A DNA stretch of 64,000 bases from NCBI GenBank assembly GCA_002328585.1, contig DCUV01000060.1, positions 72,482 through 136,481 of the forward strand, given 5' to 3'. The notes beneath the pieces were generated by a model. It had not been told where the DNA came from, searched no databases, and worked only from the letters and a program-made list of their open reading frames with translations. Made by a program: the position numbers and the translations under genes. Positions 1 to 64,000 of the stretch are shown here, in pieces. How positions within the stretch are numbered: position 1 is the stretch's first letter; the number at the start of each line of letters is the position of its first letter. This DNA is from Spirochaetia bacterium UBA2205. Lineage in GTDB: Bacteria > Spirochaetota > UBA4802 > UB4802.

Positions 1-1578
1 GTCATTTGACTTAATAAAATCGATGACCTTTTTTGATTTCAGAGTAGTTCCTTCAACCAATTTGCAATTAGGGCACCAGTCTGCAGTAAAAATTATCATT
101 GATACATGGGAACTATTATTATGAACTATCGCATCCCAATCCAATTGTTTCAAAGGTATTCTGGATACAGATGGTTTTGTAGTAAAGAGCATTAACCCTG
201 ATATTATAACAATTGCCAAAAGAATAATAAATGAAATGATACGATGTATTAGCGGTCGGGCTATATTTCCAAATATTCCCCATTGCCATAATCCTAACGA
301 AAGCAGCAGAATAAACCATAATGCCTGCGTAAGGGCTGTTATATCAAGGAGGGTTATCAGGTAAATTGAGGTTGCAACAAGCAAAAAACCCATGCATTGT
401 TCAAAAATAATCATCCATTCGCCAGGTTTAGGGATAAAACGAACAAGTGATGGATACATAGCAAGGATTAGATAGGGAAGTGACATCCCTATACCAATAT
501 TGATAAATATCATAAAGATTACTATAGGATGTTGTGTTAATGTCCATGTTAGTATAGCTCCTAAAAATGGTCCACTGCAGGGGGTAGCCAGAATGGTAGC
601 GAGGACTCCTTTAAAGTAACTATCGATATAAGGATTGGCACTTTGCAATTTAGAAGGAAGCGAAGGAACATTAAAGGTATAGATGCCAAAAAAAGATAAT
701 GCCATTGAAAATATAATGGCAGCCATTAGTATAATAAATGTTTTATGTTGAAAAAGTTCGCCCCAGTTGTAACCAGCAAAAGCTGCTAATGCTGCTAAAA
801 TAATGAAGGATGTTAAAACCCCAAGGGTAAAAAGCAACCCCATACTTTTTATCTTTCGGGGATTATTATTTGCATATGATACAAAACTAAATAGTTTCAG
901 ACTTATTACTGGTAATACACATGGCATAAAATTAAGTATAAATCCTGCTATAATCCCAAAGATGATGGCATGGAATATCCCTATTGATGAATTCCCCATA
1001 TCGATAGCATTGAATGTGTAATTATTGTGTGATTGTTCAAGGTATGTTATTTGTTGCGGTTCTTTATACGGTGCTATGTGCGATTTTGGCAAATCGGCTG
1101 CATCTTTTTTCACTTTAATTTTTTGGGTGATAGTTCCAGTAATGGGTGTACAGGAACTATCGTTGCACAGTAATGCATCAATAGAAATAGTAAACGAATA
1201 TAATCCTTCACGATTGGTTTTGACTGTAAAAGGGATACACAATGAGGTCTGGTTTTTATAGATATACACCGGCTTGTTATCTATGGGTGATATGTGCATC
1301 GTTCCGGGAAGATAGCGGGTACTGCTTAACTCTATGGGATCATGGGTTGTAGCTTTAGCAACAAGTGGTTTCCCTGTTCCTTTACCTTTAGGGTTTGCAT
1401 AGATATAGCCATTTCCATTGATAGTGAGATTAATAATTGCATAAGCTTCAGTATGTGGCTTAACATAGAGTATGCTACTTTGTGGCTGTATGGTCACATC
1501 TTCTGCAAAAGCATGAATTGCAGATAATAATATACTGAATAGTATTATAAAAATTTTCACAAATGGTTTGTATAGCAT
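1..1578 (-). CDS. dsbD: Thiol:disulfide interchange protein DsbD (partial, 3' end beyond window start). Not in the ORF track because no stop lies inside the window.
   Basis: Manual minus-strand translation from the ATG at 1578 is continuous to position 1. It shows a signal peptide, a DsbD-alpha-like periplasmic domain (..LLCNDSSCTP..), a CcdA/DsbD transmembrane core (FMPCVLPV.., ATPCSGPFLG) and the start of a C-terminal thioredoxin domain (DWCPNC). Confidence 0.8.
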   Translation of the reverse strand, partial: MLYKPFVKIFIILFSILLSAIHAFAEDVTIQPQSSILYVKPHTEAYAIINLTINGNGYIYANPKGKGTGKPLVAKATTHDPIELSSTRYLPGTMHISPIDNKPVYIYKNQTSLCIPFTVKTNREGLYSFTISIDALLCNDSSCTPITGTITQKIKVKKDAADLPKSHIAPYKEPQQITYLEQSHNNYTFNAIDMGNSSIGIFHAIIFGIIAGFILNFMPCVLPVISLKLFSFVSYANNNPRKIKSMGLLFTLGVLTSFIILAALAAFAGYNWGELFQHKTFIILMAAIIFSMALSFFGIYTFNVPSLPSKLQSANPYIDSYFKGVLATILATPCSGPFLGAILTWTLTQHPIVIFMIFINIGIGMSLPYLILAMYPSLVRFIPKPGEWMIIFEQCMGFLLVATSIYLITLLDITALTQALWFILLLSLGLWQWGIFGNIARPLIHRIISFIILLAIVIISGLMLFTTKPSVSRIPLKQLDWDAIVHNNSSHVSMIIFTADWCPNCKLVEGTTLKSKKVIDFIKSND

Positions 1579-1767
1579 GCTGTTTTCCTCAATAATATAA
1601 GGGGCTCTTTGAGCGTCCTTGTTGACACAAACTATCAATAATACCACTTTATTTCACCATGACAATCAGATGAAAAAAATGTTTCAAGGGATCATGTTAT
1701 TAAGAATATAGCAAAAATTGCCGATATTGCAAATAGAAATTAGTAAAGGCACAAAGGAGGGTGTCCT

Positions 1768-1938
1768 ATGATGGCGCAACAAATTACAGTAGTAGAACAA
1801 AGCATCGAACAGCTTAACAACCTGTTAAAAGGACTTGCTGCAGTAAGAACAGGATTAAGTGAGAAGCTTGTAGAAGTCAATGTTAAGGAACAGGGAAGGA
1901 TAGAAGGATTAGGAACAATTATTGATAGCTATCAGTAA
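1768..1938 (+). CDS. Small hypothetical protein (56 aa, MMAQQITVVEQSIEQLNNLLKGL...), below the ORF-track length cutoff
   Basis: Strong SD AAAGGAGGG 7-8 nt upstream of the ATG. Clean ORF in an intergenic gap. No family recognised. Confidence 0.45.
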   Translation: MMAQQITVVEQSIEQLNNLLKGLAAVRTGLSEKLVEVNVKEQGRIEGLGTIIDSYQ

Positions 1939-2563
1939 AAAAAGGTAGTGACTATGTATTTAGTATGCTTCTTTTTGGCATTGATATCTTTTACAATTTT
2001 TGCAACAATATCGCTGATGATTTCATGGGTCAATCTTAGTGTTTTAATAGGATGATAGAACAAATAGAAGAACGAGCAAATATTATCACACCACATGGCA
2101 CCATACACACCTTGTCTTTTTATGTATCTCCCAATCAAACCCTGATATAGGAATAAAGCTTCATGTTCAGTGATTTTCCCTTCTATAATTTAATTTCTCT
2201 CTCTGTTACCGCTTAACTTTAATCCAATTCTACATTTGTATTAATTTGTTTGCAAGTATATTGTTCATATTGCCACTTTTACTATGATAGTTGAAAATAT
2301 CTAAAAACGGTAAACATCAATGTGTTCCAATGGTATGGTAATTATTATAATTTTTCATTGAATGAAATGGTATTGCATAAAAACTTCTAAAAATTAGATT
2401 TTGACGTTGCCTTGTTGGTGTAAATATTATAAATATTAATTACGATGCTTGATTAAATTGTTAATAATTGCAACCCGATTATTAGAGGTATCAATAAATT
2501 GATGTTGACAGATAGTATATATACCATAATGTATACTTAATAAAAGAAAGGGTAAATGTTAAT

Positions 2564-3196
2564 ATGAAACAAAAATTATTAATCATCACAGTAGGATTAT
2601 TACTTTTATGCCAGACTATTTTTGCTGCTAACACGGAGATAAACGGGACATTGGGGACATCATATGCAGATAATCCCTCAAAGTATGGACTTGACATTTC
2701 ATTACATTATAATTGGTTATTAGATCCTTATTTTTTGACAGGATTGGAATCCGGTTTTTTCTGGGTTCAGTGGGATAGAAAAATTGGTGTAAAGCAAGAA
2801 GGTTCAGTCTATGTGGATGTTAAGGCTGATTCGAACGCATATACGATTCCTATAATGTTTAATGCTCAGGTTCGATTGCCCAATCTGCAAAGTAAATTAT
2901 ATGTTGTTCCATTTGCAACAGTTGGATTTGGTTACTCATTTATGATATTGCATTATTCACGCCCTGATTTTACTGATTCAAGTACGGGGAAGACATATGA
3001 TTCGGATTCAATTACTAAACTTTTTAAAGGGCTTTCATGGGAGTTACTTTTTGGTGCTTCATTAAAACCTGCAACCGATTCCAAAGTTGATTTTTATGCT
3101 GAATGTGGTTATCGCAAATTGCCGCTGAAAAGTGGTGATCTGGAACTGGATATGTCTGGTTTTTTACTTAGATTCGGGGTAAGATATCCATTGTAG
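2564..3196 (+). CDS. Outer-membrane beta-barrel protein with signal peptide (OmpA-like or porin-like barrel)
   Basis: N-terminal signal peptide (LLLCQTIFAAN). Alternating amphipathic strands rich in Y, G, F and W. C-terminal ..GVRYPL. Confidence 0.55.
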   Translation: MKQKLLIITVGLLLLCQTIFAANTEINGTLGTSYADNPSKYGLDISLHYNWLLDPYFLTGLESGFFWVQWDRKIGVKQEGSVYVDVKADSNAYTIPIMFNAQVRLPNLQSKLYVVPFATVGFGYSFMILHYSRPDFTDSSTGKTYDSDSITKLFKGLSWELLFGASLKPATDSKVDFYAECGYRKLPLKSGDLELDMSGFLLRFGVRYPL

Positions 3197-3293
3197 CATT
3201 AGTAATGTAATAATGTGGAAAGTTTTAAAGTTCTTGACTTTATATATGCCATTATTTTTAGTTTTGTAATACCAATGAACATGTGGGGTTAAT

Positions 3294-4238
3294 ATGGTAC
3301 CTACAGCATATTTGTTTGATCCTGTTTATATGGATCATGATACAGGGTGGGGACATCCTGAGCGCCCTGAGCGCCTGGCGGCAATAGATCAGAAATTACG
3401 TCAGCAACCATACTATAAATCACTGATTAAAGTAGAGCCTAAAATTGGTGCAAAACGATATATTGAGCTGGTACATTCGCCAGATTATGTTAAGCGAGTG
3501 AAAGAAGAGATAGAATCAGGGGTCCACTATCTGGATTCAATGGATACTGCAGTATGCAAAAGGTCATATGAAGTGGCATTGTTAGCTGTAGGTGGCAGCC
3601 TTAATATGTGTGATGCTATAATCTCTGGAGAGGCAATCAGAGGGTTTTGTGCAGCAAGACCTCCGGGACACCATGCTGAGTATGATTATGCGGCAGGTTT
3701 CTGCATTTTTAATAATATTGCAATTGCAGCAAAATATCTCCAGGTAGAACATGGAATAAATAAAATAGCCATTGTTGATTGGGATGTCCATCATGGGAAT
3801 GGTACTCAACACACATTTGAGCGGGATAGAAATGTATTGTATATTAGTACACATCAGTACCCACATTTTCCAGGAACGGGAGCTCGTAGTGAACGGGGAA
3901 AAGGGGAAGGTGAAGGGTATACATTGAATTTTCCTATGCCTGCAGGGAGTGGTGATCCTGAATATATGGATGTGTTTGAAAATCATATTGTTCCGGCACT
4001 TATGAAGTTTGAACCTGAAATAGTTTTAATATCAGCAGGTTTTGATGCGCACAATGCTGATCCTTTATCATACATAGGACTTTCCACTGAAGCATACTAC
4101 AAATTTACGGTGCTTATCAAGCAAGCTGCTAATGAGTACAGTGGCGGAAGAATGATTGCCTTTTTAGAAGGCGGCTATGATTTAGAAGCTTTAGCCAACA
4201 GTGTAGATATGATGATGAGAGCATTCATTGAGGATTAA
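3294..4238 (+). CDS. Histone deacetylase-family protein (acetoin utilisation AcuC / deacetylase superfamily)
   Basis: HDAC signature motifs (DWDVHHGNGTQ, charge-relay His pair RPPGHHA, zinc ligands D..H..D, GGGY). Confidence 0.8.
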   Translation: MVPTAYLFDPVYMDHDTGWGHPERPERLAAIDQKLRQQPYYKSLIKVEPKIGAKRYIELVHSPDYVKRVKEEIESGVHYLDSMDTAVCKRSYEVALLAVGGSLNMCDAIISGEAIRGFCAARPPGHHAEYDYAAGFCIFNNIAIAAKYLQVEHGINKIAIVDWDVHHGNGTQHTFERDRNVLYISTHQYPHFPGTGARSERGKGEGEGYTLNFPMPAGSGDPEYMDVFENHIVPALMKFEPEIVLISAGFDAHNADPLSYIGLSTEAYYKFTVLIKQAANEYSGGRMIAFLEGGYDLEALANSVDMMMRAFIED

Positions 4239-4295
4239 CCTTGTTTAAATGCCATGAAGTTTTAGTCAGATAAACTACGAATGGCTACAGTGTAG

Positions 4296-4490
4296 TCGCC
4301 GACGGTTTGGTAAGATCACTATCCAGGGAAGAAAATGTTTGGCGATAGTTATCCTGAATACTGAACTGGCTACAGACAAGGATTGTTTCAGAGTGGCAGT
4401 TGTGTTCAATGGTTTATGATAAGATCCTGCCATGGCGGCAGTCCATGTCTTAGAATGATATTGAGGAGATAATTCTATTTTCGGAAGGCC
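4296..4490 (+). repeat. Degenerate copy A of the dispersed intergenic repeat family (see findings)
   Basis: Shares GAAGAAAATGTTTGGCGATAGTTATCCTGAATA with the 5' part of copy B, and the 3' signature ..GAATGA..ATAATTCTATTTTCGGAAGG with copies B, C and D. Confidence 0.45.
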
Positions 4491-4882
4491 GATACCGTAT
4501 TGTACTAAGAAGGATATCCCAACGATAGATGCTATAAATAGATAAATAGATTAATAACAAATAAATACCGATACTTAAAACAATAAAAATTCTGCTGAAT
4601 TGCTGTCAGTGTAAATTATTTAAATCTCTATTTTACCAGGACATGTTTTGTATAAGTAGGGGTTGGAGATGAAATAGTATTCTATTTTGTTAATTATCGA
4701 ATTACAATATTATGTGCTATTTAGTAAATATATAAATAAAAATTAAATTAAATAAATATTCAAAAGTATGAAAGCATAATGGAGCACATTATAACGATTA
4801 TGTTAGAAATTAATTGTAAAAAAAATTTATTAATAATTTCGTAAAAAAGTTGTAATATAAAACTGGTGTGTGGTAGAATTGA

Positions 4883-4901
4883 AACATAACACTGTTATGT
4901 T
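4883..4901. promoter_or_regulatory. Perfect inverted repeat AACATAAC-act-GTTATGTT immediately 5' of the fadH-like gene RBS, a candidate operator
   Basis: Seen directly in sequence: 8-bp arms with a 3-bp spacer, ending 4 nt before AAGGAGGG. Confidence 0.3.
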
Positions 4902-4912
4902 AAGGAGGGTAT

Positions 4913-6934
4913 ATGTATCCGCTTCTTTTTACACCAATAACCATTAATACATTACAGATTAAAAATAGAATTGCATATCCTGCGTTAGGATTACTTTATT
5001 CATATGATAGCTTATTAAATGACAGGTATTATGAATATTTCAGGGAAAAGGCTCAAGGTGGAGCTGGCCTTGTAACAGTGGGTCCAGTGGGGATTGATAT
5101 AGCAGGTTCAGGTATGATGGCATTGTCATTAGCTGATGACGATAAAATACCGTCCTTTAAAAAATTAACAACAATAATAAAAAGTGAAGGAGCACAAACC
5201 TTTGTGCAACTATTTCACGCTGGGGCTTATTCATATTCAAAACTTACCAATGATGTTCAACCTATTGCTCCGTCAAGTGTATATTCAAAATATTCAAAGC
5301 AAGTCCCCCGCGAGATGACACTTGAAGATATAGAGATGGTTCAAACAGCGTTTGTTAAAGCTGCGTTGCGGGCAAAGGAAGCAGGGTTTGATGGGATTGA
5401 AATCATTGCTTCAGCAGGGTATCTGATTACCCAGTTTCTATCGCCCATAACAAATAAACGAACAGACCACTATGGAGGTTCTTTTGAAAACAGGGTACGG
5501 TTCCCCCGTGAGGTAATAGAAAAAGTAAGAAAAGCTGTTGGTTTTGATTTCCCTCTTGGTATTAGAATGGCAGGGAATGATTTTGTTAAAGGCAGCAATA
5601 CGGATAGAGAAACCCCTCTGTTTGCAAAAGTTTATGAAGATGCTGGCGTTGATATCATAAATGTAACAGGTGGCTGGCATGAAGCTAAAATTCCACAATT
5701 GCCCATGGAATTACCTAGGATGGGATATGCTTATCTGGCGGCTACTATAAAAAAAGCAGTACATGTTCCGGTAATGGCTTCCAATAGGATAGCTACTCCT
5801 GAAGGAGCTGAAAAGATTTTGCGTGATAGCATGGCGGATATGGTTAATCTGGGACGTGTTTTGATTGCAGATCCTTATTGGCCAACAAAAGCTAAAGAGG
5901 GGAAAACAAATCTTATACGCCCGTGTGTTGGATGCAATCAGGGCTGTACTGATACATTATTTAGCGGGATGCCAGTAGGATGTGTAGTAAATGCCCGGGC
6001 AGGATACGAAGGTGCGCGCAATATAAAGAAAACAGATACTCCTCTCAGGATTATGGTCATAGGTGCGGGTCCTGGTGGGTTAGAAGCTGCAGTGCGAGCA
6101 AAAGAAGCAGGGCATGAGGTTGAATTGCATGAAATGTCAACTGATATTGGGGGGCAATTATGGATAGCTGCAGCACCACCTCATAAACATGAACTATTGG
6201 AGATTATACGATATTATCGTGCAATGGTGGAACATTTTGGTATCCCTGTATTTTATAATACTGCAATGACTGTGGAATTGATTAAAGAAAAAAATCCCGA
6301 TCATATCATTGTTGCAACGGGTGCTGAAGCGTTAATGCCACCTATTGAAGGGATTGGATTGCCACATGTTTATTCTGCATGGGATATATTACATAAAGAT
6401 CCTGTATTGGGAGAGAATGTTGCCGTTATTGGTGGGGGTGCGGTTGGCATTGAAACCGCACTGTTCATTGCTAATAAGGGGACAATATCTCCTGAAATTC
6501 TTCATTTTTTGATGTTTTTTGATGCTGAACCTGTTGACCGATTGAAAGAATTGATTACTCAGGGTACAAGCAAGGTTACAATCATTGAAATGCTACCATC
6601 TATTGGTAAAGATGTGGGACGATCAACGCGCTGGATTCTAAATACTGAACTGGAAAAATTTGGTGTAACCGTAATGACATCGGCAAAGGTTATTGAACTT
6701 ACCAATCATGATGTCATTTTTGAAAAAGAAAATACAATGCAAAAGATTCCAGTTGATAATGTTGTAATTGCTGTTGGTTCAAAACCAGTTAACTCATTGC
6801 TGGGGCAAATTGAAAAATGCGGAATTCAATATACAGCAATTGGTGATTGCAAAAAGATTGGTAAGATCAATGATGCAATCCATGAAGGATTCATGGCTAT
6901 TGTTAATTTGCAGAAAGAGGTAGTGAAAATATAA
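4913..6934 (+). CDS. fadH: 2,4-dienoyl-CoA reductase-like NADH:flavin oxidoreductase (OYE TIM barrel, 4Fe-4S, FAD/NAD(P)-binding domain)
   Basis: Old-yellow-enzyme N-terminal barrel, CVGCNQGC iron-sulfur motif, C-terminal GAGPGG and GGGAVG dinucleotide folds, 673 aa. Confidence 0.75.
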   Translation: MYPLLFTPITINTLQIKNRIAYPALGLLYSYDSLLNDRYYEYFREKAQGGAGLVTVGPVGIDIAGSGMMALSLADDDKIPSFKKLTTIIKSEGAQTFVQLFHAGAYSYSKLTNDVQPIAPSSVYSKYSKQVPREMTLEDIEMVQTAFVKAALRAKEAGFDGIEIIASAGYLITQFLSPITNKRTDHYGGSFENRVRFPREVIEKVRKAVGFDFPLGIRMAGNDFVKGSNTDRETPLFAKVYEDAGVDIINVTGGWHEAKIPQLPMELPRMGYAYLAATIKKAVHVPVMASNRIATPEGAEKILRDSMADMVNLGRVLIADPYWPTKAKEGKTNLIRPCVGCNQGCTDTLFSGMPVGCVVNARAGYEGARNIKKTDTPLRIMVIGAGPGGLEAAVRAKEAGHEVELHEMSTDIGGQLWIAAAPPHKHELLEIIRYYRAMVEHFGIPVFYNTAMTVELIKEKNPDHIIVATGAEALMPPIEGIGLPHVYSAWDILHKDPVLGENVAVIGGGAVGIETALFIANKGTISPEILHFLMFFDAEPVDRLKELITQGTSKVTIIEMLPSIGKDVGRSTRWILNTELEKFGVTVMTSAKVIELTNHDVIFEKENTMQKIPVDNVVIAVGSKPVNSLLGQIEKCGIQYTAIGDCKKIGKINDAIHEGFMAIVNLQKEVVKI

Positions 6935-6975
6935 AGTATGATAAGGAGCGGTGCTTATCACCGCTCCTTACACAT

Positions 6976-8775
6976 CTACTCATCTTTATACATGGCATCT
7001 ATGATGTCTTTGTATTTGTCAGCTATAGCTTTTCGTTTAATTTTTAGTGTTGGTGTAATTTCTCCTGATTCTACGGTAAACTCATGAGGGAGAAGCGTAA
7101 ATCTCTTAATCTTTTCAAATCGGGCTAATTCTTTTTGTGCTTCTTCTATTCTTTGTCTGTAAAATTCGATAATCTCAGGCTTCGATATGAGGTCCTCTCT
7201 GCTGGTAAAAGAGATGTTATGTGTTTTTGCATATTCTTCTAATGCAATAAATGATGGAACAATAAGAGCTGTTACATATTTACGCTGATCACCAATAACA
7301 GCCATCTGCTCAATAAAATGATCTGCACCAATAGTGCTTTCTATCATTTGTGGTGCGATATATTTACCTCCTGAAGTTTTCATAAGATCTTTAATACGTT
7401 CGGTAATCCTTAGTTCACCATTTTCCTCAATATAGCCAGCATCTCCTGTTCTGAACCAGCCATCATGGGTAAATACTTCTGAAGTGGCTTGAGGTTTTTT
7501 ATAATAACCTTTCATGACATTTCCACCGCGAACAAGAATTTCTCCGTTATTTTCATCAATCTTCACTTCAACGTGAGGAAGGGGTTTCCCAACAGCACCA
7601 AATTTAAATTTGTATGGTTCATGGCAGGTAACAGTTGCAGTTGTTTCACTTAATCCATAGCCGTAGCAAATAAATATTCCGCATGCATAAAAAAATTCTT
7701 CGATATCCTGTGATAGTGGTGCACCAGCACATGGGAAAAATTTAATTCTACCACCAACCACTTCACGAATCTTTTTTAATACAAGTGTATCAGCAATAGC
7801 AAATTTAAAACGCAAAAATGGCGGAATAAACTGTTGATCCTTTTTCTTGTTATTATGTTTTGCACCAACTGATACTGCCCAATTAAATAATTTTCGCTTC
7901 AATGGAGAGGCAGATTCAAGCTGGTTAAAGACTGTTGCATAAATCTTTTCATAAAATCGTGGAACGGCACACATGATTGTTGGTTTTACTTCCTGGATGC
8001 ATTCAATAATCTTTCCAGGATCTTCTAAATAGTTATTTGTCATGCCGGTTGCAAAGACATAGTATGTCCAGATACGTTCAAAGACATGGCTCAATGGCAA
8101 AAAGGCCAAAGAAACATCATTGTCATTGGGATCAATCAATCGCAGGTCATGCTCACCTTTTTGAAATATTACATTGGAATGGGTTAGCATAACACCTTTT
8201 GGCTCACCAGTCGTACCTGATGTATAAATTAAGGTTAGTAAATCGTCAATTTTCGCTTTTTGCATTCGTTCTGATAGAATAGTATCTTTATTTGATTGCT
8301 CACCAATTTTTAAAAAATCTTTAAAATACATTATTTTTTCAGATTTTTGTATTGGGACACTTTCTTTGAAGACAATTATTTTTTGTAAATGTTTGTTTTC
8401 AGGAAGTATTTGCATTATTTTTGAATATTGTTCAGCATCTCCGACAAATAGTACTTTGATCTCCGCATCGTTGATGATATATTCGGCCTGTTTGGCGGTA
8501 TTGGTGGCATAAATAGGAACAGGGATGCCACGGATACATAGTGATGCAATATCCGCTACTGTCCATAAGGGCATGTTTTGAGAAAAAATACCAACGGTTT
8601 CTTGCTCTCCGATTCCACATTCCAGCAATGCTTTGCTTGTGTTACGCACTAAATCACCAAATTGATTCCATGATATTTCTTCCCATTTATCCTTTGGTTT
8701 ATAACGCATAGCAACTCTATCGCCGTATTTATTGACCTGATCTAAGAATACTTGAGAATAATGTGTGTAATTCAT
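6976..8775 (-). CDS. Long-chain-fatty-acid--CoA ligase (AMP-binding ANL family)
   Basis: AMP-binding motifs YTSGTTGEPKGV, GYGLSETT, and GWFRTGDAGYIEENGELRITERIKDLMKTSGGKYIAP. Confidence 0.85.
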   Translation of the reverse strand: MNYTHYSQVFLDQVNKYGDRVAMRYKPKDKWEEISWNQFGDLVRNTSKALLECGIGEQETVGIFSQNMPLWTVADIASLCIRGIPVPIYATNTAKQAEYIINDAEIKVLFVGDAEQYSKIMQILPENKHLQKIIVFKESVPIQKSEKIMYFKDFLKIGEQSNKDTILSERMQKAKIDDLLTLIYTSGTTGEPKGVMLTHSNVIFQKGEHDLRLIDPNDNDVSLAFLPLSHVFERIWTYYVFATGMTNNYLEDPGKIIECIQEVKPTIMCAVPRFYEKIYATVFNQLESASPLKRKLFNWAVSVGAKHNNKKKDQQFIPPFLRFKFAIADTLVLKKIREVVGGRIKFFPCAGAPLSQDIEEFFYACGIFICYGYGLSETTATVTCHEPYKFKFGAVGKPLPHVEVKIDENNGEILVRGGNVMKGYYKKPQATSEVFTHDGWFRTGDAGYIEENGELRITERIKDLMKTSGGKYIAPQMIESTIGADHFIEQMAVIGDQRKYVTALIVPSFIALEEYAKTHNISFTSREDLISKPEIIEFYRQRIEEAQKELARFEKIKRFTLLPHEFTVESGEITPTLKIKRKAIADKYKDIIDAMYKDE

Positions 8776-9175
8776 ATTGTTACTCCTTATATATATAAAG
8801 TTTTATAAAGCTTAATTTATTATTGTTCATTCAGATTTTAACATATAAAATATTATGAAGTCAATAATTTTTTTTGGTTTTTTTTGAAAACTATCCTATA
8901 TAGAATAGTATAAATAAATGCTGCCTTTTTCAAGTGCTGAAAATATGAAAAGAATAGTTTTATAGATATATTTCGTCAATAAGCATATTGGACATTGATT
9001 GTTTAAAAATTTATCTAAATCAATCATGTTATAAAAAATCAGTACGGATAAACATGCAATAATTAATAATACTATATTGTTTTTCTTGGTAAATGATAGA
9101 TAGTAGCATGATTTATGCTAAATATATTTGGAATTTTTGTAATTAAGTAATTGACAGGGCATATTTTATTATGCA

Positions 9176-9664
9176 TTGTATGCTGGAAAATGTTTATCAT
9201 TGGAGAATGTTGTGGGCTCATTGCTTGATTTTACAGATATTAAATATATTAAATTTTTAAAATCCAGGAATAAATATAAGGCTATAGAAGAACTTGCAGG
9301 AGTTTTTAAAGGTACTGATATCTGTTCAGATATTAAAGCATTTGTTGCTGCACTAAAAGAACGCGAAGAGATAATGACTACCGGTATAGGATTTGGTATT
9401 GCAGTACCTCATGCCAAACTGGAATCTATTCATAAAATAGCATTTGCTATTGGTATCTCTAAAAAAGGGATAGATTTTAATTCCATTGATGGAAGACCGG
9501 TACATATGGTGGTTCTGGTAGCAGCAGGTGAACGGCAACATAAAGATTATCTGAAATTATTATCAAAGATAATGTCATTGCTTAAAAATGATACTATTAG
9601 AGTGGAAATGATAAACGCTAAAAGTGCTAAAGAAATTATTAATATTTTAAGAAATGCAAAATAA
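9176..9664 (+). CDS. PTS EIIA, fructose/nitrogen-regulatory type (PtsN-like). The true start may be an internal Met.
   Basis: EIIA-2 fold with the conserved GIAVPHAK phospho-histidine motif. No EIIB or EIIC partner is adjacent. Confidence 0.7.
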   Translation: MYAGKCLSLENVVGSLLDFTDIKYIKFLKSRNKYKAIEELAGVFKGTDICSDIKAFVAALKEREEIMTTGIGFGIAVPHAKLESIHKIAFAIGISKKGIDFNSIDGRPVHMVVLVAAGERQHKDYLKLLSKIMSLLKNDTIRVEMINAKSAKEIINILRNAK

Positions 9665-9692
9665 TGACAAACATATTTTATAAAGCCTCACG

Positions 9693-11450
9693 ATGAAGAA
9701 ATTGCATAGTTTGCTCAAGAAGTATAAGTATCATGTTATAGTATTTTTTACTGCCCGTTATGATATACGTGAATATATATTACAGATAGTAATAGCGTTG
9801 TGCATAGGAGCTATTGCAGGTTTAGGGGCAATGGTATTCCATACACTTATTGAATGGATGCGTATTGCCATTAATCCAAAACATTTTGCGGATTATTTAG
9901 AAATTCCTTCAATTATAATAGTTATTATTCCAGTCATTGGTGGTTTGATTACAATCGGGATGACAAAAATATTCCCAGGGCAGGCCAAAGAAAGTGGTGT
10001 AAAAAGTATCATACGATCTGTAATGCTTCAAAACGGACATATTCCAATTGTTACTACATTATTTCATCTGGTTGCTTCTGCTGTGACATTAGGCACAGGC
10101 GCCCCATTAGGTCCTGAAGGGCCATCAGCTAAAATTGGTGGAGGTTTGGGATCGTATATTTCAACTTTATTACGATTAAATAGCAGGAAAAAAATAACAT
10201 ACACTGTAGCAGGTGCAGGCGCTGCTATTTCAGCAATATTTAATGCTCCCATTGCTGGAGTTTTTTTTGGGATTGAGGTTATATTGCTCAATGATCTGAA
10301 AAATGAATCCTTGAGTGCGCTGGTGATAGCTTCGGTAGCATCTGATATGATTTCAAAAACATACCTGGGGAATAATTCATTATTACAGATACCTGTATTT
10401 CATATAGACATTACTGAATTCCCATATTTTCTATTACTGGCGATAGTATGTGGTATTATATCGTTGCTATTCATGGGACTATCTCATAATATTAAGAAGT
10501 TGTATAAAAAGATAAAAGGTGATGATGTCATTGTTCTGTTATTGCCGGTATCACTTCTGTTTGCTTTTGTTGTGTTTATATATAATGATTTATTTGGTAT
10601 TGGGTATGCATTAATTAATAAAGTGCTTAGTAATCACTTCCCAATTAATGTGCTTATAATGCTATTAGTATTGAAACTATTATTTGTTGCATTATATATC
10701 CAAACAGGGGCTTATGGTGGATTGTTTGCACCATCGTTAGTAATAGGTGTGTTAGTTGGGTTTCTATTTGCGTCATTTTTTTCATATTTAGGGGTAAAAC
10801 TTGATCCTGCAGGCTATGCAATAATTGGTATGGGAGGTATTTTAGCAGGATTAAATTCAATCCCTATCACTGCTATCTTGATGGTATTTGAGTTGACCAA
10901 TGACTATCGCATTATCCTTCCAATTATGCTGGCTTCTGTAATTTCACATTTAACAGTTACATTTTATAATAAAGGCACAGTCTATGAATTGGAGCTTTTA
11001 GAGGATGGACTGGATGTTAGCAGAAGCCGTATTAATATACTTGAATCAATACAGGTGCTATCGATTTTGAAAAAAGACTTCCAGACTATAAATGCAAGAA
11101 CACCCTTGAATCAAACATTGGATAAGCTTTTAGATAGCGATTCAGGACTCATTGTCATTGATGACAACAATGAATATGTTGGCATTGTATCAATAAATGA
11201 GGTACGTCAGGCGTTGCTATCAAGTAATATTGTGGAATTATTAATATGCCAGGATATAGTAATCCATGTTGAGTCACTTCAGAAAATAGATTCCGCAGCG
11301 GAAGCATTAAAAAAGATGGATAAACATGGTATAGATTTTCTTGCGGTGGTTGAGAAAAACAAGGTTGTTGGAATGGTACAGCATAGGGATATAATTAGCA
11401 TTTACAATAAACTTGTGATGCAGTTAGAAGAAAAAGCTATGGCTATGTAG
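9693..11450 (+). CDS. ClC-family chloride channel / H+-Cl- antiporter with C-terminal CBS pair
   Basis: About 10 transmembrane helices, GPEGP and GxFAP ClC motifs, then two CBS domains at the C-terminus. Confidence 0.8.
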   Translation: MKKLHSLLKKYKYHVIVFFTARYDIREYILQIVIALCIGAIAGLGAMVFHTLIEWMRIAINPKHFADYLEIPSIIIVIIPVIGGLITIGMTKIFPGQAKESGVKSIIRSVMLQNGHIPIVTTLFHLVASAVTLGTGAPLGPEGPSAKIGGGLGSYISTLLRLNSRKKITYTVAGAGAAISAIFNAPIAGVFFGIEVILLNDLKNESLSALVIASVASDMISKTYLGNNSLLQIPVFHIDITEFPYFLLLAIVCGIISLLFMGLSHNIKKLYKKIKGDDVIVLLLPVSLLFAFVVFIYNDLFGIGYALINKVLSNHFPINVLIMLLVLKLLFVALYIQTGAYGGLFAPSLVIGVLVGFLFASFFSYLGVKLDPAGYAIIGMGGILAGLNSIPITAILMVFELTNDYRIILPIMLASVISHLTVTFYNKGTVYELELLEDGLDVSRSRINILESIQVLSILKKDFQTINARTPLNQTLDKLLDSDSGLIVIDDNNEYVGIVSINEVRQALLSSNIVELLICQDIVIHVESLQKIDSAAEALKKMDKHGIDFLAVVEKNKVVGMVQHRDIISIYNKLVMQLEEKAMAM

Positions 11451-11744
11451 GTTTTTCAATAAATAGTGCTTATGATTCATATCATGGTACAAAATACTTG
11501 ACGCTTGCAGTCATTTTTGTACACTGATACAGTACATTTACAAAATTTGTTTTTTGGGAGTTTTTCATAGCCCCATGGTAACTGTCCATGGTTTGGCAAG
11601 CTCACCAACTAAGGTTTTGAGTTGTACGCAGTACAGAATGAAACAAAATCGGTTCCAAAATAATTTTTTTAATGGTGGAGCAGCATTTCTCATATAAGAA
11701 AATGGTGAAGAAGATTAAGCACTATAACAATAATAATATTTTTT

Positions 11745-11950
11745 TTGAGGAGTTATCCATAGCCCGTCCAGGGCAACCAATAAAGGATGAAAATAGTTGG
11801 CGACAGCCATCCTGAATAACCCCTTGAAGTGGTTTCAGGATATCATTTAATTGTTTGGATTCTGGAGCAGGTCTGGAATGACAAAGGTGGCAAGAGTAGA
11901 TTTCGGGTTACGCCCGGAATGACAGTAGTGCATATTTCTATTTTCGGAGG
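11745..11950 (+). repeat. Copy B of the dispersed intergenic repeat. Its 3' end (TCTATTTTCGGAGG) supplies the leuS Shine-Dalgarno sequence.
   Basis: A CCTGAATAAC..TTCAGGAT hairpin, two GGAATGACA sub-repeats, and a conserved ~78-nt 3' module shared with copies C and D. Preceded by a partial extra 3' end (TTTTTTGAGGAGTTAT). Confidence 0.6.
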
Positions 11951-11959
11951 ACTTAAACA

Positions 11960-14425
11960 ATGTCAGAAGCTGAATATAATCCAAAAAAGATTGAAAAGAA
12001 GTGGCATGAACGATGGGATGAATCATTTATATTTCAATCGAAAAAAGATACTGACAGGAATAAGTATTATATATTAGAAATGTTTCCCTATCCTTCAGGG
12101 AGAATACATATGGGTCATGTTCGAAACTACTCTATTGGGGATGTTGTTGCACGATATAAACGTATGCAGGGATTTAATGTATTTCATCCTATGGGTTGGG
12201 ATGCTTTTGGTCTGCCCGCTGAAAATGCAGCTATCAAACATGGCATACCCCCTAAAAAATGGACCGACGATAACATTGATTATATGAAGAAACAGTTTAA
12301 AATGTTAGGTTATTCGTATGATTGGAACAGAGAAATTGCCACTCATACTCCAGAATATTATAAATGGAATCAATATATATTTATTAAGATGTATGAGAAG
12401 GGACTTGCCTATAAGCGTAAAGCTCCGGTCAACTGGTGTCCTACTTGCAATACGGTTCTGGCAAATGAACAGGTTGAAAATGGAGTGTGCTGGAGATGTG
12501 AAACACAGGTTACACAGCGTGAGTTAGAGCAATGGTTTTTTAAGATTACTGATTATGCTGAAGATCTATTAGCGGGACATGAAATATTAAAAGAAGGTTG
12601 GCCTGAGCGTGTAATAGTTATGCAACACAACTGGATAGGGCGTTCTACTGGACTTATTGTCAATTTCAAGGTAGCTGATACTGGTGAAGATTTTCCAATT
12701 TTTACCACACGCCCGGATACCATCTATGGTGTTACCTTTATGGTGATAGCTCCCGAGCATCCATTCCTTGAAAGGGTAAAAGATCAGAAGGTAAAAGATT
12801 TTATAAGGCAGATTAAAGCACAATCACTTATTGAACGCCTTTCAGAGGAAAAAGAAAAAGAAGGTATCGATACCGGTATTAAAATCATTAATCCTTTTAA
12901 TGGTGATATTGTGCCTCTGTATGTTGGTAATTTTGTTCTTATGGAATATGGAACAGGTGCGATTATGGCAGTACCTGCTCATGATACTCGTGACTTTGCC
13001 TTTGCTAAAAAATATACCATCCCTATTAAGGTTGTAATAGATAATCCTCAACATCCTGTTGATAGCAACACGATGAAAGATGCTTATATAGATGATGGAA
13101 TATGTGTTAATTCGGGACCATTTACAGGTTTGCATAATAGAGATGCCATCGAAGCAATAGCCGATTATGCAGAAAAAGAAGGCATAGGAAAAAGGAAAAT
13201 AAATTACAGGTTAAAGGATTGGCTCATTTCACGGCAGCGATACTGGGGATGTCCTATCCCCATTGTATATTGTGATAAGTGTGGTGCTCATCCCGTTGAC
13301 TATAAGGATTTACCTGTTATTTTGCCGGTAGATGTTGACTTCCACGGAGATTCTCGTTCACCGCTTACCATGATGCCTGAATTTTATAATGCTACATGCC
13401 CAGTTTGTGGTGGAAGTGCTCAACGCGAAACGGATACTATGGACACATTTGTGGATTCATCATGGTATTTTGCTAAGTTTACTTCGCCACATTCTACAGA
13501 GATATTTGATTTTGATGAGGTAAATTATTGGACACCTGTTGATCAGTACATTGGCGGGATTGAACATGCATGTATGCATCTTCTGTATGCACGATTCTTT
13601 ACCATGGTTTTGAATGATTTAGGATTACTACAGTATCGCGAACCATTTACACGGTTGTTGACGCAGGGGATGGTCATTAAAGATGGCGCCAAGATGAGTA
13701 AATCAAAGGGGAATGTTGTCGACCCGGATGATATTATCGATAAATATGGTGCTGATACAGTGCGTTTGTTCATGCTTTTTGCTGCTCCACCCGATAAAGA
13801 TCTGGACTGGTCAGATAAAGGAGTGGATGGGTGCTATAGATTTGTTAATAGAGTGTGGCGTATAATACAGAAGTATAGTGATTGTTATACCACATATAAT
13901 TTTGATACTATTGTGTTAGATAGTTCTCTGAAAAACTTAAGGAATGAAATCCACAGAACAGTTAAAGCTGTTACTCATGATATTGAAGATAGAATGCAAT
14001 TTAATACAGCTATCGCACGAATGATGGAACTTGTCAATGCACTCTATCTGGCAGATGAAACTCTGATACAAACTGACAGGGGCAAAATGGTTGTATCCGA
14101 ACTTTTTGACAAGCTTTTACCCATGTTAGGACCATTTATACCCCATGTTGCGGAGGAGTTATGGGAGCTATTAGGGCATAAGGATTTTATCGTCAATGCA
14201 GCATGGCCAGACTATATTGAAGAATTAACTACGAAAGAAGAGATAGAATTAGTTTTTCAAATTAATGGGAAGATACGGTCAAAGTGTAATGTAGCTGCAA
14301 ACATAACAAGAGAAGCAATGGAAAATGCCGCGCTGGAAGATGATAGAATAAAAGAAATGATTGCAGGGAAAACTGTTAAAAAGGTTATAGTAGTTCCTGG
14401 TAAACTGGTAAATATTGTTATATAA
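11960..14425 (+). CDS. leuS: Leucine--tRNA ligase
   Basis: HMGH and KMSKS class I motifs, editing domain, 821 aa with a typical LeuS N-terminus. Confidence 0.95.
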   Translation: MSEAEYNPKKIEKKWHERWDESFIFQSKKDTDRNKYYILEMFPYPSGRIHMGHVRNYSIGDVVARYKRMQGFNVFHPMGWDAFGLPAENAAIKHGIPPKKWTDDNIDYMKKQFKMLGYSYDWNREIATHTPEYYKWNQYIFIKMYEKGLAYKRKAPVNWCPTCNTVLANEQVENGVCWRCETQVTQRELEQWFFKITDYAEDLLAGHEILKEGWPERVIVMQHNWIGRSTGLIVNFKVADTGEDFPIFTTRPDTIYGVTFMVIAPEHPFLERVKDQKVKDFIRQIKAQSLIERLSEEKEKEGIDTGIKIINPFNGDIVPLYVGNFVLMEYGTGAIMAVPAHDTRDFAFAKKYTIPIKVVIDNPQHPVDSNTMKDAYIDDGICVNSGPFTGLHNRDAIEAIADYAEKEGIGKRKINYRLKDWLISRQRYWGCPIPIVYCDKCGAHPVDYKDLPVILPVDVDFHGDSRSPLTMMPEFYNATCPVCGGSAQRETDTMDTFVDSSWYFAKFTSPHSTEIFDFDEVNYWTPVDQYIGGIEHACMHLLYARFFTMVLNDLGLLQYREPFTRLLTQGMVIKDGAKMSKSKGNVVDPDDIIDKYGADTVRLFMLFAAPPDKDLDWSDKGVDGCYRFVNRVWRIIQKYSDCYTTYNFDTIVLDSSLKNLRNEIHRTVKAVTHDIEDRMQFNTAIARMMELVNALYLADETLIQTDRGKMVVSELFDKLLPMLGPFIPHVAEELWELLGHKDFIVNAAWPDYIEELTTKEEIELVFQINGKIRSKCNVAANITREAMENAALEDDRIKEMIAGKTVKKVIVVPGKLVNIVI

Positions 14426-14432
14426 GTCAGAT

Positions 14433-14822
14433 TTATTGTAAAAAAAAAGCTACTGCACAAACTATTCCAACAATTATCTGGAATAGTGCATCGATAATAA
14501 GTGCAAGACGGCTGCCTTCATGTCCTAATTCATCAAGACCTTCAAGGAAAAGTTTTTTAACCTTTTCCGGATATATTAATATAAATGGTCCGGTGAATAC
14601 TATAATTAATCCAATAATGAAAAGAGGTATTGAAAGTGAATTGGACGATGGTATTTGTGTAAGTGGAAATCCTGCTATAATAAGTATGATACCATGGATA
14701 AAATATAACTTGCTTGAAGTCCATCTAATCCATAATGACATCATAACTTTTGGGATAATAATTTCCAATAATCCTATACTAAATGCAACACAACCAAATG
14801 TTAAAATATAATACATTAACAT
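14433..14822 (-). CDS. Small integral membrane protein, unknown function
   Basis: 129 aa with 3-4 predicted transmembrane helices. Confidence 0.4.
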   Translation of the reverse strand: MLMYYILTFGCVAFSIGLLEIIIPKVMMSLWIRWTSSKLYFIHGIILIIAGFPLTQIPSSNSLSIPLFIIGLIIVFTGPFILIYPEKVKKLFLEGLDELGHEGSRLALIIDALFQIIVGIVCAVAFFLQ

Positions 14823-14910
14823 AGTCTATCCTTGATAAATACAATATATTAGATTAGGAGGATTTACATTAGGAAATCATAAATATGTCAAGAAATTTGG
14901 GAAATTAATA

Positions 14911-14948
14911 AACCATAAGAGGCTTAAAAGCTCCTCTTATGGTTTTTT
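14911..14948. terminator. Bidirectional rho-independent terminator (perfect 12-bp stem AACCATAAGAGG / CCTCTTATGGTT plus T-run)
   Basis: Seen in sequence between the START-domain gene and the downstream membrane-protein gene. Confidence 0.6.
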
Positions 14949-14954
14949 ACTGTA

Positions 14955-15596
14955 TCAGTCATTTTTATCTATAATTTTTTTTGAATATTTATATACGCCT
15001 TTCAGTGTTTTTAACGGTTGATCCTTTGCAGAAATATTTACTATCCATGCTGGAAGTGAGCCGCCTAATTCTGGATGTACCTGATATATCACTTCAACGT
15101 GGTTTTCATCTTTTTTGATTATATCCCATCGTCCCTTTAAGGAAGTCATTCTGACATAGCCACTGTCCTTTTTATATTCACTTGCATTAATAGATGTCAT
15201 AGTTACCCATGCTGTTCCTTTATTTTCATCCCAGCCAGATTCAACCTTAACTACTACATCACGATCTTTTACAACAGGAAGGTCCAGTACAAAGTACATG
15301 TCTAAATCCTGTGGATTCCGTACAGTGATTGCATATAAAGCATCGCACATGCCATACCATTTATGATAATTTGTATAATCCTGAATCACTTTTAATGCAA
15401 CATCAAATGGTATGTCGGCATAGCTCACTCCTTTAAATTCTTTATAGATAGAACCTGGTAATTCTCGTGTATAAATTTTGAGTACGGCATTGTCCTCTTT
15501 TCCTTCGTATATCAATTTCCATTGCTGTTGACCAAAAACAAAAACTGTTACAGTGATACATATAAATGTAAGTAGAAAGGTAAATGATTTTTTCAT
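14955..15596 (-). CDS. Secreted START/SRPBCC (Bet v1-like) lipid-binding domain protein
   Basis: Signal peptide, about 190-aa START-like fold. Co-oriented with the thiolase/ligase operon. Confidence 0.5.
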   Translation of the reverse strand: MKKSFTFLLTFICITVTVFVFGQQQWKLIYEGKEDNAVLKIYTRELPGSIYKEFKGVSYADIPFDVALKVIQDYTNYHKWYGMCDALYAITVRNPQDLDMYFVLDLPVVKDRDVVVKVESGWDENKGTAWVTMTSINASEYKKDSGYVRMTSLKGRWDIIKKDENHVEVIYQVHPELGGSLPAWIVNISAKDQPLKTLKGVYKYSKKIIDKND

Positions 15597-15640
15597 GGCA
15601 AACCTCCATGGTTTAGTATATTTTTGAAATACTATTATAA

Positions 15641-16819
15641 TTAATTAACCTTTTCTATCAGTAATGCGCCTGCATTACCAAATGCTCCACATAGTGAAGC
15701 AAGCCCATATTTTGCAGCAGGGAATTCAGTTGATAAAACATTAAGGAGTGTTACAACAATACGCGCTCCGGACTCCCCTAATGGATGACCTAATGCGAGT
15801 GCTCCTCCCCACACATTAACACGTTTAAACGGTGCATTTTCATTATCAAGTTTGAGCTCACGGATGCATGCTAATGATTGACTTGCAAAAGCCTCATTAA
15901 GCTCAATAGCACCAACTTCATCTAAATTTAATTTTTTACCTGCCACAAGCTTCTTAATTGCAGGTATTGGCCCAATACCCATAATAGTTGGGTCACAACC
16001 AGCTAAAACTCCATAAGAATATTTATACTTATATGATAACCCCATGGCATCAGCCTTTGTGCGACTCATGAGGAGAAGTGCGCATGCACCTTGAGTTAAG
16101 GGAGATGATGTAGCTGCTGTCACAACACCATCAGGTTTGAATGGTGACATCATTGTTTTCATTTTTTCAGGTTCAATTTTTTCACGAATCCATTGGTCTC
16201 TATCAACCATGAACTCGTTGCCATTGTCATCCAAACCTTTTATAGGTACTATCTCATTTTTAAATTTCCCGGCGATAGTTGCTTCCCATGCTTTTTTGTT
16301 TGACCATATCGCCATATTTTCCATATCTTCACGTGCAATTTTCCACATTTCAGCAACTTTCTCAGCCGTTGGTCCCATTAAAAGATCTGCACCGTTGTAG
16401 AATTTTAATAATCGGGGTGGAAAATCCATATTGGCTCCCATGGGAACCTTTTCCATATCCTCAACTCCTGCTGCTATGATGATGTCAGCTTCACCGGTCA
16501 TAATTGCTCGTGCAGCATGCATGGTAGCTGACATGCCTGATGGGCATTGATTGGTAAGGGTGTTAGTTGGTACTGAATCAGGAAATCCAGATGCCAGCCA
16601 TGCTAATCTTCCAATATCATTTTGCATTCCGGAAGGATTAGCACAACCTACAAAAACTGCATCAAGCATATCGGGAGTAATTTTGCTGTTACGTTCAAAT
16701 AATGCATTATAAACAGGCGTTAAAAGCTCATCAGGTCTTAAGTGCCTAAACCAACCTTTCTCTCGATGAGCCCTTCCATTTGGTGTTCTTACACCATCAA
16801 TGAAAACACATTCTCTCAT
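15641..16819 (-). CDS. Acetyl-CoA C-acyltransferase (thiolase)
   Basis: Thiolase N- and C-terminal signatures (..VNVWGGALALGHPLGESGARI.., C-terminal CGAFGNAGALL). Confidence 0.9.
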   Translation of the reverse strand: MRECVFIDGVRTPNGRAHREKGWFRHLRPDELLTPVYNALFERNSKITPDMLDAVFVGCANPSGMQNDIGRLAWLASGFPDSVPTNTLTNQCPSGMSATMHAARAIMTGEADIIIAAGVEDMEKVPMGANMDFPPRLLKFYNGADLLMGPTAEKVAEMWKIAREDMENMAIWSNKKAWEATIAGKFKNEIVPIKGLDDNGNEFMVDRDQWIREKIEPEKMKTMMSPFKPDGVVTAATSSPLTQGACALLLMSRTKADAMGLSYKYKYSYGVLAGCDPTIMGIGPIPAIKKLVAGKKLNLDEVGAIELNEAFASQSLACIRELKLDNENAPFKRVNVWGGALALGHPLGESGARIVVTLLNVLSTEFPAAKYGLASLCGAFGNAGALLIEKVN

Positions 16820-16848
16820 GGTAACCTCTCCATAAAAAATAAATAATA

Positions 16849-18729
16849 TTATTTAGATTTTGTTGCTAATTTTCTTTTTGATCTGGAAAACTCTTCAACA
16901 GCTATCTGGCGTAATAATTTTTTATCAACTTTTTCTACTGCTGTGCGAGGTAAATCATCGACAATCTTTACAAATTTTGGGACTGCATATTTTGCTACCT
17001 TTGCTTCAAGATATGATATAACATCTTTGGCAGTTAATTTTTTCATAAACTGCGGGAAAGGCTGTACAAACACAACTACTATCTCACTTCCTTCTCTTTC
17101 AGGATCTGGAATACCAACTGTTGCTGCAGTTTCTATCTGAGGATGTTCATAAAGAATTTCATCTATTTCTTTTGAGTAAACTTTGAATCCTGAAACATTG
17201 ATCATATCTTTTGTTCTATCGACAATATAAAAATAACCATTGCTATCAATCTGAACAACATCACCAGTATGTATAAATCCATCGTTGTCAAAACCACTAT
17301 CTGGTTTTGGCCAGTAACCCAGCATTCGTTGTGGACCATTTAAGAGCATTTCGGCCCTTCTCCCGGCGAGCATATCTTCAATGGGAATCAAATTTCCCGT
17401 TTCAAAATCCAAAAAGCGAATTTCAGTATCAGGGAAAGGAATGCCAATGGTACGTCGTTTTTCGACTGATTTCTTGCGGGTTTTTTTTGAGGTTGATTTC
17501 ATTCTCCATGCTATAATTTTAGTAAAAATATGACCAAAATTTTTAGTCCCTAGTAGTTGAAATAAACTGTTATTTAAATACAGCATGAATGGAATTTTAA
17601 GTAACAGGGTAATAAGTAAAACCCCTGTTTTACCTCCCAGAATACGGTACATTATGGTTGAATTAAGATGTGTTACCGGTGACATTTCTGATAGTCCATA
17701 TCCCTCCATAATGCCACTGTGTGATTTTTTTTCAAATTCCTCCTGTGTTGATTCTGAAAGTGGAGCCGAACCTGAAAGCCCAAGAATACCTATGCCATCA
17801 AGTTCTTCCCTTGCTAATTTCATAAATTGTGTTGGAACACCAATTTGCATTACCGGATAGTGTTTTTTAATATTATCTACCATTGCTTTTGTATCACGTG
17901 AGTCATTGATTAAAATTAAATTAAATCCAAATAACATCATTGTATGCATGAGACAATGACCATAACTATGGAAAAAAGGTAATCCCAGAATGGCTGAGAT
18001 TGCACCTTTAAACGAAATACCTCCTAAACCAAGAGCATGTAAGTTCTGAATACAATTTGCATAAATATTTCTGTGCGTTAGCATACAACCTTTAGGAACG
18101 CCAGTTGTACCACCAGTAAATAGCAGTGTTTCAATATCATTTTGGACATCAATGGCAACGGGCGATACATTGCCTGATGATGATTGAATAAGTGAATAGA
18201 GCTCGTATACATGCTTATGTTTTAGGATTTGTTTTGGATCAAATCTCGAAATATCGTTGCTTTTGCGTATTGTTGTTACTATAATGAATTGTAAGGAAAA
18301 CTTTTTCATTAAATTTTTTACTACTGCAATATGATCGTCAATAACAGTGCAGATAATAGCTTTAGGTTTTGCTTCTTTAAACTTGTGCTCAAGAGCTTCG
18401 GCTGGTTCCAGTGCACTACATGGTAAATGGATGAGACCTGCTTTTGCTATTGCATAATCACACATAACAAATTCTGTTGAAGTTGGAAGTATCGTTGCTA
18501 TGATATCGTTCTTTTTTAATCCAAACCCCTGGAATGCTGATGCAAGTTTGTTAACATATTCTAATAATTCTGGATATGATAAAAAGAAATTTTCTTGTAT
18601 AAGTCCGTTCTTTTTATATTTTTTTGCTGCAATTTCAAGAATCTCATACACTGGTTTTCCAGGATATGGTTTAAAGGTTTTGGGTATGCCTAAAATCTTA
18701 TATTCTTTATACCACGGTAGTGCTCCCAT
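16849..18729 (-). CDS. AMP-binding acyl-CoA synthetase carrying an unusual ~60-aa hydrophobic/basic insertion. Start placed at the Met with SD GGAGG.
   Basis: ANL motifs (TGGTTGVPKGC, EGYGLSEMSP, GFIHTGDV). Internal segment GVLLITLLLKIPFMLYL...KSTSKKTRKKSVEKRR sits between the GYGxTE and GxPxP motifs. Confidence 0.75.
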   Translation of the reverse strand: MGALPWYKEYKILGIPKTFKPYPGKPVYEILEIAAKKYKKNGLIQENFFLSYPELLEYVNKLASAFQGFGLKKNDIIATILPTSTEFVMCDYAIAKAGLIHLPCSALEPAEALEHKFKEAKPKAIICTVIDDHIAVVKNLMKKFSLQFIIVTTIRKSNDISRFDPKQILKHKHVYELYSLIQSSSGNVSPVAIDVQNDIETLLFTGGTTGVPKGCMLTHRNIYANCIQNLHALGLGGISFKGAISAILGLPFFHSYGHCLMHTMMLFGFNLILINDSRDTKAMVDNIKKHYPVMQIGVPTQFMKLAREELDGIGILGLSGSAPLSESTQEEFEKKSHSGIMEGYGLSEMSPVTHLNSTIMYRILGGKTGVLLITLLLKIPFMLYLNNSLFQLLGTKNFGHIFTKIIAWRMKSTSKKTRKKSVEKRRTIGIPFPDTEIRFLDFETGNLIPIEDMLAGRRAEMLLNGPQRMLGYWPKPDSGFDNDGFIHTGDVVQIDSNGYFYIVDRTKDMINVSGFKVYSKEIDEILYEHPQIETAATVGIPDPEREGSEIVVVFVQPFPQFMKKLTAKDVISYLEAKVAKYAVPKFVKIVDDLPRTAVEKVDKKLLRQIAVEEFSRSKRKLATKSK

Positions 18730-18749
18730 TGCTTTCCTCCATAACGCAT

Positions 18750-18795
18750 AAAAATAAAAAAATATCTCAACCACATTAATGTATGTGGTTGAGAT
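18750..18795 (-). terminator. Rho-independent terminator after the SCP2 gene (13-bp perfect stem ATCTCAACCACAT / ATGTGGTTGAGAT, U-run on the minus strand)
   Basis: Seen in sequence. Lies between the SCP2 stop and the ligase RBS. Confidence 0.6.
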
Positions 18796-18808
18796 AAAAA
18801 ATCATTTA

Positions 18809-19366
18809 TCAAGTGAATAGGGGTTGGGTTGCCATAGCAAAGCTCATGTCGCCTTCAATCTTCATTGCTCCTGACATGAAAAGATTTACTGGATTGGTTT
18901 CTTTTTTCATCAAAGCAGCAGAATCTTTTGTACTCATCCGGAAAATAGACTGCGGGGATGTGGCACCGTTGAGAATTGCTTCAATGGTAAATTCTGAGCC
19001 ATCATCATTTTTTAGTTTAGCTATAAAGCTGCCTTTTAATGATGATAGTGCATTGTAACGGGCACGTGTCAGATCTTTTTGCATACCCAGCAGCATATCA
19101 AGATTATTTGTGTCGATCATCTTTTTAAGATCGGATCCAGATATTTTTAATCTGAGCATGGCAGTGGGGATATCACCACATGGTGTAATATCTTTCCCAT
19201 CTTTAACTTTGAAACCATACGACTTTCCATCTACTTCAACTACCATTGTTATTTCTGTACCGCTTAATTCTTCAGGTGCATTAGAATTTTGGAGCATGTC
19301 CAAAGCTTCTTTTGGCATAATCTCGGTTAAAAATTGTTCAACCGTGGTATTTGATGTAGTAACCAT
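18809..19366 (-). CDS. SCP2 sterol-carrier domain protein
   Basis: C-terminal SCP2 fold (..NLFMSGAMKIEGDMSFAMATQPLF). Start taken at the second ATG, 6 nt after AAAGGAGG. Confidence 0.6.
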   Translation of the reverse strand: MVTTSNTTVEQFLTEIMPKEALDMLQNSNAPEELSGTEITMVVEVDGKSYGFKVKDGKDITPCGDIPTAMLRLKISGSDLKKMIDTNNLDMLLGMQKDLTRARYNALSSLKGSFIAKLKNDDGSEFTIEAILNGATSPQSIFRMSTKDSAALMKKETNPVNLFMSGAMKIEGDMSFAMATQPLFT

Positions 19367-19428
19367 AACCATCCTCCTTTATAATATAAAAAAAATTAAA
19401 AAAAGGGATAAATAAAAAATTTTCTTGA

Positions 19429-19448
19429 AATACTGACATGTCAGTATT
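19429..19448. promoter_or_regulatory. Perfect 20-bp palindrome AATACTGACATGTCAGTATT, putative TetR operator in the divergent SCP2-operon / tetR intergenic region
   Basis: Same core as the 30-bp palindrome at 20230-20259. Confidence 0.7.
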
Positions 19449-19595
19449 ATATTATTTTGTCAAGGTTATTTTTTTAAAAAATTCGGATTTTTAGTAAAAA
19501 ATTTTTTTTATTGATTGATATATAGTTAATGGTTAGATGGTTGATTTAATTTTGATTATATTATTTAAGAATTTACTATGTGCTGGAGGTATCCG

Positions 19596-20210
19596 ATGTC
19601 AAAAGCTGATGAAACCCGTGAAAAAATTTTATTGTATGCTAAACAATTATTCTCTGAAAAAGGATATTACTTATCTCAGATTTCCGATATCGTGGAATCA
19701 GCTAAAATTGGCAGAGGAACAGTCTATCAATATTTTTCAAATAAAGAGCACCTTTTTATATCCTTGCTGGAACGATTTTTGATTGAATGGGAAGATTATA
19801 TAAAAGAACTATCAATCAATGAAGATTTAAGTATGATCTCACATTACACCTATTTACAAAAGCGTTTATATAAAGCCTTTAAATTTTTTTTCAGCGACAG
19901 AGATAGAGCAAATATAATTTTAAGATCCGGGCTGGGTTTACCAGATCATTTTGAACAGAAAATACAACATTTTGAAAATAAGCTCATAAACATGATTATT
20001 ATTGATCTGGCAATAGCTGTTGAATTTAAACACATTGAGACAAAAGAGGATTTAAGTTTTGCAGCTAACTTGATTGCAGGTGGTGTATTCAGGATAGCTC
20101 ATTATTATCTTTCCATAGAGGTTAATGATACCATATTGTTACAAAATTTGAATGAAATTACTGATAAAGCAGCAAATTTCATAGGCAATGGTATTTTCGG
20201 GAAAAAATAG
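19596..20210 (+). CDS. TetR/AcrR-family transcriptional regulator (FadR-like), between two beta-oxidation operons
   Basis: N-terminal TetR HTH (ETREKILLYAKQLFSEKGYYLSQISDIVESAKIGRGTVYQYF). ATG 6 nt after GGAGG. Confidence 0.85.
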   Translation: MSKADETREKILLYAKQLFSEKGYYLSQISDIVESAKIGRGTVYQYFSNKEHLFISLLERFLIEWEDYIKELSINEDLSMISHYTYLQKRLYKAFKFFFSDRDRANIILRSGLGLPDHFEQKIQHFENKLINMIIIDLAIAVEFKHIETKEDLSFAANLIAGGVFRIAHYYLSIEVNDTILLQNLNEITDKAANFIGNGIFGKK

Positions 20211-20229
20211 TTGACTAATTTTTGTAGTT

Positions 20230-20259
20230 GTATAAATACTGACATGTCAGTATTTATAC
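20230..20259. promoter_or_regulatory. Perfect 30-bp palindrome GTATAAATACTGACATGTCAGTATTTATAC overlapping the promoter/5'UTR of the acd-acd-hbd-ech operon, putative TetR operator
   Basis: Seen in sequence. Ends 15 nt before the RBS AAAGAGGAGG of the first acd gene. TTGACT lies 14 bp upstream. Confidence 0.75.
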
Positions 20260-20274
20260 AAAGAGGAGGTAATT

Positions 20275-21372
20275 ATGGTAGAAGAAATTAGTTTTGCATT
20301 GTCTGAGGAACAACAGATGATGCAGGATACTGTACGACAGCTGGTGCAGGCTAACATTACGGATGGTATTCATCAGATGGATGAGAATCGGCAGCTTAAC
20401 AATCAGGCAGTACAAAAATTTTGGGAATTGGGGATTATTCAATCAATGATTCCTGAAGAATTTGGCGGTTATGGGATGGATAGTTCACCTGTATTGCATA
20501 CGCTTATGTTGGAAGAATTGGCTTATGGGGATATGACATTTGCAATATATGCGATGCTTCCTGCCGTTTTTGTTTTGCCAATAGTACATTTAGGAACAAA
20601 AGAACAAAAAGAACTATATCTTCCCGAATTTTGTAATACAACATTTTTCCCTGCTACATTGGCAATTAATGAATTAAGCATAGCCTTTGATGTATGGAAC
20701 TGTACAACTACTGCTGAAAAGAAAGGGGACAAATACGTTATTAATGGTAGTAAGTGCTTTGTGCCACTGGCTGACGAATCAAACTTTATGATTGTAGTGG
20801 CTCATTATGAGGGTAACCCGGAGCTATTTATTGTCACAAAAGATAGCACTGGAGTAAAAGTTGGCGACCGTGAAAAAAATTCTGGATGGTGGGCATTACC
20901 TACTTTTGAAGTAGTGTTTGAAAATTGTATCATTCCTGCATCGAATAGATTAGGTGATAGTAGTGCTATTACCTGGTTACTGCAGAGAACAAAAACTGCG
21001 CTTGCTGCAATTGGTACAGGTATTTCACGAGCTTCATATGAATATGCAAAAAAGTATGCAAAAGAACGTCAACAATTTGGCGAATCAATAGCCAGCCGCC
21101 AATCAATTGCATTTATGATAGCTGAAATGGCTTACGAGATAGATGCTATGCGATTGTTAGCATGGAAAGCTGCTTCAACCATTGAAAACAAATTAGATGC
21201 TACGAAATTATCATATTTAGCAAAGATATATGCAGGTGAGATGGTCATGAAGATTACCGACTATGGTGTTCAGATACTTGGAGGACATGGTTATATTCGC
21301 GACCACCCTGTAGAGCGGTATTACCGCAATGGTAGAAGTATAGCCGTGTGTGAAGGTATGGCAATTATATAA
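20275..21372 (+). CDS. Acyl-CoA dehydrogenase family protein (short form, 365 aa)
   Basis: ACAD N-terminal, middle and C-terminal domains. C-terminal ..RNGRSIAVCEGMAI. Confidence 0.8.
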   Translation: MVEEISFALSEEQQMMQDTVRQLVQANITDGIHQMDENRQLNNQAVQKFWELGIIQSMIPEEFGGYGMDSSPVLHTLMLEELAYGDMTFAIYAMLPAVFVLPIVHLGTKEQKELYLPEFCNTTFFPATLAINELSIAFDVWNCTTTAEKKGDKYVINGSKCFVPLADESNFMIVVAHYEGNPELFIVTKDSTGVKVGDREKNSGWWALPTFEVVFENCIIPASNRLGDSSAITWLLQRTKTALAAIGTGISRASYEYAKKYAKERQQFGESIASRQSIAFMIAEMAYEIDAMRLLAWKAASTIENKLDATKLSYLAKIYAGEMVMKITDYGVQILGGHGYIRDHPVERYYRNGRSIAVCEGMAII

Positions 21373-21390
21373 ACTATCGGAGGCATATGT

Positions 21391-22587
21391 ATGATTCAAT
21401 TAGTTACACCTGAATATTTAGTAACAATGCAAAATAATCTTCATAAATTAGCTGAAGGAGTTTTACGTCCTATATCACGAAAATATGATGAAGCAGAACA
21501 TGAATATCCAAAAGAATTGGATATGTTTAAGAATATAAAAGTTATGGCTCGTCCCAAGAAGAAAAAGGAAGGTGAAACATCATCATCAGGTGAAGAAAAA
21601 AAACCAAAACGTGGTGCAAATTTAGGGATGGTAGCTACCATTGAAGCGATGTGCTGGGGTGATGCAGCACTGCTATTATCGTTTCCCAATGCTGGTCTGG
21701 GCAATGCAGCTATTATTGCAGTAGCAAATGATGAACAATTTGAACGATTTGGGAATAAATGGGCGGCGATGGCAATTACCGAGCCGGGCGCTGGTTCTGA
21801 TTCAGGCGCTATTACCACAACAGCAACTCGTGATGGGGACTTCTGGGTATTGAACGGTGAAAAGATATTTGTCACCTGTGCTGATAGATGTGAGGTAGTA
21901 GTTGTTTGGGCGACAGTTGATAAAAAGGCTGGCAAATCAGGTATTAAATCATTTGTGGTGGAGAAAGGAACTTCAGGATTTACATTAGAACATCTGGAGC
22001 ATAAATTAGGTATCAGAGCTTCTGACACTGGAACGTTTGTGTTAAGTGATTGTAGAATACCCTATAACAACATATTAGGCGATCCAGAAGTAAAGATGTC
22101 CACTGAAGGTTTTAAAGGAGTAATGAAAACCTTTGATAATACCCGGCCAATGGTTGCTGCAATGGCTACCGGTATAGCACGAGCAGCAGTAGAATTTACT
22201 AAAGAACAATTTGAACAAAAGGGATATACATTTGATTATAAGAAAAATGTTTCAAATGTTTCAGCAGTTGAACGTGAATTGTATATGATGGAGGCAAATG
22301 TAGAAGCAATGCGTCTTTTAACATGGCGTGCTGCATGGATGGCTGATAATGGTCAATTTAATAATCTTGAAGCTTCTATGGCAAAAGCAAAAGCGGGACG
22401 GTATGCAACATTGGTTACTCAACGCTGCTGTGAGCTTTTAGGACCTGTTGGTTATTCAACTCATTATTTAGCTGAAAAGTGGATGAGAGACAGCAAAATT
22501 ATGGATATCTTTGAGGGTACAGGACAAATTCAGCATCTTATTGTTGCTCGCAATGTAATGGAGATGTCTAGCAAAGAGCTAAAGTAA
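21391..22587 (+). CDS. Acyl-CoA dehydrogenase with a Lys/Ser-rich low-complexity insert near the N-terminus
   Basis: Canonical ACAD C-terminus (..KIMDIFEGTGQIQHLIVAR). Insert ARPKKKKEGETSSSGEEKKPKRG. Confidence 0.85.
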   Translation: MIQLVTPEYLVTMQNNLHKLAEGVLRPISRKYDEAEHEYPKELDMFKNIKVMARPKKKKEGETSSSGEEKKPKRGANLGMVATIEAMCWGDAALLLSFPNAGLGNAAIIAVANDEQFERFGNKWAAMAITEPGAGSDSGAITTTATRDGDFWVLNGEKIFVTCADRCEVVVVWATVDKKAGKSGIKSFVVEKGTSGFTLEHLEHKLGIRASDTGTFVLSDCRIPYNNILGDPEVKMSTEGFKGVMKTFDNTRPMVAAMATGIARAAVEFTKEQFEQKGYTFDYKKNVSNVSAVERELYMMEANVEAMRLLTWRAAWMADNGQFNNLEASMAKAKAGRYATLVTQRCCELLGPVGYSTHYLAEKWMRDSKIMDIFEGTGQIQHLIVARNVMEMSSKELK

Positions 22588-22624
22588 TAAAGATTTATAA
22601 TCATTATTTCATAAGGAGGTGTTT

Positions 22625-23788
22625 ATGAATGATATCAATGATGTAAAAAAAATTGCGGTTATAGGTTCAGGAGCTATGGGGCATGGGATAGCACAGGTTT
22701 GTGCTCAAAATGGTTTTCCGGTTACCATGATTGATATTAAACAGGAATTTTTAGATAATGCATTAAAAAAAGTTAAGGAAAGTTTAGAGTTTTTAGCATC
22801 AAAAGGAAAACTGAACGGCACAGTTGACGAGGTTATGAAAAAAATAAATGCAACAACGGATATAAAAAAAGGAGTATCTGATGCGCAGGTTGTTATTGAG
22901 GCGGTACCTGAAAATATGCAGCTTAAAAAAGATGTGTTTTCACAAGCTTCTGCTGCATGTACTGGTGATGCAATATTAGCAACCAATACTTCAACGATGA
23001 GTATTACAGATATTGCAACTGCAGTAAATAATCCTGAACGATTTGCCGGGATGCATTTTTTTAATCCTGTAACAAGAATGAAATTAGTTGAATTGATTTA
23101 TGGCTCTAAAACATCAGAAAAAACTATCGATATACTGTATGAACTTGCTAAAAAGATAGATAAAATACCTGTTAAGGTTTTAAAGGATAGGCCGGGTTTT
23201 ATTGTCAATAGAATCAATGCACCAAATCAGGCATTGCTGAGCGCTATTCTTGATGAAGGAAAAATTCATCCTGCACAGATAGATGGCAAAATGAAGAAGA
23301 TGGGCGTAAAAATGGCGCCTTTTGAAACAGCAGATTTTGTTGGACTTGATGTATTTTGTCATACTCTGGAATATTATTCACAGACACTATCGCCACAGTA
23401 TAAGCCTGGAAAATTTTTGAAGGAATGCTTATCAAAGGGAAATTTAGGGATGAAAAGTGGTAAAGGTATTTATGAATGGAACAATGGGAGAGCAGTTATA
23501 CCTGAAATGACTGATACAGAAGAGATTACCCCTCTTCACCTTATGGCTGTACAGGTAAATGAAGCGGTAAAAGTATTTAAGGAAGGGATTGCTGCAAATG
23601 TTGTTGATATTGATGATGGTGTTAAATATGGAATGAATGCATTTGCAGGCCCTTTTGCTTTAGCATCTGGAGTGCAACCTCAACAATTGACAGAATGCTT
23701 GCATTATCTGGCGCAACGATATAAACTTGACATTTTAAAGCCAGAACCTGAAATAATTGATGGTTCATTTAAAACTATAGGAAGATAG
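22625..23788 (+). CDS. 3-hydroxyacyl-CoA dehydrogenase
   Basis: N-terminal Rossmann IAVIGSGAMGHGIA and C-terminal 3HCDH domain. ATG 5 nt after AAGGAGG. The track start is an upstream GTG. Confidence 0.9.
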   Translation: MNDINDVKKIAVIGSGAMGHGIAQVCAQNGFPVTMIDIKQEFLDNALKKVKESLEFLASKGKLNGTVDEVMKKINATTDIKKGVSDAQVVIEAVPENMQLKKDVFSQASAACTGDAILATNTSTMSITDIATAVNNPERFAGMHFFNPVTRMKLVELIYGSKTSEKTIDILYELAKKIDKIPVKVLKDRPGFIVNRINAPNQALLSAILDEGKIHPAQIDGKMKKMGVKMAPFETADFVGLDVFCHTLEYYSQTLSPQYKPGKFLKECLSKGNLGMKSGKGIYEWNNGRAVIPEMTDTEEITPLHLMAVQVNEAVKVFKEGIAANVVDIDDGVKYGMNAFAGPFALASGVQPQQLTECLHYLAQRYKLDILKPEPEIIDGSFKTIGR

Positions 23789-23798
23789 GAGGTAGGTA

Positions 23799-24566
23799 AT
23801 GTCAGATGCAGTTTTATTAGAACAAAAAGGAATGGTTGCAATTTTAACTATCAACAAACCCAAAGCAAACCAGTTGAGTCATGATGTTTTTGAAACAATG
23901 CGTAAATATCTTGATACGCTGGAAATTGATAAAAACATCCGTGTGCTTGTTATTACTGGTTCAGGTGATAAAATATTTTGCGCTGGTGCCGACTTATCAC
24001 AGGGCTTTGGTGATTTCAGTGCCGTTGATTTTTTAAAGCGTGGTCAGGATATATGGAATAAGATAGAGGACTACCCTAAACCAGTCATTGCTGCAATAAA
24101 TGGTCATGCATTGGGGGGCGGATGTGAACTGTCAATGGCATGCCATATACGAATAATGAAAAAAGGTGCTCGTATTGGTTTAACGGAAACAAATCTGGGG
24201 ATAATGCCTGGGTATGGTGGGACACTCCGTTTGCCGCGCCTTGTTGGACGTGCTAAAGCCCTTGAAATGATACTTTTTGGAAAACAGTTAGAGGCAGAAG
24301 AAGCTTTAGCGTTGGGTCTGGTACACAGGGTATGTGATGAAGGATATATGGATGAGGTGATGAAATTTGCGGAAGAATTATCTACACGTCCTCCATTGTC
24401 AATTAAGGCAGTATTAAAAGTTATGTCTGCCGGTCCTTCTATGTCACCTGAAATGTATTTAAAGATGGAAAGAGAAGAATTAGCTAAATTATTTACCACG
24501 AAAGATTGCATGGAAGGGATGATGGCTTTTGCTCAAAAGCGAAAACCAGAATTCAAAGGTGAATAG
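23799..24566 (+). CDS. Enoyl-CoA hydratase/isomerase (crotonase)
   Basis: Crotonase fold motifs (ITGSGDKIFCAGADL, INGHALGGGCELSMACH). Confidence 0.9.
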   Translation: MSDAVLLEQKGMVAILTINKPKANQLSHDVFETMRKYLDTLEIDKNIRVLVITGSGDKIFCAGADLSQGFGDFSAVDFLKRGQDIWNKIEDYPKPVIAAINGHALGGGCELSMACHIRIMKKGARIGLTETNLGIMPGYGGTLRLPRLVGRAKALEMILFGKQLEAEEALALGLVHRVCDEGYMDEVMKFAEELSTRPPLSIKAVLKVMSAGPSMSPEMYLKMEREELAKLFTTKDCMEGMMAFAQKRKPEFKGE

Positions 24567-24597
24567 ATAGAGAGCTATAAAGAACCTCCTGCTTATG

Positions 24598-24630
24598 AAA
24601 ACCTCACATTGTTTTGTGAGGTTTTTTTCT
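24598..24630 (+). terminator. Rho-independent terminator of the acd-hbd-ech operon (AAACCTCACA-ttgtt-TTGTGAGGTTT plus T-run)
   Basis: Seen in sequence. Confidence 0.75.
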
Positions 24631-24677
24631 TGTTTTTAGAATTGCATTATTATAGTATGGCAAATGATGATATATTC

Positions 24678-24719
24678 ATCTATTAATATTAATATTTTGC
24701 AATAATAATATTAATAGAT
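24678..24719. promoter_or_regulatory. Inverted repeat ATCTATTAATATTA-N14-TAATATTAATAGAT about 90 bp upstream of the second TetR gene, a candidate autoregulatory operator
   Basis: 14-bp perfect arms. AT-rich, so chance occurrence is not excluded. Confidence 0.35.
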
Positions 24720-24808
24720 AAAAGAATATATAAGCTTTAGTTTTTGCTACCATTGTGGGTATAGAATAATGGTATATTATTTTTTTGTTAAACTTTGAGG
24801 AGTGTACA

Positions 24809-25402
24809 ATGGCTGGTACAGGTGTTAGAGAAAATGGCAAACAAAGAAGATTAATTATGGAAAAGTCTCAGGTTCTTTTCTGGGAAAAGGGGTATGCCGA
24901 AACAAGTATGAAAGATATTGCTAATGAATGTGGTTTCAGACCGGCAAATATATACAATTTTTTTGCAAGTAAAGAAGAGATACTTTTTTCTATTTTAAAA
25001 GAAGAGATGGAAGAAATTGTAAATCCCATACGGTTTCTGGAATATGAAGAAAACGATCCTTTACAACAATTACGCTTTCTTATAGAAATCCACGTAAAAA
25101 TTACTTTAGGAGAGAAAAGAGCTTCCAAATTATTATTTGATACAGAACTCAGGAATCTTTCAGCAGAAAGAAGAAAAGTAATATTAGATTTACGCGATGA
25201 TTATAACAGAATAGGATATGCAATACTGAAAAGAGGTATTCATAAAGGTTTGTTTAAAGCTATGGATGAAAAGATTGCATTAAATCTAATTGCTTCAATG
25301 ATTGTTAGAACACGCTTATGGTTTTCCCCTGAAGATTGGATGACAATTGAAGATTTAATAGAATTTATTTTTCAATTTGCTCTTAAAGGGCTTTCAAGGT
25401 AA
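24809..25402 (+). CDS. TetR-family transcriptional regulator (second copy)
   Basis: TetR HTH (..SMKDIANECGFRPANIYNFFASKEEIL..). ATG after GAGGAG. Confidence 0.8.
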   Translation: MAGTGVRENGKQRRLIMEKSQVLFWEKGYAETSMKDIANECGFRPANIYNFFASKEEILFSILKEEMEEIVNPIRFLEYEENDPLQQLRFLIEIHVKITLGEKRASKLLFDTELRNLSAERRKVILDLRDDYNRIGYAILKRGIHKGLFKAMDEKIALNLIASMIVRTRLWFSPEDWMTIEDLIEFIFQFALKGLSR

Positions 25403-25415
25403 CTATAATTTTTTT

Positions 25416-25736
25416 ATGGTAAAAAAAGAATGTATACGTTGTGGTGCATGTTGTTTTGTCGATATGGTTGCTTATGCAACAGCTGAAGATTTTTTACGCT
25501 GGGAAAAAGAAGAAAGATATGATATACTTCATATAATAGAAAATGAAAACAGTATATGGGCAGGAGATCATTTAATATCAACGCGTGATGGACATTTGAT
25601 TGGACGATGTCCATTTTTGATAATGGAAGACAATGGGTTATATAGCTGCATGATTTATGATACAAGACCTGCTGTATGCAAGGATTTTGAACCTGGTGTT
25701 TCTATAATGTGCCCACTGTTTACATTAAAAGAATAA
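25416..25736 (+). CDS. YkgJ-family cysteine-cluster protein (UPF0153 / putative Fe-S or zinc-binding)
   Basis: CIRCGACCF ... CPFL ... C..C motif arrangement typical of the YkgJ / FliB-like family. Confidence 0.6.
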   Translation: MVKKECIRCGACCFVDMVAYATAEDFLRWEKEERYDILHIIENENSIWAGDHLISTRDGHLIGRCPFLIMEDNGLYSCMIYDTRPAVCKDFEPGVSIMCPLFTLKE

Positions 25737-25771
25737 TAAATTGCCATTCAATAACTGATCAGGATAAAAAA

Positions 25772-26710
25772 ATGAATAAAAACTGGGCTGTTTCCATAAT
25801 TATAGTAAATGGATTAATTTTTTTAATTCAATTGTTATTACGTAATGTCTTTGTTCCATATGATATTGCCGGGAATGTTGTATCAATTGATATTGCAACG
25901 TATTATCTGGGGCTAATTCCTCAATTGGTAGTTGAAAAATTATATATATGGCAAATTATTTCTTATATGTTTTTGCATAGCACATCAAGTTTTGCTCATA
26001 TCCTTTTTAATATGTATGCGGTATTTATTTTTGGTATGCCTGTTGAACGATTATGGGGTAGTAAAAAATTTATTATATATTTTTTAATATGTGGTATAGG
26101 GGCTGGCGTAGCGATTTTTGCGATAGCCCTCATTACTGGTGGCATGGGATATTATATACCTACAATCGGAGCATCAGGTGCTGTTTTTGGATTACTTTTA
26201 GCATTTGGAGTATTATTCCCGAATGTTGAGATATTACTCTTTTTCATTATTCCGATTAGAGCAAGGACATTGGTCATACTTTATGGAGGATTGGAATTAT
26301 TTTTAGAATTATCAGGAGGGGCAGACAATATTTCACATATTGGCCATTTAGGAGGGCTTGCAACAGGTATTCTCTATTTTATTGTTACTCGTAAGCATGC
26401 TATCCGTTATAAAACAAAAGGATTTGTTGCAGCACAGATGAAAAAAGAAGCTATCCCTAATGAACCGGATATGAATTATAAAAGGGAAGCAGAATTACAA
26501 AGAGCAATTGTAAAAAAACTTAGGGAGCATGGAGTTGAAAGTTTAAATGATGATGAAGTCCAATACATACACTATAAAGAGATAATGATTGATATAGAGG
26601 AAGAGGATGTAACCTGTGATTTGCAAATATTTTTAGATGACAATTGTAACGGTTGTGGGAACAGAGATGCATGTTTCATAAAAATTGTGAAATCCTTTAA
26701 GAAAGAATAG
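25772..26710 (+). CDS. Rhomboid-family intramembrane serine protease with a Cys-rich C-terminal tail
   Basis: Six transmembrane helices with catalytic GASGAVFGLL (Ser) and HIGHLGGL (His) motifs. C-terminal CDLQ..CNGCGNRDAC. Confidence 0.75.
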   Translation: MNKNWAVSIIIVNGLIFLIQLLLRNVFVPYDIAGNVVSIDIATYYLGLIPQLVVEKLYIWQIISYMFLHSTSSFAHILFNMYAVFIFGMPVERLWGSKKFIIYFLICGIGAGVAIFAIALITGGMGYYIPTIGASGAVFGLLLAFGVLFPNVEILLFFIIPIRARTLVILYGGLELFLELSGGADNISHIGHLGGLATGILYFIVTRKHAIRYKTKGFVAAQMKKEAIPNEPDMNYKREAELQRAIVKKLREHGVESLNDDEVQYIHYKEIMIDIEEEDVTCDLQIFLDDNCNGCGNRDACFIKIVKSFKKE

Positions 26711-26844
26711 AATACACCAATAAAATGATTTTGATAATGTAAAATTAATCTTTACAACAAAGTTGTAGTATACTAACAATGTACAAGTTTTAAAAATTAA
26801 TATTTATATAAAGATTCTTCTTGCTGAATAATGTAAAAAATATG

Positions 26845-26867
26845 ATTATCATTTTTGTAATGATAAT
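26845..26867. promoter_or_regulatory. Inverted repeat ATTATCATT-tttgt-AATGATAAT 30 bp upstream of ppdK
   Basis: Seen in sequence. AT-rich, low confidence. Confidence 0.2.
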
Positions 26868-26897
26868 AACAAAATTTTATTAGAAGGGAGAATTGCA

Positions 26898-29612
26898 ATG
26901 ACAAAACGCGTATATCTGTTTGGTGGTAATGTTACTGAAGGTACTGCTGACATGAAAAACTTATTGGGTGGTAAGGGCGCAAACCTGGCAGAAATGGCAA
27001 GAATTGGAATACCGGTGCCGGCAGGCTTTACAATTACTACAGAAGTATGTAATGAATATTATAAAAACAATCAAAAATTGCCGGAAAGTTTAAAAGAAGA
27101 GGTTACGACAGCATTACATAAGGTTGAAGGGATAATGGGTGCTAAGTTTGGCGATCATTCCAATTCCTTGTTGGTGTCGGTTCGTTCTGGTGCACGTGCT
27201 TCAATGCCTGGAATGATGGATACTATTTTAAATCTGGGTATTAATGAGGATGTCATAAAAGGTCTTGTGAAAAAGACAGGAAATGAACGTTTTGCATGGG
27301 ATTCATACCGCAGATTTATTCAAATGTATGGAGATGTTGTTTTAGGACTTAAACCAGGAAATAAAGATGAACATGATCCATTTGAAGTTATAATGGATGA
27401 ATTAAAGGAAAAAAGGAAAGTAAAAAACGACCTGGATTTAACTATTGATGATTTAAAAGAGCTTGTTACACGCTTTAAAAAACTTATACAGGAAAAACTT
27501 AAAGTGACCTTTCCTGATGATCCTTATGAACAACTTTGGGGAGCTATAGGTGCTGTATTACGATCGTGGAACAATGAACGTGCAATACTCTATCGAAAGA
27601 TGAATAATATTGATGATAGCTGGGGTACTGCTGTTAATGTGCAGGCAATGGTGTTTGGTAATATGGGGAATGATTGTGCAACAGGTGTTGCATTTACAAG
27701 GAATCCAGCAACAGGAGCGAAAGAATTTTTTGGTGAATATTTAATTAACGCTCAAGGTGAGGACGTAGTAGCTGGTATAAGGACACCACAGCAGATAACA
27801 CTTGAAGGTTCACGACGTTGGGCACGGGAAAATAGCATCTCTGAAGATGAACGTAAGAATAAATATCCTTCACTTGAGGAGTACATGCCCGAAGCATATA
27901 ACGATCTTGTTAATGTTTATAAGACGTTGGAAAAACATTATCGTGATATGCAAGATATAGAATTTACTATACAAAATAAGAAATTGTGGATGTTGCAAAC
28001 ACGTAATGGCAAAAGAACAGCTCGCGCGGCTATCAATATTGCAGTTGATATGGTTGAAGAAGGTTTAATTACAAAAGACGAGGCAGTACTAAGAGTTGAT
28101 CCTCAATCATTAGATCAGCTATTACATCCAACATTTGATCCAAAAGCTCAGCGTAAAGTGATTGCTAAAGGTCTCCCTGCGTCACCAGGGGCGGCAACAG
28201 GGAAAATTGTATTCAATGCTGAAGATGCACATGATTGGAAGGGGCGTGGTGAAAAGGTTATTTTGGTAAGAATAGAAACCTCTCCGGAGGATCTTAAGGG
28301 AATGAATGCCGCAGAAGGGATTTTAACAGCTCGAGGTGGAATGACTTCTCATGCTGCAGTAGTAGCTAGAGGTATGGGTAAATGCTGTGTGTCAGGGTGC
28401 GGAATGCTGGATATAGATTATACTAAACGGCAGATAAAATTTGATACTACAATTCTTAAAGAAGGAGATTATATCTCAATTGATGGTTCAACAGGCGAAG
28501 TGATGCTTGGGAAAGTTGCTACTATGGAACCTGAAGTAACAGGAAAATTTGGTACTATTATGCAGTGGGCGGATGAAATAAGGAAATTAAAGGTAAGAAC
28601 AAACGCAGATACTCCGCATGATGCCAGGGTGGCTCGAAATTTTGGGGCTGAAGGAATTGGACTTTGTCGTACGGAGCATATGTTCTTTGAAGGTGATAGA
28701 ATAAGAGCTGTTCGTGAAATGATATTGGCTCCTACCTATGAAGGCAGAAAGAAAGCTCTTGATAAATTATTGCCAATACAACGTGAAGATTTTTATGGTA
28801 TATTTAAAGCTATGGAAGGCCTTGGCGTAACAATACGTTTACTTGATCCACCGCTACATGAGTTTTTACCTCAGGATATAGAAACACAGAAAGAGATGGC
28901 AAAAGAATTAGGTGTTACGGTTGATGATGTAAAAGCAAAAGTTGAAGAACTCCATGAATTTAATCCAATGTTAGGACATAGAGGGTGCCGTTTAGGTATA
29001 ACCTTCCCTGAAATCACTGAAATGCAATCACGTGCAATATTTGAAGCAGCATGCCAGCTGGTAAAAGAAGGTATTGATGTTAAACCGGAAGTTATGGTTC
29101 CTTTAGTTGGACATGTTAATGAACTTATCATGCAAAAGGAAATCATAATAAAAACGGCTGAAGTCGTTATGAAAGAAATGGGAGTAACAGTTAAATACAT
29201 GATTGGGACAATGATAGAAGTTCCACGAGCTGCTGTAACAGCTGATGAAATTGCACAAGTTGCTGAATTTTTTTCGTTTGGAACAAATGACTTAACCCAG
29301 ATGACCTTTGGATTTAGCCGTGATGATGCTGGAAAATTTTTAAAAGAATATGTTGATAAGAAGATATTATCTAATGATCCATTCAGGGTTATTGATCGTG
29401 ATGGTGTAGGACAGTTAATAAAAATGGCATGTGAAAAAGGCCGTTCAGTGAATCCAAACCTAAAATTAGGTATTTGCGGGGAGCATGGTGGTGAACCAAG
29501 TTCCGTTGAGTTTTGTCATATGGTTGGTCTTAATTATGTAAGCTGTTCACCTTTTAGAGTTCCCATTGCACGGTTAGCTGCAGCTCATGCTGCTATCCGT
29601 TTTCCAAAATGA
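26898..29612 (+). CDS. ppdK: Pyruvate, phosphate dikinase
   Basis: 904 aa. PEP-utilising enzyme mobile-domain His ([13 protein letters not shown]), ATP-grasp N-terminal domain and C-terminal PEP/pyruvate-binding TIM barrel. Confidence 0.95.
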
Positions 29613-29621
29613 TGCTTGTAG

Positions 29622-29659
29622 AGAACGTCTATCTATGAATTACAATAGATAGACGTTCT
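29622..29659 (+). terminator. Strong 15-bp perfect hairpin (AGAACGTCTATCTAT / ATAGATAGACGTTCT) after ppdK, a terminator or attenuator with only a weak U-tract
   Basis: Seen in sequence. Confidence 0.45.
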
Positions 29660-29686
29660 ATTAGTTTGCAGGAGGTTCAGATAACT

Positions 29687-30412
29687 ATGCGATTATTAAT
29701 TGTGATAATTTTAACACTTAGTAGTATTGCACCGGCATATGCTCAATATGATAAGGCTGTAAAGCACTTTGAGCAAGGTAATTATGATGCGTCGTTAGCC
29801 GAGATAGCTTCTAATCTTGATGTATCGCAAGATTTTGAACCAAATTCCCTCAATTATAATTTGCGTTATTTAGCTGGACATATTCATACAAAAAAAGGTA
29901 ACTATGAATCCGCTTTAGCACATTTAAAACGTTGTGCTGAAATTAAAAAAGATAGCATTGATCCAATTATTGATATTGCTTTTATATATATTGATCAAAA
30001 AAGTTTTACCGATGCTATTATGTGGGCAAGGAAAGCTATTCAAATAAAACAATCAGCCATAGCTTATTATATATTAGGATTATCGTTTTCAGGGATTCAA
30101 TCGTATTGGCAAGCAAAAGAGTATTTAGAAAAAGCTATTGCAATTGATCCTGAAATGTATTTTGCCTACAATGAATTAGGAAATGTATTAATGCGTCTGG
30201 GTAAATTAAGTCAGGCTCAAACTGCCTACTCTGCTGCGTATGCACTTTATCCCTCTTCAGCATATATATGTAATAATTTAGCACTGTGTTATGCTAAATC
30301 AGGAGATATCAAAAAAGCTAAAGAAATGATTGGTAAAGCACATACATTCGATGCATCAAATACAATCATAACGACAAATTACAATAGAATTATTAATGTA
30401 GCGAACAAATAA
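29687..30412 (+). CDS. Secreted TPR-repeat protein
   Basis: Signal peptide then about 5 TPR-like repeats (..YYILGLSFSGIQSYWQAKEYLEKAIAIDP..). Confidence 0.65.
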   Translation: MRLLIVIILTLSSIAPAYAQYDKAVKHFEQGNYDASLAEIASNLDVSQDFEPNSLNYNLRYLAGHIHTKKGNYESALAHLKRCAEIKKDSIDPIIDIAFIYIDQKSFTDAIMWARKAIQIKQSAIAYYILGLSFSGIQSYWQAKEYLEKAIAIDPEMYFAYNELGNVLMRLGKLSQAQTAYSAAYALYPSSAYICNNLALCYAKSGDIKKAKEMIGKAHTFDASNTIITTNYNRIINVANK

Positions 30413-30581
30413 TTTATGTTGCAAGTGTATTACGGTGTTTATCAAATGTAATTAATAACAGGTTAGGTACTTAAGTATTTTTTATATCGTATTTCTGATA
30501 GTGAATTAATAAATAACTATATTTATTTATATCCTGCTTTTTGTATCCAACCTATTATATAACAAAAAGAAAGAGCAATTA

Positions 30582-31361
30582 TTAGTTATAGAAAGCATAT
30601 CCAGCAGAAACATGAAAAAGTAAAGAATCAATAACAGCACTTTTTTTGTTATAAAAAATTTGATGAGTTTGTGGATTTTCTGCATTGGGGGTAGAAGAAA
30701 ATGTTATATTATTACGAATCCATTCCCCGCCAAGTTGTATAACAAGGCCACCACTAAAAAATATGCTTAACAGTAAATCAACACCATAGGTTAAGCTGGT
30801 AAATTGTTCTGAAGGTGGGCTGTCATAACCATCCAGTAGTTCTTTTGCTATAGGAGTGGGATTATATTGCGAAAATGCTATACCAATTAAAGGAGACAGG
30901 GCTATATCCCATGGTTTCCGAGATGTTATATGAAAAGACGGACCTAAATAGATAGAGTAATCACTATATAATGTTTTTTTCCATGATTTATAGTCAGAAC
31001 CAAAATTTGTGTTTTGTATTATTATAGACCTTCTTAATTTAGAACGGATACCTATGTAATCTTCAGGCATATATTCGCCAGAAATTGTTATTCCAAATGC
31101 CAGATGGGAAAGATAGATGAGCTTTGAAGTGTCTGGTGTAAGTTGATACGATGATTTTTTTGTGAATTTTTCTTCTGCTGATATAAGATTGCCATATGGC
31201 ATACCAATTGAAACAGCACCAAGTATAAGAAGCTGATCCTTATGCATTCCTTCGGGAGGTTTATCCAATTCATCAAATTCGGATGAAAATAAATTGGAAA
31301 ATGGTACAGCTATAAATAAAAAAAACAATGAATAAAAAAAAGTTATTAATAAATATTTCAT
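30582..31361 (-). CDS. Hypothetical secreted or outer-membrane protein (beta-rich, aromatic C-terminus)
   Basis: Signal peptide. Overlaps the upstream CsgG-like gene by 4 nt (ATGA). Confidence 0.4.
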   Translation of the reverse strand: MKYLLITFFYSLFFLFIAVPFSNLFSSEFDELDKPPEGMHKDQLLILGAVSIGMPYGNLISAEEKFTKKSSYQLTPDTSKLIYLSHLAFGITISGEYMPEDYIGIRSKLRRSIIIQNTNFGSDYKSWKKTLYSDYSIYLGPSFHITSRKPWDIALSPLIGIAFSQYNPTPIAKELLDGYDSPPSEQFTSLTYGVDLLLSIFFSGGLVIQLGGEWIRNNITFSSTPNAENPQTHQIFYNKKSAVIDSLLFHVSAGYAFYN

Positions 31362-31978
31362 TTATTTTTATCATTTTCCATAATGACTAGTATTTTTTTA
31401 ACCAGTTGCTTTGATAGATCATCATATTGTGAACTTTCAACTAATATATCATTGGTGTCCCAGATTAATGTAAGTCCACAACAGTATTGTGCTCTATAGC
31501 GCCAATCCCATGCTATGCCTGGTTCCTTACGCACTGTCAGAAGAATCTCGCCATTTTCAGTATTAATAGCTTTGAGAGTAAATGTATCAATACAGTTAGG
31601 TTCATATTTATTTTTACGATATGCATGGAGTGCTGTACCTCGACCGATTATTATTACATCAGCACCAAATAATTTTCCTAATTTTATAGCCTGTTTTTCG
31701 TCAATTAATCCGGAAGCCTGCAATTGCTGTTCCTGCAATATTTTTTCAATTGCTTCTCTTTCAATTGTTGCTACCTTGCCACTTTTAAAAAATTGATGGG
31801 AGATAGCATCGGCAAATTCATTGCCCCAATCAGCTCCGGTTATCTCAAAGGGTAAAACTGCAACACGCTTCATTCTTTTTTGAATGATCTGTTTATTGGT
31901 ATATGCTACATCTATGCTGGTACATGAAAATAAAGAAATTAAAAGTATTAAGCTAATAAATTGTAATTTTTTCATCAT
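31358..31978 (-). CDS. CsgG-family-like lipoprotein
   Basis: Lipobox LFSCTS. Segment VAVLPFE..G...E..IL.EQQLQASGLIDE..A.KLGKLFGADVIIIG matches the CsgG-family consensus. Confidence 0.5.
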   Translation of the reverse strand: MMKKLQFISLILLISLFSCTSIDVAYTNKQIIQKRMKRVAVLPFEITGADWGNEFADAISHQFFKSGKVATIEREAIEKILQEQQLQASGLIDEKQAIKLGKLFGADVIIIGRGTALHAYRKNKYEPNCIDTFTLKAINTENGEILLTVRKEPGIAWDWRYRAQYCCGLTLIWDTNDILVESSQYDDLSKQLVKKILVIMENDKNK

Positions 31979-32169
31979 AGAACCTTTTGAATTATTTAAA
32001 TAAATTTATAAATTATTTAATTATATCATTTGAATGTAAATTTTGGCAAATATTATTTTATCAGATTATTAATTATTAATATACAATTTACTTGATTCCT
32101 TTTTATTGTAAGATTCAGCATTAAAACCGATTATAATTATAATAGTATAATAAAAAATACAAATATGAA

Positions 32170-32940
32170 ATGGTTATGATAGATTTGAGTATTAAAATAA
32201 AATGCCATACTTTCAAATATATTAGTGTTGCAACCATTATAGGTCTTATAATTTTAATTTCGTCATGTACTAACAGGCAAATAACTAACAATTATAACAA
32301 TCCAGTAATATCTTTTTTTTCACATTATGTATGCGATATGCAAAATGCAACTAAAATTATTATCAAATATGAACTTATTTCCAATTTGACCCATCTGCTT
32401 ATAATGGATAATGGTGGGAATAAATATTACTTACTGGAACATGAACATATTACCGAAATGCTCAATAATGTTACCCATAAGCTTTATGATGATCTTATAA
32501 TTACTAATAATATCTATCAGGTTGTTTACTCCATGCAAAATAAAAATTATTATGGACGCAGAATATTTGATATATCACCTCTATTACAGCAATGTTTAAT
32601 GAAATGTAATTATAAGGATATATCTATCTATGAACCATCTGAATATCCTGTGATGTCAGGAAATTTTAACTTTTGTGTTGTTTATCCTATTACGTCTAAC
32701 GAAAGAAATAAAGGTTTTCTTATCGGATTTATTAATCAAATCAAGCTTTATGATGTTTTACCAGAAGATGCAATAATTGTGGATAAATACGGAATGGTTA
32801 TAATAAAACCTGAGAAGAGTATTGTAAACACTATACCCATACCTGATTTACAAAATAATTATGGTACATTTGAACAAAAGCAATATTCAATCATGGAGGT
32901 TAAATATAAAAATATTGAATGGTATTTGTTATCTCCTTAA
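32170..32940 (+). CDS. Hypothetical lipoprotein
   Basis: Signal/lipobox ILISSC. No recognisable domain. Confidence 0.35.
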   Translation: MVMIDLSIKIKCHTFKYISVATIIGLIILISSCTNRQITNNYNNPVISFFSHYVCDMQNATKIIIKYELISNLTHLLIMDNGGNKYYLLEHEHITEMLNNVTHKLYDDLIITNNIYQVVYSMQNKNYYGRRIFDISPLLQQCLMKCNYKDISIYEPSEYPVMSGNFNFCVVYPITSNERNKGFLIGFINQIKLYDVLPEDAIIVDKYGMVIIKPEKSIVNTIPIPDLQNNYGTFEQKQYSIMEVKYKNIEWYLLSP

Positions 32941-32943
32941 CGG

Positions 32944-34215
32944 TTATTGTATATTTTTTATAATATCCTTGATGGTATATATGTTTTCAGTATTATCGAT
33001 ATCAATATTTGCTTTAACCAGAGCTCTTGCAATGTTTATTAAACAATTATCGTTTAAGGTTTTAATATCATTCATTAACATCATATCAATAATACCAGGC
33101 AAAAGAAGATATGAGTTTTCTATATTAAGATATTCGTTTGCTTTAACACCCCTTTCTTCAGATATTAACATATCAAAATGAATGGCTGGATTAGACAATA
33201 CTAATTGTCCTTTCTGAAGCTTATAATAATCGATATTTTCACAAATATCTGATACAAACAAAAGTATATCTGCATTTTCAAAGACATTATCAGTGTTGGT
33301 TGCTATACCGCTTTCCTTTTCAAAATAGTAAAGGTTTTTTTCATTAGGATCAAAACCTAATACTTTGCTACACCCAATACTGTTTAACAATCGAGTACAT
33401 CGAAGTAAAGATGTTGTTACGCCAATGAATCCAACAACGGAATCTGATAATTTGATGTTATGCAACTTCAATAGATTCATTATTTTTACAGTAATATAAA
33501 GTGGTATCTCATCAAATTCTCTATTAATAATAGGGGGTGTTACCTCACTCATCTGATAGAATAATGATATATCTTCTATGTTATTCATAATGGCAACACG
33601 CATCAAGGCATAATTGCCTGAAACAGAGTAAAGTGTTTTTATAATATCTTCTTTTGATTTATATTTCAACAAAAGGGGTTGAGGATTATAATTATTGCAA
33701 TGGCTAATAATGAGTGAATCACGTTCGATCAGGAGATAATTATATATTTCATGTGGTTGGAATTCATTTTTTTCTTCATTTAGGATAATCATCCCAATAT
33801 TTTTTGATATACCTGTGTATCGATAGGTATCTTTTGTTATGGTGTTATCTTTAATCAACTCAAAATATCCCAGAACTTTGCCCTCAAATTCATCTGGAGT
33901 TTCAAATGGTATCTTGCTACAAACTTTAAGCAGTCCACCATCTATGCCTTGATTCATCATGTCACTGCATTCAATTAGTGTGCATTCTTTCGTTATCCAT
34001 TGTAATATTTTTTCTTTAAATAATCTTCTATCAGTATAAACAAGTTCTGCTTTATATATTTTATAGGTATGTTCAGATGATATATAATTAATGCTTTGAA
34101 TGGTACAATCTGTTTGGATGACTTTTTGAATAAATAATAAAAAATTTTTATCATCACATCGGAAGGTTAGAGTAATATATAATTTCATATTTCCTCCAAA
34201 AAAAGATGAAAACAA
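32944..34215 (-). CDS. Hypothetical protein with C-terminal malic-enzyme-like NAD(P)-binding domain (degenerate glycine loop) and an unknown N-terminal domain
   Basis: C-terminal region aligns by eye to the malic-enzyme NAD domain (..LVLSNPAIHFDM.., ..NSYLLLPGIIDMML..), but GxGxxG is replaced by GFIGVTTS. Confidence 0.35.
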   Translation of the reverse strand: MFSSFFGGNMKLYITLTFRCDDKNFLLFIQKVIQTDCTIQSINYISSEHTYKIYKAELVYTDRRLFKEKILQWITKECTLIECSDMMNQGIDGGLLKVCSKIPFETPDEFEGKVLGYFELIKDNTITKDTYRYTGISKNIGMIILNEEKNEFQPHEIYNYLLIERDSLIISHCNNYNPQPLLLKYKSKEDIIKTLYSVSGNYALMRVAIMNNIEDISLFYQMSEVTPPIINREFDEIPLYITVKIMNLLKLHNIKLSDSVVGFIGVTTSLLRCTRLLNSIGCSKVLGFDPNEKNLYYFEKESGIATNTDNVFENADILLFVSDICENIDYYKLQKGQLVLSNPAIHFDMLISEERGVKANEYLNIENSYLLLPGIIDMMLMNDIKTLNDNCLINIARALVKANIDIDNTENIYTIKDIIKNIQ

Positions 34216-34331
34216 TCACTATCATTGTTTTATCGGGAAAAAATTGCTAATAATAAACATTTATCTACTTTCAGTAAAGTCAAACTCTTCAAAGTATCCT
34301 TGTAAACGGGAATACATAACCACTCATATTT

Positions 34332-34913
34332 TTATAATACTGTAAGTATATATCGGGTTGTTTGTTCTACCTTTTTCATAATATCGGCATTTTCTATATC
34401 ATTTTTGCTATTTATATTTGGCAATAATAAGAAGTTGTCCTCATCATAGTGATACTGTAATGAATTGAAATAATGTCGTAATGTAATTTTTCCCGGCATA
34501 AACATATCATAATAATTTCCTCCACCAATTAATATAGCCATTGCATGTCGTTTTGTTTGTGATGGATTATTCTTATAGTATTCCCAGAAAACCTGGCAGC
34601 GGTCGATAATTGCTTTTAGAGGTGAAGGAAGATGCGAAAAATACAATGGTGATGCAACAATCAGGAATGTACTTTGTTTTATGGTAGCGTAAAGCATATC
34701 CATATCATCGTGGAAAATACAGCCAAATTCATTATGGCAAAATCCACAGTCTATACATGGATGTACATGTAGTTCATAGGCAAAATGTATTGTTTTTGTT
34801 ATGTTCGATAGTTCCTTAAAAAGTAATTGCAAAATTGCAACTGTATTTCCTTCTTTATGAGGACTTCCGCAAAGAACAACCACATCATAATTAGTCTTCT
34901 TTGATTCTTGCAA
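34332..34913 (-). CDS. Iron-sulfur flavoprotein / NADPH-dependent FMN reductase family protein
   Basis: Flavodoxin-like fold ([14 protein letters not shown]) plus Cys cluster [13 protein letters not shown]. Confidence 0.65.
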
Positions 34914-35892
34914 AGATCATTCTCCCTGCGGTTGTTTGGAGTACTGAAGTAACTATCACATCGACCGTTGAATTTAACCGTGATCTCCCATTTTCCACTA
35001 CTACCATAGTCCCATCATCAAGATATCCAATTGCTTGATTGGGGTCTTTCCCTTCTTTTATTAATGAAACAGACATCTCCTCGCCCGGTAGCACTATTGG
35101 TCTGAGAGCGTTTGAAAGCTGGTTAATATTTAAAACTTTAACGCCATGGAACTCAGCAACTTTGTTGAGATTAAAATCATTGGTGATAATTTTTGCAGTC
35201 ATAAGCTTGGCTAATTTAACCAATTTTGCATCAACTTCTGAAACTTCTGGAAAATCAACATCAGAAATTTTTACTAAAATTCTCTGATCCTTCTGCATTT
35301 TATTGAGTATGTCTAAACCTCGTCTTCCTCTATTACGCTTAATAGAATCAGATGAATCAGCTATCATTTGCAATTCATTCAATACAAAATTGGGAATCAC
35401 AAGAATACCTTCAATAAATCCAGTATCACAGATATCTGAAATACGACCATCTATAATAACGCTGGTATCAAGAATTTTATATGATGCTCCATCCCTTGCT
35501 TCATCACGTTTTACAGGAACTATCGCATCAAAAATTGCAATATCATCACAATTTATTATAAAAAATAATACCGATCCAAATCCTATAATGTGATAAATAA
35601 TGGCACTTATAATGTTTATTGTGTTTGATTGCATGGTAAGGGGTAATGATTTAAATGCTATCACTAAAAGATGTGCAAAGATGAGCCCTATAAAAATGCC
35701 AACCAGCGCTGCAATAACCATCCTTGTTGAGATAGTATGTGAAATATATTCTATTGCAATAATTAGTATAAGTGCTATAGCAGATGCAATCACAGCAGCT
35801 ATTATAGCTGATTGCACTGAAATCTGGTAAAAATATAAACCGGTAACAACAGCTGAAGTAATAATAAATAAGAAACGTATAATTGCTATCAT
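34891..35892 (-). CDS. YacL-like membrane-associated PIN/TRAM-domain protein
   Basis: N-terminal transmembrane helices, PIN domain ([12 protein letters not shown]..) and C-terminal TRAM-like beta-barrel. Confidence 0.7.
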
Positions 35893-36017
35893 GGATGTAT
35901 TGACTCCTTTATATATATTAAAATAAAATTTTGATAAAAAAAACATAATGGAACCATAAAGTTAAATATTTAATAAATAAAGTGACTGATACAAAAATTA
36001 TAAACTGTAGTGAGCAA

Positions 36018-36497
36018 TTATGAGGAAAGTGCATCTGATACAATGTTGCCAGCTTCATCAACATCAATATCCTTTGCTAAAGCTATCTCATGTATCATGA
36101 GCTGATAAGCATTCTCGTAAAGCTTACGTTCCATTATAGAAAGCTCTTTATCTTTTCCACGTTTATATAGATCCCTGGCAACCTCAGCCACTGCAAATAT
36201 TGATCCACTTTTAATCTTATCAACATTGTTTTGATAACGAATTTTCCAGTCATCCTCGGTCTCAATGTCTGTTTGGCGTAACAGATTTAATACTTTTGTT
36301 ACATCCTTTTTTGGAATAACCTTCCTCAACCCTATGGACTCTGCCTTTGCGGTAGGAATCATAACCTTCATGCCACTGTTGATGATTGTTATAAGATAAA
36401 ATTCATTTCTTTTGTTTAATACTACCTTTTTTTCGATAGCGTTTATGATACCTACCCCATGTAAAGGATACACTATCTTATCACCTATTTTAAACAT
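36018..36497 (-). CDS. CarD/CdnL-family RNA-polymerase-binding transcription factor
   Basis: N-terminal CarD_TRCF RNAP-interacting domain (MFKIGDKIVYPLHGVGII..). Confidence 0.85.
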   Translation of the reverse strand: MFKIGDKIVYPLHGVGIINAIEKKVVLNKRNEFYLITIINSGMKVMIPTAKAESIGLRKVIPKKDVTKVLNLLRQTDIETEDDWKIRYQNNVDKIKSGSIFAVAEVARDLYKRGKDKELSIMERKLYENAYQLMIHEIALAKDIDVDEAGNIVSDALSS

Positions 36498-36655
36498 AGG
36501 ATACCCTCAAAATAAATTAACCCACATTAGATAACTTATAAATTAATAATTGTAGCACATAATTTTAATAAAATCAAGTAGAAAATTTTTTTTAAGAAAG
36601 TATTATAGGATAGTAATAAAGTTTGTTATTTTATCGTGAAACTTGATAATATCTA

Positions 36656-39058
36656 TTAATCCTCATTTTTCAAACCTTCTTTTTCCATATATTGTTCAAA
36701 AACAGATTTCATATTATAGTGTATTCCATTACAAATGCAACGAGGAGTTCCGCCAGGTATCATTAAATCACTGATTAATTCATGACAATTTGGACCAGGT
36801 GCACAGCCTGAATATTTACAGGTAGCACCATAAAAAACATCTTTTGGTTGAGCTGGCCATTGAGGATCCGGCATCCCATTGTAAACTTCTTTCATATAAA
36901 ATCCCCATATGGGCGCTGCTACTGCTGCACCAGCCTGATGTCGTCCCAATGACATAAAAGGTTTATCATATCCAACCCAAACAACTGTTGCGATATCAGG
37001 AGTAAAACCACAAAACCATGCATCTGTCCAGTTTTGCGTAGTGCCTGTTTTCCCTGCACATTTTTTGTCAAATTTTGCAATTAAACGCAAAGCCTCAGTA
37101 GGTGTACCACTTTCTGCAACAGTCTGCATTAATGATGTCATTATATAATTTACATTTTCAGGAATAATCTGAATTGAACCGTTTGCTTCTTTTGCTGCAA
37201 TTATATTGCCAACATCTTCTTCAATATTTTCTATTTCGTTGCCATCTCTATCGGTAATATAACGAATGGAAAATGGAATGACATCCCTCCCTCTGTTAGC
37301 ATAAATCGCATATCCTGTTGCCATTTCTAATGGTGTTAATTCTGAACTTCCTAAAGCTAATGATGGCCCGGGATGGAAGCGTGAAGGAGAAACCTTTAAT
37401 ATGCGCGATGCAAAATCTATGATAGTATCTGCACCTATGATATCATATATCCGTACTGAAATTACATTGATTGATGCGGCAAGAGCCCTCCTTAAATGAA
37501 CCATTCCCATAAATTCGCCTTCATAGTTATCCGGGCTCCAGGTGCTTCCCTGAGCATCAATATCAACAATAGGTGCATCTGGAAGAGCCATGGCTGTATT
37601 AATTAATTTTGACTCAATACCTGCACCATAAACAAATGGTTTAAATGCTGAACCAGGCTGACGGCGAGCCTGAGTTGATCTGTTATATTGATTGCTTACA
37701 GCAAATTCTGATCCACCCACCATTGTCGTTATATATCCAGTTTTAGGTTCAATAGCTATAAGAGCCCCTTCAACTTTTAATGAAGAAGAAATCCCACTGG
37801 TCACTATCATAAATTTTTCAATATCATTATGCATTGCATCAACATTGCATAATAACGCTAAAAGCTCCATTTCATTCAACAGATTATCAACCATATATTT
37901 TTTGAATATTGTTTCTGTATCACTTTTGACGATAATTCTGGGTAAATTAAAAAGAAGTCCTAACTGGTGGTATACAGAGAATAATCCTCTATCAACAGCT
38001 CCTGAAAGATATTGATTGGCACGAGCAGATATCTCATTTTGCTTGGTTAATCCTTCCACAAGATATTTTTCACCTGCTTGTTGTCGTTTCAAGTTTAATG
38101 TGGTATATACTTGTAATCCTTCATTATACACTACATCCTTTCCATATCGGGAAATAAGAATCTGACGCACGTAATCTGTAAAAAACGGGGCATTATCCAC
38201 GATTTTTGAATATGCGGTTTTAGTAGGAAATTCAGTTTTTATTGTATCAACAAAAATGGGCCAGAAAGATGTAAATACTTCTTTGGCTTTTTCATTAGTT
38301 AAATAGCCACAGTCAACCATTCTGTTTAGAATATCCCAATTTTTAATATAAGCATTACGGGTATTCATAAATGGGGAGTACCGACCAGGAGCTGAAGGTA
38401 ATGCAGCTAAAACACTTCCTTCGGCCAGGCTAAGAAATCTAACCTCTTTATTGAAGAAAAGCTCAGCAGCAGATGCAATCCCATAACATCCGTGTCCTAA
38501 ATAAATTTGGTTAAAGTACATTTCAAGAATTTCATCTTTGGTGAATTTCTTTTCAATTTGCAATGTTAAAACTAATTCTAATGCTTTGCGGGTAAATGTT
38601 CTTTCGCCTGATGTAAAAAGCCGTTTTGCCAATTGCTGGGTAATGGTTGAGCCGCCCTGTACAATTTTAAGAGAAATAATATTTTTAACCATTGCCCGTG
38701 TCATTGCCATCGGACTTATTCCTATATGCGAATAGAAGTCCTGATCCTCAGTTGCAACAAAAGCCCTTATCAATGTTTTTGGAAGTTCTTCAAATGATAC
38801 TAGATCACGTTTTTCTTGAAAAAGTTCGGCAATAAGTTCACCGTTAACATCATACAGTTTAGTAGGAACACTTGGCTGGAAACGCTTTAAATTATCTATA
38901 CCAAGACAATTTTGTACCTGAGCAACAATGTACCCAAAAAGCAAACCGCCAATGAGTGATACTATTATAATCCCGTAAAACCATGTGCGAGTGTCATGCA
39001 TGTATTTAATTATAAACTGCTTAAAACTGTTTAACCAGACTTTCAAACGCTCTTTCAC
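36656..39058 (-). CDS. Penicillin-binding protein 1A (bifunctional glycosyltransferase/transpeptidase)
   Basis: GT51 motifs (EDQDFYSHIGI, GGSTITQQLAK) and transpeptidase SxxK, SxN and KTG motifs. Confidence 0.9.
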   Translation of the reverse strand: MKERLKVWLNSFKQFIIKYMHDTRTWFYGIIIVSLIGGLLFGYIVAQVQNCLGIDNLKRFQPSVPTKLYDVNGELIAELFQEKRDLVSFEELPKTLIRAFVATEDQDFYSHIGISPMAMTRAMVKNIISLKIVQGGSTITQQLAKRLFTSGERTFTRKALELVLTLQIEKKFTKDEILEMYFNQIYLGHGCYGIASAAELFFNKEVRFLSLAEGSVLAALPSAPGRYSPFMNTRNAYIKNWDILNRMVDCGYLTNEKAKEVFTSFWPIFVDTIKTEFPTKTAYSKIVDNAPFFTDYVRQILISRYGKDVVYNEGLQVYTTLNLKRQQAGEKYLVEGLTKQNEISARANQYLSGAVDRGLFSVYHQLGLLFNLPRIIVKSDTETIFKKYMVDNLLNEMELLALLCNVDAMHNDIEKFMIVTSGISSSLKVEGALIAIEPKTGYITTMVGGSEFAVSNQYNRSTQARRQPGSAFKPFVYGAGIESKLINTAMALPDAPIVDIDAQGSTWSPDNYEGEFMGMVHLRRALAASINVISVRIYDIIGADTIIDFASRILKVSPSRFHPGPSLALGSSELTPLEMATGYAIYANRGRDVIPFSIRYITDRDGNEIENIEEDVGNIIAAKEANGSIQIIPENVNYIMTSLMQTVAESGTPTEALRLIAKFDKKCAGKTGTTQNWTDAWFCGFTPDIATVVWVGYDKPFMSLGRHQAGAAVAAPIWGFYMKEVYNGMPDPQWPAQPKDVFYGATCKYSGCAPGPNCHELISDLMIPGGTPRCICNGIHYNMKSVFEQYMEKEGLKNED

Positions 39059-39124
39059 GTTGTTCTGACCTCAAATATTTATTATAGCAATATGGCTTTC
39101 AATTGGATAGTGGTGTCAAGTTCT

Positions 39125-39334
39125 TTACCGAGAATGAGTTTTATATATCCGAACAATATAGCCAATAATTATTAATACTATCGCTACAGCTAAAACAACT
39201 GCTGCTCCATAAGCCAAAAAGCCTATTATAAAGCCTATTAATTTAAATAATAGCGGGATAATATAGCGAAAGGTTATATATACTACAGCGATTATTCCCG
39301 CTATTATTAATATATACTGTGCATACTTATTCAT
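39125..39334 (-). CDS. Small membrane protein (2 TM)
   Basis: 69 aa, highly hydrophobic. Confidence 0.35.
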   Translation of the reverse strand: MNKYAQYILIIAGIIAVVYITFRYIIPLLFKLIGFIIGFLAYGAAVVLAVAIVLIIIGYIVRIYKTHSR

Positions 39335-39354
39335 ATTGTGTATACTTTCAATAA

Positions 39355-40500
39355 CTATGGCCTTTCTTTTACCGTAACAAATAAGTAGATTTTTTGTTTA
39401 TTACGCCATACACCAACTTTTAAGGTTTTGCCAATAGGTGTCTTGTTGACAATTTCTATAAGATCTTCATACGATTTGATATTCTTATCATCAACTGATA
39501 TAATGACATCACCTGGTTGTATACCAGCTTTTTCAGCAGGGCTGTTTTCCATAATACCACCAACAAGAGCACCTTCAGTATTTTTAAGCCCCAATTCATT
39601 TGCATATTCTTCAGTCAATGGAACTATCTGTACGCCAATATAGCCGGTTTTAACTTTTTTATACTTCTTTAACTGCTCTAAAATAGCTTTAGCCGTATTA
39701 ATAGGGATTGCAAATCCAATCCCCATATAACCACCACTCTGGGAATAAATCATGCGGTTAATGCCTATAACCTCCCCATTAATATTAACCAGAGGCCCAC
39801 CAGAATTTCCGGGGTTAATTGCTGCATCAGTCTGTATATGCGACTGTGAACCACCCATCATATCTACATCCTTTCGGCTTGTAGCGCTGATAACTCCAAC
39901 AGTAAATGTACGATCCAATCCAAATGGATTTCCAATAGCAATTGCCCAATCTCCAACCTTTACTTGATCAGAGTCACCTAAAAAAACAGGTTCAAGCTTT
40001 TCGCCAGGATTTATTTTCAGTAATGCCAGATCTGTTCTCTGGTCATATCCAACAATTGTGGCTTTGTACTCTTTATTTTTAACCTTTACCTTTACTGAAT
40101 CAACATTTGCAATGACATGGTAGTTAGTACAGATATAACCATCGCTTGATAGAACAAAACCACTCCCCAATCCGGTACGTTTCTGTTTACGTGATTTTTG
40201 TTCGGGAATCCCAAAAAATTGGCGGAAAAAGGGATCATCAAAAAAAGGGTTTGGAGGCAACTCAACCACCTGTTCGGTTGTAATAAAAACTACCCTGTCT
40301 TTATATAATTCATAAATCTTTCTGAAAGTGTCCTGAATCTCAATAGCACGAGCTGTTTCCTGATCCCCCTTCAATGGGGAACTACTGTTGTTGCCAAATA
40401 CCGAAGGTTCGCTATTGGAACAGGAAAAGTTATTAAAAACAAAGAACACTACACCTATGAGAAGTATAATAGGAACTATCTGCAATATTTTCCTTTTCAT
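39355..40500 (-). CDS. HtrA/DegP-family periplasmic serine protease with one PDZ domain
   Basis: Catalytic triad context (..TNYHV.., D.., GNSGGPL) plus C-terminal PDZ. Confidence 0.9.
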   Translation of the reverse strand: MKRKILQIVPIILLIGVVFFVFNNFSCSNSEPSVFGNNSSSPLKGDQETARAIEIQDTFRKIYELYKDRVVFITTEQVVELPPNPFFDDPFFRQFFGIPEQKSRKQKRTGLGSGFVLSSDGYICTNYHVIANVDSVKVKVKNKEYKATIVGYDQRTDLALLKINPGEKLEPVFLGDSDQVKVGDWAIAIGNPFGLDRTFTVGVISATSRKDVDMMGGSQSHIQTDAAINPGNSGGPLVNINGEVIGINRMIYSQSGGYMGIGFAIPINTAKAILEQLKKYKKVKTGYIGVQIVPLTEEYANELGLKNTEGALVGGIMENSPAEKAGIQPGDVIISVDDKNIKSYEDLIEIVNKTPIGKTLKVGVWRNKQKIYLFVTVKERP

Positions 40501-40653
40501 TGTTATCTCCTAATTGCTATTAATTATTAAATCAGAAGTTATCATATAGTAGAGGCTACGTTTGTCCAATAATTTTATAATTGAGTAAAAAATTAATAAA
40601 AAATATACACCATAATAATATATATTATCATTGTCAATATATAATAGCAATAT

Positions 40654-41319
40654 TTATATCACAACAATTTCTTTCAGCAAGCTGTAGTGTTCATTAATCT
40701 GTTTAATCATCGCCATATCACCGTTATACCTATCGGGATGGTATTTTTTTACCAGTTCCCTGTAGCGCTTCTGTAACAATGACCTGTTACAGGTATCTAT
40801 TGCATTAAATTGAAAGAAAGATAAAGCCTTCTCCACCTCCTTAAGGCTGGCAATATATTTATTAAAACCACGGTAAACCTTGATGAGCTCAACTGAAAAT
40901 TCATAATTAATATTGTATGAATCACAATAAAATTTCATTAGTGGATCATAGAGGCAATTATGGTTGTATGGTTCGTAAAAGTTATAGTGAAACGAGCAAT
41001 ATATTCCATCAACTGTTTTCCTATTACAAAAGGCATCGCACCATGGGTCATAATGAATACACGCATTGTTTGTGGGATAGTTTCGTATAACAATATCCAT
41101 GGGATGGATATATACCATTAAATGAAAATATTTTGGTGAGGTCTTAATAGTATATAAAGCATGAAACAGCGAAAAATGCTTTTGATATAGTGATGGATTA
41201 TCCCCATTACATAGAGGATCAACGCATTCTCGTATAACAACTGATTCTATAGCAGGATGTGACAAATTGAGGCAGTATGCAATCAATTTGTCTTCAGGAA
41301 TAATTATGAGCTTATTCAT
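40654..41319 (-). CDS. DnaJ-related protein: Cys/His-rich N-terminal domain plus C-terminal J-domain
   Basis: C-terminal J-domain with HPD (..LVKKYHPDRYNGD..). Start placed at the Met overlapping the upstream lipoprotein stop. The track ORF extends further 5'. Confidence 0.6.
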   Translation of the reverse strand: MNKLIIIPEDKLIAYCLNLSHPAIESVVIRECVDPLCNGDNPSLYQKHFSLFHALYTIKTSPKYFHLMVYIHPMDIVIRNYPTNNACIHYDPWCDAFCNRKTVDGIYCSFHYNFYEPYNHNCLYDPLMKFYCDSYNINYEFSVELIKVYRGFNKYIASLKEVEKALSFFQFNAIDTCNRSLLQKRYRELVKKYHPDRYNGDMAMIKQINEHYSLLKEIVVI

Positions 41320-41509
41320 CAAAAGGCCCCTTTTTATATCGGCTGGCATCTTTTTTTTCTTTCTCGATAATATCTTTAAAAATGATAGAAAAATCATGTG
41401 ATCCATCGATCTGTATCTGTTCCATGGGTACTTTGTTATCTTCATTTTTTTTGCACGATACCCCAAAAAACAGAATAGATATTATTAAACAAATTATTAT
41501 CTTCCTCAT
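41312..41509 (-). CDS. Small lipoprotein (65 aa) overlapping the downstream J-domain gene start by 8 nt
   Basis: Signal peptide plus lipobox FFGVSC. Confidence 0.4.
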   Translation of the reverse strand: MRKIIICLIISILFFGVSCKKNEDNKVPMEQIQIDGSHDFSIIFKDIIEKEKKDASRYKKGPFDE

Positions 41510-41662
41510 AGAGTATAATCCATTATATAAATATATTCTTATATCTACAAACATACAACACATGGTGTAATTTTTCAATATTGATTTTTTTGATCTTCAA
41601 AATTTTACTGTTGACATTATTAATTCCATACAATACACTTACCGATGAACAGGGAGGATTCC

Positions 41663-42253
41663 ATGAGGATATCAAATAATTTGCCTGTACCGTCAATGAT
41701 GGTACCATCAACAGGCAAAAAAACAGGTGCTCCTGTTGCACAAGTAAACAATGTACAGAATCATGTATCGTTGCAAAAATCGATTTCTGCATATACGGTT
41801 GTTCAGGAAGCTCATCAGCTTGTTACTATGGCTCTTAACATTTCATTTGAACTTATACAAAAAGCTTATTCTAAAGAATCCAGTTATACAGAAATAATTG
41901 CTAAACTTGCTACCATAGACAGCTATTTCAACAGATTATCACCTGGTACAGCAAATGTTCCTGCTATCTCACCTGCTGATGTTGTTGAAGAATCATCTCA
42001 AGAAATTACTCAACTACAGAAAGCGGTTACTAACAATGATATAAAAGCAATGAATGCTATACATAATAGTTTAATTAATAACTCACAAATACTGGACAGC
42101 TATAAGCAAACACTATCACGTGCCTTAGGAGGTACCGATACCGATAGTCCCGATATAAACGTAATTAAGAAAATTATTGAAGACAATGCATCAAACGCGT
42201 TGATAGTTCATCAACCGTTACATCATGACAATGTTAAAAAGTTGTTATCATAA
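41663..42253 (+). CDS. Hypothetical Gln/Asn/Ser-rich helical protein, partner of the chaperone-like protein downstream
   Basis: ATG after GGGAGG. No recognisable domain. Confidence 0.4.
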   Translation: MRISNNLPVPSMMVPSTGKKTGAPVAQVNNVQNHVSLQKSISAYTVVQEAHQLVTMALNISFELIQKAYSKESSYTEIIAKLATIDSYFNRLSPGTANVPAISPADVVEESSQEITQLQKAVTNNDIKAMNAIHNSLINNSQILDSYKQTLSRALGGTDTDSPDINVIKKIIEDNASNALIVHQPLHHDNVKKLLS

Positions 42254-42280
42254 TTATTGATTATTATGAAAGGGTGAAAC

Positions 42281-42685
42281 ATGGAGCTTTTTGACGGTTT
42301 TATAGCGGCAATAGCATCAGAATTTAAAATGAAGTTTAATAAAACTTCAGAGGGCGCATATACAACGACAATAGAATTTGAAAATAACCGATCTCAGGAG
42401 ATATTAATTACTCTTAATAAAGATGAATCTGGAGATAGAATAATTAATTATTATTCTGTAATTGGGACAATCAAGAATGAATCTTTTGAATTATATAAAT
42501 TTTCATTAAAACTCAATAGTACTTTTGACTATGGCGCTTTGGCATTATTAAATGATACACTTATTTTACGTAATTCTTTATTGCTTAAAGATTGTGACCC
42601 TCAGCGGTTTATGAAATCGCTTGTATATATTGCTGCAAAAGCTGATGAATTAGAGGAGATGTTAATTACTAAAAATATCTATTAA
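42281..42685 (+). CDS. T3SS-chaperone-like (CesT/SycE/YbjN-fold) small acidic protein
   Basis: 134 aa. Predicted alpha-beta-beta-beta-alpha-beta-beta-alpha order and C-terminal amphipathic helix (..KSLVYIAAKADELEEML..) typical of CesT/YbjN-like proteins. Confidence 0.4.
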   Translation: MELFDGFIAAIASEFKMKFNKTSEGAYTTTIEFENNRSQEILITLNKDESGDRIINYYSVIGTIKNESFELYKFSLKLNSTFDYGALALLNDTLILRNSLLLKDCDPQRFMKSLVYIAAKADELEEMLITKNIY

Positions 42686-43206
42686 TCAAGCTTGCTTGAT
42701 AGTTTGTTACCTAATTCTGCAACATACTTGTAATTGTTTATATCATCAGCAAACAACATAATTGCTATTTGCCCTTTTATTATCAAAACTATTCTATCCT
42801 TATTATATTGATGGAATTCCTGAATTTTTTTTATCTCGGTTGAAGCAGATGGTTGATCCTTGAACATCAACACATAACATACTAAATCATCACCAAATGG
42901 TTTTGTTGATTCTGACATTATTGCAACATACATGTTTTTTATATTATATGGATTGCCGTCAGGGTAAAGTTTGCTAGCTAAAAACTGGATCCCTTCAGTG
43001 CTGACAATACAGGGATTTTCAGGGAATACTTTTTTTGCAAACTGTGGTATTTTCCCAAACACAAAACCTGCAGGGATATCTTCAGAAGATATTCGTAATG
43101 TATTAAAGGTAGTGGTATCATCTGAATAAACCATACCAAGTAATACTATTTCTATAGTCATAAAGAGTATTAAGCTTAGTATTATTGCGAATTTTTTTAT
43201 AATCAT
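42682..43206 (-). CDS. Hypothetical exported protein
   Basis: N-terminal signal anchor. No domain recognised. Confidence 0.35.
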   Translation of the reverse strand: MIIKKFAIILSLILFMTIEIVLLGMVYSDDTTTFNTLRISSEDIPAGFVFGKIPQFAKKVFPENPCIVSTEGIQFLASKLYPDGNPYNIKNMYVAIMSESTKPFGDDLVCYVLMFKDQPSASTEIKKIQEFHQYNKDRIVLIIKGQIAIMLFADDINNYKYVAELGNKLSSKLD

Positions 43207-43483
43207 ACTTCATACCTTTTTGTAGTTAGTATAGTATAACTATCGGTAATACCATCTCAAATTAAAATTTAAATTTTTTCTTAATATTTATACGATAGTG
43301 ATTTATATAAATATATGTTTAGTGATTTATTTTTTTAGCTAGGTGACATAATTATGATTGACTTTTTTATTTTATTATTCTAACGTAATATATAAAAATA
43401 TATCATATCAAACCAATAATAACCATTGCATTATTTATTATATAGTGAACGCGTTGGTTTATTTCTTTTTTGGGAGTCTTTAT

Positions 43484-45571
43484 ATGTCAGATGTAATAAC
43501 AACAACCCCTCAGTTTATACAGAAACGTGATGGCAGGGTAGTGCCATTTGATATTGAAAAGATCACAGAAGCAATCTTTAAAGCAGCAAAAGCAGTTGGC
43601 GGTACCGATAGGAATGCAGCAGTACATATTGCGGAATCAGTTGTTGATATATTATCCATATTGTATAAGGATAAACATATCCCAACGGTAGAAAATGTTC
43701 AGGATTTAGTTGAAAAGATGCTCATTGAAAAAGGGCATGCTAAGGTAGCCAAAGCATATATCCTCTACCGTGAACAGCACAGAAAGATACGAGAAAGTAA
43801 AGACCTTCTTAATGAAGGCATACAGCTCATTGAAGATTATCTTGACAGGTCAGATTGGCGGGTAAATGAGAATAGCAATATGAGCTATTCTCTTCAGGGA
43901 TTAAATAACCATATTGCTTCTGCAATTACTGCCAAATACTGGCTTGAACGTATTTATCCACCTGAGATACGCGATGCTCATACCAATTGTGAACTGCATC
44001 TTCATGATTTAGGGTTGCTGTCGGCTTACTGTGTAGGCTGGGATCTGCGAGATTTATTATTAACTGGTTTTGGAGGTGTTCCCGGAAAGGTTGAAAGCAG
44101 GCCGGCAAAACATTTCCGAAGCTCATTGGGGCAGATAGTCAATTTTTTTTATACATTACAGGGAGAATCGGCCGGTGCACAGGCATTTGCAAATTTTGAT
44201 ACGTACCTTGCGCCATTTATACGTTATGATAATCTGGATTATGCAGGTGTTAAGCAGTGTCTTCAGGAATTCATCTTTAATATGAACATACCAACTCGTG
44301 TAGGATTCCAGACGCCATTTACCAATGTTACCATGGATCTGACCGTACCTCGCTCAATTGCCAATGAACATGTCATTATTGGTGGAGAATGTATGGATAC
44401 AACCTATGCTGAATTTCAGAAAGAGATGGATATATTTAATACAGCTTTTGCAGAATGTATGTTTGAGGGTGATGCGCGACACCGAATTTTTACATTTCCC
44501 ATACCAACGTATAACATTACAAAAGATTTTGATTGGGATAATCCTTCCATACACCTTTTGTGGGAGATAACATCTAAATATGGTATTCCCTACTTTGCAA
44601 ATTTTGTAAATTCTGATATGGACCCAGACGATGCCCGCTCCATGTGTTGCCGATTAAGGCTTGATAATCGTGAACTGCGAAAACGAGGTGGTGGACTTTT
44701 TGGAGCTAATCCTTTAACGGGAAGTATTGGTGTGGTAACCATCAACATGCCAAGATTAGGGTACCTTTCTAAAACAAAGGATGAATTCCTTGCAAGTTTA
44801 TCACATTTGATGGATGTAGCAAGCAATTCATTGGAGATTAAAAGAAAAGTTTTAGAAAACTTTACCTCTCAAAATCTTTATCCCTATACAAAGTTTTATC
44901 TACGTGACGTATATAAACGATTCAAGAAGTACTGGATAAATCATTTTTCAACAATTGGACTTGTTGGTATGAATGAAGCCTGTTTAAACCTTTTAGGGCA
45001 GGACATTACAACTGATGAAGGGAAAGCTTTCACCGGGGAAGTGCTGGATTTTATGCGCAGTAAAATAGCCAGATATCAGCATGAAACAGGCAATTTATAT
45101 AATCTTGAAGCCACCCCTGCTGAAGGTGTTAGCTATAGGTTTGCTCGACATGATAAAAATAGATTTTTGGACATTATTACTGCTGGTAAGAATGAACCAT
45201 ATTATACAAATTCGATTCATCCACCGGTGGGATATGCTCACGATATATTTGATCTCCTTGACCATCAGGATCAGTTACAAGCAAAGTTTACCGGCGGTAC
45301 TGTTGTTCACTGTTTTATTGGAGAGAAGATTGATGATCCGGAAATGGTAAAAATACTGGTAAAATCAATAGCTTATAACTATCACATACCATATTTTACC
45401 ATTACGCCAACGTTTAGTATTTGCCCTGTTCATGGATATATACCAGGGAATCACACATATTGTCCTTATCCACATACAAAAGAAGAGCTTGAGATGTTTG
45501 GAATAGAAGTCGAAATAAAAGATAGGGAACTATCAAAACCCATAGAGACAACCAATCGGATTGTCTCGTAA
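43484..45571 (+). CDS. nrdD: Anaerobic ribonucleoside-triphosphate reductase NrdD body (ATP-cone plus barrel). It lacks the C-terminal glycyl-radical motif and has a Cys/His-variant zinc ribbon.
   Basis: ATP-cone N-terminus, NrdD core. C-terminus ..SICPVHGYIPGNHTYCPYPH..EIKDRELSKPIETTNRIVS has no RVxGY. ATG after GGGAG. The track ORF starts 126 nt upstream in AT-rich sequence. Confidence 0.85.
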   Translation: MSDVITTTPQFIQKRDGRVVPFDIEKITEAIFKAAKAVGGTDRNAAVHIAESVVDILSILYKDKHIPTVENVQDLVEKMLIEKGHAKVAKAYILYREQHRKIRESKDLLNEGIQLIEDYLDRSDWRVNENSNMSYSLQGLNNHIASAITAKYWLERIYPPEIRDAHTNCELHLHDLGLLSAYCVGWDLRDLLLTGFGGVPGKVESRPAKHFRSSLGQIVNFFYTLQGESAGAQAFANFDTYLAPFIRYDNLDYAGVKQCLQEFIFNMNIPTRVGFQTPFTNVTMDLTVPRSIANEHVIIGGECMDTTYAEFQKEMDIFNTAFAECMFEGDARHRIFTFPIPTYNITKDFDWDNPSIHLLWEITSKYGIPYFANFVNSDMDPDDARSMCCRLRLDNRELRKRGGGLFGANPLTGSIGVVTINMPRLGYLSKTKDEFLASLSHLMDVASNSLEIKRKVLENFTSQNLYPYTKFYLRDVYKRFKKYWINHFSTIGLVGMNEACLNLLGQDITTDEGKAFTGEVLDFMRSKIARYQHETGNLYNLEATPAEGVSYRFARHDKNRFLDIITAGKNEPYYTNSIHPPVGYAHDIFDLLDHQDQLQAKFTGGTVVHCFIGEKIDDPEMVKILVKSIAYNYHIPYFTITPTFSICPVHGYIPGNHTYCPYPHTKEELEMFGIEVEIKDRELSKPIETTNRIVS

Positions 45572-45749
45572 ACGTATATGTTGTTGGATAGATTGTATTT
45601 TAAAGTATTGCTTGACTGTATATTTATTTTTAAAGAGTTGTTGGTGGCTGCATTGCAGTTATGTTAAGGGATAAAAATGGAGTACTATTGTCACTCTGAA
45701 CAAAGTGAAGGATCTCGTCGTTTTATGAAAGATAGATTCTTTAGGAGTG

Positions 45750-45935
45750 TGTATCTCAGAATGACAGCGTGGGGCGTGTTATCCTGAATAATGTCCTGAA
45801 TTGGCTTCAGGATCATTTCAGGATAACAGTTACAAATTTGGATTCCTGAACAGGTCAGGATTGACAAAAGTGGCAAAAGAGATTCCTGGTCAAGTCCAGA
45901 ATGACATTGGCACATAAATCTATTTTCGGAGGGGG
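45750..45935 (+). repeat. Copy C of the dispersed intergenic repeat, between the nrdD body and the glycyl-radical ORF
   Basis: GTTATCCTGAA ... TTCAGGATAAC nested hairpins, a TTGACAAAAGTGGCAAAAGAGATTCC module, and 3' end GAATGACATTGGCACATAAATCTATTTTCGGAGG 9 nt before the ATG. Confidence 0.6.
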
Positions 45936-45942
45936 TTCTGAT

Positions 45943-46132
45943 GCAAAGAAATACTGAAAAGAAAATACCCGTCGAGGTATATTCCCGTGTTGTTGGTTAT
46001 TTCCGACCGGTGAATCAATGGAATAAAGGCAAGCAGGAAGAGTTCCATGAAAGAAAGGAATTCATGGCAAAAGAATTATTGAAGGTTGTAGATCATGAAT
46101 ATTCGGGGTATACAGAAAACATCACTCATTGA
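45943..46132 (+). CDS. Stand-alone NrdD glycyl-radical domain fragment (63 aa)
   Basis: ..VEVYSRVVGYFRPVNQWNKGKQEEFHERKEF matches the class III RNR glycyl-radical signature (RVxGY..WNxGKxxEfxdR). Own SD from the repeat. Overlaps the nrdG start by 38 nt. Confidence 0.7.
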
Positions 46133-46790
46133 TTATCCGGGCGCTATTAGTACAGTACTTTTTACTGGTGGATGTAATTTGCGGTGTAGTTATTGTCATA
46201 ATCCATCATTAGTATATAATGATTGTAACTTACACTATTATTCAAATGAAGAAGTAATTGATCTTTTACGAAGCAGAAAACATCTCATCGGGGCAGTAGT
46301 ACTGACAGGTGGTGAACCAACGATTGCAAAAGGGATACTGCAATTTCTTGAAAATATTAAATCGCTGGGAATGAAAATTAAATTAGACACCAACGGCTTC
46401 CAGCCTGATATTCTAAAAAAAATTATAATAGAAAATCTTGTTGATTATGTTGCAATAGACATAAAGACATCTCCTCAAAAATATTCACTTTTAACAAAAA
46501 CAAAGTTATCGTTTAATTGTATCAAAGAATCTATTAGTTTGCTTAAAGATCATGATATCCAATTTGAGGTGCGCACCACCTGTGTGCCAGAATTTGTAAC
46601 ATTACAAGATTTACAGAGCATTAAAGAACAGATTGGGCAGGTATCCCATTATTATTTACAGCAATTTAACAATGATAACACAATGGATGAAGCCTTACAC
46701 AGAGTAAAACCTTATCCACAAGAAATATTATTATTGTTCCGCCAATTTGTGCAAACCTTTGCCACTTACTGTGACATCAGAGGGTTATAA
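46095..46790 (+). CDS. nrdG: Anaerobic ribonucleotide reductase activating protein (radical SAM)
   Basis: ..DYPGAISTVLFTGGCNLRCSYCHNP.. motif. Confidence 0.85.
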   Translation: MNIRGIQKTSLIDYPGAISTVLFTGGCNLRCSYCHNPSLVYNDCNLHYYSNEEVIDLLRSRKHLIGAVVLTGGEPTIAKGILQFLENIKSLGMKIKLDTNGFQPDILKKIIIENLVDYVAIDIKTSPQKYSLLTKTKLSFNCIKESISLLKDHDIQFEVRTTCVPEFVTLQDLQSIKEQIGQVSHYYLQQFNNDNTMDEALHRVKPYPQEILLLFRQFVQTFATYCDIRGL

Positions 46791-47101
46791 AAAATCTGTT
46801 GACAGTATTGTATGGTTTTTATCTGTTTCATGTAATTTTGCATTTAGCAATCAATTGCAATTTTTTCATCAATTGGGCAAGTTAAATATAATACTAAAAC
46901 AATTACTAATTATAAACAATAATTGCCATTATAAAATGAGTATAGCAGTTTGAAAAATTGTGTTATATTATAAAGAAACGAAAGAAACGACTCCTTATCA
47001 TGATACAATATACAATCAGGGTAAAGAAATAAATTGGTTGTTAAAAATTTTATTTCCCTGACAATGGCTACATTATTTTTTTAAAGGAGGACCTGAAAAT
47101 T

Positions 47102-47200
47102 TATGAGCAAGCAGTATAGTCCAAGGATTAAACGCAAGCGAGCTAAACGAAGACTCAAAAGAAAAAAGAAACTAATGGCAAAGAAGGTGGCGCGGTAAAA
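47102..47200 (+). CDS. Small extremely basic peptide (32 aa, MSKQYSPRIKRKRAKRRLKRKKKLMAKKVAR), below the ORF-track cutoff
   Basis: AAAGGAGG 12 nt upstream. Preceded by an imperfect hairpin. Convergent with the 892-aa gene. Confidence 0.3.
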
Positions 47201-49879
47201 TTAGTTGCTTTGTTTGCTGATAATCTCACCACCCACAATAAGTAAAATATTTGATATATTGGGTGCTTCTGTTGAGGGGTATGCGTTTTTATAAGTTAAC
47301 CATATCCCCTTATCAGGAGTTAAGGGTATATAAAGAAATACTGTATCAAAATAAAGATTATTTTTTTTAGCGACAATCCTTTTTTTTGAATCCCCCAGTG
47401 CAATGCAGGAGATAATACCTCTTTTAGCTAATAGGTATCGTGCGTAGAGCATAGCATCAAGCTGTGTTCCTTTATGAAGAAGAGTCCATTGTACTATAGA
47501 AGTGATACTATAAGCATTGTCAGCAATAGTATAGGTTTGTAGTTCCTGAAGCACTTCGTGTATTGCCTCATCTATGGAGTTACTCTGTATTTCTTTTATG
47601 TCTAACAGTTCAATACCGCGTTTGAACAGGGCATTCTGTTCTTCGAACCATTCAATGAGTGCTTGTGGTTCGATAGCCATTATAACAAATTCCCTATTGT
47701 CATGTGCTGATAATTCATTGCTGTTGCAGGTATAGTGATGAATATAACTATCGTTGTTTGTTATTTTAGTGAGGTTCATTGTTCCCGCGACGGTAACATC
47801 TGCATCAGGAGATAAAACTATAATGTCACAATCAAATGGGGATTGGTTATAATTTTGCAGTATATGCATTATATTAATATTTTTTTGCAATAGAAAAGAT
47901 GTTTCCATCACGACAAGTTCACAGTGACTATCGTTTAAATATTCCTGTATCTTCTGTTGTATGGTATGGTTCCCGGGATAAAAGGTGTATGATTGCATTT
48001 TTCCTCTGTTATTATATGCATACAGAGTATAACTAATAATCTCAGTGCCATGGGAAAATTGGTAGTTATTTAATACGGATATATCAGTAAAATGATATGC
48101 GTCAAATATTGTACAATATAGTGCATCATGAACCATCCGCACTGCATAACATGAATACATTAATTTGTTCCTAGTATTATTGATGATTTCATAAGCAAGC
48201 TGTGTAAAAAAATATTTTTTTACATAATCATCAAATGTGGCTTTCATGTAATCAGGATGCACAACAAGACTATTTACAATTGCATTATGCTTTTGACTAT
48301 ACATGCTGTCGTCATAGCCTTCTAATTGAGCTATTGTGGCTAATAGCTTATAAGCTTCAGTGTCAAAACCCTGTGCAATTGTTTTAAACAAAGCACTCTT
48401 TGCTTCACCATATCTGCCAAGTGCAATGAGGGCATAAATATAATCATAAAAAAATTTATGATCTTTCACATCGGAAAGAATGGCTGCTATTTTTTCATAT
48501 TGTTTATTTTCATTATAGCAGTGAAGCAGCAATGTCAACTCCATGTTATTCAAGTTTTTATATGTTTCTAATATCGTTATTGCCTTGCGATTATCATAGA
48601 ATGAATAAATAGATGCAATGGTAAAGGTAAGTTCGCGACTCTGCGGGAAGCGTTTCAGCAAAAAATCTAAATCTGCTTTTTTATTAATTAATTCTTCTTT
48701 TTGCATGTATAAAGTTTGTATAAGTATGGGTAGCCACTGTATTTCTGCAATATTCATGGACTCTGGTGAATAGAGAATATCGTAAAAATAGCCACCAAGC
48801 ACTGTTTGAGGTTGTACATTTTTTTGTACGATAGTTCTCAACAGCAAGGTGTTGTCTGAAAATTCAAGGCTGTATCTCAGTAACAATGAGCATAATCGGT
48901 ATGTGATATAATCCTTGTGTGAACGCAATGCCTGGTTATAATATTTGAAAGCCTCCGTGCTGTGAATTGTTTCTGAAAAAAGAGCAAGTTGCAGAGCATT
49001 ATCAGGTGAATGATTGCTCATATAGTTTGACAGAAGTTGATTCTGATATTCATAGAATATCTCATAACAGTTAACGGGATTATAATACATAGTGTCTGTA
49101 CTTCGCAACTGCATCGTTGCATTGGTTTCATCACGAAACAGTATTTTTAAGTACATATCATTGTCTGGTTTATAATATACTGCTATGCTGAATCCATCGA
49201 TTGGTTCAATATGAATGATGCGAATCTCTTTTTTTACTGTTGTAGCCGCATTGACACATACTTTTGTTCCATTTATAAATATGGCATATTCCATATTAGA
49301 AAAAACGTACATAGAAACTGGTTTATGTAATTCAAACGATGTGCTGCATAGTCCTGTTGCGTGCAAAATCTGGGTGTATTGCTCTACAGGTATATACCCG
49401 GCGCATGATTGCATTACTGCTATTTTGTTTTTATCAGGCAGTATCAGGGTATCCAGTTGTGTTTGGAAAGACACCATGCTTCTGGGCATTGGTTCCTTGC
49501 TATTGTCATAGATATACCAGCGCTGATTCCCTTTTATATTGTTTTTATTGAAACGTTCTCTGGATATATCTGCAATATCGTTGATAAACATTTTTTCGTA
49601 TGGTGATTGTGCATTAGTAGCAAGCAATTCAAGTAGTGCTATAGCTTTTTCAATTCCCATTATCTGCTGGATATGTTCACTATCTGCTAAAATGAGCAAG
49701 CTGGGTATTGTCAGATTTTGTACACCCTGTATATACTGTTTAACGAGTGCTTGCGAATCTCCGCTGCAATACATGGTAACGGTATCATGATCTATGATAT
49801 CTGCAGATGCATCAACAGTAACTATCGCCACTATACATAAGCTTATCAATATAGTTATGCAATATTTTACCATTACCAT
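47201..49879 (-). CDS. Large secreted hypothetical protein (892 aa) with a central TPR-like helical region
   Basis: Signal peptide. N/Y/I-rich composition. No catalytic motif recognised. Confidence 0.5.
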   Translation of the reverse strand: MVMVKYCITILISLCIVAIVTVDASADIIDHDTVTMYCSGDSQALVKQYIQGVQNLTIPSLLILADSEHIQQIMGIEKAIALLELLATNAQSPYEKMFINDIADISRERFNKNNIKGNQRWYIYDNSKEPMPRSMVSFQTQLDTLILPDKNKIAVMQSCAGYIPVEQYTQILHATGLCSTSFELHKPVSMYVFSNMEYAIFINGTKVCVNAATTVKKEIRIIHIEPIDGFSIAVYYKPDNDMYLKILFRDETNATMQLRSTDTMYYNPVNCYEIFYEYQNQLLSNYMSNHSPDNALQLALFSETIHSTEAFKYYNQALRSHKDYITYRLCSLLLRYSLEFSDNTLLLRTIVQKNVQPQTVLGGYFYDILYSPESMNIAEIQWLPILIQTLYMQKEELINKKADLDFLLKRFPQSRELTFTIASIYSFYDNRKAITILETYKNLNNMELTLLLHCYNENKQYEKIAAILSDVKDHKFFYDYIYALIALGRYGEAKSALFKTIAQGFDTEAYKLLATIAQLEGYDDSMYSQKHNAIVNSLVVHPDYMKATFDDYVKKYFFTQLAYEIINNTRNKLMYSCYAVRMVHDALYCTIFDAYHFTDISVLNNYQFSHGTEIISYTLYAYNNRGKMQSYTFYPGNHTIQQKIQEYLNDSHCELVVMETSFLLQKNINIMHILQNYNQSPFDCDIIVLSPDADVTVAGTMNLTKITNNDSYIHHYTCNSNELSAHDNREFVIMAIEPQALIEWFEEQNALFKRGIELLDIKEIQSNSIDEAIHEVLQELQTYTIADNAYSITSIVQWTLLHKGTQLDAMLYARYLLAKRGIISCIALGDSKKRIVAKKNNLYFDTVFLYIPLTPDKGIWLTYKNAYPSTEAPNISNILLIVGGEIISKQSN

Positions 49880-49883
49880 GCCA

Positions 49884-51263
49884 TCATTTGCCTATACAGA
49901 AGCGTGAAAAAATTGAATTGAGAACATCATCAACAGTAATTTCACCGGTTACTGAACCAATAGTGTCAATGACATCCTGCAATGCTGATGCAATGATCTC
50001 GTGGGGGCTTTGCTTGAGTATCTGTTCCAGGACCTCATGGGCACCTGTGCTGGATTGCTCTAAAAGCTGTATAATACGGATATCAGCAATAAATGAATTG
50101 GTATAGTTGACATATGAGGTTTGGATAAAATCAGACACAGTAAGCTCCAGCACATCCATACCATAGCCTGTTGTAGCTGCAAAAGCAATCCCTTTTTTGG
50201 GCAATTGCGCATTGATAGCATTGATTTGTTCTGGTGAAGCAATATCGGATTTATTAATAACGGGAATATACGGTTTGGAGCCGATGCGCTCAAGAATATG
50301 GGAGTCTTCAACGGTAAAGCCACGTGTAGCATCGAGGATAAAAAATATGAGTGAAACCTCGTCAATAATCATGTAACTTTTTTGAACTCCCAGCAGTTCA
50401 ATTCCTGATGCTTCATCACGAATCCCTGCTGTGTCGTACAGATTGCATTGAATTCCATGAATGGTAACCAATTCTTTTATAACATCACGCGTTGTACCCG
50501 GCTCATCTGAAACAATTGCACGTTCATGATTAACCACACAGTTTAAAAAGCTTGATTTTCCTGCATTGGGTTTTCCAACAATAGCAATATCTATCCCGTG
50601 TGATAGGTTGTTCCCAACCTTACATCTGTTGATTATTTCCTGTATGGCATGAATAATATCTTCTATCCTTTGCTGTGCCTCCTGATAAGAGATTATTTCG
50701 ATATCCTGATCAATAAAGTCAATAGCACATTCAATATCAGCTTTTAACTCTACTATTGTTTGTTTCAGTGTATTGATAGTATTGCGTAACGAGCCGTGTT
50801 TTTGCTGTATTGCCGTAGCGATTTCCCATTCACTTCGAGCTGTTATGATATGATTTATAGCTTCAGCTTCGGTAAGGTCCATTTTTCCGTTAAAAAAAGC
50901 TCGTTTTGTAAATTCTCCCGGCTCGGCTATACGCACATGTAATGCTAGAAGGCGATTCATTATTTTATTAACAATGATAGGATTGCCATGACAGAATATT
51001 TCAACCATGTCCTCGCCAGTATAGCTATGCGGTTGTGCATAATAAATAACTATCGCATCATCAATTTCATATTCTCCATCAAAGATTGGCCCATAGTATG
51101 CATGGCGGGGGATGGATATAGTTTGTTTATTGTGTGGTATAAAAATAGAAGAAGCGACCCGTAAGGATTCAGGGCCGCTTATTCGTATAATTGCTATTGG
51201 AGCATGTACAGGCGGTGTTGCCGGAGCACAAATGGTTGCTTGCATCTTACCTGCCTTTTTCAA
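49884..51263 (-). CDS. mnmE: tRNA modification GTPase MnmE (TrmE)
   Basis: G-domain motifs (GKPNAGKSS, DTAG), C-terminal C(I/L)GK tetrapeptide (CIGK). Confidence 0.9.
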   Translation of the reverse strand: MKKAGKMQATICAPATPPVHAPIAIIRISGPESLRVASSIFIPHNKQTISIPRHAYYGPIFDGEYEIDDAIVIYYAQPHSYTGEDMVEIFCHGNPIIVNKIMNRLLALHVRIAEPGEFTKRAFFNGKMDLTEAEAINHIITARSEWEIATAIQQKHGSLRNTINTLKQTIVELKADIECAIDFIDQDIEIISYQEAQQRIEDIIHAIQEIINRCKVGNNLSHGIDIAIVGKPNAGKSSFLNCVVNHERAIVSDEPGTTRDVIKELVTIHGIQCNLYDTAGIRDEASGIELLGVQKSYMIIDEVSLIFFILDATRGFTVEDSHILERIGSKPYIPVINKSDIASPEQINAINAQLPKKGIAFAATTGYGMDVLELTVSDFIQTSYVNYTNSFIADIRIIQLLEQSSTGAHEVLEQILKQSPHEIIASALQDVIDTIGSVTGEITVDDVLNSIFSRFCIGK

Positions 51264-51894
51264 TGGGCATAATTTTTACTTTTCGGTATATTCCCTGGCC
51301 TTCACTTTTTGTTGTCACTTTTGAGTCATTTTGTAATGTTAAATGAATAAGCCTCCGTTCAAACGGATTCATGGGTTCAAGTGTCCATGGTTTTCCGGTT
51401 CTGGCTACTTTCAAAGCTATCTCTTTAGATAGTTTTCGTAAAGCCCTTTCTCTTTTTGCTCTGTACGATTCGATGTCGAGGATAATCTTTTTTTCTGAAC
51501 TGGTGACCTTATTAACTAAAAGATTTATCATGAATTGCAATGATTCCAGTGTTTTACCTTTTTTACCTATTATTAATCCTGAATTTAAACTTTCTAACTC
51601 TACATATACCTTATTTTCGCTTTCTTTAAAATCTTTAACAGTAGCATTTACATCCATTAAGGACATTATTTTTTCTATTATTTCTTTTGCTTTTTCACCA
51701 ACATCATTTTGCTGCTGATAGTACACTCTAATCTTAGCAGGACGTGATATGCCAAAACCAAATATTCCGCTTTTACCTTCATCAAGGACTTCAATGTTGA
51801 TTTTGTTCATATCATCAATTTTTAATTGCAATAATGCTTTTTTTGTTGCTTCTTCAACGGTTTTTCCTTCAATATCTAACACCTTCATCTCCAC
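51247..51894 (-). CDS. jag: Jag/KhpB RNA-binding protein (KH plus R3H domains)
   Basis: Jag_N, KH and R3H order. Conserved position after yidC. Confidence 0.8.
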   Translation of the reverse strand: MEMKVLDIEGKTVEEATKKALLQLKIDDMNKINIEVLDEGKSGIFGFGISRPAKIRVYYQQQNDVGEKAKEIIEKIMSLMDVNATVKDFKESENKVYVELESLNSGLIIGKKGKTLESLQFMINLLVNKVTSSEKKIILDIESYRAKRERALRKLSKEIALKVARTGKPWTLEPMNPFERRLIHLTLQNDSKVTTKSEGQGIYRKVKIMPIEKGR

Positions 51895-52049
51895 GCCTCC
51901 TACGATACTTATAATAATAATGAATTATGATAATAGTATTTGTTACACACCTCCTGGAAAAATCAAATATTGCTAAATATCTCATATTGTATTATTAATG
52001 TACTATAATTTTTGCATTAAGACTTACATTTTTCCTCATTTCGATATTG

Positions 52050-53669
52050 CTACTTTTCAGTCTTTGGCTTCCGGTTTACTATCATTTGATGAGCTATTTG
52101 TAAAACATTCTGCATGATCCAGTATAATACCAATCCGGATGGCATATTCCAGAATATAACGATAAATATAAGTGGCATAAACAAAAGCATTTTTTGCTGT
52201 TGAGAGGCCTCGCCAGTAGACATTTTTTGTTGTAAATATGTTGTTGCTGTCATCACTATTGGTAAAATATTAATGTTGAATCCTGAAATGGTAAAAACAG
52301 TATCTGGTAATGAAAGATCCTTAATCCACAGAATAAATGGTGCCTGCCATAAATCTACGGAATTAATCAGAGCGCTATAGAGTGCAAAGAAAAATGGCAT
52401 TTGCAGCAATAGTGGTAAACACCCACCCATGGGGTTGACCTTGTTCTTTTTATATACCTCCATTATCTTCTTATTCAAAACATCAGGCTTATCTTTATAC
52501 TTTTCGCGAAGTTCTTGAATAACTGGATTTAATTCCTGCATCTTCTTCATTGACTCAGTAGAACGTTTGGTTAAAGGCAAGAACATTATCTTGGTTAAAA
52601 GGGAAAATATTACTAATGACCAGCCTAAATTCCCTAACAATTTATTAATGCCAAGCAAACACCACATCATAAAATCGCGTATAGGCTCTATCCATTTGCT
52701 TACATCGGCTGCATCTCCAATCTGTTTATCTACAGCTAAAAGTTTATCTTTATTTTTAGGCCCAACATATACCTTAAAAATGTGTTCTATTTTTTCGCCA
52801 GAATTTAGAGGTTTTACCGGTACAATAATACCCGTCCTGAATCCAGTATGTTCCCTGTTATCGTAAACAACACCAGAACCCTGAAAACCTTGCGGTATCA
52901 TTATGAGCAGATAGTACCTGCTCATGATACCTGCCCATTTTACGACACCATTAATTTGTTTAATATCTTCATGTTTTGAAAAAAAACCCGAGCCTTTTCG
53001 TGCTTTTTCAAAATCATCATCAAGATAATATATACTGTTCAATTCATTGTACGAATTATTAAAATCCATTGAGGGCCCTAAAAAATCTGAAGGAGAATAA
53101 ATTAATCTACCTTCGGGGAAAGAAAATTTGTTCTTCCCATTATTCGTTATACTGAATGACATCGTAAAAAATTGCCCTTTTTCATCAAAGGTAAATGTCT
53201 TTGTAATGTGCAATGGATTATTTTGCACGATAGCACCTGTAAAAAAGCGTATAGAGCCAGCTTCTTTTTGTAATTTCCAGTTTGTATAATCACTTTCTGT
53301 TGATAGCAAAAATTCTCCAGTTGTAACATGTACAGGAAAATCAAAAATACCCCTGGCAATATATTTACTTTTATTTACCACAAGCTCAATATTTCGGGTT
53401 TTATCAATAAAAGAAACACATGCTGCACCATGATTGGAAAGAACCGCTTTATAATAATGTGAATCAACAGTCACATCTTCCTGTAATCGGGATAATTCAA
53501 GAAATTTTGAAAGTTGTTTTAATTCTGGTTTTTTTATTTCAACCGTTTGTTCTACTTTCACTTTCTTATCTTGAACTGCAGGTTTTTTTTCCTGTGGTGG
53601 AAATAAATAAAACCATAGCATCCATATCAGCAAAGATAATAAAACTGCTATTAAAGCCCTTTTTTCCAT
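52050..53669 (-). CDS. yidC: Membrane protein insertase YidC
   Basis: Large periplasmic domain plus 5-TM 60-kDa insertase core. Confidence 0.9.
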   Translation of the reverse strand: MEKRALIAVLLSLLIWMLWFYLFPPQEKKPAVQDKKVKVEQTVEIKKPELKQLSKFLELSRLQEDVTVDSHYYKAVLSNHGAACVSFIDKTRNIELVVNKSKYIARGIFDFPVHVTTGEFLLSTESDYTNWKLQKEAGSIRFFTGAIVQNNPLHITKTFTFDEKGQFFTMSFSITNNGKNKFSFPEGRLIYSPSDFLGPSMDFNNSYNELNSIYYLDDDFEKARKGSGFFSKHEDIKQINGVVKWAGIMSRYYLLIMIPQGFQGSGVVYDNREHTGFRTGIIVPVKPLNSGEKIEHIFKVYVGPKNKDKLLAVDKQIGDAADVSKWIEPIRDFMMWCLLGINKLLGNLGWSLVIFSLLTKIMFLPLTKRSTESMKKMQELNPVIQELREKYKDKPDVLNKKIMEVYKKNKVNPMGGCLPLLLQMPFFFALYSALINSVDLWQAPFILWIKDLSLPDTVFTISGFNINILPIVMTATTYLQQKMSTGEASQQQKMLLFMPLIFIVIFWNMPSGLVLYWIMQNVLQIAHQMIVNRKPKTEK

Positions 53670-53781
53670 AACAACCTCTTGTTTAACTTTCTAGATATAA
53701 AATGAAAAAAAATATGACTATTGTTGAAATATTATAATAGGTGAAAAGGAGTGATATGAGGGGTAACAGTTAGAAATTATG

Positions 53782-54003
53782 CTAAGGAACAGGATCATAC
53801 CCGCCGTCACAATATGGATGACAGCGTAGTATACGCTTGATTGATAAAAAACCACCTTTAAAAAGTCCATGTTTACTCAATGCTTCTATTGCATAGCTTG
53901 AACATGTTGGATAAAATCTGCAAGCATTGGGTAACAATGGTGAAATAATAAGCTTATACATTTTTATCAATAATATTGGCAATGAAATAATGTTTATCTT
54001 CAT
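53782..54003 (-). CDS. yidD: Membrane protein insertion efficiency factor YidD
   Basis: ..[31 protein letters not shown].. signature. Confidence 0.85.
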
Positions 54004-54383
54004 TGTTTGAGCACTCCTGACCTAAGCAACAATTTTGTAATTAAACCTGAAAGGTGAGTATATGGCATTGTCTTACAGGTTTCATCAGGAAAAATAATAA
54101 CAGCAAAACCCTGTTGTATCTGAGGCAAAAGAGTATTAAGTATAGATTTTATTCTTCTTCTGATTTTGTTACGTTCAACTGCAACCCCAAAATTTTTATT
54201 AACAGCTATGGAAAAATGCGTAACTGATTCGTTGCCAATTAACAATATTTCATGTGCTGGTTGTATATGCACTATCATTCGTATACCTTTACTATAAAAT
54301 CGCCTGCCGTTAACAATAACATCTTTAAAACTCCTCCGCCCTTTTATTGAATATCTCCTTTTCACCGGAAAATAATTATACAA
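54000..54383 (-). CDS. rnpA: Ribonuclease P protein component
   Basis: RNR motif region (..[13 protein letters not shown]..). Position between rpmH and yidD. Confidence 0.85.
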
Positions 54384-54390
54384 ATATATG

Positions 54391-54549
54391 CTACTTTACA
54401 TTACGTTTTTCATCTGATACAGTTAGTTTACAACGCCCCTTTTGTCTTCTTCTTTTAAGTATTTCTCTTCCAGCTTTGGTACTCATCCTTTCTCTAAACC
54501 CATGTGTTCGTAATCGCTTGATTACACTTGGTTGAAATGTTCTTTTCAT
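54391..54549 (-). CDS. rpmH: 50S ribosomal protein L34 (52 aa). Missing from the ORF track because it is shorter than 60 aa.
   Basis: Manual translation: [52 protein letters not shown]. Confidence 0.9.
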
Positions 54550-54732
54550 TATTCCACCTCATTATTATGAATGTAATACGATAAAGTATTATATTTAAAA
54601 GTTTCATTATTACGTAGTATATTAAAAATGATAGCAAAGGATGTATTTTTAAATAATAGCACAACTTTATAATCAAACATAACAAAAGTACTATCTTATT
54701 TTTAAGAGCATCTATGTCAAGAATTTATTCTA

Positions 54733-55536
54733 TTACTTTTTCGCTATTACCATTATAGTATCTGAAAAACAAATACTATCAGATAGTTTTATATATATTT
54801 TTTTATGTTTTGATGCCAAAGAGCAAAACCGTTCAGGATGATATCCAGAAGGATAGCACTTTACTTTTACAAAACCTATGTTTTTTAATAATCGTGTAAT
54901 ACCTCGTGGTGATACATCAATTCTATGGTCTGCGGGGTGATTTTTAATCCAGATATCTCTGTGACAATAAAACAATGGTCCAAAATATGATGGTAACGTG
55001 CATGCAAAAATACCATCATTATGTAACATTGAATATACTTTTTGAAACATTGCAAAGGGATTAGCAAAATGCTCCATAACATACCATGCCGTTATAACAT
55101 CATATTTTTTAGCTGTCAGGAACTTTTCAAAATCAACTGAAGTAACTGATATGGAAAACTTTTCCTTACAATATTGTGCTGCATATTCCGATATTTCTAA
55201 TCCTTCAACTAATTGAAAACCACTGTCTTTAGCTGCCTTACAAAAAAAACCCAATGCGCATCCTATATCAAAAAGACTCTTCCCGGCCAGATTATTATTC
55301 AGTAATTTTTTTATTTTTTTTATTCTCAGCAATGAAGCAGCATATATTGCGTCATGATCATCTTCGTATGTTTTTCCGTACTGATTTTTGTATTCTGCAC
55401 TAAAATAATCAGCAAAATAAGGCAATTGCTGATATGCATTGTTAAACAATATATTGCAGGATTTGCATAAAAAGATATCGTTTGCAATTTGTTTTGATCG
55501 TGAGTCCTTGCAGATTGGACATAGTAAAGGTATCAT
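54733..55536 (-). CDS. Class I SAM-dependent methyltransferase with N-terminal Cys4 zinc ribbon
   Basis: CPICKD..CKSCN ribbon. Motif I DIGCALGFF. Confidence 0.6.
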   Translation of the reverse strand: MIPLLCPICKDSRSKQIANDIFLCKSCNILFNNAYQQLPYFADYFSAEYKNQYGKTYEDDHDAIYAASLLRIKKIKKLLNNNLAGKSLFDIGCALGFFCKAAKDSGFQLVEGLEISEYAAQYCKEKFSISVTSVDFEKFLTAKKYDVITAWYVMEHFANPFAMFQKVYSMLHNDGIFACTLPSYFGPLFYCHRDIWIKNHPADHRIDVSPRGITRLLKNIGFVKVKCYPSGYHPERFCSLASKHKKIYIKLSDSICFSDTIMVIAKK

Positions 55537-55541
55537 TTATC

Positions 55542-56030
55542 TCATTGTTTTTTCTTTTTTGCTGGTTCTACTACGATAGGAATACCTTTAATCCTTGCTT
55601 TATCAAGTGATACTAATACAAGTTCAGCATATTGCTCAGGTATCTCAATAAACGAATAAGTGGAATGTATATCAATTTTGCCAACCAGTTTGCCATCAAT
55701 ACCCGAACGTTTTGATATCTCACGGATAAGATCACCAGGGGTTATTTTATGATTTTTACCAATATTTATAAATATACGTGCTTTTCCATTTTTAATATCT
55801 TCAAAGACAATTGTTCCGTCTGGTTTTGCCAGGTTTAATGACGTTATTTCAGATAAATCCAGTTTTGAGATATCCCCGATGCACTCTTTCAAAAGCGCTG
55901 CAGTAATCCTTTTTGTCGAACCAAATAAGGGTAAATGTTTTCTCATAGCTTTAATGAGCAAAAAATATGAAGTTAAATCCTCATTCAAAGCAGATTCTAA
56001 AATCTTTTCAATGTTTTTAACCTGATTCAT
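55542..56030 (-). CDS. Stand-alone DbpA-type RNA-binding domain protein
   Basis: ..ARIFINIGKNHKITPGDLIREISKRSGIDGKLVGKIDIHSTYSFIEIPEQYAELVL.. matches the C-terminal RNA-binding domain of DbpA/YxiN helicases. Confidence 0.6.
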   Translation of the reverse strand: MNQVKNIEKILESALNEDLTSYFLLIKAMRKHLPLFGSTKRITAALLKECIGDISKLDLSEITSLNLAKPDGTIVFEDIKNGKARIFINIGKNHKITPGDLIREISKRSGIDGKLVGKIDIHSTYSFIEIPEQYAELVLVSLDKARIKGIPIVVEPAKKKKQ

Positions 56031-56122
56031 AATTACTCCTGAAAAAACTGATTACAAAAACTTAATAAAGTTTTTTTTACATTAACGAAAAAACATTTAT
56101 ATTGGCAAGCATATTTCTTTAA

Positions 56123-56770
56123 TCAATCCTTACACTTATAGCCAACATTTCTCACTGTTTCAATAATATTATTGAATTCATCTCCTATTTTTGAGCGTAA
56201 ACGGCGGATATGAACATCGACTGTTCGTGTACCGCCAATATACTCGATACCCCAAATTCGTGATAATAATTCCTGACGTGTAAAAACTACACCTTTATTT
56301 TCAATAAAAAGTTTTAACAATTCAAATTCTTTAAATGTTAATGAAACTTTTTCATTGTTAACCGATACAATGTATTTGTCAGGTTCAATAGCAATATTCC
56401 CAACTCTAATGACTGCATCTTTTATTTCAATTTCCGAACCTATTAAACAGTCTATCCTGACCTTAAGCTCACCTTTTCTGAAAGGGAAGATGATAAAATC
56501 ATCAAAAAACCAATCCCTGTTTATAGACTCAAGGTATCCTGTACGAACGATGAGAATAACCGGTACATGAGAAAAACGTTTTCGTATTTTTGATAAATAA
56601 AATTGTGCATCACTTATGTCGATCTGCTCACTATCAAAAAGTATTATATCAAATCCTTCATCTTTAAGAGTATTAATTGAACCGTGAATGCTTGCATCCA
56701 GGGGTTGTACTAGTCGTACTTCTGAAACCAGTTCTTTACTCCGGGTAATAAGTGCTGTTTTAATTTTCAT
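56123..56770 (-). CDS. OmpR/PhoB-type winged-helix regulator with a degenerate receiver domain. No sensor kinase is adjacent.
   Basis: C-terminal trans_reg_C (..LTFKEFELLKLFIENKGVVFTRQELLSRIWG..VDVHIRRLRSKI..). N-terminus lacks the usual acidic pocket. Confidence 0.65.
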   Translation of the reverse strand: MKIKTALITRSKELVSEVRLVQPLDASIHGSINTLKDEGFDIILFDSEQIDISDAQFYLSKIRKRFSHVPVILIVRTGYLESINRDWFFDDFIIFPFRKGELKVRIDCLIGSEIEIKDAVIRVGNIAIEPDKYIVSVNNEKVSLTFKEFELLKLFIENKGVVFTRQELLSRIWGIEYIGGTRTVDVHIRRLRSKIGDEFNNIIETVRNVGYKCKD

Positions 56771-57935
56771 TCATATCCACTAATTGATAAAAAATATCAA
56801 TATATTGCTTAGCTACATTTTCGGCATAAAAAGTTTCAATCTTCTTTTTATTATTTTTTGAACATCGAGCATAGAGCATTTTATTATTTTTAAATTGTAT
56901 AATACTCTCAGCACATTTTTGTATATCACCTACATCAATCAGCAAAGCATTGTGTTCATTTTCCAGAAAATCAACCTGCCCGCCGGAATTAGTGGTGACA
57001 ATTGGCAAACCACAATACATAGCTTCCATGAAGACTATCCCAAAACCCTCATGCAATGATGTTAAAACAAAAAGATCGGATACTGATAAATATGCATATT
57101 TCCTGTCATCAGATACAAACCCTAAAAATGTAACAATATTTTCAAGAGCTAATTCTTGAACCAGTTGTTCAAGATACACTCGTTCCGGTCCATCACCCAT
57201 AATAAGCAATTTTACATGTTGATTTTTAATCTTGGCTATTGCTTTGATCAACACATCTATTGCTTTTCGTTTAATTAGCCTTCCAATTGTTATGCAGATA
57301 AAATCTTCTTCATGCAACCCTAACAATTTCCTTGAGGTCTTTGGTATGGCAGGAGGATGAAAGGCAAGAGGTATGATACCTATTTCCTTGTTGATTTTAT
57401 AGTAGTGAAGGGCGTTGTTTCGAGTATTTGAGGATTGTGCTATGATAGTATCAGCCTTGTTAAGAAGATATTGGACTATAAATTTGAAGAAACGATTGCG
57501 ATGTGGTGAAAATTTTTTACTGGGGTCATAAATATCACCACCATGAAGCGACAAGACATTTGGTATTTTAAACAGCTTTGATAGCACATATCCCAATGGT
57601 CCTGATGGAACAACAAAATGTGTATTGATTATGTCAAATTTGTATTTCTTAAAGAGCGACAGTGCTCTGATAAAACCTGCTGGTAAATAGCTAAACATCG
57701 AGATGAATGTTGCTGCATCACGAGACTTTCTAAATAAAATCTTAACTCTATGGACATGTATCCCATTGATATATTCATATGGGGGTAAACCTTTGAAAGA
57801 GGAAGTTATTATATGTACATTGGCAACTTTTACCCACTCTAAGGCTAAATCATAGGTTGCTACACCGCCGCCACCACCTAACGGTGGAAATTCATAATTT
57901 ATAATTAAAATATTGATTTTTTTGTGTAATTCCAT
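56760..57935 (-). CDS. GT4-family glycosyltransferase
   Basis: EX7E region (..SLHEGFGIVFMEAMYCGLPIVTTNSGG..). N-terminal GGGGG sugar-nucleotide loop. Confidence 0.8.
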   Translation of the reverse strand: MELHKKINILIINYEFPPLGGGGGVATYDLALEWVKVANVHIITSSFKGLPPYEYINGIHVHRVKILFRKSRDAATFISMFSYLPAGFIRALSLFKKYKFDIINTHFVVPSGPLGYVLSKLFKIPNVLSLHGGDIYDPSKKFSPHRNRFFKFIVQYLLNKADTIIAQSSNTRNNALHYYKINKEIGIIPLAFHPPAIPKTSRKLLGLHEEDFICITIGRLIKRKAIDVLIKAIAKIKNQHVKLLIMGDGPERVYLEQLVQELALENIVTFLGFVSDDRKYAYLSVSDLFVLTSLHEGFGIVFMEAMYCGLPIVTTNSGGQVDFLENEHNALLIDVGDIQKCAESIIQFKNNKMLYARCSKNNKKKIETFYAENVAKQYIDIFYQLVDMNEN

Positions 57936-58395
57936 GTGCATTATCCTATGGTATTGCAAACTTTTTTCATTTATTATTGGAATTGAATAATACTTCATTG
58001 CACTTACGCTATTGTTGCGTTTTCTTCAATAATTTTTTTCCCAACATTGCAATATTTTTTAAAGAACTATTTGTTATAAATATGCGATGATATAAAAAAT
58101 TGACTTTTTAAGAGTGCCTTTTAAAACTGATTATTGTATGTTATAAAATTGTAAAAAGTAGTTTTATTACTGTTGTGTGCTCAGAAAAAGATTAATGTTT
58201 TATGGTGTCACTCGTATTTTTTTATCTGTTACAGATTTATTAATAAATTGATTGACAAATTACAAATTTCATTTTCTAATTAATGCAATAATGTGTAAAT
58301 ATAGTAAAAAAGCATGGTGAGTGAATACGCTATAAAAATATACATATAAGGTGGAATACAACATATATTGTTCAATATAGTGCTTATATAAGATA

Positions 58396-58532
58396 GTTGT
58401 CGATGGACGGCGTTGTGGGCTCACCCGCAGGGGATGAAAATTCCGTGTTAAGCCCGGAATGACGAATGTGAAAAAAGAGATTCCGCACAAAGTCTGGAAT
58501 GACATTGACACATAATTCTATTTTTTGAGGAA
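58396..58532 (+). repeat. Copy D of the dispersed intergenic repeat (orphan, no downstream gene within about 180 bp)
   Basis: CCCGGAATGACGAATGTGAAAAAAGAGATTCCGCACAAAGTCTGGAATGACATTGACACATAATTCTATTTTTTGAGG. Followed by hairpin ATGCTCTTT-tgggtgggg-AAGGAGCAT. Confidence 0.55.
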
Positions 58533-58715
58533 TTATATGCTCTTTTGGGTGGGGAAGGAGCATTGAGTTGTATTTATACAAATACAATAAACGATAGGGT
58601 AATGTTATCCCGCGGGTAAGAACTGGCAATGCAATGATGTTGATATAGAAAAGATATTTTTGTCAAAATGCGATAGGTTGTGCAATGACTATGAATAGAT
58701 AAATGCGATGCCAGG

Positions 58716-59810
58716 ATGCATCACTCCGATACAAACACACTGAGGGATAGCATAGACCACGATATTGTATTTTTTTGGAGGGAAGTTGTTGTGAGTATAA
58801 AAGATATACTGATTTATTTTTATTTACCCGTTATATTATTTACTGTATTATGTTTTTGTGTAATTATTGTAGGTATTATTTACTGGATAAAAAAATATAA
58901 AGAACTTTTAATAATTCTTTTTTATTTTTTAATACATGCAGGAATGACTGCAATGTATATTTATCCATTTAATGTATTTGCGTTTAGTTTGCAATATGCG
59001 TTCTTTTTATTTTGTCTGTTGATGTTTTGTTTTAGTGCAGTTTTCATGTTGTCACCGGATACATGGAATAATTCAGATTCATTCTATAGAGCAGTGCAAT
59101 GTATTGTTGGGAAAAGTATTCTTGTTTATGCCAGTATAGTGTTTTTGACGCAAAAAGAGCAATTAATAATAAGCAGTGTTGATTGTATGGTATCCTTAGC
59201 ATTTATAGCAATGAAAACTAAACCTGCAACAAGCTGTGTTCAACCATTTGCAGAAAAGGGAAGATTTATTTTTATAATCGTGATTACAATGATTTTTTTA
59301 TGGATAAGTATAGCAAAAATATTTTTATATTATGTTTTAATATTGGGTATGGTTGTCCTTGGCATTATCAATGTTGCTTTTTTATGTGTCATAGCATTGA
59401 AGGTATATGTCAATGAAGCCATGAATTTTATTGCAATTCAGCAGGAAGGTTATTGTGGTATGTATGAAAAACATTTTAAAATTGTTCAGATAATTAAGGA
59501 GCATATCAATGAATACTACACTCACCCAATTGATAAATATACAATAGCACTCCAGTGTGAGATGAATCCTGATTATCTTTGCAAGATTTTCAAAAGTAAT
59601 GAAGGAGTTAGCATTAATGAATATATAAAAAATATACGGTTAAAGAAAGCATTGGAAACATTGTCAAATACTGATAGGAAAATAATTGAAATTGCCCTGG
59701 ATGTAGGTTATGATAACTTAGCAACTTTTTACAGGCATTTTACACAGTTTTATAAAATATCACCAAATAAGATAAGGATAAAAAAAAGTAAAGATGCAAC
59801 AACTGTTTAA
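58716..59810 (+). CDS. Membrane-anchored AraC-family regulator (multi-TM N-terminal domain plus C-terminal AraC HTH). Probable start is the GTG near 58790 after GGAGGG.
   Basis: About 7 transmembrane helices, then the HTH_AraC signature (..IALDVGYDNLATFYRHFTQFYKISPNKIR). Confidence 0.65.
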   Translation: MHHSDTNTLRDSIDHDIVFFWREVVVSIKDILIYFYLPVILFTVLCFCVIIVGIIYWIKKYKELLIILFYFLIHAGMTAMYIYPFNVFAFSLQYAFFLFCLLMFCFSAVFMLSPDTWNNSDSFYRAVQCIVGKSILVYASIVFLTQKEQLIISSVDCMVSLAFIAMKTKPATSCVQPFAEKGRFIFIIVITMIFLWISIAKIFLYYVLILGMVVLGIINVAFLCVIALKVYVNEAMNFIAIQQEGYCGMYEKHFKIVQIIKEHINEYYTHPIDKYTIALQCEMNPDYLCKIFKSNEGVSINEYIKNIRLKKALETLSNTDRKIIEIALDVGYDNLATFYRHFTQFYKISPNKIRIKKSKDATTV

Positions 59811-60020
59811 AACTAACAGGTACATTTCATAATAACATAATAACTATCGCACAAATAAACATGCATCATAGTAAAGGCTATTCAGAGATTATTCAGGGCA
59901 AGTTAAAAAGTTTTTTAAATATTTTTTTATTGACTTGAAAATGGAAATAATACTATTATTTACTGTTTATTAAGTATATAATTTAAATAATTCATACTAC
60001 AAAAGTAAAAGGTGAACAGT

Positions 60021-60350
60021 ATGATTGAATTGACAGATAAAGGGAATGGTACATTTGTTGTAAAGATTAATATGCAGGAGGTTCATACCCTTGATGTCCC
60101 CGACCTTAAAGAAAAATTACAACAAGCTATTGTGAATAAAGGGATAAAACGGTTGGTTGTTGATCTTGCAGATGTTAAGATGATAACAAGCTCAGGGATA
60201 GGTATATTTTTAAATATTAATCAGAATTTGAAATCTCAACTACGTTTAGCAGCACCAACACCGGAAGTACAAAAGGTTCTGGAACTTACTAAAGTTACAT
60301 CAATGATAAAAGTTTTTAATTCCGTAGATGCTGCCCTGCAAAGTTTTTAA
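60021..60350 (+). CDS. STAS-domain anti-sigma-factor antagonist
   Basis: SpoIIAA-like STAS fold (..LVVDLADVKMITSSGIGIFL..). The conserved Ser follows DL...V..I.SSGIG. Confidence 0.75.
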   Translation: MIELTDKGNGTFVVKINMQEVHTLDVPDLKEKLQQAIVNKGIKRLVVDLADVKMITSSGIGIFLNINQNLKSQLRLAAPTPEVQKVLELTKVTSMIKVFNSVDAALQSF

Positions 60351-60491
60351 TGCGAAGCTATCAACAAAAAAATTATTTACCCTGCATGATTTATGTGCTA
60401 TATTTTTATATAATTATCAATTGTTTTTTTATAGTATTAATTGTTGTAACACATTGTATATAGCACGATTATAAAGAGTAGTAATCGTACT

Positions 60492-60640
60492 ATCTTATCA
60501 AGAGTGGTAGAGGGACTGGCCCTGTGAAACCACGGCAACCGGGATGAAAAAGGCCGGTGCCAATTCCAGCGGAAGATATTCCGGGAGATGAGATAGCAAT
60601 AAGTATCCGCTTATAGGTTCTTCCGGTAAGCGGTTTTTTT
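60492..60640 (+). ncRNA. SAM-I (S-box) riboswitch with downstream terminator hairpin, 5' of metX-metW
   Basis: TCTTATCAAGAGTGGTAGAGGGACTGGCCCTGTGAAACCACGGCAACC...GGTGCCAATTCCAGCGGAAG...GAGATGAGA matches the SAM-I consensus. Expression platform is a CCGCTTA..TAAGCGG hairpin plus T7. Confidence 0.9.
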
Positions 60641-60670
60641 ATTTTAAGGGGGAGTTGATTATTTACTTAG

Positions 60671-61834
60671 ATGAAAGCGGAGATAATACCTGAAAATTCG
60701 GCTGGTATCGTTACCACTAATTATTATACTTTTGCTGAGCCACCTGATGAATTGTTATTGGTTTCAGGGAAAAAACTTGGGCCAATAACATTAGCCTACG
60801 AAACATACGGTACTCTTAACAGTGACAAAAGTAATGCCATATTAATACTTCATGCCCTTTCAGGTTCAGCTCATGCTGCAGGGTATCATGCAAAAAAAGA
60901 TATGTATCCAGGGTGGTGGGATAATTATGTTGGTCCCGGTAAAACTTTTGATACATCACACTATTTTATTATTTGTTCCAATGTTATTGGCGGATGTAGC
61001 GGGTCAACCGGCCCATCATCCATTAATCCTGAAACGGGAAAAGAATATGGTTTGGATTTTCCCATTGTCACTATTCAGGATATGGTAAATGCGCAATATC
61101 ATTTAATTAAATTTTTTGGGATACAAAAGCTTTTATCAGTTGTTGGAGGTTCAATGGGTGGGATGCAGGCATTGCAATGGTCAATATCATATCCTGATAT
61201 GGTGCAGTCTGTGGTAGCAATTGCAACGGCAGCGTCTCTTTCAGCACAGGGGATTGCCTTCAATGAAGTTGGCAGACAGGCAATTATGCTTGATCCCAAC
61301 TGGAATTATGGAGATTATTATAACAATGAAAATCCTAAGAATGGACTATCGCTTGCACGTATGATTGGACATATCACCTACCTGAGCGAGAAGCTTATGC
61401 ATGAAAAATTTGGCAGAAGATTGCAACATTCAGATATTTTTAAATTTCACATGGATCTTGAGTTTGAAGTTGAGTCATACCTTCACCATAAAGGGAATGA
61501 TTTTGTTCAGAGATTTGATGCAAACTCATATTTATATATCACAAAAGCCATTGACTATTTTGATTTAAAGAATGATTTTAATGGTGATCTGGCTAACGCT
61601 TTTGTTAATGTAAATTCTAATTACCTTGTTATAAGTTTTTCTTCTGACTGGTTATACCCGACTTCACAATCGCGGGAGATTGTTAGAGCATTGCGTATGA
61701 ACAGCAAAAATGTTATTTTTACCGAAATACAGAGTGATAAAGGGCATGATACATTTCTGCTGCCCCATGAACAATTAGAGCACAATATAGCTAATTTTTT
61801 AAAACGGGAGTTTGAAAAGGTTCACAGGAAATGA
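60671..61834 (+). CDS. metX: Homoserine O-acetyltransferase
   Basis: Alpha/beta hydrolase with the nucleophile elbow GGSMGG and a typical MetX N-terminus (..[31 protein letters not shown]..). Confidence 0.9.
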
Positions 61835-62454
61835 AGGAATACAGGGTTGCGTATGATTTGATTCTGGATGAGATACCCTATGGTGCACGCGTGCTTGATT
61901 TGGGATGTGGTGATGGTCAGTTGTTGAAGTTGCTACAAACTACAAAAAAAGTTAAAGGATTTGGTGTTGAAATCTCACCTGAAGGTGTAAGCCAATGTGT
62001 TGAAAAAGGATTGTACTGTTATCAGGGTGACATTGATGAAGGGCTGAATGATTATAAAGACAATTCATTTGATTATGTGATTGTGAATCAGACGTTGCAA
62101 AGTACAAAAAAACCAGAGGTTGTTATACGTGAATCACTCCGTATATCACTCAACGCTATCTTCAGTTTTCCTAACTTTGCCCATTATAGCTTGAGATTGT
62201 ATAGTTCATTCTATGGCAGGATGCCTAAAAATAAATTATTGCCCTATGAATGGTATGAAACGCCTAATATACATCTTTTAACAATAAAAGATTTTAGAGA
62301 TTTTTGTAATGCGTTTGGTTATCCTATAAAAAAAGAAATGCATTTTTCAACCATTCGTTGTCATTCGGTAAAGTTACCTGCTATGCCCAATCTTTTTGCA
62401 GAGTATGGTTTTTTTATATTGGATGGGGGACCATTTACCTCTGATACTATATGA
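61831..62454 (+). CDS. metW: Methionine biosynthesis protein MetW
   Basis: Motif I ..[12 protein letters not shown].. Overlaps the metX stop (ATGA). Confidence 0.85.
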
Positions 62455-63061
62455 TTCCATCCCATTGAGATAATGTATTACGTATTTTCTGATGAGTAGT
62501 ACAAAAAATAATAAAACAAAAATTTTGGCTACACCCAACCCAATGTTTTTCTTTTTTAAAAGATAATAATATATCCTTCAAAGGTATTCCGCTACATAAT
62601 CATCGTTTTACTGATAGAGTAATTACTCTTACAATTACCAGTTAGTGTAGCCAAAATAAACTATAATTTATTGATGCAGTTTTTTTATCTAATAGTAAAC
62701 TTTAAAGATAAGAAATTACTATTCATTTTATGTCAAATATTTTTTTATATTAAAATAAAAAAATATATTATTTATATAATATGTTGTTATAAAATATAAC
62801 ATATAATTATATTTAACCCTTCTATTATTGAAAAAATTGCGTTTAAATTTTTTACATGACAATATGTGCATTGAAAAAGTACAGTATATGTATTGTTGAT
62901 AAATTCAGGGTAAATGATTGATAAAATTATTGATTTCAAATAATGTATAACAATAGTTGTATATATTCAACAGATGCATTTATAGTTTTATAAATTATGG
63001 AATAAATAATTGCAGGCGATAGTTACTTGAAGATATCAATACACCATATTGATCCATTCCA

Positions 63062-64000
63062 ATGAAGATTCAATTTGTACAACTTCCGTTGATTGATCAT
63101 GGTTTGCAGTATGTTACAGGCAATATCCCTAATGCTGCTGGAACATTGCACGCCTTTTGTGAGATAACCTCTGGTAGTACTATGAAAGGATTTCAACTGC
63201 CGTATAGCATCCAGAACTATGGCTCTGACCCCATGATTGTGAATCACATATTACGCAATGAGCCAACGCATGTTGCATTTACATGCTACCTGTGGAATGT
63301 AGAGCGTTCACTGACAATTGCTAAAACGATTAAGGCTCTGGCACCACATATCATAATCCTTTTTGGCGGGCCTGAAATACAGGTTAACTCATATATCCTG
63401 AAACAAAAGCAATCATTCATAGATATATTTGTCATTGGCGAAGGAGAATATTTTTTCAATTATTACTATAACAATACCTGCAAACAATTTATTCATATGG
63501 TCAATGGTAACGCTGTTTTTATTCAGGGCTCTGACCCCTTTATTCCACTGTCACAGATGGTGGAACCGTATACCGCCGGCTATCTGAAACCAATGCATGA
63601 TAAAAGCCTGAGCGTTGAAGTGATACGTGGATGTCCTTTCAAATGCACCTACTGCCTCTATTCCAAAAATGCCAGCAGGGTCAGAGCCTTACCGCCGCAC
63701 AAGCTTGCCGATATCATACAAAAAAGTATGAGCGATGAAATACAGGAATTGTATCTTTTGGCCCCTACATTTAATCAATCCCCGCAATTCAGGGATTATC
63801 TGCAAACACTGATATCCAGCAGATTTTCTGTCTCACTGCATACCGAGCTCAGGGCTGATACCATTACCAGGGATATTGCTATGACCTTGAAGAAAGCCAA
63901 TTTCCGTAGCGCTGAGGTAGGCATTCAAACATTAAACAAAAAATGTTTACAAAAGATTGGCAGAAAAACAAATCCAGGAAAAGAGCTACAGGGGATATTC
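63062..64000 (+). CDS. B12-binding-domain radical SAM protein (partial, continues beyond window end). Not in the ORF track.
   Basis: Manual translation: MKIQFVQLPLIDHGLQY... N-terminal B12-binding-like domain, then the radical SAM motif CPFKCTYC. Confidence 0.7.
   Translation, partial: MKIQFVQLPLIDHGLQYVTGNIPNAAGTLHAFCEITSGSTMKGFQLPYSIQNYGSDPMIVNHILRNEPTHVAFTCYLWNVERSLTIAKTIKALAPHIIILFGGPEIQVNSYILKQKQSFIDIFVIGEGEYFFNYYYNNTCKQFIHMVNGNAVFIQGSDPFIPLSQMVEPYTAGYLKPMHDKSLSVEVIRGCPFKCTYCLYSKNASRVRALPPHKLADIIQKSMSDEIQELYLLAPTFNQSPQFRDYLQTLISSRFSVSLHTELRADTITRDIAMTLKKANFRSAEVGIQTLNKKCLQKIGRKTNPGKELQGIF

Follow-up and report, generated by a model that had tools for sequence, protein, structure and literature searches.

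The leuS leader of the 64-kb window (the whole stretch of DNA analyzed here) contains one copy of a dispersed, hairpin-rich and non-coding repeat, 90 to 260 nt in length. We infer that the last bases of the repeat form the ribosome-binding site of about half of the downstream genes, with translation starting from the Shine-Dalgarno (SD) sequence of the element. This is a new lineage-specific repeat of a rare kind described before, resembling REP2 and the Borrelia IR repeats in function and BOX in build, and it calls for no new category. The reading that we favor, and hold to be probably correct, is that of a modular element that spread by insertion into 5' leaders, its tail and SD becoming the initiation region of the ORF located 8 to 9 nt downstream.

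The initial annotation listed four copies in the window, A to D, all on the same strand. All of them are present at these positions on the + strand; only A is degenerate, the other three being well preserved (Table 1). In pairwise blastn comparisons of the four intergenic regions, B and C align over 118 nt at 78% identity (E-value 1e-22) and further share a ATCCTGAA hairpin, C and D align over 75 nt at 79% (E-value 4.5e-14), and A aligns with the three others over 29-37 nt at 82-86%. We built two covariance models, R1 for the 3' module and R2 for the 26-nt unit alone. An unfiltered R1 search of both window strands retrieved only copies A to D and their internal units, and R2 found seven units, all within B, C and D. 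One boundary had to be moved: copy C was thought to start at 45750, and its real start lies at about 45689, since the segment 45689-45766 is itself repeated, at 83.5% identity over 79 nt, in a further copy, E. The extra partial 3' end noted on the 5' side of B proved weak, matching the end of D at 15 of 16 nt with an R1 E-value of 0.8. The segment upstream of B, termed B', repeats the first 31 nt of B at 84% (11544-11573), and a tail-like TTTTTTTTGAGGAG is found at 11740-11752.

Table 1. Repeat copies, their parts and associated genes in the 64-kb window
Feature	Position	Strand	Remarks
Copy A	4296-4490	+	degenerate; blastn to B, C and D, E-values 3e-5 to 4e-4; R1 E-value 8.6e-4
A, L-type hairpin region	4302-4402
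A, R-type module with tail	4423-4499
A, SD-like motif	4483-4488		GGAAGG
leuS promoter candidate	11498-11525	+	sigma-70-like, TTGACG-16-TACACT; upstream of copy B
B'	11540-11734	+	possible older decayed copy or internal duplication
Copy B	11735-11950	+	within leuS 5' leader
B, first hairpin	11752-11777
B, L hairpin	11809-11841		ATCCTGAA/TTCAGGAT
B, M unit	11858-11883		R2 unit
B, R unit	11899-11924		R2 unit
B, A/U-rich tail	11925-11945
B, SD	11946-11950		GGAGG
leuS	11960-14425	+	ATG at 11960; no SD other than the 3' end of copy B
nrdD-large	43484-45571	+	ATP-cone and NRDD profile positions 1-533; stops before glycyl-radical motif
Copy C, long form	45689-45932	+	spacer between nrdD-large and nrdD-small
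C, inverted unit	45689-45716		TGTCACTCTGAAC..GGATC
C, direct unit	45735-45766		R2 unit
C, nested L hairpin	45777-45828
C, M unit	45841-45866		R2 unit
C, R unit	45881-45906		R2 unit
C, tail	45907-45927
C, SD	45928-45932		GGAGG
nrdD-small	45941-46132	+	ATG at 45941; 63 aa; glycyl-radical motif RVVGY; NRDD profile positions 532-562; no SD other than the 3' end of copy C
Copy D	58390-58530	+	variant 5' part
D, unit	58439-58464		R2 unit
D, unit	58479-58504		R2 unit
D, tail
D, SD-like motif	58527-58530		GAGG

The body of the element is an array of 1 to 4 direct units of about 40 nt, each consisting of an 8-bp hairpin (AUUCCNGG...CCNGGAAU) followed by GACA. An alignment of ten distinct copies shows that the hairpin base, AUUC...GAAU, is conserved and its top variable. 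GACA also occurs in the degenerate forms GGAUGA(A/C)A, and the linker following it often includes UUGGC. One unit is present in the glyQ copy described below, about three in the sufC and lipoprotein copies, and four in B and in the copy at locus L012; C and E carry an additional 5' unit in inverted orientation. In a distinct unit type, L, the stem is formed by AUCCUGAA and UUCAGGAU, and it is nested in copy C. The nested CCTGAA/TTCAGG hairpins of the initial annotation are real: the outer arms of C, TGTTATCCTGAA/TTCAGGATAACA, are perfect over 12 nt (45777-45788 and 45817-45828) and enclose ATCCTGAA/TTCAGGAT, a pair found in B at 11809-11816 and 11834-11841. The direct GGAATGACA sub-repeats likewise recur, with a period of 40-41 nt, and correspond to the 3' ends of the 26-nt hairpin units. 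The array ends in an A/U-rich tail, CAUAAUUCUAUUUU, and the SD; every copy closes with one common tail, (C/G)AUAAUUCUAUUUU, and an SD-like motif after it. As had been described, B and C both have TCTATTTTCGGAGG at the end of their 3' module. The element has no conserved ORF, and its upstream mini-ORFs vary in frame and length.

The GGAGG at this end was presented from the start as the SD of the next gene. In copies B and C this is borne out: it is the only SD available, 9 nt ahead of the ATG of leuS and 8 nt ahead of that at 45941. At other loci, glyQ, a sufC-like gene and a lipoprotein-like gene likewise have no SD but that of the element. A and D feed no gene. The SD-like motif of A is followed by no start codon, the next gene beginning at 4913, and D is followed only by a 9-codon mini-ORF (ATG 58537), the start of an AraC-type gene lying at 58716. 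In total, five of the nine loci (B, C, sufC, glyQ and lipoprotein-like) have a real start codon 8-9 nt after the element SD; donation of a ribosome-binding site is therefore not universal, as the remaining four (A, D, E and L012) feed no gene start. Yet these four retain TCTATTTT and an SD-like motif (TTCTATTTTCGGAAGG in A, TCTATTTTTTGAGG in D, TTCTATTTTAAGAGG in E and TCTATTTTTTTGGAGG in L012), which argues that the motif travels with the element.

B and C are identical through TCTATTTTCGGAGG and diverge immediately after, and D also diverges directly after the SD. After the SD, the copies at sufC and glyQ have CTATCGCA in common, reaching to the ATG. A U-run followed by GGAG is common among the initiation regions of the window, whereas CATAATTCTATTTT is specific to the element and no general trait of these regions. 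The glyQ SD and spacer resemble the native ones of an element-free relative; this SD may be ancestral, or the junction may fall inside shared sequence. All nine loci with a determinable downstream gene are co-oriented with it.

In the mechanism that we propose, the element would be transcribed as part of the mRNA leader. Transcription of leuS would read through copy B, the only promoter-like site lying upstream of it, and nrdD-small would necessarily be reached from nrdD-large. The unpaired A/U-rich tail and the SD would then serve as translation-initiation region, so that insertion beside a start codon would be tolerated, even at leuS, glyQ and the split nrdD. The upstream hairpins most likely insulate this initiation region or stabilize the mRNA 5' end. 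A consensus scan of the + strand of B, C and D found no sigma-70-like site inside the element, so we discarded an internal promoter; the candidate upstream of leuS is kept in an element-free relative. No intrinsic terminator was found on the sense strand. In its minimum free energy fold, B has GAAAAUAG base-paired to CUAUUUUC, and an upstream UCC takes up part of the SD. We nevertheless rejected sequestration of the SD, or a thermosensor, the pairing partners seen in B being absent or changed in C, L012 and L028, and the consensus fold leaving the SD unpaired. Several copies open with an SD-like motif and ATG or ATA; a leader peptide or uORF was also rejected, as the copies agree neither in frame nor in length (4-36 codons) nor in start codon.

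The family extends beyond the window. The window is 100% identical to positions ~383,217-447,216 of DHGI01000070.1 (GCA_002402695.1). This MAG belongs to Spirochaetota and comes from an anaerobic digester, and metagenomes of such digesters contain these sequences again. A further ~16 kb of the contig contains copy E, 8 kb past the window edge and ~110 nt 5' of an acyltransferase gene. A scan with an exact 3'-module pattern, which was too strict, picked up the module in a single Spirochaetota MAG, AMR_MDS_4586, on two of its contigs; a looser pattern returned 24 metagenome stretches, of which about nine are AT-rich chance matches. The metagenome loci include strain variants of leuS and nrdD-small, glyQ, a sufC-like ABC ATPase gene and a gene for a signal-peptide (lipoprotein-like) product, as well as two loci with no adjacent start codon (L012 and L032). 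The nrdD-small product of the window is found exactly as HOM86467, and the GlyQ of locus L008 as HOM87417; as these protein accession prefixes agree, we assign the glyQ and sufC MAGs and the window to one species-level lineage. The existence of further genomic copies is thereby established: five in about 80 kb of one contig, and, with copy E and at least five more loci, at least ten loci in this lineage. The 3'-module pattern had no match in viral contigs, and a phage origin was rejected. Literature searches with sequence words of the element returned only primers or nothing. The genes scanned around the copies are ordinary chromosomal ones (beta-oxidation, leuS, nrdD/nrdG, PPDK, yidC/rnpA, metX).

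Absence of the element from orthologous sites in close relatives had been set beforehand as a sign of mobility, and we found three such empty sites. The spacer between nrdD-large and nrdD-small measures 369 nt in the window, the 3' two-thirds of it being copy C; in three relatives at 77-81% identity it is 16-45 nt long and has an SD of its own. The spacer between the CLC channel gene and leuS, in conserved synteny, measures 509 nt in the window versus 148-149 nt in relatives whose LeuS is 87% and 73% identical. A promoter-like AAAATACTTGACG motif common to the window and the element-free leuS relative is located upstream of the element, and the segment 11451-11539 is 98.9% identical between strains. 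Finally, the HDOD-glyQ spacer is 87 nt with the element versus 25 nt (GlyQ 93% identical) and 66 nt (GlyQ 86%) in relatives. R1 had no match in ~60 kb of the orthologous regions of relatives, and R2 none in ~45 kb of their sequence. The element was therefore inserted at these three sites and is not an ancestral leader. It is present in strains L025, L001 and L024, which differ by 5-10% at synonymous sites, so that the insertions are not very recent.

The nrdD locus calls for a correction of gene identity. What had been described as the NrdD glycyl-radical ORF encodes 63 aa and stands alone, natively separate from nrdD. The small ORF of the relatives, 61-65 aa, matches the NRDD profile. We rejected a group I or II intron, or another intervening sequence, as the cause of the split: none of the 120 closest NrdD homologues reaches the glycyl-radical motif, and relatives have the small ORF 16-45 nt downstream.

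The hairpins are maintained at the RNA level, on the sense strand. In an alignment of 13 units, 90.4% of cells are paired, three pairs are changed on both sides, and G·U pairs outnumber A·C by 8 to 2; sliding the alignment as a control lowers pairing to 21-56%. Between strains, a G-C pair in the R hairpin of C is replaced by U-A and a C-G pair in its 5' unit by U-A, and between the window and L025 all five stem substitutions keep or improve pairing. Copy B folds at -64.4 kcal/mol in the sense versus -46.4 kcal/mol in the antisense direction, and copy C has a folding z-score of -4.0. In the RNAalifold consensus, tail and SD are unpaired. Primary sequence is less constrained: B is 92.9% identical between strains, versus 90.5% at third codon positions of leuS and 95.6% at those of the CLC gene, and C is 87.7% identical versus 90.9-92.7% at third positions. 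Drift near the synonymous rate together with kept hairpins fits a structure-constrained, otherwise nearly neutral repeat, and not a ligand-sensing leader.

This bears directly on the alternative put forward initially, an undescribed cis-regulatory leader RNA. A riboswitch, protein-binding leader or attenuator would here co-regulate leuS, glyQ, the sufC-like gene, nrdD-small and others. Hairpins kept on the sense strand through G·U and compensatory changes would be expected of such an RNA, as would a fixed position beside the SD in five loci, and two of these five genes encode aminoacyl-tRNA synthetases. As a possible variant, a trans-acting RNA-binding protein would recognize the repeated hairpin-GGAAUGACA units together with the GGA of the SD; repeated GGA-containing motifs recall the binding-site arrays of CsrA-type proteins. 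However, the GGA lies within the stem and not in a loop, no pairing over the SD is conserved, and a copy can hold anything from 1 to 4 units. The genes that follow have no function in common, and four copies lack a gene next to them. The primary sequence changes at the pace of synonymous sites, and the orthologous leaders of relatives do without the element. There is also no match to the T-box or any other Rfam family. A conserved leader is thus disfavored, and we regard it as quite unlikely.

Database searches agree with the earlier impression that the element belongs to no named RNA family. Searches of Rfam 15 and for tRNA and tmRNA gave no match to it: the scan of the whole window at gathering thresholds returned only a SAM riboswitch at 60492-60594, E-value scans of A, B, C and D gave chance-level matches only, and no tRNA or tmRNA gene was found.

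How the inserted repeat has spread is a more delicate matter. We would slightly favor mobilization in trans, in the manner of a MITE, over recombination of a UTR cassette, which may be nearly as likely. Several features point to a MITE-like element. The long form has an inverted terminal unit (C, L029 and E), a palindromic relative found in another metagenome, L023, has a terminal inverted repeat (TIR) whose 17-nt core is perfect and includes the TCTATTTTTCAGAAG end, and at L029 the same element, about 99% identical, lies behind an unrelated gene. For copy C, the match between the left inverted module and the right one has a score reached by only 3 of 500 shuffles. In B, the only candidate is an 8-nt GAAAATAG/CTATTTTC pair, which is not significant, and D is not significant either; TIRs are convincing only in the long form (C, L029 and L023).

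We found no consistent target-site duplication (TSD) around the copies. A duplication of the SD or ATG was considered and rejected, since 'AGGAT' at the flank is more readily accounted for by another unit ending in the degenerate form GGAUGA(A/C)A; the SD-like 5' flanks in general are unit ends of this kind, or come from the tail of an earlier copy. The lack of TSDs is what one would expect if a 5'-UTR or initiation cassette were copied by recombination, through microhomology at U-rich SD regions or unequal crossing-over, with no transposition machinery. The tail does resemble the native initiation regions of the lineage (a U-run, then GGAG), the glyQ junction falls within sequence common to the native SD region, tandem unit number is variable, and the SD-like sequence at the 5' flank of several copies, with B'/B as a possible tandem stack, may be read in the same way. 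Cassette copying accounts poorly, however, for the inverted terminal module of the long form and the palindromic L023, for the nearly identical element behind an unrelated gene, and for CATAATTCTATTTT, which the initiation regions of the window do not generally have. As a rival explanation of the family we think it rather unlikely, though the most serious one.

A DNA element of the REP/BIME type, whose hairpin and GACA would be read by a REP-associated tyrosine transposase (RAYT) and whose SD-like end would be incidental, is suggested by the REP-like form of the unit, a 26-nt imperfect palindrome with a conserved flanking tetranucleotide, GACA, and by the mosaic of units, with both orientations in C and E. 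Against this, R2 found no unit outside the composite elements B, C, D and E in about 80 kb, nor any in about 45 kb of sequence from relatives, and units are mostly direct instead of alternating. That G·U pairs outnumber A·C, and that the sense strand folds much better, points to RNA, and strict co-orientation with a retained SD is unexpected for REPs. We therefore give this reading very little credence. A generic hairpin-GAC scan of the window, with 17 matches versus about 10 in shuffles, is uninformative. No transposase or RAYT was seen among the 31 ORFs scanned of the 59 window ORFs of at least 100 aa.

Comparison with described repeats helps to place the element. The initial suggestion of a MITE- or REP-like mobile element carrying an initiation signal stands as far as dispersal, structure, empty sites and a repeat-borne SD are concerned; it does not extend to TSDs or solitary units, and ribosome-binding site donation concerns about half of the loci. 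Like MITEs such as Correia (CREE/NEMIS), ERIC and RUP, the element is small (less than about 500 bp), non-coding, present in multiple dispersed copies and polymorphic for presence and absence; MITEs are also co-transcribed and affect expression signals. Unlike it, they have clear TIRs and TSDs (TA for Correia) and insert in either orientation, whereas the present element has no consistent TSD, mostly weak TIRs and a strict orientation. With REP/BIME it shares a short imperfect palindrome and conserved tetranucleotide as building block, and the formation of mosaics; REPs, however, are numerous, often solitary or alternating and typically found at gene 3' ends, while our units occur only in composite elements 5' of genes. 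Since a REP/BIME assignment fails for want of solitary units and a strict MITE assignment for want of a TSD, we file the element as an RBS-bearing or MITE-like upstream repeat, under no named family. In build it resembles the pneumococcal BOX, boxA-(boxB)n-boxC, which is also modular, with variable middle modules of about 40-45 nt, transcribed, hairpin-forming, near gene starts and non-autonomous. BOX, however, is not known to end in an SD used downstream, and neither its sequence nor its host is related to ours.

Few dispersed repeats bring a ribosome-binding site to the gene behind them. REP2 and the Borrelia IR repeats are the textbook cases. The former, from Neisseria, are reportedly the subject of work by Parkhill (2000) and Morelle (2003), and the IR-A and IR-B repeats of Borrelia burgdorferi plasmids of work by Dunn (1994). 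REP2 elements measure 120-150 bp, occur in about 26 copies immediately upstream of genes, have two internal stem-loops and no TIRs, and provide promoter, RBS and ATG (Delihas 2011, PMC3184786). An origin by recombinational copying of a 5'-UTR cassette has been proposed for REP2. The IR-A/B repeats of Borrelia plasmids have the same signature, bearing an RBS and lying immediately upstream of genes (Delihas 2011, PMC3184786). Our element agrees with REP2 in being intergenic, of comparable size (about 120-150 bp) and probably present in tens of copies, with internal stem-loops and no clear TIRs, directly upstream of ORFs, part of the 5' UTR and an RBS donor. It differs in that REP2 has a promoter and marks a co-regulated gene set, whereas the present element has no promoter-like hexamers, stands before unrelated housekeeping genes and has a variable number of hairpin units. 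The Borrelia IR repeats are likewise from a spirochaete, of about 180 bp, with two internal inverted repeats, upstream of genes and supplying an RBS; they are, however, plasmid-borne, of low copy and equipped with promoter and ATG, whereas our element is chromosomal and modular, with insertion polymorphism at housekeeping loci. With both it has in common internal stem-loops and, in five of nine loci, a place directly upstream of a gene with an RBS-supplying 3' end; the promoter of that class is lacking. Coming from different phyla and likened by description, they would be analogous to the present element, which we would not count as a member of either family.

The empty and occupied sites at leuS, glyQ and the split-nrdD spacer provide clean natural before-and-after comparisons. 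They indicate that a native initiation region can be replaced by a repeat-borne one, even in essential genes or between ORFs that need co-expression. More speculatively, and with little expectation of being right, we may imagine a mobile 'translation-initiation cassette' that targets SD/start regions and whose hairpin-GGAAUGACA units are read by a common post-transcriptional regulator. Such targeting would explain the stacked B'/B arrangement and the relics of SD plus ATG at 5' flanks. If this were true, harmless spread through essential genes together with a shared regulator would amount to a transposon-built translational regulon. On the practical side, leaders of this type are easily confused with riboswitch-like RNAs during annotation, and their hairpin units yield spurious small ORFs.

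A palindromic relative of the repeat family was found in a different metagenome (L023). It consists of two hairpin-GAATGAC units in inverted orientation and has a 17-nt perfect TIR core (AGAGACTTCTGAAAAAT/ATTTTTCAGAAGTCTC), features that point to a true MITE as the ancestor of the family and to further relatives elsewhere, in other organisms. Nearer at hand, we identified a fifth element, copy E, on the extension of the window's contig, about 8 kb past the right end of the window. Copy E contains TGTCATTCTGAACGAAGTGAAGAATCTC-type units, its segment L045 20024-20102 shares 83.5% identity with positions 45689-45766 of the window, and an acyltransferase gene lies about 110 nt 3' of it.

Copy B, in the leuS leader, may have been preceded by another insertion. 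Its 5' end (11735-11765) is directly repeated 190 nt upstream in the same leader (11544-11573; 31 nt, 84% identity), and a decayed tail-like stretch follows the repeat; together these may represent an older stacked copy, B'. Elsewhere, the sufC-associated copy is directly preceded, on its 5' side, by a masked N run and a (GAAGT)5 microsatellite (L007:7230-7265, minus strand).

Copy C lies between the two ORFs of the anaerobic ribonucleotide reductase. This split of nrdD is observed in the window and in L033, L035 and L036, the small ORF (RVVGY...) measuring 61-65 aa, and all of the 120 closest NrdD homologues terminate likewise, before the glycyl-radical motif. The enzyme is natively split in this Spirochaetota clade, an arrangement of which we found no discussion in the literature searched. 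In L029, element C, about 99% identical, is accompanied by a diverged 44-aa nrdD-small-like ORF and preceded by an unrelated 167-aa ORF in place of nrdD-large. Either the contig represents another site in the genome or a paralogue, or it is a chimeric low-coverage assembly. The final codons of nrdD-large, in its variable C-terminal tail, also contain a perfect 9-bp hairpin (GAGACAACC..GGTTGTCTC, 45545-45567), which was flagged solely for its resemblance to a minus-strand terminator.

The yidC-yidD-rnpA-rpmH cluster and jag are usual neighbours of dnaA/oriC; no dnaA adjoins the cluster within the window. The only Rfam match in the window is a SAM riboswitch.

Coordinates of the repeat elements and neighbouring features
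Feature	Location	Strand	Remark
nrdD-large	window 43484-45571		ends just before glycyl-radical motif
nrdD-small	window 45941-46132		separate ORF after nrdD-large
yidC-yidD-rnpA-rpmH	window 52050-54550	-	jag just downstream
SAM (S-box) riboswitch	window 60492-60594	+	Rfam, 92.5 bits
metX-like homoserine O-acetyltransferase gene	window 60671-61834		downstream of riboswitch
metW-like gene	window 61831-62454		downstream of riboswitch
Copy E	L045:19900-20125		DHGI01000070.1
Palindromic relative	L023:651-811		Ga0316605; ~160 nt
Element C (~99% identical)	L029:540-810		ERZ1026800; 1.3-kb contig, coverage ~1

Follow-up and report, generated by a model that had tools for sequence, protein, structure and literature searches.

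Two perfect palindromes around a TetR-family gene as putative operators of its neighbouring beta-oxidation operons in a Spirochaetota lineage

Introduction

Cultured Leptospira depend on long-chain fatty acids as carbon source. In an uncultured, Leptospirales-related lineage of the Spirochaetota, the gene of a TetR-family regulator, tetR1, lies between two operons for fatty-acid degradation and is bracketed by two palindromes built on the same core, which raises the question whether these palindromes are the sites through which the regulator controls the operons. We investigated this question in a 64-kb window, that is, the whole stretch of DNA presented here, and in a comparison that took in more than 100 related DNA stretches. 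The comparative evidence supports the reading that the two palindromes, O1 and O2, are operators of TetR1, encoded between them, which would control both beta-oxidation operons; we give this reading a probability of roughly 0.78. Judged from the sequences compared, this would be an ordinary kind of switch in an undescribed example, with a site whose sequence is identical across several bacterial phyla.

Results

Firstly, we established the genes of the locus. The context described in the original prediction, two divergent fatty-acid operons and a TetR gene, was recovered with Pfam (Table 1). All genes of both operons act on acyl-CoA or carry lipid according to Pfam and NCBIfam; the divergent operon opens with SCP2 and closes with START, both of them lipid or sterol carrier domains, and a 129-aa ORF (14433-14822) may belong to it as well. 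Its gene order is conserved in L002, L004, L005, L007 and L008, and that of the acd operon in the orthologous loci whose sequence spans it. L001, L002 and L005 share the terminator that closes the acd operon, and in the last two its stem carries compensatory changes. For tetR1, the most likely start is ATG 19596 and not ATG 19578, as judged from a GGAGG at 19585-19589 and from the resulting 204 aa, the length of most orthologs.

Table 1. Coordinates of the genes, putative operators and promoter-like elements of the locus (positions in the window)
Feature	Position	Strand	Description
Operator O1 (putative)	19429..19448	.	20-bp perfect palindrome AATACTGACATGTCAGTATT, core 19431-19446, divergent SCP2/tetR intergenic region
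Operator O2 (putative)	20228..20261	.	34-bp perfect palindrome TTGTATAAATACTGACATGTCAGTATTTATACAA, core 20237-20252
P_tetR, promoter-like	19425..19453	+	TTGAAA (19425-19430), 17-nt spacer = operator, TATATT (19448-19453)
Conserved TTGACA	19458..19463	-	faces SCP2 operon, 11 nt upstream of O1 core
Conserved TTGACT	20211..20216	+	directly after tetR stop codon, 20 nt upstream of O2 core
tetR1	19596..20210	+	204-aa TetR-family regulator, proposed binder of O1 and O2; PF00440 TetR_N
Divergent operon	14955..19372	-	SCP2, acyl-CoA ligase, thiolase, START-domain protein; Pfam
SCP2 gene	18809-19372	-	Pfam
acyl-CoA ligase gene	16849-18774	-	Pfam; NCBIfam long-chain-fatty-acid-CoA ligase matches
thiolase gene	15641-16819	-	Pfam
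START-domain protein gene	14955-15596	-	Pfam
Operon downstream of O2	20275..24566	+	acd-acd-hbd-ech; Pfam
acyl-CoA dehydrogenase, first	20275-21372	+	Pfam
acyl-CoA dehydrogenase, second	21391-22587	+	Pfam
3-hydroxyacyl-CoA dehydrogenase	22619-23788	+	Pfam
enoyl-CoA hydratase	23799-24566	+	Pfam
Intrinsic terminator closing acd operon	24598..24631	+	AAAACCTCACATTGTTTTGTGAGGTTTTTTTC
TetR2, second TetR of the locus	24809-25402		TetR_C_24 and weak YsiA-like TetR_C_4 domain

Secondly, we analysed the two palindromes. The 20-bp perfect palindrome announced between the SCP2 operon and tetR is present (O1). The other, announced as a 30-bp palindrome with the same core, exists as a 30-mer at 20230-20259, but the full perfect palindrome (O2) is 34 bp long, with 17-nt arms, 100 % complementarity and zero gap, and has the tetR stop on one side and the RBS of the first acyl-CoA dehydrogenase gene on the other. 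The distance of 15 nt that had been given to this RBS is that from the end of the 30-mer to ATG 20275; the RBS, GGAGG at 20265-20269, is nearer, 5 nt past the 30-mer and 3 nt past the full palindrome. O2 is the sole long perfect palindrome in the window, other inverted repeats of comparable length being 70-92 % complementary. The core common to O1 and O2 is a 16-bp dyad, TACTGACATGTCAGTA, with exactly two occurrences in the window. At three mismatches or fewer, the core has three matches in the window when 0.35 are expected, a number that none of 100 shuffles reaches (0/100); the third match, TACGGATATATCAGTA at 48074, was rejected as a site: its place within an 892-aa ORF marks it as a chance match.

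Thirdly, we followed the sites through the orthologous loci. Wherever the TetR of an orthologous locus is 73-99 % identical to TetR1, the core is unchanged at both positions and the flanks vary; it is the same base for base in L001-L006, where the flanks differ, and every further variant, 13 at O2 and 13 of the close clade at O1, has it with 100 % identity. A distant clade with the same gene order, in which the TetR is 43-44 % identical, keeps the core with one or two substitutions (TACTGACATATCAGTT, TACTGRCATGTCAGTA, TACTGACGTGTCAGTA and TACTGACATGTCAGTT) and has two sites at the O1 position.

The sites keep a base-exact distance from TTGACT and TTGAAA across lineages. O1 occupies the spacer of P_tetR, which matches the consensus at 10 of 12 positions, and the geometry TTGMAA-N17/18-TAnnnT is found in all 13 close-clade O1 variants (TTGAAA-N17-TATAAT in L001). 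On the opposite strand, a TTGACA stands beside O1 in 16 of 17 variants, the seventeenth (L117) having TTGACT; this hexamer is possibly the -35 of the SCP2-operon promoter. The TTGACT on the O2 side, kept at fixed spacing in all complete O2 variants and replaced by TTGACA in the distant clade, is a candidate -35 of the acd-operon promoter, and the promoter scan lists TTGACT-N18-AATACT (9/12 consensus) as an acd candidate. At canonical spacing from the conserved TTGACA and TTGACT we found no convincing -10 for the SCP2 and acd promoters: the hexamers at 16-18 nt (AATACT, AGTACT, CATGTC) are poor and were rejected as sigma-70 -10 boxes, while a spacing of 14 nt gives TATAAA/TATAAG in O2 and one of 6 nt gives TATAAT on the strand that faces SCP2. 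Promoter occlusion is solid for P_tetR only.

The flanks of O2 are symmetric beyond its core. In 11 of 13 distinct variants they covary in a way that preserves self-complementarity, extending the palindrome by 6-12 bp beyond the core, so that O2 is a perfect palindrome of 30-40 bp in most close relatives; the flank sequences differ between lineages yet pair perfectly, with compensatory changes even between the window and L110. At O1, which has the same core, the palindrome extends by 0-4 bp only. Recognition by a protein gives no explanation for the symmetry of the outer flanks. In nine of the 11 symmetric variants, no more than 5 nt separate the right arm of O2 from the SD, and as RNA O2 is predicted to form a 15-bp stem, the 80-nt region having an MFE of -19.3 kcal/mol (z = -3.85). 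These four features, namely the covarying flanks, the short extension at O1, the closeness of the right arm to the SD and the stability of the predicted stem, speak for a reading in which O2, possibly both sites, is mainly a nucleic-acid hairpin superimposed on an operator, which we hold to be possible, at well below even odds. In a tetR-acd read-through transcript, such a hairpin could terminate part of the transcripts, act on processing or stability from its place just 5' of the RBS, or be a site of roadblock-assisted release. A terminator scan of 19300-20350 gave no hit, so that none lies between tetR and acd, which suits a read-through transcript; the same scan, and the lack of a U-tract after O2, whose A+T-rich stem is followed by AAAGAGGAGG, count against the hairpin and led us to reject O2 as an intrinsic terminator, the genuine one being found after ech. 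Three further observations also weigh against the hairpin. What is conserved in the core is the sequence itself, beyond its ability to pair, so that it must be read by a protein; the extension is dispensable, being absent from four of five O2 sites in the distant clade; and, if TTGACT is the -35, transcripts would, to judge from the spacing, start inside the palindrome and contain one arm only. Moreover, the correction of quasi-palindromes by template switching is an established mutational mechanism and could give the same pattern without selection. As to known operators, O2 is longer than a single TetR dimer needs and in this resembles IR1, the long palindromic operator on which two dimers of QacR sit. 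QacR, one of the fold matches to the TetR1 model, reads the whole of IR1, whereas O2 conserves the sequence of its 16-bp core only and, in its outer flanks, symmetry only.

We then consider TetR1 itself, the proposed reader of the core. PF00440 recognises its DNA-binding domain at residues 17-62 of the called ORF (50.7 bits, cut-off 24; E = 1.5e-13), and its AlphaFold model (pLDDT 89.2, pTM 0.84, ten helices) fits the all-alpha TetR fold of ~200 residues: at E <= 0.001 the model has 340 matching PDB chains, of which the 50 listed all belong to TetR-family regulators. The predicted sites are placed as operators of this family are, O1 in the P_tetR spacer and O2 before the adjacent operon. Among PDB structures, the fold comes closest to that of B. 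subtilis FadR with stearoyl-CoA (3WHC) and to B. halodurans FadR, at TM 0.71-0.77; by Foldseek E-value, these stand roughly one to two orders of magnitude ahead of TtgR, HapR and QacR. Bacillus FadR (YsiA; 1VI0, 3WHB, 3WHC; B. halodurans 5GP9, 5GPA, 5GPC) is a TetR-family repressor that autoregulates, represses beta-oxidation operons via palindromic promoter boxes and is released by long-chain acyl-CoA, and we propose the same release for TetR1. The term FadR-like, as used in the original prediction, is apt for the fold and the proposed mode of action, but not for orthology. TetR1 is 20-22 % identical to Bacillus FadR and reaches 43.2 bits, over its N-terminal 95 residues only, against the NCBIfam FadR equivalog NF053878, the cut-off of which is 200; Pfam found TetR_N alone in it, the YsiA-like C-terminal domain PF08359 TetR_C_4 being absent; and its conserved sites carry TACTGACATGTCAGTA, which is unrelated to the Bacillus FadR box, GATGAATGAATACTCATTCAT, bound by two dimers (PMC5397183). 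The stretch L009, which encodes a 40 %-identical TetR1 homolog, has AATGAATAATTCATT upstream, which suggests that the specificities for the FadR box and for TACTGACATGTCAGTA diverged within one broader lineage. TetR1 homologs are restricted to a small family, and neither a named family nor a solved close relative of TetR1-like proteins was found in NCBIfam or the PDB. Further regulators of the same family and logic, Thermus thermophilus FadR (3ANP, 3ANG), Sulfolobus acidocaldarius FadR (PMC6449355) and M. tuberculosis FasR, Fad35R, Mce3R and KstR, are all among the structural or sequence matches; in each, a regulator encoded inside the cluster it controls acts at a palindromic operator and answers to acyl-CoA or lipid, and they are weaker fold matches than Bacillus FadR (TM 0.61-0.72), with no equivalog score.

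With O1 and O2 as operators of TetR1, the locus would work as follows. Without inducer, TetR1 dimers would bind the 16-bp dyad; we infer that binding is physical and that it represses rather than activates. At O1, in the P_tetR spacer and 11 nt from TTGACA, TetR1 would shut off both its own gene (autoregulation) and the divergent operon, and at O2 it would prevent initiation at the acd operon, transcription running on from tetR, or the two together. The effector, derived from lipid and most likely a long-chain acyl-CoA supplied by the co-regulated ligase, would then bind the C-terminal domain and free the DNA, and the whole pathway would be induced by its own substrate. Owing to the 43 bits of TetR1 against the FadR cut-off and to its lack of a YsiA-type domain, the case for an acyl-CoA effector comes down to fold rank and gene context. 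TetR1 might also bind the sites and sense something other than acyl-CoA, for instance fatty acids in free form, lipids of a sterol- or hopanoid-like kind, or some further hydrophobic substrate that SCP2 and START bring to it. The failure of the FadR equivalog test would fit such a ligand, as would the SCP2 and START lipid or sterol carriers of the divergent operon and the SCP2 genes that accompany the TetR1-like gene in L015, L034, L041, L098 and L111. In other phyla, the cargo behind the same regulator/operator pair is not beta-oxidation (an unknown 441-aa protein; a ~1000-aa phosphodiesterase/sulfatase-like protein), and the effector of the family therefore need not be acyl-CoA. We nevertheless regard a different ligand as rather unlikely for TetR1: the best structural matches are acyl-CoA-bound FadRs, acyl-CoA is the product of the ligase in the regulon and the substrate of four enzymes there, and characterised TetR-type fatty-acid regulators respond to acyl-CoA (PMC5397183, PMC6449355).

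We assessed the distribution of the motif by two independent collection-wide scans for the exact 18-mer, which is carried by 121 stretches. Of these, 28 are Spirochaetota fad loci, and in 57 the context was not assignable. Another 25 are contigs of other phyla, 24 with a GC content of 0.54-0.74 and one, from a Bacteroidia, with 0.37; a TetR1-like gene always adjoins the exact 18-mer there, the site centre being 8-162 bp upstream of it in 24 of the 25. Across phyla, the sites co-occur exclusively with TetR1-type genes, although the AT-rich 18-mer is ~7-fold rarer in DNA of 55-74 % GC than under uniform composition. This location upstream of TetR1-like genes in other phyla indicates that the TetR between the sites is the probable binder. 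The TetR1-like proteins across these phyla are 19-29 % identical overall, and those of the other phyla score 36-66 bits against NF053878; common to all motif-associated TetRs is a reading head I-(G/A)-R-G-T-(V/F)-Y-(Q/L)-Y-F. The central claim of the original prediction, that the palindromes are probably operators of the TetR they bracket, is in this way supported by the footprint, the co-occurrence of the regulator, the non-repeat status of the motif and the fold.

That TetR2 binds the sites, with TetR1 doing something else, is very improbable. TetR2 is the more FadR/YsiA-like of the two by Pfam, through its C-terminal domains, and its gene directly follows ech in the close clade, but it is absent from the syntenic L007 and L008, where the sites persist, and a TetR2-type partner occurs in 0 of the 25 other-phylum contigs. 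We rejected it as the binder on the first of these grounds together with its different recognition helix (FRPANIYNFF), the conserved terminator that sets it off and an upstream inverted repeat of its own, TATTAAYATT-N10-AATRTTAATA. The weakest reading, already contradicted, is that the palindromes are a generic dispersed repeat (REP-like or a mobile-element end) or a chance duplication unrelated to regulation: very long palindromes on the same core do occur elsewhere (50 bp in L023, 40 bp in L047) and the stretches of unassignable context would allow it, but the check for a generic repeat found two copies in 64 kb and one to four per related genome, the assignable ones promoter-proximal to the same gene families, and not the many copies in varied, mostly inter-operon 3' contexts of REP-like elements, with base-exact positions relative to TTGACT and TTGAAA and with presence at TetR1-like promoters even where an AT-rich 18-mer is rare.

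Discussion

The regulon had been predicted to comprise two operons; both do carry sites, but the regulon of relatives is larger, with a 7TMR-DISM/MCP chemoreceptor gene, a second hydratase gene and a hydrolase/oxidoreductase pair as extra targets. In the 64-kb window we found no MCP or DUF4398 homolog, and a 737-aa ORF (43358-45571) considered as a chemoreceptor target proved to be an anaerobic ribonucleotide reductase. A wider, joint reading, which we offer as speculative and doubtful as a whole, has three parts. A 16-18-bp operator that hardly varies, R-TACTGACATGTCAGTA-Y, would form an ancient module together with its TetR partner, with different cargo and spanning Spirochaetota, Actinomycetota, Planctomycetota, Acidimicrobiia-like and Bacteroidia lineages. 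In the window's clade, O2, a 30-40-bp perfect hairpin abutting the RBS, would have gained a second role, so that it combines the DNA operator with an RNA (or cruciform) element that couples tetR read-through to expression of the beta-oxidation operon. Finally, the repressor would tie the 7TMR-DISM chemoreceptor to fatty-acid catabolism and so provide substrate-induced chemotaxis.

If confirmed, the assignment would be the first of a regulator to its operator for fatty-acid catabolism in this lineage, and a very clean pair, with a perfect 16-bp dyad that is the same base for base across phyla. The pair would be of use in predicting regulons from metagenome-assembled genomes and perhaps as a switch responsive to lipid or acyl-CoA, and the SCP2 and START genes give a clue to the sensing and handling of very hydrophobic substrates. 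The covarying flanks of O2 are a small, well-defined puzzle in the evolution of palindromic operators; the general picture of TetR-type regulation is left unchanged. Literature searches for the motif, or for a published operator containing it, found nothing relevant, and those on Leptospira TetR and beta-oxidation returned general transcriptome papers only. In two Streptomyces contigs, the same core precedes an amine oxidase gene and has a TetR of another kind (TetR_C_28 type) nearby, and the sequence is therefore not exclusive to this lineage.

A predicted operator pair around tetR

Footprint, co-occurrence, promoter geometry and fold support the original prediction that the two palindromic sites bracketing tetR, O1 and O2, form an operator pair, putatively bound by TetR1, the regulator encoded between them. 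Direct reading of positions 19200-20500 placed O1, AATACTGACATGTCAGTATT, as had been described, between tetR and the divergent SCP2-ligase-thiolase-START operon (SCP2 operon). O2, ahead of the acd-acd-hbd-ech operon (acd operon), is likewise real and has the same core, but it is longer than the 30 bp first reported: TTGTATAAATACTGACATGTCAGTATTTATACAA is a gapless perfect palindrome whose 17-nt arms are 100% complementary. The 30-mer had also been placed 15 nt before the ribosome-binding site (GGAGG at 20265-20269); these 15 nt in fact separate its end from the start codon at 20275. The 64-kb window contains exactly two copies of the common 16-bp core, TACTGACATGTCAGTA. With up to three mismatches allowed, we obtained three matches where 0.35 were expected, a number reached by none of 100 dinucleotide-preserving shuffles; the third match lies inside an 892-aa ORF and was discarded as a site. 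No other perfect inverted repeat of comparable length was found in the 64-kb window. Pfam and NCBIfam bore out the gene list. The tetR start is most likely the ATG located 7 nt past a GGAGG, giving 204 aa as in most orthologs. SCP2 is the first gene of the divergent operon and the START-domain gene the last Pfam-assigned one, so that two lipid-carrier folds enclose thiolase and ligase; no operator accompanies a further acyl-CoA ligase gene nearby.

Coordinates of the features, in the window unless a related stretch (L number) is named
Feature	Position	Strand	Assignment or remark
Further acyl-CoA ligase gene	6976-8775		
START-domain protein	14955-15596	minus	Pfam/NCBIfam; PF01852, weak, 27 bits
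Thiolase	15641-16819	minus	Pfam/NCBIfam
Long-chain acyl-CoA ligase	16849-18774	minus	Pfam/NCBIfam
SCP2	18809-19372	minus	Pfam/NCBIfam
P_tetR, TTGAAA	19425-19430		towards tetR
O1	19429-19448		
P_tetR, TATATT	19448-19453		towards tetR
TTGACA	19458-19463	minus	faces SCP2 operon
TetR (TetR1)	19596-20210	plus	Pfam/NCBIfam
TTGACT	20211-20216		
O2, extended palindrome	20228-20261		
GGAGG	20265-20269		
Acyl-CoA dehydrogenase (first)	20275-21372	plus	Pfam/NCBIfam
Acyl-CoA dehydrogenase (second)	21391-22587	plus	Pfam/NCBIfam
3-Hydroxyacyl-CoA dehydrogenase	22619-23788	plus	Pfam/NCBIfam
Enoyl-CoA hydratase (ech)	23799-24566	plus	Pfam/NCBIfam
Intrinsic terminator after ech	24598-24631	plus	AAAACCTCACATTGTTTTGTGAGGTTTTTTTC; ends acd operon
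TetR2 inverted repeat	24678-24719		ATCTATTAATATTA...TAATATTAATAGAT
TetR2	24809-25402		past ech terminator; TetR_C_24, weak YsiA-like TetR_C_4
Discarded core match	48074		inside ORF
Extended O2 palindromes	L004 10690-10729; L005 10627-10664; L017 900-939; L037 5058-5087		
Extended O2 palindromes, further loci			L110, L107, L085, L096
Chemoreceptor/DUF4398 sites	L018 4710; L033 4589; L039 4151; L045 5737; L046 3236; L059 582; L089 804; L127 4032		
Sites before second enoyl-CoA hydratase	L022 7146; L011 2716; L118 4811		
Site before hydrolase/oxidoreductase pair	L024 517		
FadR-box-like sequence	L009 9983-9997		AATGAATAATTCATT
Streptomyces sites	L032 2183; L040 6546		ACTGTACTGACATGTCAGTACAGT
50-bp palindrome on core	L023 7450-7499		Leptospirales MAG
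40-bp palindrome on core	L047 7943-7982		Bacteroidales MAG
Tandem 18-mers	L114 209-247		

Position of the sites relative to promoters

O1 is exactly the 17-nt spacer of P_tetR, a promoter-like pair towards tetR that agrees with the consensus at 10 of 12 positions. The arrangement TTG(A/C/T)AA-N17/18-TAnnnT recurs in all 13 O1 variants of the close clade (loci with TetR 73-99% identical), and L001 has a perfect TATAAT. A repressor on O1 would occlude the tetR promoter. Facing the SCP2 operon, TTGACA, 11 nt from the core in close-clade variants, is present in 16 of 17 O1 variants (TTGACT in L117); no acceptable -10 was found at 16-18-nt spacing from it. On the other side, a conserved TTGACT abuts the tetR stop codon, the O2 core begins 20 nt further on, and 3 nt separate the end of the palindrome from the Shine-Dalgarno sequence; again, no confident -10 for the acd operon was found at 16-18-nt spacing from this hexamer. 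Both hexamers are similar to CTGACA, the operator half-site. In all targets a TTGAC(A/T) precedes the core by 6-21 nt, which puts the core where a repressor would be expected to sit. Since no terminator was found between tetR and the dehydrogenase gene, it is equally possible that a repressor at O2 would block read-through from P_tetR. L001, L002 and L005 all keep the terminator after ech, and in the last two its stem shows compensatory changes.

Conservation of the motif and association with TetR1-type genes

A search of 5.8 billion proteins returned only 28 TetR1 homologs (13 at 70-99% identity, 10 at 39-45% and 5 matching the query partially), and those with names come from Spirochaetota MAGs. 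Six loci with TetR 73-85% identical (L001-L006) have the divergent two-operon layout of the window; their core is unaltered at both the O1 and O2 positions and the flanking intergenic DNA varies. At about 44% identity (L007, L008), the full layout is retained and the sites are recognisable: the divergent region contains two of them, TACTGACATATCAGTT together with TACTGRCATGTCAGTA, and a single one, either TACTGACGTGTCAGTA or TACTGACATGTCAGTT, precedes the first dehydrogenase gene. The motif was not found in L009 and L010, where homologs 39-40% identical have other gene contexts; upstream of the 40%-identical homolog of L009 (P0022), in an unrelated gene context, lies a sequence resembling the Bacillus FadR box rather than the TACTGACA motif.

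We then scanned one genome per species (185,579 species) and a metagenome collection for the exact pattern RTACTGACATGTCAGTAY. By our arithmetic, about 35 matches are expected by chance in the 596-Gb genome set under uniform base composition, and in 65% GC DNA the probability per site falls about seven-fold. We sorted the 121 stretches recovered by means of a local TetR1 profile and of BLAST comparison with the proteins of the window. Twenty-eight are fad loci of the window's type, labelled Spirochaetota or Leptospirales; 25, from other phyla, have the site beside a TetR1-like gene (22 of these genes are full-length, with profile scores of 215-272, and 3 are partial or weaker); in eight, from the same Spirochaetota genomes, it separates a 7TMR-DISM methyl-accepting chemoreceptor gene from a DUF4398 gene that runs divergently; three have it ahead of a second enoyl-CoA hydratase gene; and 57 received no class, at least five of these sites being inside long ORFs and chance-like. 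Labels among these 25 contigs are Planctomycetota, Actinomycetota, Acidimicrobium, Anoxymicrobiaceae and Bacteroidia; GC content is 0.54-0.74 (0.37 for the Bacteroidia contig, L031), and in 24 of them the centre of the site precedes the TetR1-like gene by 8-162 bp. The identical 18-mer precedes TetR1-like genes in L013, L015, L025, L027, L028, L041, L061, L065, L067, L071, L073, L074, L078, L079, L083, L094, L098, L103, L111, L122, L130 and L031, the encoded proteins being at 19-29% identity. Every TetR associated with the motif has I-(G/A)-R-G-T-(V/F)-Y-(Q/L)-Y-F in its recognition helix. The classes contradict a generic repeat and tie the motif to TetR1-type genes, not to TetR2. The core is not strictly exclusive to the TetR1 lineage, since it also forms part of a 24-bp palindrome in two Streptomyces contigs; there the palindrome precedes a flavin amine oxidase gene (PF01593), and nearby is a TetR of another type (TetR_C_28), a lineage that apparently also uses the core.

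The predicted repressor

TetR2, a second TetR downstream of the acd operon that had escaped the original prediction, is a rival candidate binder of O1 and O2 by virtue of its position and weak YsiA-like domain; against it, TetR2 is missing from L007 and L008, where the sites persist, its recognition helix reads FRPANIYNFF, and it has its own upstream inverted repeat (14-nt arms, 14-nt gap), retained in L001 as TATTAACATT-N10-AATGTTAATA with a compensatory change and not seen in L002 or L005.

For TetR1, the only Pfam domain is TetR_N. Its best NCBIfam match, Bacillus FadR, reaches 43 bits where the cut-off is 200, which puts TetR1 outside the FadR equivalog group; the other-phylum proteins score 36-66 bits, some full-length. 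No close solved relative of either was found in the PDB. An AlphaFold model of TetR1 built on 23 family members was confident (pLDDT 89, pTM 0.84). Its best PDB matches were B. subtilis FadR with stearoyl-CoA (3WHC) and apo FadR (3WHB, 1VI0), then B. halodurans FadR (5GP9, 5GPA, 5GPC), with TM 0.71-0.77 for the FadRs of both species, followed by a putative Clostridium fatty-acid regulator and a Syntrophomonas TetR, then TtgR, HapR and QacR. Two dimers of B. halodurans FadR bind GATGAATGAATACTCATTCAT (PMC5397183), a box that differs from the TetR1-associated motif. The label "FadR-like" hence holds for fold rank and probable mode of action, TetR1 in all likelihood working like FadR, but not for equivalog membership. 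From fold rank and regulon content, we infer acyl-CoA as the effector. The predicted switch is an uncharacterised case of a very well-known type, and the motif was found in no paper of the searchable literature collection; an operator identical base-for-base across phyla, a chemoreceptor gene within the predicted regulon of relatives and covarying O2 flanks raise it slightly above routine.

Targets beyond the two operons

At the chemoreceptor loci, TTGACA-N5-site faces the receptor gene, an arrangement that suggests co-regulation of chemotaxis with fatty-acid catabolism in related Spirochaetota; no such chemoreceptor/DUF4398 pair is present in the window. The second hydratase gene likewise has a single site ahead of it in L022, L011 and L118, and in L022 a 4Fe-4S protein gene lies divergently. 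L024, an unclassed stretch, has its single site in front of an alpha/beta-hydrolase and FAD-oxidoreductase pair. Next after the TetR1-like gene, the high-GC contigs typically have genes for a protein of unknown kind of about 440 aa and an alkaline-phosphatase-superfamily protein of about 1000 aa, phosphodiesterase/sulfatase-like. SCP2 genes lie near the TetR1-like gene in L015, L034, L041, L098 and L111, with a ligase in two cases. Because cargo varies across phyla and operator and reading head are kept, acyl-CoA sensing by the whole family is less safe to assume.

Covarying flanks of O2

In 11 of 13 distinct close-clade O2 variants, the perfect palindrome extends 6-12 bp further per side, to 28-40 bp in total, through flanks that are lineage-specific in sequence yet exactly complementary: TTGTATAAA/TTTATACAA in the window and GATGATAAA/TTTATCATC, TAATAAAATAAG/CTTATTTTATTA, TATCTATATAAG/CTTATATAGATA and ACATATAATAG/CTATTATATGT in other variants. 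Where the window differs from L110, a 94%-identical relative, the changes are compensatory. At O1 the same core is extended by only 0-4 bp. Contacts made by a sequence-specific protein cannot account for flanks in which nothing but symmetry is conserved. The flanks may form a hairpin in the tetR-acd read-through transcript, for which a stem is predicted, and in 9 of 11 extended variants no more than 5 nt separate the right arm from the Shine-Dalgarno sequence; their symmetry may also reflect DNA cruciform effects, or mutational "perfecting" of quasi-palindromes through template switching. Four of five O2 sites in the distant clade (TetR 43-44% identical) have no extension, which is therefore not essential to regulation. 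Elsewhere, two co-directional genes of L023 flank a 50-bp perfect palindrome built on the core, L047 has one of 40 bp, and in L114 the 18-mer occurs twice in tandem, 3 nt apart.

Follow-up and report, generated by a model that had tools for sequence, protein, structure and literature searches.

An anaerobic ribonucleotide reductase of Spirochaetota probably made as two polypeptides, with its glycyl-radical loop on a small separate protein

How might an anaerobic ribonucleotide reductase operate from a locus whose catalytic open reading frame contains no glycyl-radical motif? The question is raised by an nrdD gene in the window, the whole 64-kb stretch of DNA analysed here, whose product terminates in ..CPVHGYIPGNHTYCPYPHTKEELEMFGIEVEIKDRELSKPIETTNRIVS* and lacks an SRxxGY sequence. 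It is followed, beyond a repeat-bearing spacer, by a 63-aa ORF (MQRNTEKKIPVEVYSRVVGYFRPVNQWNKGKQEEFHERKEF..) that carries RVVGY (as SRVVGY) and runs into the activase gene nrdG. The original prediction, which had drawn attention to this arrangement, offered two explanations: division of the gene by a mobile element, or native use of a stand-alone radical polypeptide. Its description was borne out when ORFs and translations were read, as regards the 695-aa body ORF at 43484-45571 lacking the motif, the separate radical ORF placed directly after a repeat copy and using its GGAGG (the spacer being 369 nt), and the overlap of that ORF with the start of nrdG, which amounts to 38 nt. The features, all on the plus strand, are:

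43484..45571, plus strand: nrdD body, 695 aa, with ATP-cone, catalytic barrel and putative zinc site, without glycyl-radical loop
45422..45475, plus strand: variant zinc-site motif CPVH-x9-CPYPH, Cys647 to His664, a predicted metal site
45512..45568, plus strand: C-terminal tail of the body, 19 aa (EIKDRELSKPIETTNRIVS), homologous to tails of 0-20 aa in relatives
45572..45940, plus strand: spacer of 369 nt between body and small ORF, lengthened by hairpin-rich repeats
45781..45932, plus strand: copy of a dispersed intergenic repeat, ending ..TCTATTTTCGGAGG, which provides the Shine-Dalgarno (SD) sequence GGAGG at 45928-45932
45941..46132, plus strand: gene for the small glycyl-radical subunit, 63 aa, with radical glycine Gly19 (codon 45995-45997)
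46095..46790, plus strand: nrdG, the radical-SAM activase gene, sharing 38 nt with the small ORF, with a CNLRCSYC motif

We consider it likely, with a probability of roughly 85%, that the class III (anaerobic) ribonucleotide reductase of this locus is naturally composed of two polypeptides. Profile searches place an ATP-cone (PF03477) at body residues 11-100 and the NRDD domain (PF13597) at residues 129-669, the latter with 598 bits against a cut-off of 26 and spanning profile positions 1-533 of 562; the sole Pfam match of the small ORF is to positions 532-562 of that profile. The same division is seen with NF006126, matched by the body at 1047 bits (cut-off 548) over positions 4-653 of 684 and by the small ORF over positions 651-683. 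The adjoining positions, separated or overlapping by at most 3 in these full-length profiles, argue that one NrdD is tiled by the two ORFs, and agree with the expectation that the body would stop just before the radical domain. The body further scores 511 bits with TIGR02487 (cut-off 326), and the nrdG product 204 bits with the NrdG2 model TIGR02495 (cut-off 131). The small ORF aligns to residues 610-644 of the NrdD of T. maritima, including Gly621. The predicted finger loop of the body, SMCCRLR at residue 388, pairs in alignment with MGCRTRV of the P. copri enzyme, for which the paper on that enzyme gives Cys416 as the radical partner of Gly711; by this alignment Cys388/389 is the predicted finger-loop cysteine that receives the radical. 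Zinc sites known in NrdD have the form CxxCx14CxxC or, in T. maritima, CxxxHx6CxxC, and fused relatives have CPxH-x9-CPxC; the variant motif of the body is a putative metal-binding site.

The truncation of the body is shared by its close homologues. All 119 complete close homologues (74-81% identity, Spirochaetota) have the same end point, 37-55 residues past the start of the zinc motif, and all retain CxxH-x9-CPxxH; the SRxxGY motif occurs in none of them, and SRxxG[YF]xRP is likewise missing throughout the nearest 120 homologues of the body. The uninterrupted nrdD for which orthologous loci were to be inspected is not found among these 119, every one ending without the motif. In related species the order of body, small ORF and nrdG is kept, and the overlap of small ORF with nrdG is preserved in L016, L017 and L018. 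The 63-aa protein itself recurs without change in 277 blocks of independent assemblies (ENA, JGI, NCBI, Logan), with the same three-gene layout at every such locus read. The window apparently derives from a metagenome-assembled genome, a circumstance in which an error of assembly or sequencing might be suspected; yet the recurrence of the small protein, unchanged, across four repositories and the output of different assemblers, a spacer rich in stop codons over 369 nt and unlike a frameshift error, and the split layout of isolate genomes (Thermodesulfatator autotrophicus, L054; T. indicus DSM 15286, where the small protein is Thein_0123) leave such an artefact a negligible probability. One further locus, L014, is identical to the window, and what seemed a different downstream gene there is the small ORF left uncalled.

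The proposal that a mobile element divided the gene can be judged from the same relatives. In its strongest form, it would have a recent MITE-like repeat insert into an intact nrdD with a 5-bp GTCGA target-site duplication, an SD and ATG being supplied by chance. A dispersed repeat ending in GGAGG does lie directly 5' of the small ORF, the SD at 45928-45932 standing 8 nt before the ATG and within the copy at 45858-45932 of a repeat family (D1) found also at 11876-11950 and 58456-58530; homology between the spacer repeat and the copy upstream of leuS reaches further than the D1 unit. The spacer is also unusually long in this species, at 365-369 nt as extracted in 14 of 14 loci read from it and close strains, against -23 to 179 nt (median 29) in relatives. 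The GTCGA noted at both junctions is indeed present (45509-45513 and 45971-45975), but its interpretation as a target-site duplication failed, for L018, which has a 24-nt spacer and its own SD (AAGGGAG), has GTCGA at neither site. In relatives devoid of the repeat, nrdD breaks off at the same position and the small ORFs follow after 24-105 nt, with SDs of their own: the spacer is 24 nt in the nearest species, 45 nt in L016 and 105 nt in L017. Moreover, sequences lying inside the supposed element, namely the 19-aa tail of the body and the N-terminus of the small ORF, are homologous to those of relatives; the tail (EIKDRELSK..RIVS) corresponds to PIKDSDYNTKMAI and PVNSDNNIREKIS in these, which argues that it is not element-derived. 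A net acidic tail is found in 88 of the 119 homologues. With identical truncation in all 119, we regard a recent insertion as very improbable. The exact joining of MFGIEV to YSRVVGY, once thought to restore a canonical terminus, is likewise not what fused relatives of the subtype display, since L026 (..CPHEHTEAQIEKWGAKREKETVIPCEVFSRVVGY), L077 and L044 have a longer linker. From these comparisons, the repeat appears only to have lengthened a pre-existing spacer and donated an SD.

The spacer so produced is structured (RNA fold z-score -3.4). Our scan placed neither a promoter-like nor a terminator-like site on its plus strand, and promoter-like counts across the whole region equalled those of shuffled controls. 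At 369 nt, this structured spacer is atypical of the family and may reduce the expression of the small protein in its own species.

A second alternative holds that the locus is a decaying pseudogene, the 63-aa ORF a relic, with deoxynucleotides furnished by another reductase. No second intact nrdD occurs within the 64-kb window, and another ribonucleotide reductase may exist outside it. The genes themselves, however, bear little resemblance to relics: the body runs through 695 codons without interruption, the 119 homologues at 74-81% identity are no less intact, and neither start codons, SDs nor the nrdG overlap has been lost. Codon differences in the small ORF comprise 743 synonymous and 175 non-synonymous changes over 55 pairs, or about 4:1, and its 30-codon core differs from those of Spirochaetota relatives by 10-18 synonymous and 1-4 non-synonymous changes. 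These counts show strong purifying selection on the small ORF. Eight residues of its product (E12, S15, R16, G19, Y20, R22, K31 and R38) are invariant across phyla. Decay of the locus is accordingly given very little credence.

A third alternative would join the two ORFs into one chain, through an intron, an intein, stop-codon read-through, frameshifting or ribosomal bypass. The nrdD of phage T4 has a group I intron, and the two ORFs of the window share a frame. Against this, every small ORF begins with a start codon of its own, and the gap in relatives falls to 8 nt or becomes an overlap (-8, -23 nt). Over gaps ranging from -23 to 369 nt, the frame relation appears random, with body and small ORF in register in 8 of 32 loci. 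Split inteins would demand much longer extensions than tails of 0-20 aa and N-termini of about 12 aa. Rfam searches of the whole window at the gathering threshold placed no family of any kind in the spacer, introns and riboswitches included, and at E<=10 the region 45350-46150 yielded noise-level miRNA matches only. A single joined product is thus scarcely to be expected.

The preferred reading remains that of two polypeptides acting as one enzyme, and it supports the native stand-alone radical polypeptide of the original prediction, with a spread far wider than could then have been known. In such an enzyme the body would contribute the ATP-cone, a ten-stranded barrel bearing the finger-loop cysteine, and a predicted zinc site with all four of its ligands (Cys,His,Cys,His), and the 63-aa protein would contribute the glycine loop and C-terminal tail only. 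Body, small ORF and nrdG are presumably co-transcribed, the small protein having an SD and ATG of its own for translation, with nrdG probably coupled to it through the 38-nt overlap. NrdG, with S-adenosylmethionine, would take the C-alpha hydrogen from Gly19 of the small protein, whose glycine loop may then dock in the barrel beside Cys388/389 and hand over the radical at each turnover. Published work suggests that in NrdD the glycyl-radical region is inherently mobile and has to leave the barrel for activation. Two advantages of a divided enzyme are plausible, if speculative: the activase could get at the glycine with no tethered domain to be pulled from the barrel, and damage might be cheaply repaired. 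When oxygen attacks a glycyl-radical protein, the chain is cut at the glycine, and here only a 7-kDa piece would need replacement. Single-sequence AlphaFold2 modelling of the concatenated body and small protein gave a mean pLDDT of 36.5, and the model was discarded. A MAFFT block alignment meant for a further prediction misplaced the small proteins inside the body (~25% identity, with an 'invariant S205') and was abandoned.

Comparison with known systems clarifies which elements are conserved and which are displaced. Canonical NrdD is a single chain served by NrdG, as in phage T4, E. coli, T. maritima (4COI/4U3E) and P. copri (8P23). The present locus shares with it the ATP-cone, NRDD barrel, finger-loop cysteine, the glycine motif SRVVGY and an adjoining radical-SAM activase, and has a putative zinc site where the canonical enzyme has one, ahead of the radical loop. 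It differs in having the glycine loop and C-terminal tail on a separate 63-aa product, and in a CxxH-x9-CPxxH motif after which come a conserved ..EELExFG.. extension and a short acidic tail. The previously suggested analogy with GrcA/YfiD (Y06I of phage T4) is apt as to function, both being small stand-alone proteins whose glycyl-radical loop would have to dock in a large partner and be activated by that partner's activase. It does not extend to the spare-part role: the PflB partner of GrcA has a radical domain of its own, replaced only upon oxygen damage, whereas the present body has none, which argues that the small protein is obligate and not spare. The two also differ in kind, the small ORF being a homologue of the NrdD C-terminus and not of the PFL Gly_radical domain, and in length, GrcA being roughly 127 aa against 63 aa here. 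Division of a reductase chain has other precedents. In the Aeromonas phage Aeh1, the 'genes-in-pieces' class Ia nrdA is split by the homing endonuclease gene mobE, and the two polypeptides of the large subunit reassemble into an active enzyme; there the mobile endonuclease gene lies between the halves, whereas here no gene intervenes and the split predates the repeat by far. NrdJa/NrdJb likewise distribute a catalytic chain over two consecutive genes, with a C-terminal functional module on the second polypeptide (PMC9669993), although that enzyme is of the B12-dependent class II and the present one of class III.

The split form is by no means confined to Spirochaetota. A phmmer search with the small protein against 1.84 billion cluster representatives returned 2915 matches, and the best 150 of these were all 48-149 aa long, 145 of them beginning with Met. 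Automated classification scored 31 of 80 species loci as split, and a few more appear so by inspection; they fall in Spirochaetota, Thermodesulfobacteriota, Aquificales, Desulfuromonadales, Anaerolineae, TA06, Verrucomicrobia, Hippea, Patescibacteria and Micrarchaeota, and nrdG adjoins the small ORF at the majority of the split loci. On a rough neighbour-joining tree, without support values, split and fused forms are interleaved, and break points number at least three, from which fission looks recurrent. The split thus seems old and family-wide in its own Spirochaetota clade, and looks to have arisen more than once elsewhere.

It is tempting, though doubtful as a whole, to view this recurrence as selection for a replaceable 'radical cartridge', fashioned at three or more independent break points in bacteria and archaea. 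NrdG would then activate the small protein off the enzyme, with docking afterwards, and the small protein would be exchanged upon oxygen cleavage or dATP-induced release. Three variants might be distinguished: that of the window, with the full putative zinc site kept on the body; that of Desulfuromonadales and Verrucomicrobia, where the fourth zinc ligand is apparently on the small protein and zinc would bridge the subunits; and that of Patescibacteria, in which a full-length NrdD would be accompanied by an extra zinc-ribbon/glycine-loop protein. In the patescibacterial loci L027, L046 and L079, the partner NrdD keeps its own radical domain, a spare-part relation. According to a 2026 review, radical spare parts are known for formate lyases only; this last variant, if real, would be the first GrcA-like spare part beyond them.

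Neither a split NrdD nor an autonomous radical protein specific to NrdD was described in the openly accessible full-text literature searched. To our knowledge, all characterised glycyl-radical enzymes have the radical glycine on the catalytic chain, and the sole free-standing radical module known to us is GrcA, the spare part of pyruvate formate-lyase. Should an always-separate glycine loop of 6-7 kDa prove widespread in class III, the picture of glycyl-radical enzymes would be altered, and a natural system would be at hand for probing how the activase gains access to a barrel-buried glycine, whether the radical is installed off the enzyme and then delivered, and how these enzymes handle oxygen cleavage. 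There are consequences for annotation as well, in that length filters and rules demanding a C-terminal motif will label such bodies truncated or inactive. The small genes are frequently uncalled (L014, L015) or labelled "hypothetical".

The class III ribonucleotide reductase of the window is encoded in two pieces, a catalytic body and a small glycyl-radical ORF, followed by the activase gene nrdG:

43484-45571, plus strand: nrdD body ORF, 695 aa, with ATP-cone and NRDD catalytic domain
369 nt, plus strand: spacer from the body to the small ORF
45941-46132, plus strand: small glycyl-radical ORF, 63 aa, matching the end of NrdD profiles
46095-46790, plus strand: nrdG activase ORF, 231 aa (TIGR02495)

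Profile searches place the ATP-cone at body residues 11-100 and align the body with positions 1-533 of 562 in Pfam PF13597 and 4-653 of 684 in NCBIfam NF006126 (1047 bits). Inspection of the translated 695-aa body, which ends in ..TPTFSICPVHGYIPGNHTYCPYPHTKEELEMFGIEVEIKDRELSKPIETTNRIVS, revealed no glycyl-radical motif. The 63-aa ORF (MQRNTEKKIPVEVYSRVVGYFRPVNQWNKGKQEEFHERKEF..) matches exactly the missing profile end (PF13597 532-562; NF006126 651-683), and aligns with T. maritima NrdD residues 610-644, including the radical glycine Gly621. Pfam and NCBIfam hold no model of its own for the small protein, which matches only the last 30 positions of NrdD models and scores far under the whole-protein cut-offs of the NCBIfam ones. 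NrdG matches TIGR02495 at 204 bits (cut-off 131); its ATG falls within the small ORF, giving an overlap of 38 nt, and a GGAGG (45928-45932) belonging to a repeat copy at 45858-45932 stands 8 nt before the ATG of the small ORF. The original prediction had thus described the locus accurately: motif-less body, 63-aa radical ORF, nrdG overlap and GGAGG within a repeat. A perfect 9-bp inverted repeat (45545-45567, GAGACAACC aatcg GGTTGTCTC) spans the last body codons and scored as terminator-like on the minus strand only.

That the division might be an assembly error, as initially considered, is not borne out: the identical 63-aa protein occurs in 277 blocks of independent assemblies from four repositories (ENA, JGI, NCBI, Logan), and the layout of body, small ORF and nrdG is common to every locus read. 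One locus on a seemingly different contig (L014) is identical to the window, its small ORF having been skipped by the gene caller; JGI calls for it and for locus L015 omit the small ORF, yet the DNA encodes it. Gene callers often miss this ORF; counts of split systems made from predicted proteins will come out too low, with NrdDs that seem to lack the motif.

Comparison of a 30-codon core between the window and each of ten Spirochaetota relatives gives 10-18 synonymous and only 1-4 non-synonymous codon changes, with totals over all 55 pairs of 743 synonymous versus 175 non-synonymous. Aligning 79 stand-alone homologues shows no variation at E12, S15, R16, G19, Y20, R22, K31 and R38. The last dozen codons (..YEYxGxTxNI..) are also conserved; because they overlap the conserved nrdG N-terminus in another frame, this is uninformative on the small protein itself. 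Judged by the codon changes in the core and the invariant residues, the small gene is functional. Decay to a pseudogene, which a second intact nrdD might have indicated, is excluded by the conservation of both body and small ORF under purifying selection in many lineages; no second nrdD lies within the 64-kb window.

The body search listed 120 homologues of 74-81% identity, almost all 675-713 aa in length. None of these 120 contains SRxxG[YF]xRP, and the 119 complete ones all terminate 37-55 residues past the start of the zinc motif, the end point of the window protein; short tails in relatives (PIKDSDYNTKMAI and PVNSDNNIREKIS) resemble the window tail EIKDRELSK..RIVS. The same three genes occur in related species, with spacers of 45 nt (L016) and 105 nt (L017), and the nearest species representative (L018) has a 24-nt spacer, ..TAAgttttataaaaagggagttttatcATG.., with its own SD and no repeat. 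The gap in 31 further split loci has a median of 29 nt, with extremes of -23 nt (overlap) and 179 nt; in all 14 loci read from the window's species and close strains it is 365-369 nt as extracted. These comparisons indicate a split that is shared by the whole family and predates the repeat. Relatives are split at the same place with short spacers and the species' loci keep the long one; therefore the repeat expanded an existing spacer. The proposal that a mobile element cut an intact nrdD accordingly fails, since homologues end alike and orthologous loci are themselves split rather than uninterrupted, in L018 without any repeat. GTCGA at the two junctions, suggested as a 5-bp target-site duplication, forms part of codons GAA-GTC-GAA and CCC-GTC-GAG, and L018 uses different codons for these residues and lacks GTCGA. 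Nor does an exact join of MFGIEV to YSRVVGY hold, as the linker is longer in fused proteins that share the CPxxH..EL..G extension (e.g. L026, ..CPHEHTEAQIEKWGAKREKETVIPCEVFSRVVGY, and L077).

The repeat is dispersed and intergenic (11876-11950, 45858-45932, 58456-58530), with extended homology of about 11790-11950 with 45781-45932. It is made of hairpins of type GATTCCTGnnCAnGTCCAGAATGACA, ends in ..TCTATTTTCGGAGG, and matched no Rfam family in a search of the window. For two of three copies the GGAGG provides the SD of the gene that follows, leuS (11960) in one case and the small nrdD ORF (45941) in the other. Elsewhere in the window Rfam identifies a SAM riboswitch (RF00162, 92.5 bits) at 60492-60594 on the plus strand, upstream of a 387-aa alpha/beta-hydrolase ORF (60671-61834) that probably encodes a homoserine O-acyltransferase.

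A filter-free phmmer search with the 63-aa query against 1.84 billion cluster representatives (E<=0.001) gave 2915 matches. The best 150 of these are all 48-149 aa (median 61); 145 start with Met, and 126 have the start of the motif no more than 30 residues from the N-terminus, preceded by ~12 residues on average. Scanning one genome per GTDB species gave 80 loci; as they were picked by similarity to the query, the proportion split should not be read as an unbiased prevalence. Automated classification scored 31 of them as split, a few more look split on inspection, and about 40 are fused; among the 80, L027, L046 and L079 add an extra small protein to a fused NrdD, and L057 and L070 carry a protein of that kind alone. 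The split form is found in Leptospirales and other Spirochaetota, Thermodesulfobacteriota (including the isolate Thermodesulfatator autotrophicus S606, L054), Aquificales, Desulfuromonadales, Anaerolineae, TA06, Verrucomicrobia, Hippea, Patescibacteria and Micrarchaeota. The homologue in T. indicus DSM 15286, Thein_0123 (58 aa), is annotated "hypothetical" or "anaerobic ribonucleoside-triphosphate reductase". Such conserved, widespread stand-alone homologues support the alternative offered originally, native use of a stand-alone radical subunit, to which we assign a probability of about 0.85.

A small glycine-loop ORF in a Spirochaetes MAG (L047, 3462-3660) stands without nrdG downstream and without nrdD in the 3.5 kb upstream, and several Thermodesulfobacteriota split loci lack nrdG within the fetched flank (L045, L049, L054, L085); activase linkage is therefore not universal. 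Some fused NrdDs, measured between stops and in part truncated by contig ends, reach 868-1219 aa through insertions of roughly 250-400 aa, at the finger-loop CC near query residue 388 (L026, L050, L056, L058, L097) or near 607 (L043, L078); these are probably inteins at conserved sites.

In a neighbour-joining tree of the barrel region, which carries no support values, split forms fall in at least six groups interleaved with fused ones, a pattern only indicative of multiple fissions. Independently of the tree, break points are of three types. Bodies of type A (window, TA06, Anaerolineae, Thermodesulfobacteriota, Aquificales) end after CPxxH and an ..EELExFG.. extension; those of type B (Micrarchaeota, some Patescibacteria, Hippea) end after a canonical CPxC..EEIGY; and those of type C (Desulfuromonadales, Verrucomicrobia, Lentisphaeria) stop immediately behind the third ligand (..SCPYNQEGSSP*). 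With three break points, a minimum of three fission events is implied. Type C small proteins start MAxKCxxKTEVYSR, with Cys at the spacing of the fourth zinc ligand of fused relatives, and the zinc site may be completed in trans, across two subunits. At the type C loci (L076, L084, L087, L091 and L092 of Desulfuromonadales; L036 and L081) the small proteins read MAxKCxxKTEVYSRVCGF.., with GF rather than GY after the radical glycine.

Joining of the two ORFs into one chain by recoding or splicing is excluded: they share a frame in only 8 of 32 split loci, their separation varies between overlap and 369 nt, every small ORF carries a start of its own, Rfam detects no intron, and split inteins would need much longer tails. 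As to the working of a stand-alone subunit, the parts list, the complementarity to full NrdD, the conservation and the nrdG linkage are direct observations. The glycine loop of the small protein would enter the body's barrel beside Cys388/389, NrdG would generate the radical on its Gly19, and the assembled complex would then act like any class III reductase; a non-covalent loop is mechanistically plausible. The split could cheapen activation, and also replacement after oxygen, because the loss would then be of a 7-kDa fragment and not of an 80-kDa chain. Of 119 body tails 88 are net acidic, and of 126 small-protein N-termini 100 are net basic (unpaired), a weak fit to docking, Lys-rich N-termini being common in small proteins anyway.

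In all respects tested the window locus is a class III reductase, save that its radical motif lies off the catalytic chain. Split class II NrdJa/NrdJb offers a precedent for a divided reductase chain, but not at the radical site. The suggested analogy with GrcA/YfiD, the spare part of pyruvate formate-lyase (PFL), holds for a free radical-loop protein only; the small protein shows no homology with the radical domain of PFL and is obligate, not a spare. Split NrdD is undescribed in the full-text literature searched, though literature beyond that search may hold a description; the architecture, as predicted from sequence, would surprise specialists and opens direct experiments.

A different arrangement occurs in Patescibacteria and Bdellovibrionales MAGs, where full-length NrdD with its glycine motif is followed by an 87-94-aa ORF and nrdG. 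The regions of the extra ORF are:

L027, 3501-3800
L046, 3501-3800
L079, 3339-3620

Gaps of 17 nt (L027) and 40 nt (L046) were measured; loci L057 and L070 carry the protein with no nrdD nearby. It combines a zinc ribbon (CxxC..CxxC) with a second, near-identical glycine motif. A search with one such protein (P0278) found 669 homologues, the best 120 of which are all 74-114 aa and include Minisyncoccus archaeiphilus MNSN_06970. This protein is a candidate GrcA-like spare part for class III ribonucleotide reductase.
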